Assembly (NCBI GenBank): GCA_036149055.1
Contig: JAYZQJ010000112.1
Span: 1 to 22,774 of the forward strand
DNA: 22,774 nt
Direction: 5' to 3'
Source: Myxococcota bacterium
GTDB taxonomy: Bacteria > Myxococcota_A > Polyangia > Polyangiales > Sandaracinaceae
Part shown: in pieces, positions 1 through 22,774 of the stretch
How the letters are laid out: each line of letters begins with the position of its first letter
Position numbering within the stretch: position 1 is the first letter of the stretch
The notes under the pieces: model-generated
The model's input: only the letters and a program-made list of their open reading frames with translations
What the model was told of the DNA's origin: nothing
Databases searched by the model: none
Position numbers and translations under genes: made by a program

Positions 1-51
1 CCCTCCGCAAACATCGCTGCGCCTCCTCCGCGGGGCCCCCCCACCCACTCC

Positions 52-130
52 GGGACCTCGCTCCGCTCGGCCCCGACCCCAGCGCGGGGCGCTGGGTCCC
101 CTGCGGCTCGCGCTCGCGCTGCGCGCGAGC
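52..130. repeat. Cluster of short GC-rich hairpins belonging to the terminal repeat family
   Basis: GGGACC-TCGCTCCGCTC-GGCCCC at 52-74 has the same loop motif as the array at 176-457. Also GACCCCAGCGC/GCGCTGGGTC and GCTCGCGC-TGC-GCGCGAGC stems. Confidence 0.55.
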
Positions 131-200
131 TGGCCGCCCGCTGCCGCGGGATCGAAGATGGGAGATGGAGCGTGCGGCGACGTCGCTTCGCTCGTCGCCC
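131..200 (+). repeat. Copy of a ~70-nt dispersed repeat, inverted relative to the copies at 22521-22774
   Basis: The reverse complement of 131-200 (GGGCGACGAGCGAAGCGACGTCGCCGCACG...TTCGATCCCGCGGCAGCGGGCGGCCA) aligns with 22650-22720, including an identical TTCGATCCCGCGGCAGCGGGCGG block. Confidence 0.85.
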
Positions 201-457
201 CTTCCGTGTTCTTCCGGGCGACGTCGCTTCGCTCGTCGCCCTCGGGAAGTTCTTCCGGGCGACGTCGCTTCGCTCGTCGCCCTCGGGAAGTTCTTCCGGG
301 CGACGTCGCTTCGCTCTGCCCTTCCGTGTTCTTCCGGGCGACGTCGCTTTGCTCGTCGCCCTCGGGAAGTTCGTCCGGGCGACGTCGCTTCGCTCGTCGC
401 CCTCGGGAGGGTTCGTGGGGGCTTCCGGGCGACTTCGCTTCGCTCGTCGGCCTCGGG
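176..457 (+). repeat. Tandem array of 7 palindromic REP-like units, period mostly 41 bp
   Basis: Core GGGCGACG-TCGCTTCGCT-CGTCGCCC has an 8-bp perfect stem. GGCGA starts at 176, 217, 258, 299, 337, 378 and 428. Linkers are reused (CTTCCGTGTTCTTCC, TCGGGAAGTTCTTCC). Confidence 0.92.
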
Positions 458-537
458 GGCAGGGGGCGACGGTCGGCGACGCAACCTCTCGGAGGTCGGG
501 GCGATGGAGGTCGGTGCAATCGCCGGAAGGAGCCTCC

Positions 538-1851
538 ATGCGCTACGTGTTCGTTCTCTCGCTCTCGTCCGCTCTGACCTTCGCCGCGCCTCCGTCCGCG
601 TTGGCCCAGCGCTCGACGGCGGGCGCACCCGTGACGCCGAGCGATCGCGGGGCGTCGGTCGAGGAGACGCCGCCGGTCTGGATCGCGACGCGCGATGGGT
701 TCCGGGAGCTGCGCGTTCGGGTGGCTCATGGTGAGGACTCGCTCGACGGGCCGACGCACCTGGCGGTGGAGGCCGTGACGGACGATGTCCGGATCGGCCG
801 GGAGGATCTGGTCGGGCAACGAGTGACCGTGGGGGTTCGGCACTCCGCGGGGACGCTCTTGCGAAACGGGACCGTGGTGGACGCGCGGGTGTCGGTGGGG
901 GTGAGCCCGGACACGCAGGAGAGGGAGGCGTTCGTTCTGCTGCAGATCGAGGACGACCTCCACCGGCTGAGGCGCGCGGTGCGCTCGGCGATGTACGAGG
1001 CGGTGACCGACGTCGAGGCGCTCGAGGCGACCTTCGCGCGGCACCCGGACGTGTCGGTGGAGCTCCGGGTGCGGCGCGCGTTGCCGGTGCGGGCGCACGT
1101 CGCGCAGTACGAGGAGAGCGACTTCGGGTTCGTCTACCGGCTCGCGGACCGCTCCGGGCTGGTGATCCGGACCGAGCATCGGGCGCACGGCCACACGATC
1201 GTGGTGGAGGACGCCGACTTCGTCCCGCGCGTCCGGACGACGCTGACCGTCGGGGAGCAGCTGGAGCGGATCGATGTGAACGCGATGCGGGGGCCGAGCG
1301 GCTACCTGCTGTACGACGGCGACCACCTCGCGAGGGCGCTGCGCCCCGGCGCTCGGGTCGAGCAGGCGGTCGCGCTCCGGGTGGCGCCGGAGGGGAGCGC
1401 CGCCGCGCTCCGTCGGAGGGCCGCCGCGCTGCTGGCCGCCGCCAACGCCCCGATCGTCAGCGCTTCCGGCGAGATCCCCGGGGAGATCGGGACGCGCGTC
1501 CGGGTGCGCGGAGCGGAGTCGTCCGAGGCGAACGCCGACTTCCGGGTCGTGCGGCAGAGCTGGATGGCCGCCGGGCCGATGGGCGTGCGTGTCGACATGG
1601 AGCTCCGCGCGGCCGAGGTGCCGCTGGTGGTCATGCACCGCAACCCGCCGGGGGTGGGCATGCAGTCGGCGGAGGTGCTCCGCGTCGAAGGAGCGCGAGC
1701 GCGGCTCCGGCTCGACTGGACGCCGGATGGGCGAGGGAGGTTCCCGGAGTGCTGGGTGGCGCTCGACGGTCTGGAGCCGCCGCGTCCTGGCGCGCGCGTC
1801 CACCTCGGCTTCGAGCACGGCGACCCGGAGCGGCCCTTCCTGCTCAGGTGA
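538..1851 (+). CDS. VgrG-like / phage late-control GpD (gp27-like) plus gp5 OB-fold protein with N-terminal signal peptide and no beta-helix spike (437 aa)
   Basis: SD GGAAGGAG precedes ATG 538. MRYVFVLSLSSALTFAAPPSALA looks like a Sec signal. VgrG hallmark AQYEESDFGFVYRLADRSGL; OB-fold motif PRPGARVHLGFEHGDPERP directly before the stop. Confidence 0.8.
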   Translation: MRYVFVLSLSSALTFAAPPSALAQRSTAGAPVTPSDRGASVEETPPVWIATRDGFRELRVRVAHGEDSLDGPTHLAVEAVTDDVRIGREDLVGQRVTVGVRHSAGTLLRNGTVVDARVSVGVSPDTQEREAFVLLQIEDDLHRLRRAVRSAMYEAVTDVEALEATFARHPDVSVELRVRRALPVRAHVAQYEESDFGFVYRLADRSGLVIRTEHRAHGHTIVVEDADFVPRVRTTLTVGEQLERIDVNAMRGPSGYLLYDGDHLARALRPGARVEQAVALRVAPEGSAAALRRRAAALLAAANAPIVSASGEIPGEIGTRVRVRGAESSEANADFRVVRQSWMAAGPMGVRVDMELRAAEVPLVVMHRNPPGVGMQSAEVLRVEGARARLRLDWTPDGRGRFPECWVALDGLEPPRPGARVHLGFEHGDPERPFLLR

Positions 1852-2281
1852 GCTGAGGCGGCTCGTCGCGGACGGCGGCCTCGGAGGTGTCGGCGTCGAG
1901 GGCCTTCTGGATCACGCGGTTGGTGGTCTCGTCGAGGTAGCGGGTCAGCTCCTCGGAGATCTCCTTGAACTCCGGCCAGAAGACCTCGTCGAGGAACTTC
2001 TTGGGCGCTGACACCATCACCGTCGTGTAGCGCTGCCCGGAGTAGCGATACGGCTCGAGCCCGTAGCGGCGCATGAGCGCCATCAGGAGCCGGCGCGAGT
2101 AGTGGTCCGGCATCGAGAAGCGCACCTCGATCACGCCCTTGCCGCGCAGCTCCTCGAGCCGCTCCCGGATCCGGTCCCGCGCCTTGGCCGCCGCCTCGCC
2201 CTCTCCGTCCGAGCCGGGGTTGGCGTGCAGCGCTTCGATCCGGCGCAGCTTCTCGAGCAGGCGCTCTTCGTCGGGGCTCAT
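1844..2281 (-). CDS. Conserved hypothetical protein with DUF2786-like N-terminus (145 aa)
   Basis: SD AAGGGGAG and strong GC3 bias. EKLRRIEAL...GEGEAAAKA helical hairpin followed by FSMPD...RRYGLEPYRY..QRYTTVMV..P..F..EVFWPEF, a pattern I recall from conserved bacterial hypotheticals. Confidence 0.8.
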   Translation of the reverse strand: MSPDEERLLEKLRRIEALHANPGSDGEGEAAAKARDRIRERLEELRGKGVIEVRFSMPDHYSRRLLMALMRRYGLEPYRYSGQRYTTVMVSAPKKFLDEVFWPEFKEISEELTRYLDETTNRVIQKALDADTSEAAVRDEPPQLT

Positions 2282-2327
2282 CGCTCCCCTTTGACGCGGC
2301 CGGAGGAGCCGCGCAAACCACTCGCGG

Positions 2328-3332
2328 TCAGGTGATCTTCAGCACCGCGCGGAAGCGGACGGTGTTCTCCATCACCTTCGCGAAGCCCTCGTTGGCCTGC
2401 TCGAGGTCGAACACCTCCGTCTTCGGGCGCACGTCGGTGAGCGCGCTGAACTTCATGGTGTCCTCGGAGTCGAACGCGGTGCCGCTCGGCCAGCCGTGGA
2501 GCTGCTTGCCGCTGAGCATCGAGAAGCCCGGGACCTCGATCGGGTCCTGGGCGGCGGCGACGATCATCAGCTTGCCGCGGGCCTTCAGGCCGCCGATGAC
2601 GCTCTGGATCGCCTCGGCGCTCGGCGCGGTGGCGAGGACGACGTCGGCGCCGCCGAGCGACTGGAGCGCGTCGGCCGCGTCGTTGGCCTTCGCGTCGATG
2701 AACTCGTGCGCGCCGAGCTCGCCGGCGAGGCCCTTCTTGTCGTCACCTCGCGAGATCGCGACCGTGCGGAAGCCCATGCGCTGGGCGTACTGCACGGCGA
2801 GGTGACCGAGGCCGCCGATGCCCTGGACGGCGACCGTGTCGCCTGGCCGTGCGCCGCTGTTGCGGAGCGCGTTGAAGGTGGTCACGCCGGCGCAGAGCAG
2901 AGGGCCGGCGTCGATCGGGGAGAGCGCGTCCGGGATGCGCGCGACCGCCTCCCAGGGCGCGACCATGTACTCGGCGTAGCCGCCGTCGTAGCTGATCCCG
3001 CAGATCTTCGCGGCGTCGCAGCCGATGAAGTCGCCGCGCCGGCAGGCGTCGCACCGGAAGCAGTGGCCCCCGTGCCAGCCCACGCCGACGCGCTGCCCCT
3101 TCGAGAGGCCCTCGACGTCTTCGCCGACGGCGTCGATCACGCCGGCGACCTCGTGACCGGGCACCCGCGGGAGCTCGAGCCCCGGGAAGCCGCCGAGCTT
3201 CACGAACGCGTCGCTGTGGCAGATGCCGCACGCGTCGACCTTCACGCGCACCTGACCGGGTCCTGCCTCCGGGACGTCGCGCTCCTCCAGCTGGAAGTCG
3301 CCGCCCGCCTCTCGCACCACCATCGCCTTCAT
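2328..3332 (-). CDS. Zinc-dependent alcohol dehydrogenase (MDR superfamily, AdhP/CAD-like; 334 aa)
   Basis: MKAMVV start after AAAGGGGA. Catalytic Zn motifs CGICHSD and GHE; structural Zn C-x2-C-x2-C-x7-C (CFRCDACRRGDFIGC); LLCAGVT; NAD-binding GIGGLG. Confidence 0.96.
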   Translation of the reverse strand: MKAMVVREAGGDFQLEERDVPEAGPGQVRVKVDACGICHSDAFVKLGGFPGLELPRVPGHEVAGVIDAVGEDVEGLSKGQRVGVGWHGGHCFRCDACRRGDFIGCDAAKICGISYDGGYAEYMVAPWEAVARIPDALSPIDAGPLLCAGVTTFNALRNSGARPGDTVAVQGIGGLGHLAVQYAQRMGFRTVAISRGDDKKGLAGELGAHEFIDAKANDAADALQSLGGADVVLATAPSAEAIQSVIGGLKARGKLMIVAAAQDPIEVPGFSMLSGKQLHGWPSGTAFDSEDTMKFSALTDVRPKTEVFDLEQANEGFAKVMENTVRFRAVLKIT

Positions 3333-3463
3333 CGCGTTCCCCTTTCGCTCGGACTCCACACCTGGGTCCGGGTGTGCGCCTGGCAAACGCGAGGCGGGGC
3401 TCAGGATCACGGTGTGGCGGGTGAGACCGCGTTTGAGAGCCTCCCGGCCGTGGTTCGTGAGTT

Positions 3464-3479
3464 GGGCACGGGCTTCGCA
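3464..3479 (+). promoter_or_regulatory. Putative sigma-54 -24/-12 promoter for the 80-aa gene
   Basis: GGGCACG-GGCT-TCGCA has exact GG-N10-GC spacing. The predicted TSS near 3490 lies just before SD GAGGA and ATG 3499. Confidence 0.45.
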
Positions 3480-3498
3480 GCGTGGTGGGTGAGGAACC

Positions 3499-3741
3499 AT
3501 GATCACCAACCGAAATCACCGCAGCTGGAAGCACGACCTCTACATCACCCTCGAGCGCTTCGGGCGCGACCTCGAGGAGCGTGGCGACAAGGCCCGCCGC
3601 TGGACCGCGCGCACCCTCCGCGAAGCGGCCCCGGGCATCACCCACGCGGGCGCCGAGCTCGCCCACGAGCTGCGCCGCATCGCCCAGTTCATCGACGCCA
3701 AGCTCTTCCAGGAGGGCAAGCGCACCAGCGCCGCCGCCTGA
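3499..3741 (+). CDS. Small hypothetical helical protein (80 aa)
   Basis: GAGGAACC-ATG start, host-like GC3 codon usage, amphipathic helical sequence, fills an otherwise intergenic gap. Confidence 0.75.
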   Translation: MITNRNHRSWKHDLYITLERFGRDLEERGDKARRWTARTLREAAPGITHAGAELAHELRRIAQFIDAKLFQEGKRTSAAA

Positions 3742-3760
3742 TCTCCCCGATCAGAGACAC

Positions 3761-3831
3761 GGGGACGGAGTGAACTTGTTAACTTATGTAGGTCGTTGTC
3801 GTACGTAAGTTAACAAGTTCACTCCGTCCCC
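3761..3831. repeat. 71-bp AT-rich palindrome (30-bp arms, 11-nt loop); MITE/REP-like element or strong RNA hairpin
   Basis: GGGGACGGAGTGAACTTGTTAACTTATGTA (3761-3790) pairs with TACGTAAGTTAACAAGTTCACTCCGTCCCC (3802-3831) with a single G-U type mismatch. An outer stem pairs 3747-3757 with 3838-3848. Confidence 0.9.
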
Positions 3832-3855
3832 TACCCCTCGCTGATCGGTGGCACC

Positions 3856-4311
3856 ATGTTCGGCGCGATGCGGCTGGAGCCACAGGGAGCGCTGCCGGAG
3901 GTGCTCGCGCCGGAGGAGACGGCGCTGCTCTTCGACGCGGAGTGCGTGGTCTGTAGCGGATGGGTGCACTTCGTGTTGCGCTGGGACCGCGAGGGCACGC
4001 TCCGGATCGGGGCGGTGCAGTCGGAGGCCGGGCGCGCGCTGCTGACCTACGCGGGGCTCGACCCGGACGACGTGGACACGATGCTCCTCGTCGAGCGAGG
4101 CACGCCCTACGCGAAGTCGGACGCGTTCCTGCGCGCGGTCCGCTACTTCCGCTTCCCGATGCGCCTGCTGGCGATCGGGCTCGTGGTGCCGCGCTTCCTC
4201 CGCGACTGGCTCTACGACCGCGTCGCGAAGAACCGCTACTCCCTCTTCGGCAAGAAGGAGCTCTGCCTCATCCCCGCCCCCGAGGAGCGCGCGCGCTTCC
4301 TCCCCGGCTGA
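3856..4311 (+). CDS. DCC-family thiol-disulfide oxidoreductase (DUF393/YuxK-like)
   Basis: LLFDAECVVC (DxxCxxC), QSEAG, KSDAFL, PRFLRDWLYDRVAKNRYSLFG and a C-terminal C..P....RF. The start may be ATG 3868 instead. Confidence 0.92.
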   Translation: MFGAMRLEPQGALPEVLAPEETALLFDAECVVCSGWVHFVLRWDREGTLRIGAVQSEAGRALLTYAGLDPDDVDTMLLVERGTPYAKSDAFLRAVRYFRFPMRLLAIGLVVPRFLRDWLYDRVAKNRYSLFGKKELCLIPAPEERARFLPG

Positions 4312-4314
4312 CCC

Positions 4315-6300
4315 CTACTCGACGTCCCAGCACCCCAGCGGGACGCCGGCCACGGGGAAGAGGCTGTCGGCGCGCATGGGATGGTTGACGCGCTTCTCGA
4401 AGGACAGGACGTAGCGGCCCGGGCTCAAGCTCCATCCCACGTGGCTCGCGACCGCGCCGGTGTCGTCGTGGAAGCCCCACGACCCGAGCGCTCGCGGCCA
4501 GTCGGCCCCCGAGTCGACCACCGGGCGGATGCCCTCCTCCTCGAAGTAGACGCCGCCCGCGAAGGCGAGGAAGGGCCAAGGCCGAGGCAGCTCACCGCCC
4601 CGTCGAGGAGGCAGCGGCGGCATCGGCTCACCGCCGAGCGTGAAGGTCACGTCGACGGTCACCGCGTCGAGCGACAGGTCGAGCGTCGTCGGCTCCCGGA
4701 CCTCACCGTCGAACACGACCCGGGCGCCCATCGGCCAGGGCGGGGTGGCCTCGTCGTCGTCGGTCGGCAGGTAGTACACCCGCACCGCGCCGGGCACGAC
4801 GCGCAGATCGCTCTCGGCGTCGCCCGCCCACTCGACCGCAGGGCCACCCGTCTCGACTTGCCACTTCGCCCCCGCACCGAGCGCGGGCGCGCCGTCGAGA
4901 CGCAGCTCGAGGGGCACCGTCGGCACCGAGATGTGGAGCGGCGCGCCATCGGCCACGACGACTCCCAGCTCGGCGTCGGGGAGCAACGTCGGGCAGCCCT
5001 CGTGCACGCCGCGCAAGGTCACGCGGTGCTCGCCCGGCGTGACGCGCACGCGGCGGTGCTCGCCCGGCGGCAGGACGAGGGGGAGAGGGTGGTCGCCCAC
5101 GCGCACCTCGCCGACGCAGCCCGGCGGGAGCTCCGCCGGATCCATGCCCTCGATCTCCACCGTGACGTCCACCTCGACCATGGGGACCTCCAGAGCGGCG
5201 GTCAGGCCCTCCGGCGGCACGACGATCTCGGGCAGCTCCGGCGGCGGCTGCGGCCAGGAGCGATCCGGGCAGACCTCGACCCGGTAGCGGCCCGGGACCG
5301 CCCAGCCTCGGGCGTGGCCCGCCGTGATGGACAGCTCCGGTCCACCCGTCCCGGGACGCCCCGCCTCGGGCAGTGGCTGGAGCCTCAGGCACGTCCCGGC
5401 GTCCGGCGCGGCGCCCCCGGCGAGCGTCACCGCGAGCTCCACCGGGGCCGCGGGCGCCTCCACCACGACTTCTTCGGCCAGCGCCTCTGCGGCGAGCTCG
5501 ATCGTCCCCGGCAGCACCCGGTTCGGCGCGCCGCTCCCGCGCAGCGTCACGAAGTACCGGCCCGGCGACATCGGGAGCAGCGTGATCGGCGCGCTCGCAT
5601 CCTCCACGTGGGCCCACTGATGCGTGGAGAAGTCGGCGGAGTGGACGATGACCGTTCGCACCCCGTCCCACTGCGGGGCGAGGTCCAGCCGCAAGGTGCT
5701 CGTCACCCGCTCGAGGTCGAAGTCGAGCCGCGTGGTGTCCTCGTCGATCTGGACGACGCCGATGTCTTCGACCAGCTCTCCCGCCTCACCCCACTCGATG
5801 CGCGCTCGGTATCGGCCCGGCGCGAAGCGCACGACCACGCTCTGGCGCCCGGCGTAGGGCAGGGGACCCTCCTCGACGAGCGGCACGCGGGCCACGTGGA
5901 TCTTGTGGTCCCCTTCGAAGAACAGGGTGCCGGGGACCGCGACGGTCTCGGGGAGGGGCTGGCCGTCGAGCGTGACCCGGACCTCCACCGGGTGCGCCGG
6001 GATGTCGATGACCGCGCGACGCCCGGTCCTGCACCCGGTGGTGCAGACGCCGCCGCTCCCGAGGTCGCACACCTCGCCGGTCTCGCAGTCCGCGTCCCCT
6101 TCGCAGACGATCTCGCAAGGCCCGCAGTCGACCGCGCCACCGCACCCGTCGTCTCGCGCCCCGCACTCGTCCGGCGCGCACGTGAGCGCGACGCAGGCGT
6201 CGGCGCGCCCAGCGTCGTCCCGCGCGGCGTCCGGGACGCGGTCGTGGGTCGCGCCGCAGCCGACGAGACAGAGCACGAGCATCGCATACCGCCGCGACAT
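4315..6300 (-). CDS. Large lipoprotein: Cys-rich N-terminal modules followed by tandem PEGA/carboxypeptidase-regulatory-like beta-sandwich domains (661 aa)
   Basis: Lipobox LVGC; CGARDDGCGGAVDCGPC and CEGDADCETGEVC motifs; recurring PGRYR/PGRYF/PGEHR/PGAVR/PGRYV beta-strand motifs. Confidence 0.8.
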   Translation of the reverse strand: MSRRYAMLVLCLVGCGATHDRVPDAARDDAGRADACVALTCAPDECGARDDGCGGAVDCGPCEIVCEGDADCETGEVCDLGSGGVCTTGCRTGRRAVIDIPAHPVEVRVTLDGQPLPETVAVPGTLFFEGDHKIHVARVPLVEEGPLPYAGRQSVVVRFAPGRYRARIEWGEAGELVEDIGVVQIDEDTTRLDFDLERVTSTLRLDLAPQWDGVRTVIVHSADFSTHQWAHVEDASAPITLLPMSPGRYFVTLRGSGAPNRVLPGTIELAAEALAEEVVVEAPAAPVELAVTLAGGAAPDAGTCLRLQPLPEAGRPGTGGPELSITAGHARGWAVPGRYRVEVCPDRSWPQPPPELPEIVVPPEGLTAALEVPMVEVDVTVEIEGMDPAELPPGCVGEVRVGDHPLPLVLPPGEHRRVRVTPGEHRVTLRGVHEGCPTLLPDAELGVVVADGAPLHISVPTVPLELRLDGAPALGAGAKWQVETGGPAVEWAGDAESDLRVVPGAVRVYYLPTDDDEATPPWPMGARVVFDGEVREPTTLDLSLDAVTVDVTFTLGGEPMPPLPPRRGGELPRPWPFLAFAGGVYFEEEGIRPVVDSGADWPRALGSWGFHDDTGAVASHVGWSLSPGRYVLSFEKRVNHPMRADSLFPVAGVPLGCWDVE

Positions 6301-6306
6301 CCACCC

Positions 6307-6331
6307 ACGGTAGCAACGGAGCGGTCATACT
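6307..6331. promoter_or_regulatory. Divergent pair of -10 elements giving leaderless starts
   Basis: TACCGT (minus strand, 6307-6312) lies 6 nt before ATG 6300. CATACT (plus strand, 6326-6331) lies 6 nt before GTG 6338. No properly spaced SD on either side. Confidence 0.5.
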
Positions 6332-6337
6332 GGAAAC

Positions 6338-7630
6338 GTGACCAACGAACCGCTCCCCTGGCCCCATGGCCTGCCGCGCGGCGACGTGGACGAGGCCCTC
6401 GTGATCGTCAGCGACGTCGAGATCGGGCCCGGCGGCCCCACCGACGACTTCCCACAGAGCGACTTCCTCGGAGACCTGCTGCTGCGGTACTGCGCGCCGC
6501 CCTTCGACGACGTGCCGCTGACCGTGGTCTTCGACGGCGACACCTTCGACCTGCTCAAGACCCCGACGAGCGACGGCGCCTTCCCGATCCACATCACCGA
6601 GGCGATCGCGCTCGACAAGCTCGAGCGGGTGCTCGCGGCGCACGCGCCGTTCGTGGAGCGCCTGCGTCGCTTCCTCGCTCACCCGGGCGCGCCGCGCATG
6701 ATCAGCTTCGTCGTCGGGAACCACGACATGGAGCTGCTCTTCGCGGGCGTGCAGGAGCGTCTCCGCGAGGCGCTCGGGCACCCGGAGCGGGTGGTCTTCC
6801 CCGGGATCCGTCACCAGCGCGGGCAGGTGCACGTGGAGCACGGGCAGCAGCACGATCCCCTCTTCGCGATCGACACCGAGCGGCCCTTCCTCGAGCACGC
6901 GGGGGAGACGGTGCTCAACCTCCCGTGGGGCACGGTGGCCCTGCTCGAGGTCGCGATGCAGTACCTGCCGGAGCTCCATCAGCTCGATCGGCTCAAGCCC
7001 AAGCGCGCGGTGCTCGCCGCGCTGCCGGAGGTGAAGGACCTGCTGCTCGGGGCCTACTGGCGCTACTGGACCCGCGACTTCTGGCAGAGCTACTGGGCCA
7101 CCCGCGATCCCCTCCGGCGCGTGAGCTGGTCGATGCTCAAGGAGGTCGCCTACCGGTTCGGCACCGGCGACCCGGACGTCTCCATGCAGGACTGCCGCCG
7201 CCTCCTCCACGACCGCCGCGACGAGACGACGCTCATCGTCCTCGGGCACGAGCACGAGCCGGCGTGGTGGAGCAGCGCCGGCCGCCGGGTGCTCCGGACC
7301 GGGTGCTTTCGCAACGAGTGGGAGCTCGACGTGGAGGGCGGCGCGCACCGGCTCCTGCCCAAGGTCTACGCCGAGGTGTTCCTCCGCGGCGACGTCCCGG
7401 TGCGCTCGCACCTGGTGGAGGTCGACGCGCCGCCGCCGCCGGATCCCATGGTGCCCAGCGATCTGGCGGAGGTGCTCGACCACCTTCCGCGGCTGCGCGC
7501 GGCGCAGGTGGAGGGGGACCAGCAGGCCCGCCGCCGCCAGGAGCACTCGGAGTCCCAGGAGCCGAGCCGGGGCCTGCCCGGGTTCGTCGAGACCCTGCGC
7601 GAGGTCCTGGGTCGCGCCGGCGGCGTGTGA
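6338..7630 (+). CDS. Calcineurin-like metallophosphoesterase (LpxH-like motif layout; 430 aa)
   Basis: Motifs IVSDVEIG, DGDTFD, VVGNHD, HVEHGQQHD and VLGHEH occur in canonical order. Confidence 0.85.
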   Translation: MTNEPLPWPHGLPRGDVDEALVIVSDVEIGPGGPTDDFPQSDFLGDLLLRYCAPPFDDVPLTVVFDGDTFDLLKTPTSDGAFPIHITEAIALDKLERVLAAHAPFVERLRRFLAHPGAPRMISFVVGNHDMELLFAGVQERLREALGHPERVVFPGIRHQRGQVHVEHGQQHDPLFAIDTERPFLEHAGETVLNLPWGTVALLEVAMQYLPELHQLDRLKPKRAVLAALPEVKDLLLGAYWRYWTRDFWQSYWATRDPLRRVSWSMLKEVAYRFGTGDPDVSMQDCRRLLHDRRDETTLIVLGHEHEPAWWSSAGRRVLRTGCFRNEWELDVEGGAHRLLPKVYAEVFLRGDVPVRSHLVEVDAPPPPDPMVPSDLAEVLDHLPRLRAAQVEGDQQARRRQEHSESQEPSRGLPGFVETLREVLGRAGGV

Positions 7631-7698
7631 GATCGCTCGCTCTCGTTTGCGCGCGGGCCGTTCGCACCTCACGTTTCGGCCCTTCCATGGGAGCCCAC

Positions 7699-9006
7699 GT
7701 GAAAAGCATCTCGATCGCGCTCGTCTCGCTCGCCCTCGTCGCCTGTGGCGACGGCATGGCCATGCCCGACCCGGACGCGGGCCCGCCGCCCGCCAACACC
7801 CTCCGTGACGGGGCCGAGGCGCAGTACGCGCCGGTCTACGAGGCGGTGAGCTACACGGCCGGCGGCTGGGACCGCGAGTGGCTGCCCAAGGACCTCGCGG
7901 TCCACCCGGACGGCCAGCTCTGGCTCGTGCAGCAGATGGAGCGCGACCCCGACTTCGACGATGACACCGAGTGCACCCAGCGCGGCCTCTCCGGCGCGCC
8001 GAACGACTGCGTCTCGCAGCAGGGCAGCACCGTCGCCATCCTCGATCCCGGCGCGGCCGAGCTGGCCACCGCCGAGAACGGGCGCGCGAACGTCGTCGTC
8101 GACGCCAACTCCTGGCACTTCATGCGCCGGCCGTCCTCGATCGCGTTCGGCGCGGCCGAGACGACCCTGAACCCCGACGACCCGGGCGCCGAGGGCGCCG
8201 GCCTCACCGAGCCGGTGACCTTCACCAACACCTTCGCCACCTGCCACGAGCACTGGACCGGCAACCCGACCGACATGCCGGCCTTCATCGGCCCGACCCT
8301 GTGGACCGCCGACCCGGCGATCTACAACGGCGAGAACGGCATGTTCGACTGGTCGAACGGCTCGCACCTCGACATGGTGCACGCCACTCAGTACTGCATG
8401 GGCATCGCCCACGAGCGCGACAACGTCTACTGGACGTTCAACGGCGCCGAGGGGACGCTCGACCTCTACGACTTCGGCAAGCCCCACTTCCAGGGTCACC
8501 ACGACCACTCGGACGGCGACGTCACCCGCTTCTACATGCCCGAGGGTGAAGAGCTCAGCCGGATGCCCTACGTGCCCTCGAACATGGTGCTCGTCGGCAA
8601 CCACCTCTACCTCGCCGACACCGGCAACGGCCGCGTGCTTCGCTTCGACATCGACTCCGAGGTGAGCGAGGAGTTCAGCTTCCGCACCTTCGAGAACCTG
8701 CCCGCCACCGGCATGGTCGGCATCGCGTACGAGGTGCTCCTCGACGCCGAGACCCTCGGCGCGGAGTGGGGCGGCGCCAGCCAGCCCAGCGGCCTGGCCA
8801 TGCTCGACGACGAGACCCTCGCGGTCGCCAACCACGCGACCGGCCACATCTCGCTCTTCGACCTCGACGGCACGCCGGTCCGCACCCTCGACACCGGCAC
8901 CGGGGTCGGCCTCGGCGGCATGACCGCGCTCGACGGCACCCTGTACTTCGTGCAGATGGGCGAGCGCCGCGTCTACCGCATCGACGTGATCCCCGCCGAG
9001 ATGTGA
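7699..9006 (+). CDS. Lipoprotein, probable beta-propeller (NHL/SMP-30-like blades) with a His-rich putative metal site (435 aa)
   Basis: GGAG precedes GTG 7699 (alternative start ATG 7687); lipobox LVAC. Blade motifs PKDLAVHPDGQLW, LYLADTGNGRVLRFD, PSGLAM..LAVANHATGHISLFDLDG. His clusters SHLDMVH and PHFQGHHDHSDG. Confidence 0.85.
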   Translation: MKSISIALVSLALVACGDGMAMPDPDAGPPPANTLRDGAEAQYAPVYEAVSYTAGGWDREWLPKDLAVHPDGQLWLVQQMERDPDFDDDTECTQRGLSGAPNDCVSQQGSTVAILDPGAAELATAENGRANVVVDANSWHFMRRPSSIAFGAAETTLNPDDPGAEGAGLTEPVTFTNTFATCHEHWTGNPTDMPAFIGPTLWTADPAIYNGENGMFDWSNGSHLDMVHATQYCMGIAHERDNVYWTFNGAEGTLDLYDFGKPHFQGHHDHSDGDVTRFYMPEGEELSRMPYVPSNMVLVGNHLYLADTGNGRVLRFDIDSEVSEEFSFRTFENLPATGMVGIAYEVLLDAETLGAEWGGASQPSGLAMLDDETLAVANHATGHISLFDLDGTPVRTLDTGTGVGLGGMTALDGTLYFVQMGERRVYRIDVIPAEM

Positions 9007-9869
9007 TCGAGCGGCTCGCGGCGGGACAGCCACTCCTCCGGGAGCGGCGTGCCCGCCGCGGCCAGCAGCCCACCGACGATCGCGCAGGTGGTGTCGCGAT
9101 CGCCCAGCGCGGAGACCGTGCGCCACATCGCCTCCGGGTAGTCGTCGCGCACGTGGGCGGCGACGAAGAGGCAGAGCGGCACGGTGTCCGGGGCGCTGAC
9201 CCCCGAGCCGTTCCCGAGCGCGACCGCCGCGTCGACCATGCCGGTCTCGGCCGGCAGACGACGCGCCGCCTCGATGCCCTCGCGCGTGTAGCCCCGCGGC
9301 GTGCGCGCGGCCGTGGCGTCCAGGAGCGCGCTCGCGGAGATCGCCGGCTCTTCGACCAGGATGGCGGCCGCCACCGCGATCGCGACGGCGCCGGCCATGC
9401 CCTCCTCGTGGGCGTGAGTCACCTCCGCGCTCGCCCGCGCCTCCTCCGCGCACCGATCGAGGTCTCCGGCGAACCAGGCGCCGAGCGGCGCGACCCGCAT
9501 GGCGCCGCCGTTGCCGAACGAGCCCTGCCCTCGGAACGCCGCGCGAGCGGCGCGCCTCCAGCCCTCGCCCTCACGGACGCGGCGGAGGATCTCGTGAGCG
9601 CCGGCGCCGTAGCCTCGGCTCGGGTCGTGGCGACGCGCGAACGCGGCCGCGAGCGCGTCCTGGTCGATCCGCCCGTGCGCCTCGAGCACCTCGACGACCG
9701 ACAGCGCCATCTGGGTGTCGTCGGTCCAGCGCCACGGACCCTCGGGCAGCTCCCGGTCCCGGATCCGGGCGTAGGCCTCGGCTGGCTCGAGGAAGAACCG
9801 TTCGCCGAAGGCGTCTCCGACCGAGAGGCCGTCCAGGGCTCGGAGCGCGCGATCGAGGGGGCTGACCAT
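8973..9869 (-). CDS. ADP-ribosylglycohydrolase (DraG/ARH family; 298 aa)
   Basis: Mg-binding and family motifs GDAFG, WTDDTQM, RGYG, GNGGAMR, VTH and GDRDTTCAIVG. Confidence 0.95.
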   Translation of the reverse strand: MVSPLDRALRALDGLSVGDAFGERFFLEPAEAYARIRDRELPEGPWRWTDDTQMALSVVEVLEAHGRIDQDALAAAFARRHDPSRGYGAGAHEILRRVREGEGWRRAARAAFRGQGSFGNGGAMRVAPLGAWFAGDLDRCAEEARASAEVTHAHEEGMAGAVAIAVAAAILVEEPAISASALLDATAARTPRGYTREGIEAARRLPAETGMVDAAVALGNGSGVSAPDTVPLCLFVAAHVRDDYPEAMWRTVSALGDRDTTCAIVGGLLAAAGTPLPEEWLSRREPLDHISAGITSMR

Positions 9870-9961
9870 GCCCGACGATGCCTCGCTCGAGCTCCCCAGC
9901 GCAACCACGGGGATCACAAAGAGGCTTGCGGTCTGTTTTGTGTCGTGGGAAAACGGGTTGC

Positions 9962-10690
9962 ATGGAAGTGTTGCTCGGTATTCTCCCCGCGGTCTTCTTC
10001 GCCGGCGTCATGGGGGTGGGCGCCATCGCCTTCGTCGTCTACGGCCAGAAGCGCCTGGGGCAGCTCCAGGAGCAGACCCGCGACTACACGGCGGGCGCGG
10101 TCGCGCAGCGCCTGGGCATGGAGGTCGTGCGCGGCGCGCCGGGCCAGAACCTCTGGATCACGGGCAAGACGGCGCTCGAGTCGCAGCACCTCGACATCTG
10201 CGTCGCGGGGCAGTGGGCGGGGGTGCCGGTCGACATCGTCTACTACCGCGACGTGCAGCACGAGAAGCACAACTGGACCGAGATGACCGTGCACTCCGAG
10301 TGGGAGGTGCGGATCGCCGCGCACACCGAGGCGAGCTTCGGTCACTTCGAGGTCATGTTCCGGCGGCCCAAGGCGCACAACACCGTGACCTCGTTCTTCC
10401 GCAACCCGATGCCCGAGCTCCGCACCGGGCACCCGCAGGTCGACGCGACCTACCGGGTGACGGGGGACAACCCGGCGATCGCCGAGGCGCTGGGCGAGCT
10501 GCTCGCGCCGCTCATCGGCCTCGAGTACGTGCACGTCGTGGGCGCGCCGGGCCGCGTCTCCTTCCGGCTCGACCGCGGCGCCGCCGGGCGCGGCAACGAG
10601 ATGATGGGCGTCGCGTACGCGCTCTACGACGCCGAGCGCGTGCTGAACGTGCTGACGGCGATCGTGCGGACCGCCGAGGGGCGCGCGTGA
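9962..10690 (+). CDS. Hypothetical protein with N-terminal membrane anchor (242 aa)
   Basis: One hydrophobic helix (LLGILPAVFFAGVMGVGAIAFVVY) followed by a soluble domain; strong GC3 bias. Confidence 0.8.
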   Translation: MEVLLGILPAVFFAGVMGVGAIAFVVYGQKRLGQLQEQTRDYTAGAVAQRLGMEVVRGAPGQNLWITGKTALESQHLDICVAGQWAGVPVDIVYYRDVQHEKHNWTEMTVHSEWEVRIAAHTEASFGHFEVMFRRPKAHNTVTSFFRNPMPELRTGHPQVDATYRVTGDNPAIAEALGELLAPLIGLEYVHVVGAPGRVSFRLDRGAAGRGNEMMGVAYALYDAERVLNVLTAIVRTAEGRA

Positions 10691-11118
10691 GCGGAGAGCC
10701 CGGTCGGGGCTGGGGCCCGCCGCCCGCCGCGCGCCCGAACCCGGTGGCCAACGGGCTGGAGGAGGAGCCCCTCGAGGACAGCGTGTTCCGGGCCTTCTTC
10801 GGCGTCCCCCGCTGCGTGCGCGGCGGGCGGCGCTGGCTCTACGTCGCGCTCACCCTCGTCGCCGTGCCGGTGCTCGTGCTCGGGTGGTTGATCTACTTCG
10901 GCCGGAGGCGGCGCAGCCGGCGTGGGCGCGTGGAGCCGTCCGCGGTGGGGGCGGTGCTGATCGTGGCCACCGGCGGCGTCTACCTGGGCTTCCTGATGCT
11001 GGGGGAGGTCTGGGGCTGGAACCCGCACCTGCTCGCCGCGCCGTGCACGCTCGCGCTCGCCGTCGCGCCCCTCGTCGGGCGCGTGATGTTGAAGCGCGGG
11101 GGCGCCGGCTCCGGCTGA
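10687..11118 (+). CDS. Small membrane protein, about 3 TM helices (143 aa)
   Basis: GTGA overlap with the upstream stop. Three hydrophobic segments with an Arg-rich inside loop (FGRRRRSRRGR). Confidence 0.7.
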   Translation: MSGEPGRGWGPPPAARPNPVANGLEEEPLEDSVFRAFFGVPRCVRGGRRWLYVALTLVAVPVLVLGWLIYFGRRRRSRRGRVEPSAVGAVLIVATGGVYLGFLMLGEVWGWNPHLLAAPCTLALAVAPLVGRVMLKRGGAGSG

Positions 11119-11130
11119 TACCGTCTCTCC

Positions 11131-11766
11131 ATGGAGAGGCTGGAATCCATCGCCTTCCTCGCGCTGTGCCTCGGCCTCCCGCTCGTCATGGCGGCGCTGC
11201 TCCTGCGCCACTTCGTGCGCTGGCTCCTCTCTCGGCGCCGCGAGGGGCGCGCGGTGAAGGCGCTGGGGTGGGAGCCCTCGGGGGAGGGCGCGCTCCGGGA
11301 GGCGCTCGAAGACGCGGGTCTCCAGGTCGGGGAGCGCACGCGTCTCTTCGACGTGCGGCAGCGCCGGGGGCTCGTCACCGCGAGGTGCCACCGACGTGCG
11401 ATGGGGGGCGCCAGGTCGCAGACGTCGGGCGAGCGCCGCGCCCTGCTCGTGGTCCCGCGCGAGGCGCCCGGTCCGCGGGGAGTGGCGCAGCCGAAGACCG
11501 GCGGTCTGCTCGAGTCGATCGTGCTCGGGCTCGGCGAGGCGCTCGGGGCGCGGGCGCTCGACCCGGAGGGGTGGTCGTGGGCCCACGTCCACGGGCCCGG
11601 AGGCTGGCTCTCCGCCGCCGACGCCGACGCGGTGCGCGCCCTGCTCGGGCCGCAGGATCGCCTCCACCTGGGAGCGCGCCACGTGGTGCTGTCCCGCCCG
11701 GCCGAGCATCTCGACGGCCTGCTCGAGGACGGCCCCGCGCTGTCCGAGACCCTCCGCCGGCTCTGA
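11131..11766 (+). CDS. Hypothetical protein with N-terminal TM helix (211 aa)
   Basis: Hydrophobic N-terminus IAFLALCLGLPLVMAALLL; TACCGT -10-like box 6 nt upstream; co-oriented with its neighbours. Confidence 0.7.
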   Translation: MERLESIAFLALCLGLPLVMAALLLRHFVRWLLSRRREGRAVKALGWEPSGEGALREALEDAGLQVGERTRLFDVRQRRGLVTARCHRRAMGGARSQTSGERRALLVVPREAPGPRGVAQPKTGGLLESIVLGLGEALGARALDPEGWSWAHVHGPGGWLSAADADAVRALLGPQDRLHLGARHVVLSRPAEHLDGLLEDGPALSETLRRL

Positions 11767-11813
11767 CTGGTCGCCGCGCGGCGGGCGCCTACCTCGTCCC
11801 CGGAGGAGACGAG

Positions 11814-12392
11814 ATGAACGCGCGCACGCTGATCCTGACGCTCGGCCTCGCGCTCGCCGGATGCGGCGGCGCAGAAGAGGCCGACGAGCCCGCCGAGACG
11901 ACCGCCGAGATGGAGGCCACGAGCGGGTCCGAGACCACCGGCGAGTCCTCGGCGACCCCGCCGCCCGGCCGCATGAGCGAGGTGCTCACGGCGCTGGCCG
12001 GGGATCCGCTCCTGACCGTCTACGTCGACGGACCGAGCGCGGTGGAGGACGGGCCGATCGCCGCGGGCGAGCCGGTCACCTACGAGACCCAGGTCTACGT
12101 GCACAACGACGGTGACCAGCCGGCCGCGATCGATCAGGCGCAGGTGAAGTTCGCCATCTACTCGACCGCTGACGACAGCCGCACGCCCTGCATCGACATC
12201 GACGACACCGGACCTCCGGAGCACGTGGGCCAGGACTCGATGGAGTCGTTCCGCGGCATCGCGCGCTGCACCTTCCCGGAGGCCGGGACCTACGAGGTCC
12301 ACACCTACGTCAGCTTCGCGGCGGGTGAGCTCGACGGAGACTTCGACATCGAGCGCCACTTCGCGGGCCGCATCGAGGTCGAGGCTCGGTAG
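11814..12392 (+). CDS. Lipoprotein with acidic linker and Ig-like beta-sandwich domain (192 aa)
   Basis: SD GGAGGAG; lipobox LAGC; GEPVTYETQVYVHNDGDQPA and FPEAGTYEV strands typical of Ig-like folds. Confidence 0.85.
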   Translation: MNARTLILTLGLALAGCGGAEEADEPAETTAEMEATSGSETTGESSATPPPGRMSEVLTALAGDPLLTVYVDGPSAVEDGPIAAGEPVTYETQVYVHNDGDQPAAIDQAQVKFAIYSTADDSRTPCIDIDDTGPPEHVGQDSMESFRGIARCTFPEAGTYEVHTYVSFAAGELDGDFDIERHFAGRIEVEAR

Positions 12393-12398
12393 GCGAGG

Positions 12399-12860
12399 TC
12401 ACAGCGACTCGCTCGCGACGGCGCTCCAGCAGGTGGGCGCGCACCCCGGGCCGTTCGGCATGTTCGGCTCGCCCGCGTCCACCGCGACGGTCTCGCGCCA
12501 CAGCTCCGTCCCGCCCTGCGAGACCGTCACGTCGACCGACTCGAACGGCGCGCCGTCGGGGTTGAGCTCGGCGTCGCCGAAGGGCTCCGTCAAGGTGACG
12601 ACCACCGTGGCCTCGTCCCAGCGCAGGGTGGCGAAGCGATAGCCGAAGCAGCTCGCCATGTCGTCCGCGGGCTCGGGCCCGACGGAGCACCGCAGCTCCT
12701 GCTGAGGCGTCGTGATCTCGACCTGGTAGGGGCCGCTGGCGAGGTCGAGGTCGTGGGAGAGGCGGACCTCCAACGTGGAGGTGCAGTCCACGAGGGTGCA
12801 CTCGAGCGAGCACGCGGTGAGCAGGCCCGCGAGCGCGGCGAGGGTGACGGTCGTGCGCAC
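12399..12860 (-). CDS. Small Cys-rich lipoprotein (153 aa); paralog of 22012-22413
   Basis: GTG start with TATGCT 6 nt upstream; lipobox LTAC; motifs CTLVDC, RCSVGP and PNGPGCAPTC. Confidence 0.85.
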   Translation of the reverse strand: MRTTVTLAALAGLLTACSLECTLVDCTSTLEVRLSHDLDLASGPYQVEITTPQQELRCSVGPEPADDMASCFGYRFATLRWDEATVVVTLTEPFGDAELNPDGAPFESVDVTVSQGGTELWRETVAVDAGEPNMPNGPGCAPTCWSAVASESL

Positions 12861-12903
12861 GGCCGGAGCATAGCCTTCCCATCGGCGCTTCGGGTCCTAT
12901 CGA

Positions 12904-13953
12904 ATGCGCGTGAGCTTCGAGCCCCGAACCGATCCTCGACGCGTGCTCGCGTGGAGCGCCGCCTGCGCGGTCGCGCTCGGCCTGGTGGTGCTCTTGCCGC
13001 AGGCCCTCTCGGTCGTGCTCGCGGGGTTCGCCGGGGTCGTGCTCGGGGCCGCGCTGACCGCGGCGAGCGAGGCGATCTCCAAGAGGACGCCGCTCGGGCG
13101 CAAGGCGGCGCTCGCGCTGGTCATCGCGCTCTCGATCGGCGTCCTGGCGTCCTACGTGGTGTGGGTCTTCGAGGTGACCGTGCCCGAGCTGCAGCGTCTC
13201 GGCGGGCGGCTGCCCGAGGCGATCGCCGAGCTCCAGGACCAGCTCCGCGGCTGGGGGCTCGGCCGGGTCGCGGACGCGATCGGCTCCCCGGCCGGCGCGC
13301 TCCAGCAGAGCGACACCCTGCGCGAGCGGCTGCTCGGCGTCTTCTCTTCGACCCTCGGCGGGCTGGCGGCCCTCGCGCTCATCGTCTTCGTCGGCATCTA
13401 CACGGCGATCCGTCCGGACACCTACATGGAGGGCGTGGTCGCGCTCTTCCCGCCGCGTCGCCGCCCGCGGATCCGCGAGATGATGTGCACCCTCGCGAGC
13501 ACCCTGCGCTGGTGGCTCGTCGGTCGCACCCTCTCGGCGGCGGTGGTCGGCGTGGCCACCGGGCTCGCGGTCTGGGCGCTCGGCGTGCCCATCCCCCTGA
13601 CGCTCGGCGTCGTGGCCGGCGTGCTGACCTACGTGCCCAACCTCGGCCCGGTGCTCACGCTCGTCCCCGCCGCGCTCCTGGCGCTCACGGTGAGCCCGAG
13701 CACCGCCCTGGTGGTGGTCGCCATCTACGCGGGCGTGCAGCTGGTCGAGAGCTACGTGCTCACGCCGATGGTGCAGGAGGTCGCGGTCGAGGTGCCGCCC
13801 GCGCTGCTCCTCTTCGCGCAGGCGCTCTCCGCGGTGTTCTTCGGCATCCTCGGCGTCGCGCTCGCCGCGCCCCTCGTCGCGGTCGCCCTCGACCTGGTGA
13901 AGGAGCTCTACGTCGAGGACCGGCTCGAGGCGGACGCCGCGCCGGCCGAGTGA
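12904..13953 (+). CDS. AI-2E family (PerM/UPF0118) transporter (349 aa)
   Basis: Multiple TM helices; motifs AGVLTYVPNLGP, VQLVESYVLTP and FGILGVALAAPL. Confidence 0.95.
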   Translation: MRVSFEPRTDPRRVLAWSAACAVALGLVVLLPQALSVVLAGFAGVVLGAALTAASEAISKRTPLGRKAALALVIALSIGVLASYVVWVFEVTVPELQRLGGRLPEAIAELQDQLRGWGLGRVADAIGSPAGALQQSDTLRERLLGVFSSTLGGLAALALIVFVGIYTAIRPDTYMEGVVALFPPRRRPRIREMMCTLASTLRWWLVGRTLSAAVVGVATGLAVWALGVPIPLTLGVVAGVLTYVPNLGPVLTLVPAALLALTVSPSTALVVVAIYAGVQLVESYVLTPMVQEVAVEVPPALLLFAQALSAVFFGILGVALAAPLVAVALDLVKELYVEDRLEADAAPAE

Positions 13954-14909
13954 CGCCCACCGGTCGGGAGCCGCACCTCGCAGGCCCCGCTCGCCGCGTG
14001 CATCACCGCGCTCTGGACCGTGATGTCCATGCGCACGCCCGGGTCCATCAGCACCTCGAAGGCCTCGTCGAAGGAGGCGGGCCGCGAGCGGAGGGCCAGG
14101 TAGGTCGCGCGGTCGAAGCGCTTGCAGGAGGTCGCGGCGAGCGCGTCGTCGGGGCGCTCGAAGCCGTCGTCGATCGCGCGATAGTCGTTCGTCACCGTCA
14201 CCAGCCCGTTCGCCGGCGTCCGGAGCGCGGAGCGCGTGCTCGTCCGCTCGATGACGACCATCTCGCCGGCCTTCGTGCCGGTGACGAGCAGCAGGCAGTC
14301 CGACGCGATCGGCGTGTCGGCCAGCCGAATCACCGCCTCGTCGTAGCTGCGGGCCTCGTCGAAGACCTGTCGCAGCAGCAGGGTGACGGGGAGCGCGAGG
14401 GGCTTCGGCTCGGCGCTGATCACGGCGTTGAGCGAGACGGCGAAGCGGCCCTCGGCGACGCCGGTGAACACACCCACGAACCCGGGCCAGCCGACGGAGC
14501 GGTAGGGGGTGGGCGCGCCGTCGTACTCGCAGACCAGCGTGTGCTCCGAGAGCATGCGGCGGTCGGTCCACCAGTCCAGGTTGCGCGCGTGCAGCGGGCC
14601 CTCGGGCGTGTCGACCGCGAACGCCGTGCACCCGAGCACCGCGTGCATCGCGTCGTAGTAGAGGTTCGCGACGAGCGAGGCGTTCGGCGTGATCCCGATC
14701 TCGTCCGCGATCGCGTCGATCTCGGCGCCGAAGGCCTCCGGCACGCACGCCGCGCGGTACGCGTCGACCAGATCGCCGAAGACCTCGAGGCCGCCGAGGT
14801 CCCGCACGTAGCTGTCGGCCAGCTCGCGCGCCTCCTTCGCCCAGGCGCCGATCCCCTCCCAGCGCCGCCCGGGCGCCTTCGCCAGATCCACCGAGAACGT
14901 CCCGAGCAT
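13908..14909 (-). CDS. Ntn-hydrolase of the acid ceramidase/NAAA-C45 type (333 aa)
   Basis: N-terminal VDLAKAPGRRW resembles the acid ceramidase/NAAA vdLd.pP..RW motif. Autoproteolytic site G-CTAF, then HARNLDW, GWPGFVGVFTG, FAVSLN, VIER and TND. Confidence 0.9.
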   Translation of the reverse strand: MLGTFSVDLAKAPGRRWEGIGAWAKEARELADSYVRDLGGLEVFGDLVDAYRAACVPEAFGAEIDAIADEIGITPNASLVANLYYDAMHAVLGCTAFAVDTPEGPLHARNLDWWTDRRMLSEHTLVCEYDGAPTPYRSVGWPGFVGVFTGVAEGRFAVSLNAVISAEPKPLALPVTLLLRQVFDEARSYDEAVIRLADTPIASDCLLLVTGTKAGEMVVIERTSTRSALRTPANGLVTVTNDYRAIDDGFERPDDALAATSCKRFDRATYLALRSRPASFDEAFEVLMDPGVRMDITVQSAVMHAASGACEVRLPTGGRHSAGAASASSRSST

Positions 14910-14914
14910 GCCGC

Positions 14915-14932
14915 ACCGTAGCACGCTATCGT
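14915..14932. promoter_or_regulatory. Back-to-back -10 elements (bidirectional, leaderless)
   Basis: TACGGT (minus strand, 14915-14920) lies 5 nt before ATG 14909. TATCGT (plus strand, 14927-14932) lies 6 nt before ATG 14939. Confidence 0.55.
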
Positions 14933-14938
14933 GACGGG

Positions 14939-15584
14939 ATGCCGCGCTCCGACGTGCTGACGGGCAAGCTCGACGCGCGGGATCGCGCGACCCGAAGGCG
15001 GCGGCGATCCCGGACGGCGGCGTCCGTGGATCCGCACGATGTCTTCGAGGCGTGGCTCGCGGGCTCGCGGTACGCGGGCGTCGCGCCGGGGGCGGTCGCG
15101 CGGATCGACCTCGACGCGTTCGTACGCGACAGCGGCGAGGTCCCGCTCTCCCCTGCCGAGCGCCTGCGCTCGCCCGGGGTCGACCTGCAGCGACGGCGGG
15201 GACCGGCGCCGCCGCCTCAGCCCTCGACCGCGTGTTCTGAGCGATCCGCTCGCGCACCTGTATCGGGCCTACGCGCTCTGGGATCTCGAGCGCTTCGCGG
15301 ACGCGGTCGAGGCCTTCGAGGCGGTGCCGCTCGAGGGGCTCCGGGGCGAGCGCGCCTGGCGCGTGGACGAGGTGCTGGAAGAGACGGCGCGCTGCCGATT
15401 GTTGGCGGGTGACCCCATGGGAGCGCGCCGGGATTACGAGCGACTGGTCGCGCGGTTCGAGAAGGAGCCGCGGCGGATCCGGAAGCTGGACCCCGGGCTG
15501 ATCGATCGGGTGCTGGAGGAGCACTTCGCGGGCCCGCTGCTGGAGAGATATCGAGCCACGTGTGTCGCGGCGGGGCTCGTGTGA
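14939..15584 (+). pseudogene. Frameshifted tetratricopeptide-repeat (TPR) protein gene (pseudogene or assembly error)
   Basis: Protein-like sequence moves between frames: DPHDVFEAWLAG...ERLR in the 14939 frame, AAASALDRV in the 15052 frame, then TPR-like DPLAHLYRAYALWDLERFADAVEAFEAV...GDPMGARRDYERL in the frame ending at 15584. Confidence 0.6.
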
Positions 15585-15592
15585 CCGACCGA

Positions 15593-15598
15593 TACGAT
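15593..15598 (+). promoter_or_regulatory. -10 element driving the riboswitch leader
   Basis: TACGAT, one mismatch from TACAAT and two from TATAAT, 13 nt upstream of the aptamer P1. Confidence 0.5.
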
Positions 15599-15611
15599 TG
15601 AACCGACGACA

Positions 15612-15707
15612 TTCATCCAGACGAGGTGAGGGACCGGCCCGCAGAGCCTCGGCCAACCCGCTCCCGCCAGAGCCGCGGGGCGAAGGTGGCAACGCCGGAA
15701 CGATGGA
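15612..15707 (+). ncRNA. SAM-I (S-box) riboswitch aptamer lacking P4
   Basis: P1 TTCATC/GATGGA; J1/2 CAGA; P2 CGAGGT-GA-GGG-ACCGG-CCC-GCAGA-GCCTCG with kink-turn GA pairs; P3 GCC-AA-CC...GG-T-GGC with distal stem CGCTCCCGC/GCGGGGCG; pseudoknot CCGG 15634-15637 with CCGG 15695-15698. Confidence 0.88.
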
Positions 15708-15714
15708 GGAGCTC

Positions 15715-16362
15715 ATGGAACACGACATCAGAGAGCTGGCCCGCGACATCTCGAGCCGGCCGCGCTTGCTGGAGGCCGGGAGCGAGGAGGGCCGGCGCTT
15801 CTATCGCTGGAGCGTCACGGACCTGCTGGTGGCCGTCGACGCGCGCGAGGTGCACCTGGCCCGCAGGCGCGCCCGGGTGGCGATGCCGCGGGGTCGCGTG
15901 CCGGCGCTCATCCGCGCGACCGATCGCTGGGCGAAGGCGAGGGAGCGCTGGGCCGCGTTCTACGCGTGGGGGTTGCCGCCGGTGGGCGCCTTGGCCCGGT
16001 ACTACCTGCCGCCCTACGCCGAGGACCCCGTGCAGGTGGGAGGGCGCGGCGCGGCCGGCGCCTTCTCCGGGCGGGACACGCTGCGCGAGCTCCCGCCGAC
16101 GCCGGTCGCGGACGGAGTGACCCGGATCGCCGAGTGGTGGCGGGTCGAGGAGCGGGTCGGGCCCCCGGAGGGCGCGCTCATCGGCGAGCGCTGGACGGTC
16201 GGCGACGCGCTGGTGCTGGACGCGCTGCGCCGGGAGCTGGTCCTCGGGGTCGACGACGAGGAGCTCCGGCTCCGGAGCGGCGACGCGCTGGTGTTTCGCG
16301 CGATCTACTCGCAGGCGTGGCCGCGGAGGTCGCGCAGGAAGCGGTCGAGATCGCGCCGCTGA
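15715..16362 (+). CDS. Hypothetical protein downstream of the SAM riboswitch (215 aa)
   Basis: SD GGAGGAG precedes ATG 15715; GC3-biased codons; weak internal duplication (RWSVTDLLVAVDAREVHL / RWTVGDALVLDALRRELVL). The 3' end overlaps the convergent gene. Confidence 0.7.
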   Translation: MEHDIRELARDISSRPRLLEAGSEEGRRFYRWSVTDLLVAVDAREVHLARRRARVAMPRGRVPALIRATDRWAKARERWAAFYAWGLPPVGALARYYLPPYAEDPVQVGGRGAAGAFSGRDTLRELPPTPVADGVTRIAEWWRVEERVGPPEGALIGERWTVGDALVLDALRRELVLGVDDEELRLRSGDALVFRAIYSQAWPRRSRRKRSRSRR

Positions 16363-17270
16363 GCGCGCTCGAGGTTCGGGTACATGCCGGGGCGGGTGGT
16401 CGCGATCGCGGCCAGCCCGTCGTCGTCGCCGTAGAACGTGATCTCCTCGTCGCCGCGGCGGAAGCTGCAGCGGGCGGGCCCGCGATCGCACGCGAGGTCC
16501 TGCCCGGTGTAGCTGGCCATCTGCTCGGCGAACGCGGCGCGGGCCTCGTCGCCGCAGTGGTGATCGCTGACGAGCTCCGGCACGAGGCCGGTCTGCTCGC
16601 TGACGAACACCGAGAAGCGCGCGGGCGCCGGGCGATCGGTCGCGTGCGCGGCGCGCCAGAGCGCGCAGACCCCCTCGCCGGCCTCGACCCAGCTGCGGAC
16701 CGCGCGGCTGTCGGTGCGGGGCACGCGGGAGGCGTGGTGCACGATCGCGTCGAGGGAGAGGCGCTCGCCTTCGGTGCGGAAGTAGAACGAGTAGCCGCTG
16801 CCGTCCGGCGCCTGCGAGGTGCACCGCGAGAGATCGCGATCGCACCGAAACGTGTCGCCTTCGTTCACCGCGAACGAGGTCCCGGGGTGATCGGCCACCT
16901 CGCTGACGTCGCAGTGCTGGGCCACCCCCGTGCGCCCGCTGTCGTGCGTGCCGACGCCGCGCTGCGGATCGACCAGCCGCCGCAGCACGTCGGCCTCGAA
17001 GGTCGCACGCTTCAGCACCTCGAAGATCGCGTCGGCGTCTCCGGCGACGATGGGCTCCGGAGGCGCCTCCGCCTCTTCGGGCTCCGGCTCCGCCTCTTCG
17101 GGCTCCGGCTCTTCGACGGGCTCCGGCTCCGCCTCTTCGACGGGCTCGGGCTCGGGAGCTGGCTCGGGCTCCACCCGAGCCGTGGTGGTGGACTGGTTCT
17201 CCGTGGCGCCCCCACAACCGAGCGCGAGGACGAACCCGAGGCACAGCCAGCGGGGACTCATCTTCGACAT
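16305..17270 (-). CDS. Lipoprotein with Pro/Glu-rich stalk and two homologous Cys-containing domains (321 aa)
   Basis: Lipobox ALGC; EPEPEEA repeats; duplicated HC...CDRxxxRC...FY...L.AI...C pattern; TAGAGT 7 nt upstream. Confidence 0.85.
   Translation of the reverse strand: MSKMSPRWLCLGFVLALGCGGATENQSTTTARVEPEPAPEPEPVEEAEPEPVEEPEPEEAEPEPEEAEAPPEPIVAGDADAIFEVLKRATFEADVLRRLVDPQRGVGTHDSGRTGVAQHCDVSEVADHPGTSFAVNEGDTFRCDRDLSRCTSQAPDGSGYSFYFRTEGERLSLDAIVHHASRVPRTDSRAVRSWVEAGEGVCALWRAAHATDRPAPARFSVFVSEQTGLVPELVSDHHCGDEARAAFAEQMASYTGQDLACDRGPARCSFRRGDEEITFYGDDDGLAAIATTRPGMYPNLERAQRRDLDRFLRDLRGHACE
17053..17172 (-). repeat. Intragenic low-complexity tandem repeat encoding the Pro-Glu linker
   Basis: Repeated GGCTCCGCCTCTTCG / GGGCTCC units. 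Confidence 0.8.
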
Positions 17271-17355
17271 GGCGCGCACTCTAGCAGCGCGCGGGGAACA
17301 TGCTCCCGGCTCCCGACGTCCGAAAAAGTCCCGTGATTGTGTACGCTCGGGGGAC

Positions 17356-18477
17356 ATGACGTTCACGAGAGCCCTCCTCGTCGCCCTGCTCACCCTAGCT
17401 TGTGATGGCGAGACCGTGACCGACGCGGGCGTCGATCCGAGGGGAGACGCCGGCGTGGAGCTCGATTCGGGCCCTGCGACGGAGGACGCGGCGACCGAGG
17501 ACGCCGCGACCGGGGACGCGGGCGCCGAGGGCTGCCCGCCGGCCTCCGCCCTGGATCCGATGGCGCTCTCGCGGCGCACCCTCCGCGCCAGCGGCTGCGC
17601 CGCCTCGACCGCCGACACGCCCTGCGCCGACCACCTGCTCTACGAGCCCGCGAGCCCGGCGAGCGATCGCCTCTGGGTCATGCTGCCGGGCACGGGCATG
17701 GAGCCCGACAAGCACTCGTGGATCGGGCAGATCGCCGCGCACGTCGGCTTCCGCGCGCTGCTCCTCAGCTACGACACCTCGCAGAACGTCAACGAGTTCT
17801 GCCAGGCGGAGGGCACGCCGACGTGCCACGAGGCCGTGCGGGACCTCTTGCTCACCGGCGGCGAGCGGAGCGCGGGCGGCGAGACCTACCGCGTCGACCC
17901 CGCCCGCTCGGTCGTGGGGCGCCTGCTCGCCGTCCTGCGAAGCGAGGCGTGGGGCGCCGACTATCTGCGGCGAATGCCGGAGGGCCCGACCGACGTCGAC
18001 GCCGTCGACTGGAGCCGCGTGGTGGTCGTCGGCTTCTCGCTCGGCGCCGGGCAAGCGATGCGCCTCACCCAGCGCGCGCCGACCGCGGGCGCGCTCTTCA
18101 TCGACGGCGCCAAGGACCCGTGGGAGCGGGTCGGCGACACCACGCGCTACGCCGACTGGCCGACGCAGCCCATCCTGGCGCCCGCCGACGCGCTCTACGG
18201 CGCCTATCACGTGGACGGCAGCGACGTGGAGGCGCTCGTCGAGCAGTGGCGTCGCCTCGGGGTCACCGACGTGCGCGCCGACGTGGACGCCGCGGCGATC
18301 CCGCCCGACGCGCGCGTGCTCTTCACCGCGCAGACGCCCCCGAGCGGCGTCACGCCGCACCTCTCGATGGCGCGCAGCGCCGACATGCCGGCCGACGTGG
18401 ACGGCACCCGCGCGAGCGGCGCCGCGGACGTGCACCTCTACGCGGCCTACTCGAGCGTCTTCTGCGCGCTGAGGTGA
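17356..18477 (+). CDS. Lipoprotein alpha/beta-hydrolase (BPSS1187-like; 373 aa)
   Basis: Lipobox TLAC and DAG-rich linker; LWVMLPGTG oxyanion strand; DWSRVVVVGFSLGAG nucleophile elbow; HxD and PH motifs. The family name is from recall. Confidence 0.82.
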   Translation: MTFTRALLVALLTLACDGETVTDAGVDPRGDAGVELDSGPATEDAATEDAATGDAGAEGCPPASALDPMALSRRTLRASGCAASTADTPCADHLLYEPASPASDRLWVMLPGTGMEPDKHSWIGQIAAHVGFRALLLSYDTSQNVNEFCQAEGTPTCHEAVRDLLLTGGERSAGGETYRVDPARSVVGRLLAVLRSEAWGADYLRRMPEGPTDVDAVDWSRVVVVGFSLGAGQAMRLTQRAPTAGALFIDGAKDPWERVGDTTRYADWPTQPILAPADALYGAYHVDGSDVEALVEQWRRLGVTDVRADVDAAAIPPDARVLFTAQTPPSGVTPHLSMARSADMPADVDGTRASGAADVHLYAAYSSVFCALR

Positions 18478-19916
18478 TGCGGATGAGGGCGACAGCTTTG
18501 GTGGCTTTGATTCTGGTGGCCTGCGATGGCGGCGGCGCGACCGACGCCGGGTCACCTCCCGACGCCGCCCCCGTGACCGACGCGAGCGTGATGGACGGAG
18601 GAGACGCGAGCCTCCCGCTGGCGCCACCGCTGGACGAGGCGCTCGACTGCCGACGGGCGGGCTCGGCGGGTGGGCTCCCGAACGGCACCGAGCTGATGCG
18701 GGTCGACGTCGATCTCGAGCGCTACCCGGACGCGCTCTGCAACGACGGCACCGGCGGCGTGTTCTTCGTGCGTCGCGCGTCACGCCCCGAAGACCGGGAC
18801 CGCTGGGTGATCCAGCTCCTCGGCGGCGGCAGCTGCCCGGACGGTCAGGGCTGCGCGAACCGCTTCTGCGCCGAGGGCAGCCACATCGGGGCGTTGAAGA
18901 TGTCGAGCCGCGAGGCCCCGAGGCGCGGCACCACCGGCGAGGGCATCTCGAGCCCGCGGGCCGACAACCCCTTCGCCACCTGGAACCACGTCGTCGTCTG
19001 GTACTGCAGCTCCGATCTCTGGTCGGGCACCGCGCGGGACGTGACCCTCGAGGCCGAGCACCCGACCCGCGGCGAGCCGCTCCGCTACCGCGCGCACTTC
19101 CTCGGCGCGCGCATCTTCGACGCGGTGATCGACACCCTCCGCGCGGAGCCCTTCGCCTACGTCGACGCGGCGGGCGCCGAGGTGGCGATGCGCGATCTCG
19201 ACGCCGCCGAGACCGTGCTCCTCGCCGGCGCGTCGGCGGGCAGCGGCGGCGTGCGGAACCAGGTCGATCGCTTCGCCGAGACGCTCGGTCCCGACGTCGA
19301 CGTTCGCGCCGTGCTCGACGCGGTGATGTCCCCGTCGCGCGAGCGCCTCGGCTACGCGGGCTCCACGCTGTGCGCCGAGCGGGGCCTCTGCTCTCACGAA
19401 GATCACCTCCGCCCGGTGTGGGAGCAGACCCGGGCGTTCCGCGCCGCGGTGGGTGACGAGAGCTGCGTGAGCTGGCACGCCGCGAACGACCCGGGGAGCG
19501 AGTGGCTCTGCGGCGACCTCGACCACGTGCTGCGCCATCACCTCGCGACGCCCTTCTTCTTCCGCCAGGACCAGTCGGACGGGCTCGTCATGCCGAACAC
19601 GCTCGCGTTCGGCTACACGGTGCCGAGCCGCGGCGACGCGACGATGGACGAGCGCCTCTTCGCCGAGCTCATCGCGGAGGAGACGGAAGAGCTCACCACC
19701 GCCGCGTGGTGGACGAGCGAGGCCCACGAGCCGGTCGACGTCGTGCCCGGCGGCTTCAGCCCGCGCTGCGGCCACCACGAGACGCTCCGCAGCGAAGCCG
19801 CCACCTACGACGTGAGCGTGAACGACGGCGCCTTCCTCGAGGCCCTCGACCGCTGGCTCGCCGGCGCCCCGGTCAGCGCCGTCGCCCGAGACCCCGCCAC
19901 CTTCGCGTGTCCGTGA
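18477..19916 (+). CDS. Pectin acetylesterase / Notum-family lipoprotein (about 479 aa)
   Basis: TGATG coupling with the upstream gene (alternative start ATG 18483); lipobox LVAC; ALCNDGT, WVIQLLGGGSC, NPFATWNHVVVWYCSSDLWSG, LLAGASAG and C-terminal CGHH. Confidence 0.92.
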   Translation: MRMRATALVALILVACDGGGATDAGSPPDAAPVTDASVMDGGDASLPLAPPLDEALDCRRAGSAGGLPNGTELMRVDVDLERYPDALCNDGTGGVFFVRRASRPEDRDRWVIQLLGGGSCPDGQGCANRFCAEGSHIGALKMSSREAPRRGTTGEGISSPRADNPFATWNHVVVWYCSSDLWSGTARDVTLEAEHPTRGEPLRYRAHFLGARIFDAVIDTLRAEPFAYVDAAGAEVAMRDLDAAETVLLAGASAGSGGVRNQVDRFAETLGPDVDVRAVLDAVMSPSRERLGYAGSTLCAERGLCSHEDHLRPVWEQTRAFRAAVGDESCVSWHAANDPGSEWLCGDLDHVLRHHLATPFFFRQDQSDGLVMPNTLAFGYTVPSRGDATMDERLFAELIAEETEELTTAAWWTSEAHEPVDVVPGGFSPRCGHHETLRSEAATYDVSVNDGAFLEALDRWLAGAPVSAVARDPATFACP

Positions 19917-19974
19917 TCTACCGCCTCTGAGAACGCCCAGCGCGATTGGGAAACGAGGAAACTCCGTCCCAGAG

Positions 19975-21330
19975 TCAGAGGCTCTCGAGGTGGGCGAGGA
20001 GGGCGGCGCGCTCGGCGTCGTCGAGGGTCGTCCCGTAGGAGTGGCCGCGAACCGGTCCGGGGCGACGGCCGCGCTCGTAGCCTTCGTCGAAGCGGTCACG
20101 CCCGAAGAGGTCTTCGAGGCTCGGCACCGAGCCGTCGTGGAGGTAGGGCGCGGCGTCCGCGACCCGCACGAGGGCCGCCGGGCGGTAGCCGCCGGTGCCG
20201 CGCGCGTGGCCCATGGCGAGCTCGGGGTCGGTGCCGACGCGCGCCGCGGGCGCGAGGGAGTCGCCGGCCCCGATCTCGTTGTCGTGACATCGCGCGCACT
20301 CGCGCTCGAAGACCCGAGCGCCCAGCGCGGAGGGCGGCGCGCGTCGCGGCGGCGGCTCGATCGCGTACAGGAACACCGCGAGCGCGAACACGAGCTCCCG
20401 GGGCGGGCGCGCGTGGTGGTGGTTCGCCTGGATGTACTGCGTCTCCTGACGCACCAGCAGCGCGAGCGGAGACTCGTGGGTCAGCGTGCCCGCCTGGGTC
20501 AGCAGCCGCTCGTGGCGCAGGCCGTAGAGATCGGGGATCGCGATCGGCGTGTCGGCGACGTCCTCGATCACGTCGGCGCGCCCCGGCCCCCACGACTCCC
20601 AGCGCGCGCGCACGTCGGGCTCGATCTCGCGGCCGCGCGCCTCGTAGTGCGCGATGCGGACTCTGCCGTAGTCGAGCGCGCGCCGCGCCCGGCCGGCGAT
20701 CGCGGGGCCGCCCGCGGGGAGTCGGTCGGCGTGGCAGAGCGCGCAGGTGATCCCGACCTTCGGCGCGCCGTCGATGTCCCGCATCCAGACCAGGCCGGGC
20801 ATCGTCCCGTCGTCGTCGACGATCACCCCGAGCGCCTCCGCCAGCTCGGGGTCGCGCAGCGTCGTCTCCCAGAACGGCTCGTGCCGGAGCGGCAGCTCGA
20901 AGAACACGCGCTCGCCGAGGGCGCGCCACCCCTCCCAGCTCGACGGACGCTCCCCGCCCCACAGCGGGCGCGCCCGGTCGCTCAGCGTCACCCGGCCGGA
21001 CTCGCGGAAGCGGGCGGCGCTGCGCCGGGTCACCCGCTCGGTGCGCGGGTTCCATACCGGGAGCGCGTCCCAGCCGCGGGTCCGCAGCCCGTAGGAGCCG
21101 AGGCGCGTCTCGGCGTAGAGGTTGTGCCGGCTGGTGAGCGACGCCTCCATCCCTGCGCGCCGCGCGCCGTCGTCCTCGAGGTAGCGATCGGCGTGCGCGA
21201 GGATCCACGCGTCCGACCACGGCTCGAAGCGCTCGGGGGCGGGCGGCGCCGGACGGACGGAAGCAGCGCGCTCGTCGTCACACCCAGCGACGACGAGCGC
21301 GAGAGCGAGCAGGCGAAGGGCCCAGCTCAG
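19975..21330 (-). CDS. Di-heme cytochrome c lipoprotein (RoxA / bacterial CCP-MauG superfamily-like); probable CTG start (451 aa)
   Basis: CALCH and CARCH heme motifs, WGPGRAD, APYLHDGSV, GHSYG..L...ERAALL. The frame stays open 60 codons upstream of ATG 21150 and encodes SWALRLLALALVVAG-C. Confidence 0.85.
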   Translation of the reverse strand: MSWALRLLALALVVAGCDDERAASVRPAPPAPERFEPWSDAWILAHADRYLEDDGARRAGMEASLTSRHNLYAETRLGSYGLRTRGWDALPVWNPRTERVTRRSAARFRESGRVTLSDRARPLWGGERPSSWEGWRALGERVFFELPLRHEPFWETTLRDPELAEALGVIVDDDGTMPGLVWMRDIDGAPKVGITCALCHADRLPAGGPAIAGRARRALDYGRVRIAHYEARGREIEPDVRARWESWGPGRADVIEDVADTPIAIPDLYGLRHERLLTQAGTLTHESPLALLVRQETQYIQANHHHARPPRELVFALAVFLYAIEPPPRRAPPSALGARVFERECARCHDNEIGAGDSLAPAARVGTDPELAMGHARGTGGYRPAALVRVADAAPYLHDGSVPSLEDLFGRDRFDEGYERGRRPGPVRGHSYGTTLDDAERAALLAHLESL

Positions 21331-21908
21331 GTCACCACCTCGGCCTCGCGGCTCGCCGGCTCGAACTCGAGCGTGCGCTCGATGCCGTCGATGCGGACGT
21401 CTGCCTCGATGCGGAAGCTCATGCCGTAGGTCCGGTGCGCCTCGCCCGAGCCGATGGCCGACCAGTCGGGCGCGTCGAGATCATACGACACCGCGAGGTC
21501 CGCTCCCTCGAACACCATCTGGTCCCAGGCGATGTAGCCCTCTTCGGTGAAGCGGCGGGCGTTGCGGCTGCTCAGCTCCTCCACCAGCTCGCCGTCCATC
21601 GTGTACATGCGCACGCGCAGCACCTCGAACGGCACCGGGTCTCCGCTCTCGGCGGCGACGAGGCGGAGGCGCATCCCGGTCTGGGTGCAGCCGAAGCCGC
21701 AGCCCGGGCCGTCGCAGTCCCCGCCGATGAGCCCGGGGCCCTCCGCCGGATCACCGGGCTCGCCGCTGCTCCCGCAGTCGTCGCCCAGGGTGACGGCGGC
21801 GATCGACGCCTCGACATCGAGCGCGCTCTCACGCGTGTGGCTCATGCAGGCGGTGAGGAGCGCGGTGGCTCCGACCAGGGCGAGAAGGATCTTCAGGCTA
21901 CGGTTCAT
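21327..21908 (-). CDS. Lipoprotein of unknown function (193 aa)
   Basis: SD GGAGGT; lipobox LTAC; VTLGDDC...CDGPGCGFGCTQ Cys cluster followed by a beta-rich domain. Confidence 0.88.
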   Translation of the reverse strand: MNRSLKILLALVGATALLTACMSHTRESALDVEASIAAVTLGDDCGSSGEPGDPAEGPGLIGGDCDGPGCGFGCTQTGMRLRLVAAESGDPVPFEVLRVRMYTMDGELVEELSSRNARRFTEEGYIAWDQMVFEGADLAVSYDLDAPDWSAIGSGEAHRTYGMSFRIEADVRIDGIERTLEFEPASREAEVVT

Positions 21909-21940
21909 CGGGCTGACCTCCGTTGGGACACCCCGTGCTC

Positions 21941-21956
21941 TTCACTCGGTGTGCCA
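21941..21956 (-). promoter_or_regulatory. Possible sigma-54-like promoter for the lipoprotein-cytochrome pair
   Basis: TGGCACA-CCGA-GTGAA has a good -24 box but GA instead of GC at -12. It sits upstream of the SD of gene 21908. Confidence 0.3.
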
Positions 21957-22011
21957 AGCCGTTCTTGGCCGGAACGTGCCGAAGGTGCGTGCCGGAGTGT
22001 GCCGGTCGGGC

Positions 22012-22413
22012 TCAGATCGAGGTCGACGTCTCTCGGGCCAGCTCGCTGCCGTCGCGCGACACGACCACCTCGACGGACGTCACGGCGGGCTCCGAGGAGG
22101 AGTCCTCTCGAAGGCTGACGGTGATCGTCGAGCCGTCCCAGGCGACCTCGGCGTCGGTCGCTCCGGAGCAGCTCTGCCGCTCGGCCGTGAGCGCGGGCCC
22201 GACCGAGCAACGCACCGTTCGGTCCGCCGTGATGACGTCGAGCTCGAGCGCGCCTTCGGACAGGTCCGAGGAGTGGTCCAGCTGGACGGTGAGCGCCGAG
22301 GAGCAGTCGGCGGCGCTGCACTCCAGGGACATGCTGCAACCGCCGAGAACGAGCGAGCCTCCGGCGAGCACCGCGGAGAGAAGACGAGGAAGTCGAAGCG
22401 TATTCGTGTTCAT
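22012..22413 (-). CDS. Small Cys-rich lipoprotein (133 aa), C-terminally truncated paralog of 12399-12860
   Basis: Lipobox LGGC. SLECSAADCSS, RCSVGP, WD..T..V.L and SV.V.VS..G.EL.RET align with the paralog, but the PNGPGCxPTC tail is missing. Confidence 0.75.
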   Translation of the reverse strand: MNTNTLRLPRLLSAVLAGGSLVLGGCSMSLECSAADCSSALTVQLDHSSDLSEGALELDVITADRTVRCSVGPALTAERQSCSGATDAEVAWDGSTITVSLREDSSSEPAVTSVEVVVSRDGSELARETSTSI

Positions 22414-22426
22414 GCCGCCCGCGCCG

Positions 22427-22442
22427 TGCGCATCCCGTGCCA
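22427..22442 (-). promoter_or_regulatory. Putative sigma-54 -24/-12 promoter
   Basis: TGGCACG-GGAT-GCGCA has exact GG-N10-GC spacing and ends 13 nt before ATG 22413. Confidence 0.5.
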
Positions 22443-22520
22443 GTCCATACACGGCAACCTCCGCTCCCGAGAAGGTGCCGGCCTGTGCCAGAGCGTGAGC
22501 AGATCGAGACCACGACCGGA

Positions 22521-22774
22521 GACGAGCGAAGCGAGGTCGCCGCACGCGCCACCCCGCCCCTGTTCGGTCCCGCGGCAGCGGGCGGTCAGCGAGTGCGAGC
22601 CGGGGCGCTTCACACCCCCTTCCGAGCGACTGGGCCGAGACGACGGCAGGCGACGAGCGCAGCGAGGTCGCCGCACGAATCACCCCGCCCCCGTTCGATC
22701 CCGCGGCAGCGGGCGGTCAGCGAGTGCGAGCCGGGGCGCTTCACACCCCCTTCCGAGCGACTGGGCCGAGACGA
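22521..22774 (-). repeat. Two tandem copies of a 131-bp repeat, running off the window edge
   Basis: 22521-22643 and 22652-22774 are near-identical. Each contains the GGCGAC-C-TCGCT(T/G)CGCTC-GTC hairpin motif of the left-end array on the minus strand. Confidence 0.92.

Follow-up and report, generated by a model that had tools for sequence, protein, structure and literature searches.

A VgrG-like hub protein with a predicted export signal and no needle in a Myxococcota bacterium, and the family to which it belongs

The window, i.e., the whole stretch of DNA that was analysed (22,774 nt), is one entire contig (C112) of a 9.9-Mb genome with 73% GC, referred to as G000. This genome falls into the same order as one with a protein labelled Polyangiaceae by its source, so the host is probably a myxobacterium. 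An ORF at 538-1851 on the forward strand encodes a protein of 437 aa (P0001), which an earlier note, made from the letters alone, had described as an orphan VgrG-like hub with a signal peptide and no spike. The following features were assigned to this gene and its surroundings.

176-408, no strand: 41-bp tandem repeat with 5.8 copies, upstream of the gene, non-coding, part of a dispersed repeat family
525-532, forward strand: Shine-Dalgarno-like sequence GGAAGGAG, 5 nt ahead of the ATG
538-606, forward strand: predicted Sec/SPase I signal peptide, residues 1-23 (hydropathy; heuristic)
607-669, forward strand: Pro/Ala-rich tether ahead of the hub, 24 aa to the WxAT strand
670-1623, forward strand: gp27-like baseplate hub, residues ~45-362 (Pfam PF05954, model and structural alignment)
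958-1215, forward strand: putative N0-like alpha/beta subdomain of the hub, containing the QYEESDFGFVYRL motif at 1105-1143
1663-1848, forward strand: gp5-type OB fold, residues ~376-437, with a shortened loop after W406 and ending in GFEHGDPERPFLLR
1849-1851, forward strand: stop codon directly at the end of the OB fold, with no beta-helix needle after it
1844-2281, reverse strand: unrelated 145-aa gene, convergent, overlapping the VgrG-like stop by 8 nt, no Pfam family at E 0.001

Both the ribosome-binding motif and the codon pattern support 538 as the start. GC contents at the three codon positions were 0.78, 0.51 and 0.93 in the gene versus 0.70, 0.68 and 0.73 in the open frame upstream, which is the tandem repeat. 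A start further upstream, at 172, was ruled out, as it lies in repeat DNA with a non-coding codon pattern. At the other end, six of the seven members of the sequence cluster have 437 aa, and the remaining one, a fragment of 115 aa, ends identically; four sequencing runs mapped on the gene contained neither indels nor changes of the stop. An assembly error as the cause of the stop was ruled out by the end common to all seven cluster members and by the four runs. Searches for a σ70 promoter and a terminator at positions 1-2400 gave none. Contigs of one RNA run (X16) cover 540-818, 939-1247 and 1693-1930, i.e., at least three stretches, with none among those listed over 1248-1692. This partial cover in a single metatranscriptome is only a hint of transcription, since DNA carry-over is possible.

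The convergent gene at 1844-2281 leaves no room for a needle gene downstream. That gene itself is under strong purifying selection (5 synonymous and 0 other variants). Further along the window, many lipoproteins with no assigned family are predicted at 4315-19916, one of which (4315-6282, 655 aa) has no Pfam match. The first 537 bases of the window match 161 of the 289 contigs, often at contig ends, and a 131-bp repeat occupies the other contig end (22505-22774). As repeats lie at both ends and the matches often lie at the ends of contigs, the dispersed repeat family probably breaks the assembly. At least half of the words were present in 15 of at least 24 sequencing runs; leaving out the possible source run, 14 rows from 8 studies remained, mostly with seawater or marine labels, besides two of invertebrate gut and two of coded organisms.

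Both motifs on which the earlier note had built were found, the gp27-like QYEESDFGFVYRL at residues 190-202 and the OB motif GFEHGDPERP at residues 424-433, and the stop follows only 4 residues later, as had been stated. In Pfam, the Phage_GPD family (PF05954) matched residues 68-226 with an E-value of 3.4e-20 and 72.9 bits (cut-off 30.1), and the OB family Phage_base_V (PF04717) stayed under its cut-off (E 0.1). PF04717 is over its cut-off in the clade members P0146 and P0018. The curated models TIGR03361 (61.8 versus a cut-off of 186.35 bits) and TIGR01646 (46.2 versus 121.8 bits) were both missed. An AlphaFold2 model of P0001 built with 20 relatives reached a pLDDT of 88.4 and a pTM of 0.83, and its closest matches were T6SS VgrGs. 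Residues 45-437 of the model align with residues 5-447 of the 643-aa VgrG1 of P. aeruginosa (Z 31.8, rmsd 3.0, 386 residues). Because the alignment ends at residue 447 of VgrG1, hub and OB fold are complete and about 196 needle residues are missing. The OB fold of P0001 is thus supported by model and structural alignment, and the fold suggests that the protein would be a homotrimer.

Several parts of the fold are reduced. The second half of the hub has trimmed loops (134 aa versus a canonical median of 170), and many hallmark residues of canonical VgrGs are lost in the clade; W48, G99 and R101 are specific to it. In needle-bearing VgrGs, the loop after the conserved tryptophan of the OB fold packs on the needle. 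The median spacing between this tryptophan and the following phenylalanine is 20 in the clade (20 of 22 rows measured), 25 in other signal-bearing rows (6 of 7) and 28 in canonical rows (132 of 148). A needle profile gave no match on P0001; it matched 93 of 97 canonical rows and, weakly, 1 of 25 short rows with signal. The hub-OB segments of the clade are less acidic than those of canonical VgrGs (medians of -1.2 and -3.3 net charges per 100 aa), and the 15 other VgrGs of the host range from -4.0 to -7.4.

The N-terminus consists of MR, a hydrophobic stretch at residues 3-17, PP and a putative cleavage site ALA/Q (..PPSALA/Q), so the description of a hydrophobic signal ending in ALA was correct as judged by hydropathy, and the heuristic finds the features of a Sec/SPase I substrate. 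Signals were called with a crude heuristic of our own which passes 32% of the called G000 proteins; the meaningful control is the contrast with canonical VgrGs given below. A Tat signal was ruled out for P0001, which has no twin arginine. When clade members were compared by eye, the h-regions differed and the cleavage motif recurred (AxA, then Q in most close relatives), while in five members a lipobox cysteine takes the place of the cleavage motif. The tether is 17-38 aa long in 12 cleaved members versus 42-57 aa in the 5 lipoprotein members; in the P0001 model, pLDDT falls below 50 at residues 16-27. No collagen repeat was present among the family proteins examined. Given these features, we are highly confident that the N-terminus directs P0001 to the Sec route, with release by SPase I here and a lipid anchor in sister members. 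As cleaved and lipoprotein signals both occur within a single clade, the predicted export is its conserved property.

Homologs were searched with phmmer using P0001 against 1.84 billion representatives of 50% clusters, which gave 363 matches at E 0.001, and the best 150 were examined. The 15 best non-self matches are 432-491 aa long and end 0-11 aa past the OB fold; 14 of them pass the signal heuristic. For the whole set, 149 rows from the best 150 of 363 were combined with P0001 and with an ortholog of another genus, which has 28% identity (151 rows), and 21 partial rows were dropped, leaving 130 which span hub to OB fold. Within these (best 150 of 363), 25 of the 30 rows with a tail of ≤ 30 aa carry a signal versus 3 of 100 with longer tails, the rows being related to one another. 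A second search with a different query yielded 120 rows, 118 of them new, likewise related, with a signal in 2 of 2 short versus 1 of 116 long ones; one of the two short rows is from Chloroflexi by source label. On viral contigs, 2 loci were found, and none of them was marked as short or as having a signal. For plasmids, the best 10 of 112 rows were all matches of 26-28%, and the ESM Atlas yielded generic GPD/OB clusters only, where signals are not visible. The closest homologs therefore share the combination of signal, hub and terminal OB fold that the earlier note had suggested looking for, and P0001 is, by sequence comparison, no one-off truncation; it belongs to a conserved family of identical predicted design.

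Two rows combine a signal with a long tail. In P0134, whose sister is the needle-less P0081, a gp5-C needle domain is present; in P0128, the hub is preceded by an additional N-terminal region that weakly matches a coiled coil. Both are possible intermediates.

A FastTree phylogeny of 194 rows placed P0001 in a group of 22 rows (support 98), which contains no needle-bearing member among the rows treed. Nineteen of the 22 have a signal, two are incomplete at the 5' end and one starts just before the hub. P0001 itself sits on a long branch (1.6-1.8) and nests among T6SS VgrGs, not with the eCIS-type outgroup. The same design with signal and without needle appears elsewhere among canonical VgrGs, namely in P0122/P0032/P0020, in P0069, in P0127 and P0045, and in P0081. 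An IQ-TREE phylogeny of 47 rows agrees with this placement of the needle-less lineages, and an AU test rejected all needle-less rows with signal as one group (20 rows versus 27, p 0.0002). The AU group was picked after the first tree with two neighbouring rows added, and LG+G4 was used in the presence of long branches; for these reasons, the claim made from the trees is limited to at least two origins of the design, and no exact number is given. In the literature covered (full text search; titles and the starts of abstracts; few subscription papers; no supplements, where signal-peptide tables of T6SS surveys could mention some), no paper on a signal-bearing or needle-less exported VgrG was found. 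The predicted exported family is apparently undescribed and appears to have arisen more than once.

Distribution was determined with a profile of the clade N-terminus, scoring 13 candidates per genome. Strong matches occurred in 3 of 401 genomes of the order, each of which had contributed to the profile. Of 401 genomes of the phylum, 1 had a strong match, namely the host; the unpublished genomes G023 and G724 enter these denominators only. At the same 13 candidates per genome, the clade was absent from a genome of the same genus. A fourth carrier genome came from a separate scan.

A canonical VgrG is a spike which is assembled in the cytoplasm and fired. P0001 resembles the T6SS protein VgrG/TssI (P. 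aeruginosa VgrG1, PDB 4mtk; Foldseek TMq 0.75) in joining a gp27 hub to a gp5 OB fold, but it has neither beta-helix needle nor PAAR platform (~196 aa), it carries an export signal (by heuristic), a shortened OB loop and sub-cut-off NCBIfam scores, and its gene does not adjoin PAAR or effector genes. According to the available part of 10.1101/2024.12.20.629533, VgrG forms a hollow gp27 cup, with Hcp bound to loops at the base and PAAR to the top of the spike. Multimers of VgrG and a weak T6SS-independent release of VgrG1b are described in the available text of PMC3069435. Split VgrGs and phage hubs (T4 gp27, Mu gp44, pyocin R2) are likewise encoded without a needle, and the P0001 model reaches Z 18-23 to 1k28, 1wru and 6u5h; these hubs, however, are signal-less and encoded with a spike partner, whereas P0001 has an OB fold, a signal and no adjoining partner. 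The eCIS spikes of PVC (Pvc8, PDB 6j0m) and AFP (Afp8, PDB 6rbk) share hub and OB fold (Z ~24), but bear needles and are part of a sheath-and-tube machine. VgrGi of Acinetobacter is, in the available part of PMC6960284, also a VgrG homolog which does not serve as a working tip; it differs by its full length, a single point change in DUF2345 and a proposed action on T6SS assembly, and an export signal is absent from its description there. With respect to needle, signal and curated score, P0001 departs from VgrG in three features, and it ought not to be classified among T6SS tips.

The host has a T6SS of its own. Every G000 match to TssC, TssF, TssK, PAAR-like and gp5-C profiles is on a contig other than C112, in agreement with the previous statement that the window contains no PAAR or baseplate gene. 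One T6SS cluster (contig C31) and 15 other Phage_GPD genes were found. At the Hcp position of this cluster lies a 166-aa gene (C31:33909-34409) which the Pfam Hcp search missed. Some of the VgrGs in G000 are split (C182:61462-62901 and C59:46579-48045): they are signal-less, end ~32 aa past the OB fold, have an OB loop of full length in the printed sequences and are directly followed by a partner gene on the same strand. The partner genes (within C182:61462-64824 and C59:45011-48045) look spike-like at their ends, and a similar frame is on C198. Because such signal-less split VgrGs with a partner gene occur in the same genome, the loss of the needle is not new by itself; what was thought odd about P0001 holds for the pairing of this loss with a predicted export signal, which is its unusual part. 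A signal-bearing paralog of Hcp, PAAR, TssE or the needle was not found in G000, and on this ground the idea of an exported tube made with Hcp or PAAR that bear signals was rejected.

These split genes are also an argument for reading P0001 as a cytoplasmic split VgrG, whose hydrophobic N-terminus would not serve export and whose needle would be supplied in trans; a T6SS and 15 other VgrG genes are at hand in G000. Yet the split genes differ from P0001 in their ~32 aa past the OB fold, full OB loop, missing signal and position in the tree, the next gene here is convergent, the start at 538 is supported, and one carrier genome (G187) has no detected machine to join. We regard this explanation as very improbable.

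G187 is 100% complete in about 150 contigs and carries the lipoprotein form, which is the sole Phage_GPD match there. Seven family profiles (TssC, TssF, TssK, Hcp, PAAR-like, gp5-C and phage sheath) gave no match in this genome; the absence of Hcp is weak evidence, since the divergent Hcp of G000 escaped the same model as well. The model of the G187 protein (pLDDT 88.0) keeps the VgrG hub and OB fold. T6SS genes are present in the other three of the four carrier genomes (G000, G002, G301), and the sheath family PF04984 was found in none of the four genomes tested. As G187 keeps the gene without a detected T6SS, proteins of the P0001 type appear to be independent of a host machine. A spike partner gene downstream was found at none of the four genome loci, and the next gene is convergent and unrelated in both G000 and G187. 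No neighbouring gene is shared among the four loci, so the context does not point to adhesion.

Selection was estimated from variants in the four runs. The gene has 7 synonymous and 5 non-synonymous variants, giving a pN/pS of 0.27 (p 0.024 versus neutrality), while the two neighbouring genes have 0 (5 and 0 variants) and 0.07 (14 and 3). The gene is thus under purifying selection, loosely, and more weakly than its two neighbours. The earlier note had offered a domesticated, exported hub or a decaying chimera. The first is supported by the shared design of the closest homologs and by a pN/pS which is not near 1; for the second, the same two results give no support. Decay would mean a truncated VgrG, kept from poisoning the T6SS by a chance signal, which is now drifting. 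The long branch, the pN/pS above that of the neighbours and a dN/dS of 0.57 between two related metagenome loci (8 changes in all, 3 synonymous and 5 non-synonymous) would fit such a remnant, as would the ability of a defective VgrG to inhibit assembly (available part of PMC6960284). However, about 20 clusters with < 50% identity keep frame, signal, cleavage motif, end point and fold, and the variants in P0001 include no stop or indel; we hold this explanation, too, to be scarcely credible.

The design is found in two or more separate lineages, and also in one bacterium in which no injection machine was detected; it therefore seems that a component of a weapon was taken over as a binding protein of the cell envelope. 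The following chain is proposed. The N-terminus would lead to Sec export, with SPase I release in P0001 and lipid anchoring in sister members, for which the sequences argue strongly. Three copies would probably form the VgrG cup in the envelope on short Pro/Ala tethers, and the loss of the needle would probably leave the face of the OB fold bare on this cup. More speculatively, the OB face or the rim of the hub might bind a ligand on the surface of prey, kin or particles, and the protein might serve adhesion or recognition, either at the cell surface or on membrane vesicles. A trimeric binding module that is exported is favoured because the chain order of anchor or signal, flexible tether, hub and bare OB fold suits a tethered head. 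As an analogy, the available part of PMC10769870 describes the MAT fibres of Bdellovibrio, signal-bearing trimers resembling phage tails on the surface of a predator; these fibres are long, beta-helical and adhesive at their tips, and homology with P0001 is not claimed. Taken as a whole chain, including the binding step, the proposal of a VgrG-derived protein off the injection machine, which serves as an extracytoplasmic trimeric binding head for surface contact independently of a host T6SS, is in our judgement about evenly balanced between right and wrong. It is favoured ahead of a decoy, the main rival, and of a periplasmic scaffold.

In the decoy explanation, which we consider rather unlikely, the exported cup or OB face would bind incoming parts of T6SS, tailocins or phage tails, or effectors docking on VgrG, and so blunt an attack in the envelope. 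The clade is patchy, fast-evolving, stand-alone and repeatedly derived, as genes in conflict tend to be, and the gene is kept in G187 in the absence of a detected host T6SS. The first barrel is as conserved in the clade as in canonical VgrGs (0.27 versus 0.26). Against this, many canonical hallmark residues are gone, immunity or defence genes do not adjoin the loci examined, an incoming tube would already be capped on arrival, and most effectors loaded on VgrG also bind its C-terminal part. In favour of the decoy, a defective VgrG can inhibit the T6SS in the cytoplasm according to the available text of PMC6960284, by which truncations do not support secretion. The PAAR platform is the top of the spike (10.1101/2024.12.20.629533, in the part available), i.e., the part lost here, which speaks against the decoy.

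A cleaved Sec signal alone delivers a protein to the periplasm, where the trimer could offer three N0-like subdomains to secretins, TonB-dependent signalling proteins or pilus parts as a scaffold or signalling adaptor. The gp27/VgrG subdomain shares the N0 fold and resembles N0 of secretins and the signalling domains of TonB receptors, as given in the available part of PMC3093366. Within the clade, this subdomain is the best-kept part of the hub (0.35 versus 0.27 and 0.21), but canonical VgrGs conserve it still more strongly (0.44), and hence its conservation is not specific. Moreover, no partner gene travels with the hub gene, and for the scaffold of a core machine one would expect a less patchy distribution. 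This role is, therefore, judged to be less probable still than that of a decoy, and the tethered binding head remains preferred.

A wider reading, which we put forward only tentatively, is that the base of the T6SS spike was turned several times into an exported, needle-less trimer which intercepts or senses the injection machines or surfaces of others from the envelope. If true, this would be a defence or recognition by structural mimicry which needs no effector-specific immunity and works in T6SS-free cells. The predicted Sec-exported and partly lipid-anchored family, in which separate lineages lack the needle from one and the same position onwards and which has a carrier without detected T6SS, would mean that the hub fold has another use besides the spike, in the envelope. 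It provides a small single-gene object on which a general anti-injection defence or the recognition of surfaces by predators could be tested. The public label 'VgrG/TssI tip protein', carried by several members, may accordingly not always be a sign of an injection system.

Follow-up and report, generated by a model that had tools for sequence, protein, structure and literature searches.

SAM-I aptamer and adjacent genes

The window, by which we mean the whole stretch of 22,774 nucleotides that was analysed, is an entire contig from a genome of the Sandaracinaceae (G000; 9.9 Mb, 96% complete). On its forward strand it carries a -10-like hexamer TACGAT (15593..15598), a SAM-I aptamer without P4 (15610..15709) and an ORF encoding a 215-aa orphan protein, P0001 (15715..16362), for which structural models predict a PC4-like/PUR-like fold made up of two repeats and an insert. 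The earlier note had described this gene as apparently monocistronic. The downstream gene, an ORF without assigned function on the reverse strand (16305..17270) which overlaps the 3' end of the 215-aa gene, is convergent and agrees with that view, but a same-strand TPR-like ORF of uncertain start (15324..15584, weak TPR matches below cut-off) ends 9 nt ahead of the hexamer. The TPR-like ORF lies outside the homology between G000 and its congener G001, and neither of the two flanking ORFs belongs to the conserved cassette.

A cmscan analysis of the whole window yielded a single Rfam match, RF00162 (SAM), at 15610-15709 on the forward strand with 55.4 bits (E 1.6e-10; gathering cut-off 44.4 bits), which was retained as the best clan member over SAM-IV and SAM-I/IV. 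The core elements named in the earlier note, P1, the P2 kink-turn, the P3 pocket and the CCGG pseudoknot, were all located. Like other members of the SAM-I class (S-box), the RNA possesses all core helices, the kink-turn, the pseudoknot and the ligand-contact bases. P1 is formed by UUCAUC (15612..15617), which would act as anti-Shine-Dalgarno arm in the ligand-bound state, and GAUGGA (15702-07), whose strand runs into the Shine-Dalgarno (SD) sequence (15702..15711). P1 is followed by J1/2 (CAGA), by P2a (15622-26/15647-51) around the kink-turn and by P2b. The pseudoknot (15634..15698) joins CCGG of L2 (15634-37) to CCGG of J3/4 (15695-98), the P3 pocket reads GCC-AA-CC / GG-U-GGC, and between the pseudoknot and the 3' strand of P1 there is AAC alone. 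In contrast to the SAM-I consensus, in which P3a is GGC/GCC, P3a of the window is GCC/GGC. The P4 columns are deleted in the RF00162 alignment, as the absence of P4 had been claimed before.

When 27 related RNAs are aligned, 89% of the cells are paired, and in 17 pairs both sides have changed. This covariation was matched by none of 500 shuffles, a test which is inflated by the kinship among the aligned RNAs, and slid controls came nowhere near it. P2a and P2b are paired in 96% and 98% of the cells, respectively, with double changes, and the pseudoknot is paired in 96% of the cells, three of its four pairs being changed on both sides. The folding energy of the region is no better than chance (z -0.32) and alone unremarkable, so that the case for a real aptamer is made by the covariance model and the covariation. 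On these grounds it is a genuine member of the SAM-I aptamers.

The pocket bases (AUC..GAU, the G in J1/2 and C-AA-C / G-U-G), numbered after the structure from T. tengcongensis, are present in the window and equal those of L031 and L047, two aptamers ahead of homocysteine methyltransferase genes. The core CATC/CAGA/GGCCAACC/GGTGGC/GATG is identical, letter for letter, in all three RNAs, and the ligand-contact positions that were checked correspond to the Rfam consensus and to the met-led aptamers.

SAM-IV (RF00634) and SAM-I/IV (RF01725) riboswitches carry a 3' P5 and a PK-2. In the window there is no room for a P5, because the start codon comes within 9 nt of P1. The window RNA has a P2 internal loop, an element which SAM-I/IV lacks according to the accessible part of PMC2864571.

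Promoter and translational layout

The -10 box proposed earlier is present as TACGAT without a -35 match, but a full sigma-70 promoter was not detected within 15400-16600. In 11/25 related loci a TAnnnT hexamer is again found at a distance of 10-18 nt from the start of the aptamer, which suggests that the cassette carries its own promoter; its density is 11 per 225 positions at -18..-10 vs 10 per 4550 farther upstream, the range having been picked after the data had been seen. A terminator-like site was likewise not found within 15400-16600, in line with the earlier reading, and the SAM-I element of the window thus comes without a terminator or a separate expression platform. The RNA runs consisted of evenly covered contigs, all 30 bins being covered in X1, a pattern to which DNA carry-over may have contributed.

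The claimed overlap between the 3' strand of P1 and the SD was found at the predicted place: GATGGA (15702-07) runs into GGAGG(AG) (15705-11), which is followed by the ATG at 15715. This arrangement, which underlies the proposed translational OFF switch, holds across the family, since 12/15 family-led aptamers have the start codon 8-13 nt past their P1 core. A distance of at most 13 nt was found in the same 12/15 family-led aptamers, in 13/23 aptamers of other non-met genes and in 2/23 resolved met-led aptamers, the latter with a median distance of 44 nt (nine of 32 unresolved); these distances are automatic calls, a few of them mis-assigned.

The pair probability of P1 without ligand is 0.03-0.2, and enforcing P1 costs just 1.8 kcal/mol above the MFE. 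P1 is hence marginal without ligand, and binding of SAM between P1 and P3 should therefore close it and hide the SD. At low SAM, P1 would be open, the SD free and ATG 15715 translated, while upon SAM binding the weak P1 would close, conceal the SD and block initiation at ATG 15715 by direct attenuation of translation. The ON state stays inferred, as the ligand-free MFE likewise pairs part of the SD (a fully open ribosome binding site costs 4.4 kcal/mol) and the ViennaRNA folding ignores the pseudoknot. We regard OFF logic at the level of translation as probable.

Control at the translational level resembles SAM-I(Xcc) of Xanthomonas, as described in the accessible text of PMC7270179, which is likewise a SAM-I element of a Gram-negative bacterium. 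SAM-I(Xcc), however, controls the met operon and buries SD and AUG in hairpins of their own further downstream, whereas the SD of the window is part of P1 (PMC7270179). The use of the 3' strand of P1 as ribosome binding site has been described before for SAM-I (PMC2258182, accessible part), and functional natural SAM-I aptamers without P4 have been described mainly from Actinomycetota, P4 being dispensable (PMC12714719, accessible part). Consequently, neither the absence of P4 nor the SD inside P1 is new. Among the family-led aptamers P4 is missing in five of 15, which belong to two genera (g1 and g201), and the others have P4; the protein tree does not order the two P4-less groups relative to each other. 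The loss of P4 is lineage-specific and was rejected as a novelty, given that most relatives have P4 and that P4-less aptamers occur in the published record cited above. The novelty is the pairing of the aptamer with its gene.

Conservation and portability of the pairing

For a protein-first analysis 13 loci with 5' flank were available: G000, G001, G023, G041, G078, G343 (two loci), G474, G462, G521 and the metagenomic L078-L080. L081 and L085 were left out, as their 5' part is missing. A SAM-I aptamer above the cut-off was detected directly upstream in 11 of the 13 loci, which represent about nine independent lineages. The RNA upstream in L080 reached 38.8 bits, below the cut-off, and L078 gave no Rfam match at E<=0.01 and carries a SAM-I-like variant by eye. 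When the unpublished G023 is omitted the count is 10/12, with the same outcome. The pairing is kept down to 35% protein identity. The earlier note had considered that relatives might carry the riboswitch in front of a normal met gene; instead, the aptamer is kept ahead of the P0001 family.

Homology between G000 and G001 is limited to 15600-16274, and the genes that flank the unit in G001 have their counterparts well inside a different contig of G000. Since congener homology is confined to the unit and the flank maps elsewhere, the aptamer and its gene form a portable unit. Tandem aptamer-gene arrays occur among the loci, and searches of phage, plasmid and viral collections gave no match. Together with a putative promoter, aptamer and ORF accordingly compose a self-contained accessory cassette, which has been kept intact over deep divergence while its chromosomal site varies.

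Distribution of the aptamer subtype

A pattern scan of GTDB genomes, overlapping with the protein-first genome set and therefore not additive to it, gave 50 loci, of which L023, L041, L052 and L058 were dropped as chance matches without P1. Homocysteine-methyltransferase genes are headed by 26 pattern loci, 24 of them titled Planctomycetota; five of these gene calls were made by Pfam, most others by translation and L051 by likeness alone. The 20 loci that head other genes (15 titled Myxococcota or Deltaproteobacteria) comprise nine of the P0001 family and eleven others, namely orphans and HDAC-like, FHA, MoxR-type ATPase and HTH genes.

Searches with the subtype model were positive in 9/151 genomes of the class and 24/151 genomes of the phylum. 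They added six met-led aptamers, ahead of hom, Cys/Met PLP enzymes, a metX-like hydrolase and metK (L109), as well as further orphan families behind the subtype aptamer; L097, L118 and L119 were dropped as doubtful (E>1e-4). Two genomes have the subtype ahead of a MoxR-ATPase gene, about 3 kb downstream of which a divergent second MetK is encoded, in addition to a separate MetK. Altogether, the subtype goes with metH-type genes in Planctomycetota, whereas in Myxococcota it heads a second-MetK operon and numerous orphan genes that are unrelated to one another.

It can be argued that the ligand is still SAM, because the window core equals that of the met-led L031 and L047 and because the subtype heads a second-MetK operon. 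Judged from these sequence comparisons, SAM is very probably the ligand. The term "repurposed riboswitch" used earlier therefore holds in part: the gene context fits it, but the contact bases are those of met-led aptamers, so that it suits the context better than the ligand.

The protein family and its predicted fold

Among 1.84 billion representatives 57 matches to P0001 were found at E<=0.001, about 54 of which are family members. The P0001 family comprises proteins of approximately 220 aa in about 54 unannotated clusters at <50% identity. Three of the 57 matches are long (717-1157 aa) and most of the remaining ones have 200-240 aa; P0041 and P0067 were rejected as long family members, as they turned out to be repeat artefacts on inspection, and a search for longer fused forms of the family found none, which is weak evidence. 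Proteins with 60% identity to P0001 are named from Sandaracinaceae. When ten clusters were looked up, three were named, all of them "hypothetical protein"; one derived from Planctomycetota and one from Parcubacteria. The family is present in 6/401 genomes of the order and 5/401 of the phylum, and three of about 15 copies appear truncated or frameshifted.

A lack of conservation of the ORF, considered in the earlier note, is contradicted by these family members and by the excess of third-position changes against the congener: over 213 codons the gene and its G001 counterpart show 62/51/86 changes at first/second/third positions, and among the 128 residues that the two proteins share, 45 have silent changes. 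Its description as a gene without a recognized motif was confirmed. No Pfam family was assigned to the 50 members of the family alignment (48 of them from the 57-match list), save one match at E 0.036, P0001 had no NCBIfam or PHROG match, and three family members that were analysed with PADLOC had no match either. A profile search of the PDB with the family returned antibody noise alone, and BFVD gave no match at E<=0.001.

The AlphaFold2 model of P0001, calculated from the 50-row alignment (pLDDT 92, pTM 0.87), consists of an N-terminal helix, five strands plus a helix, an insert of ~55 aa and again five strands plus a helix, with repeats at ~18-78 and ~135-201. Among 48,161 chains the best structural match is Pur-alpha (3k44; Z 9.2, rmsd 3.4, 117 aligned residues), followed by 2it9 (Z 7.4) and 2nvn (Z 7.0). 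A second model, of another family member, again has Pur-alpha on top (Z 9.7, rmsd 4.2, 126 aligned), then 2it9 (7.8), 2nvn (7.2), MRP1/2 (5.1) and SsgA (4.7). The Foldseek score for the fold is modest (E 0.02, TMq 0.21-0.28), PUR is not among the top 50 Foldseek matches listed for the second model, and the ESM Atlas yielded nothing usable (TM <=0.32). A comparison of the two repeats by sequence was not significant (E 0.59), none of the 50 members matches the PUR, PC4 or Whirly families of Pfam at E<=0.1, and P0001 shares 8-14% identity with its PC4-like structural matches; members of the PC4-like fold often lack sequence similarity (PMC7549692, accessible part). The top structural matches contain no enzyme fold and no toxin-like fold. 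The ARPP and TY-chaperone families, for which duplicated meanders are described in the accessible part of PMC9503650, were tried and rejected, as they gave no Pfam match in the 50 members and are absent from the structural lists.

The models thus resemble the type I PC4-like domains (Pur-alpha, the cyanobacterial 2it9/2nvn, MRP1/2, Whirly and SsgA) with their two sheet-plus-helix repeats per chain, as outlined in the accessible text of PMC7549692, but differ from them in that each repeat has five instead of four strands and that a helix at the N-terminus and the insert of ~55 aa are added. From the models we infer that the family probably has a PC4-like fold. Within that fold, Pur-alpha and MRP1/2 are type I single-strand binders (PMC7549692, same part).

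Gene neighbourhoods

Genes encoding GmrSD, ResIII, MoxR/vWA, McrBC, PIN, Cas7, integrase, WYL or ADP-ribosylglycohydrolase were found beside some copies. With a list of conflict genes that was fixed beforehand, such neighbours were counted in 8 of 14 family loci, part of which had been seen before the test, vs 4 of 14 random controls (10.65-kb stretches, two overlapping), and the difference is not significant (Fisher p=0.25). The window, without a listed gene within 5 kb, and G001 both score zero. A blind set of 16 loci of other non-met genes scored in 6/16, which rises to 9/16 if three nuclease, TA-like or phosphatase matches outside the list are admitted. A met or cys gene was not encountered among the scanned neighbours of the 14 family loci. 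PglZ is present in 1/4 family-positive vs 4/57 other genomes and not in G000, which gives no co-occurrence with BREX. The conflict link of the cassette is therefore regarded as a lead and not as a result.

On two metagenomic contigs the family is linked to cREC, a domain predicted to process cyclic phosphates and described in the accessible part of PMC9503650 solely in RNA-repair/ADPr contexts. It is fused to one member, and next to another member it is encoded by the adjacent gene, behind which lies a gene for a 3'-5' exonuclease. As in the ARG/WYL/vWA/cREC neighbourhoods presented there, cREC, ADP-ribosylglycohydrolase, calcineurin-like phosphoesterase, vWA and WYL genes lie beside some cassettes. 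Those systems are reported to be gated by WYL or Nudix factors, however, and the same part of PMC9503650 mentions neither a riboswitch nor a PUR-like member.

Discussion

SAM-I riboswitches usually head genes of Met, Cys or SAM metabolism. The aptamer of the window, in contrast, is part of a portable cassette and precedes a gene of an orphan family that is predicted to be PC4/PUR-like. The reading which we tentatively prefer is a SAM-OFF translational switch on this cassette, whose protein would bind single-stranded nucleic acid or oligonucleotides within a stress response to SAM depletion; taken as a whole chain, it has somewhat less than an even chance. That the protein binds nucleic acid, as the predicted fold suggests, has almost an even chance. 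R50, R76, W142, R143 and R172 are conserved together with several aromatics, one of them at position 160, and P0001 itself is basic (pI 10.9), but the family as a whole is not generally so, with a median pI of 7.8 and a net charge of +1. The protein could bind single-stranded RNA or DNA or the ends of oligonucleotides in a response to nucleic-acid stress or RNA damage, and for RNA damage in particular, to which the cREC fusion points, a role is doubtful.

Instead of nucleic acid, the protein behind the same SAM-OFF switch might bind or convert a small molecule, a SAM-, methionine- or nucleotide-related metabolite, and would then extend the SAM regulon by a previously unrecognised metabolic protein. 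Within the family W72, R76, W79, F82, W142, R143, G157 and R172 are near-invariant, and D121, E140 and E146 are conserved acids; the conserved W, R and E residues would line a pocket between the insert and the sheets. Moreover, the net charge of the family is neutral, and SAM-I elements are usually metabolic, this subtype heading metK (L109) and the second-MetK operon. Against a metabolic role stand the structural comparison, which has no enzyme fold in its top ranks, the lack of met/cys genes among the scanned neighbours and the patchy spread over 6/401 genomes of the order, so that we consider it rather unlikely.

The preferred switch would also be compatible with a regulatory relay, in which a PUR-like RNA- or DNA-binding regulator passes the SAM status in trans to methionine genes without a riboswitch of their own. 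The window aptamer is the sole SAM-I match in the host genome with both the Rfam model and our own subtype model, and the metH-like and yitJ-like genes, located on other contigs, consequently lack a SAM-I riboswitch; furthermore, PUR/PC4 folds include regulators (PMC7549692, PMC3764826, accessible parts). Yet a regulator of this kind is hard to reconcile with a family that occurs in so few genomes (6/401 and 5/401) at variable sites, with truncated or frameshifted copies (3 of about 15) and with an RNA that heads many unrelated orphans, which makes the relay improbable.

Equally improbable is a guard function, in which loss of SAM upon infection by a phage with SAM lyase de-represses a toxic or antiviral effector. 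According to the accessible part of 10.1101/2023.02.27.530186, the SAMase of T3 degrades SAM, inhibits MetK and overcomes type I R-M and BREX. Several cassettes adjoin GmrSD, McrBC, PIN, Cas7, integrase, WYL or ADP-ribosylglycohydrolase genes, and the portability, the broken copies, the tandem arrays and the second-MetK operon fit an accessory conflict module. The enrichment of such neighbours is not significant, however, with none within 5 kb in the window, PADLOC and the structural comparison gave neither a defence match (three members) nor a toxin-like fold, and PglZ does not follow the family (1/4 vs 4/57 genomes, absent from G000).

Another ligand, as in the spermidine class of SAM-I variants, would explain the unrelated genes. 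That riboswitch provides the precedent for a SAM-I architecture ahead of unexpected genes (PMC10853860, accessible part), and P1 core bases are altered in L044, L078 and L090 and A45 in L091. In the accessible text of PMC10853860 the spermidine riboswitch shows changed SAM-contact bases, transcription termination and polyamine genes in Firmicutes, whereas the window aptamer keeps the canonical contact bases and has no terminator. As the contact positions checked in the window are those of the Rfam consensus and of met-led aptamers, a different ligand appears highly improbable. A rearrangement relic, that is a met riboswitch stranded ahead of a chance or unrelated ORF, might be suspected from the three broken copies and is essentially refuted, since the pairing persists in 13 loci at protein identities as low as 35%, the stems covary and the SD keeps a constant spacing.

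The RNA belongs to a known SAM-I class with a known mechanism; its coupling to a PC4/PUR-like family and its accessory use in Myxococcota were not found in print. This statement, and the lack of a publication on a riboswitch that senses SAM lyase, refer to the titles and abstract openings of the papers that the literature searches listed.

Beyond the single locus, the SAM-OFF cassette suggests that low SAM also switches on accessory, non-metabolic genes. Pairings of riboswitches with genes are a main route to the function of unknown proteins, and here a well-understood sensor points to a family which is unannotated in four libraries and is predicted to be PC4/PUR-like, with two repeats and an insert. 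In Myxococcota the same RNA subtype points to orphan genes beyond this family as well. On a broader and quite speculative view, which we think unlikely as it stands, Myxococcota and some neighbours would have co-opted the SAM-I subtype with the SD in P1 as a plug-in alarm for SAM depletion, caused for example by phage SAM lyases, that de-represses an RNA-damage or anti-phage response and is attached to the PUR-like family, to at least three other orphan families and to the MoxR-ATPase/second-MetK operon. If true, an immune or conflict response would here be set off by a riboswitch. If SAM gates accessory nucleic-acid-handling genes, the reach of SAM-I would exceed feedback control of sulfur metabolism, and host sensing of phage-driven SAM loss would become directly testable with a cassette of <0.8 kb and T3 with and without SAMase.

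Additional features of the window and its aptamer

Within the window aptamer, the L3 loop GAGC (15670-15673) is complementary to GCUC (15711-15714), which lies between the Shine-Dalgarno sequence (SD) and the start codon, and both elements are conserved in the congener G001. Judged by this complementarity, the two P4-less aptamers of the genus may form an extra pseudoknot of 4 bp only; no covariation for the pairing was seen between the two. In contigs from two metatranscriptomes position 15668 carries G in place of C, with which the outer P3 stem would be complete.

An ADP-ribosylglycohydrolase gene (8973-9863, minus strand) lies 5.7 kb upstream of the cassette of aptamer and family gene, and an ORF on the plus strand (6338-7630) shows calcineurin-like motifs by eye and no match in Pfam. 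Both gene types recur close to other cassettes; the two window genes fall beyond the 5-kb range used for the neighbor test. A Phage_GPD/VgrG-like gene (172-1851, plus strand) is found near the contig start, and palindromic elements of the GGCGACGTCGCTTCGCTC type, detected as repetitive translations, are repeated at both contig ends (158-560 and 21900-22774).

By tblastn and HMM searches metK was not found in the whole genome of the window (G000). The genes neighboring metK in G001 are likewise missing, so its absence probably reflects a gap in the assembly of G000.

SAM-I-like RNAs at other loci

Beyond the PUR-like family, at least four more groups of orphan proteins recur downstream of aptamers with the SD in P1 (L092, L093, L094, L102, L103, L105 and L106; L040, L074 and L126; L021 and L012; L111 and L114), and the members scanned had no Pfam match. 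Tandem pairs of SAM-I-like RNAs with one ORF behind each RNA were also observed: at L080:1019-3414 the ORFs encode a family-cREC fusion and then an AAA ATPase, at L065 two orphans, and at G785:C310:6420-6925, with an integrase nearby, a small orphan followed by a sliding-clamp-like protein. A further RNA (L127, G855:C1:328118-328249) comprises the 5' half only, through the 5' strand of P3, and is directly followed 3' by a CRISPR-like repeat array; 12 kb away, G855 carries a complete aptamer with a family gene close to a Cas7-like gene.

Core bases differ in the aptamers L044:1483-1574, L078:3173-3268, L090 and L091, the changes being P1 CGUC/GACG, a CAUC/GACG mismatch or A45 to G, which makes them candidates for altered ligand specificity. 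In Planctomycetota (e.g., L025, L029, L035, L045, L063), a GGCCTGTCCC-like stretch complementary to P2b/L2 lies downstream of aptamers heading methionine-type genes; in contrast to the usual anti-P1 switch, it is predicted to serve as an anti-pseudoknot platform.

In G104 (L167, G104:C41:9674-14386) and G859 (L024, L172 and L179, G859:C1:~966600-971041), the aptamer subtype of the window precedes a gene for a MoxR-type AAA ATPase, which is followed by a second, divergent MetK. That of G104 scores under the NCBIfam metK cut-off, and both genomes also contain another metK. The locus is possibly a back-up module for SAM synthesis.
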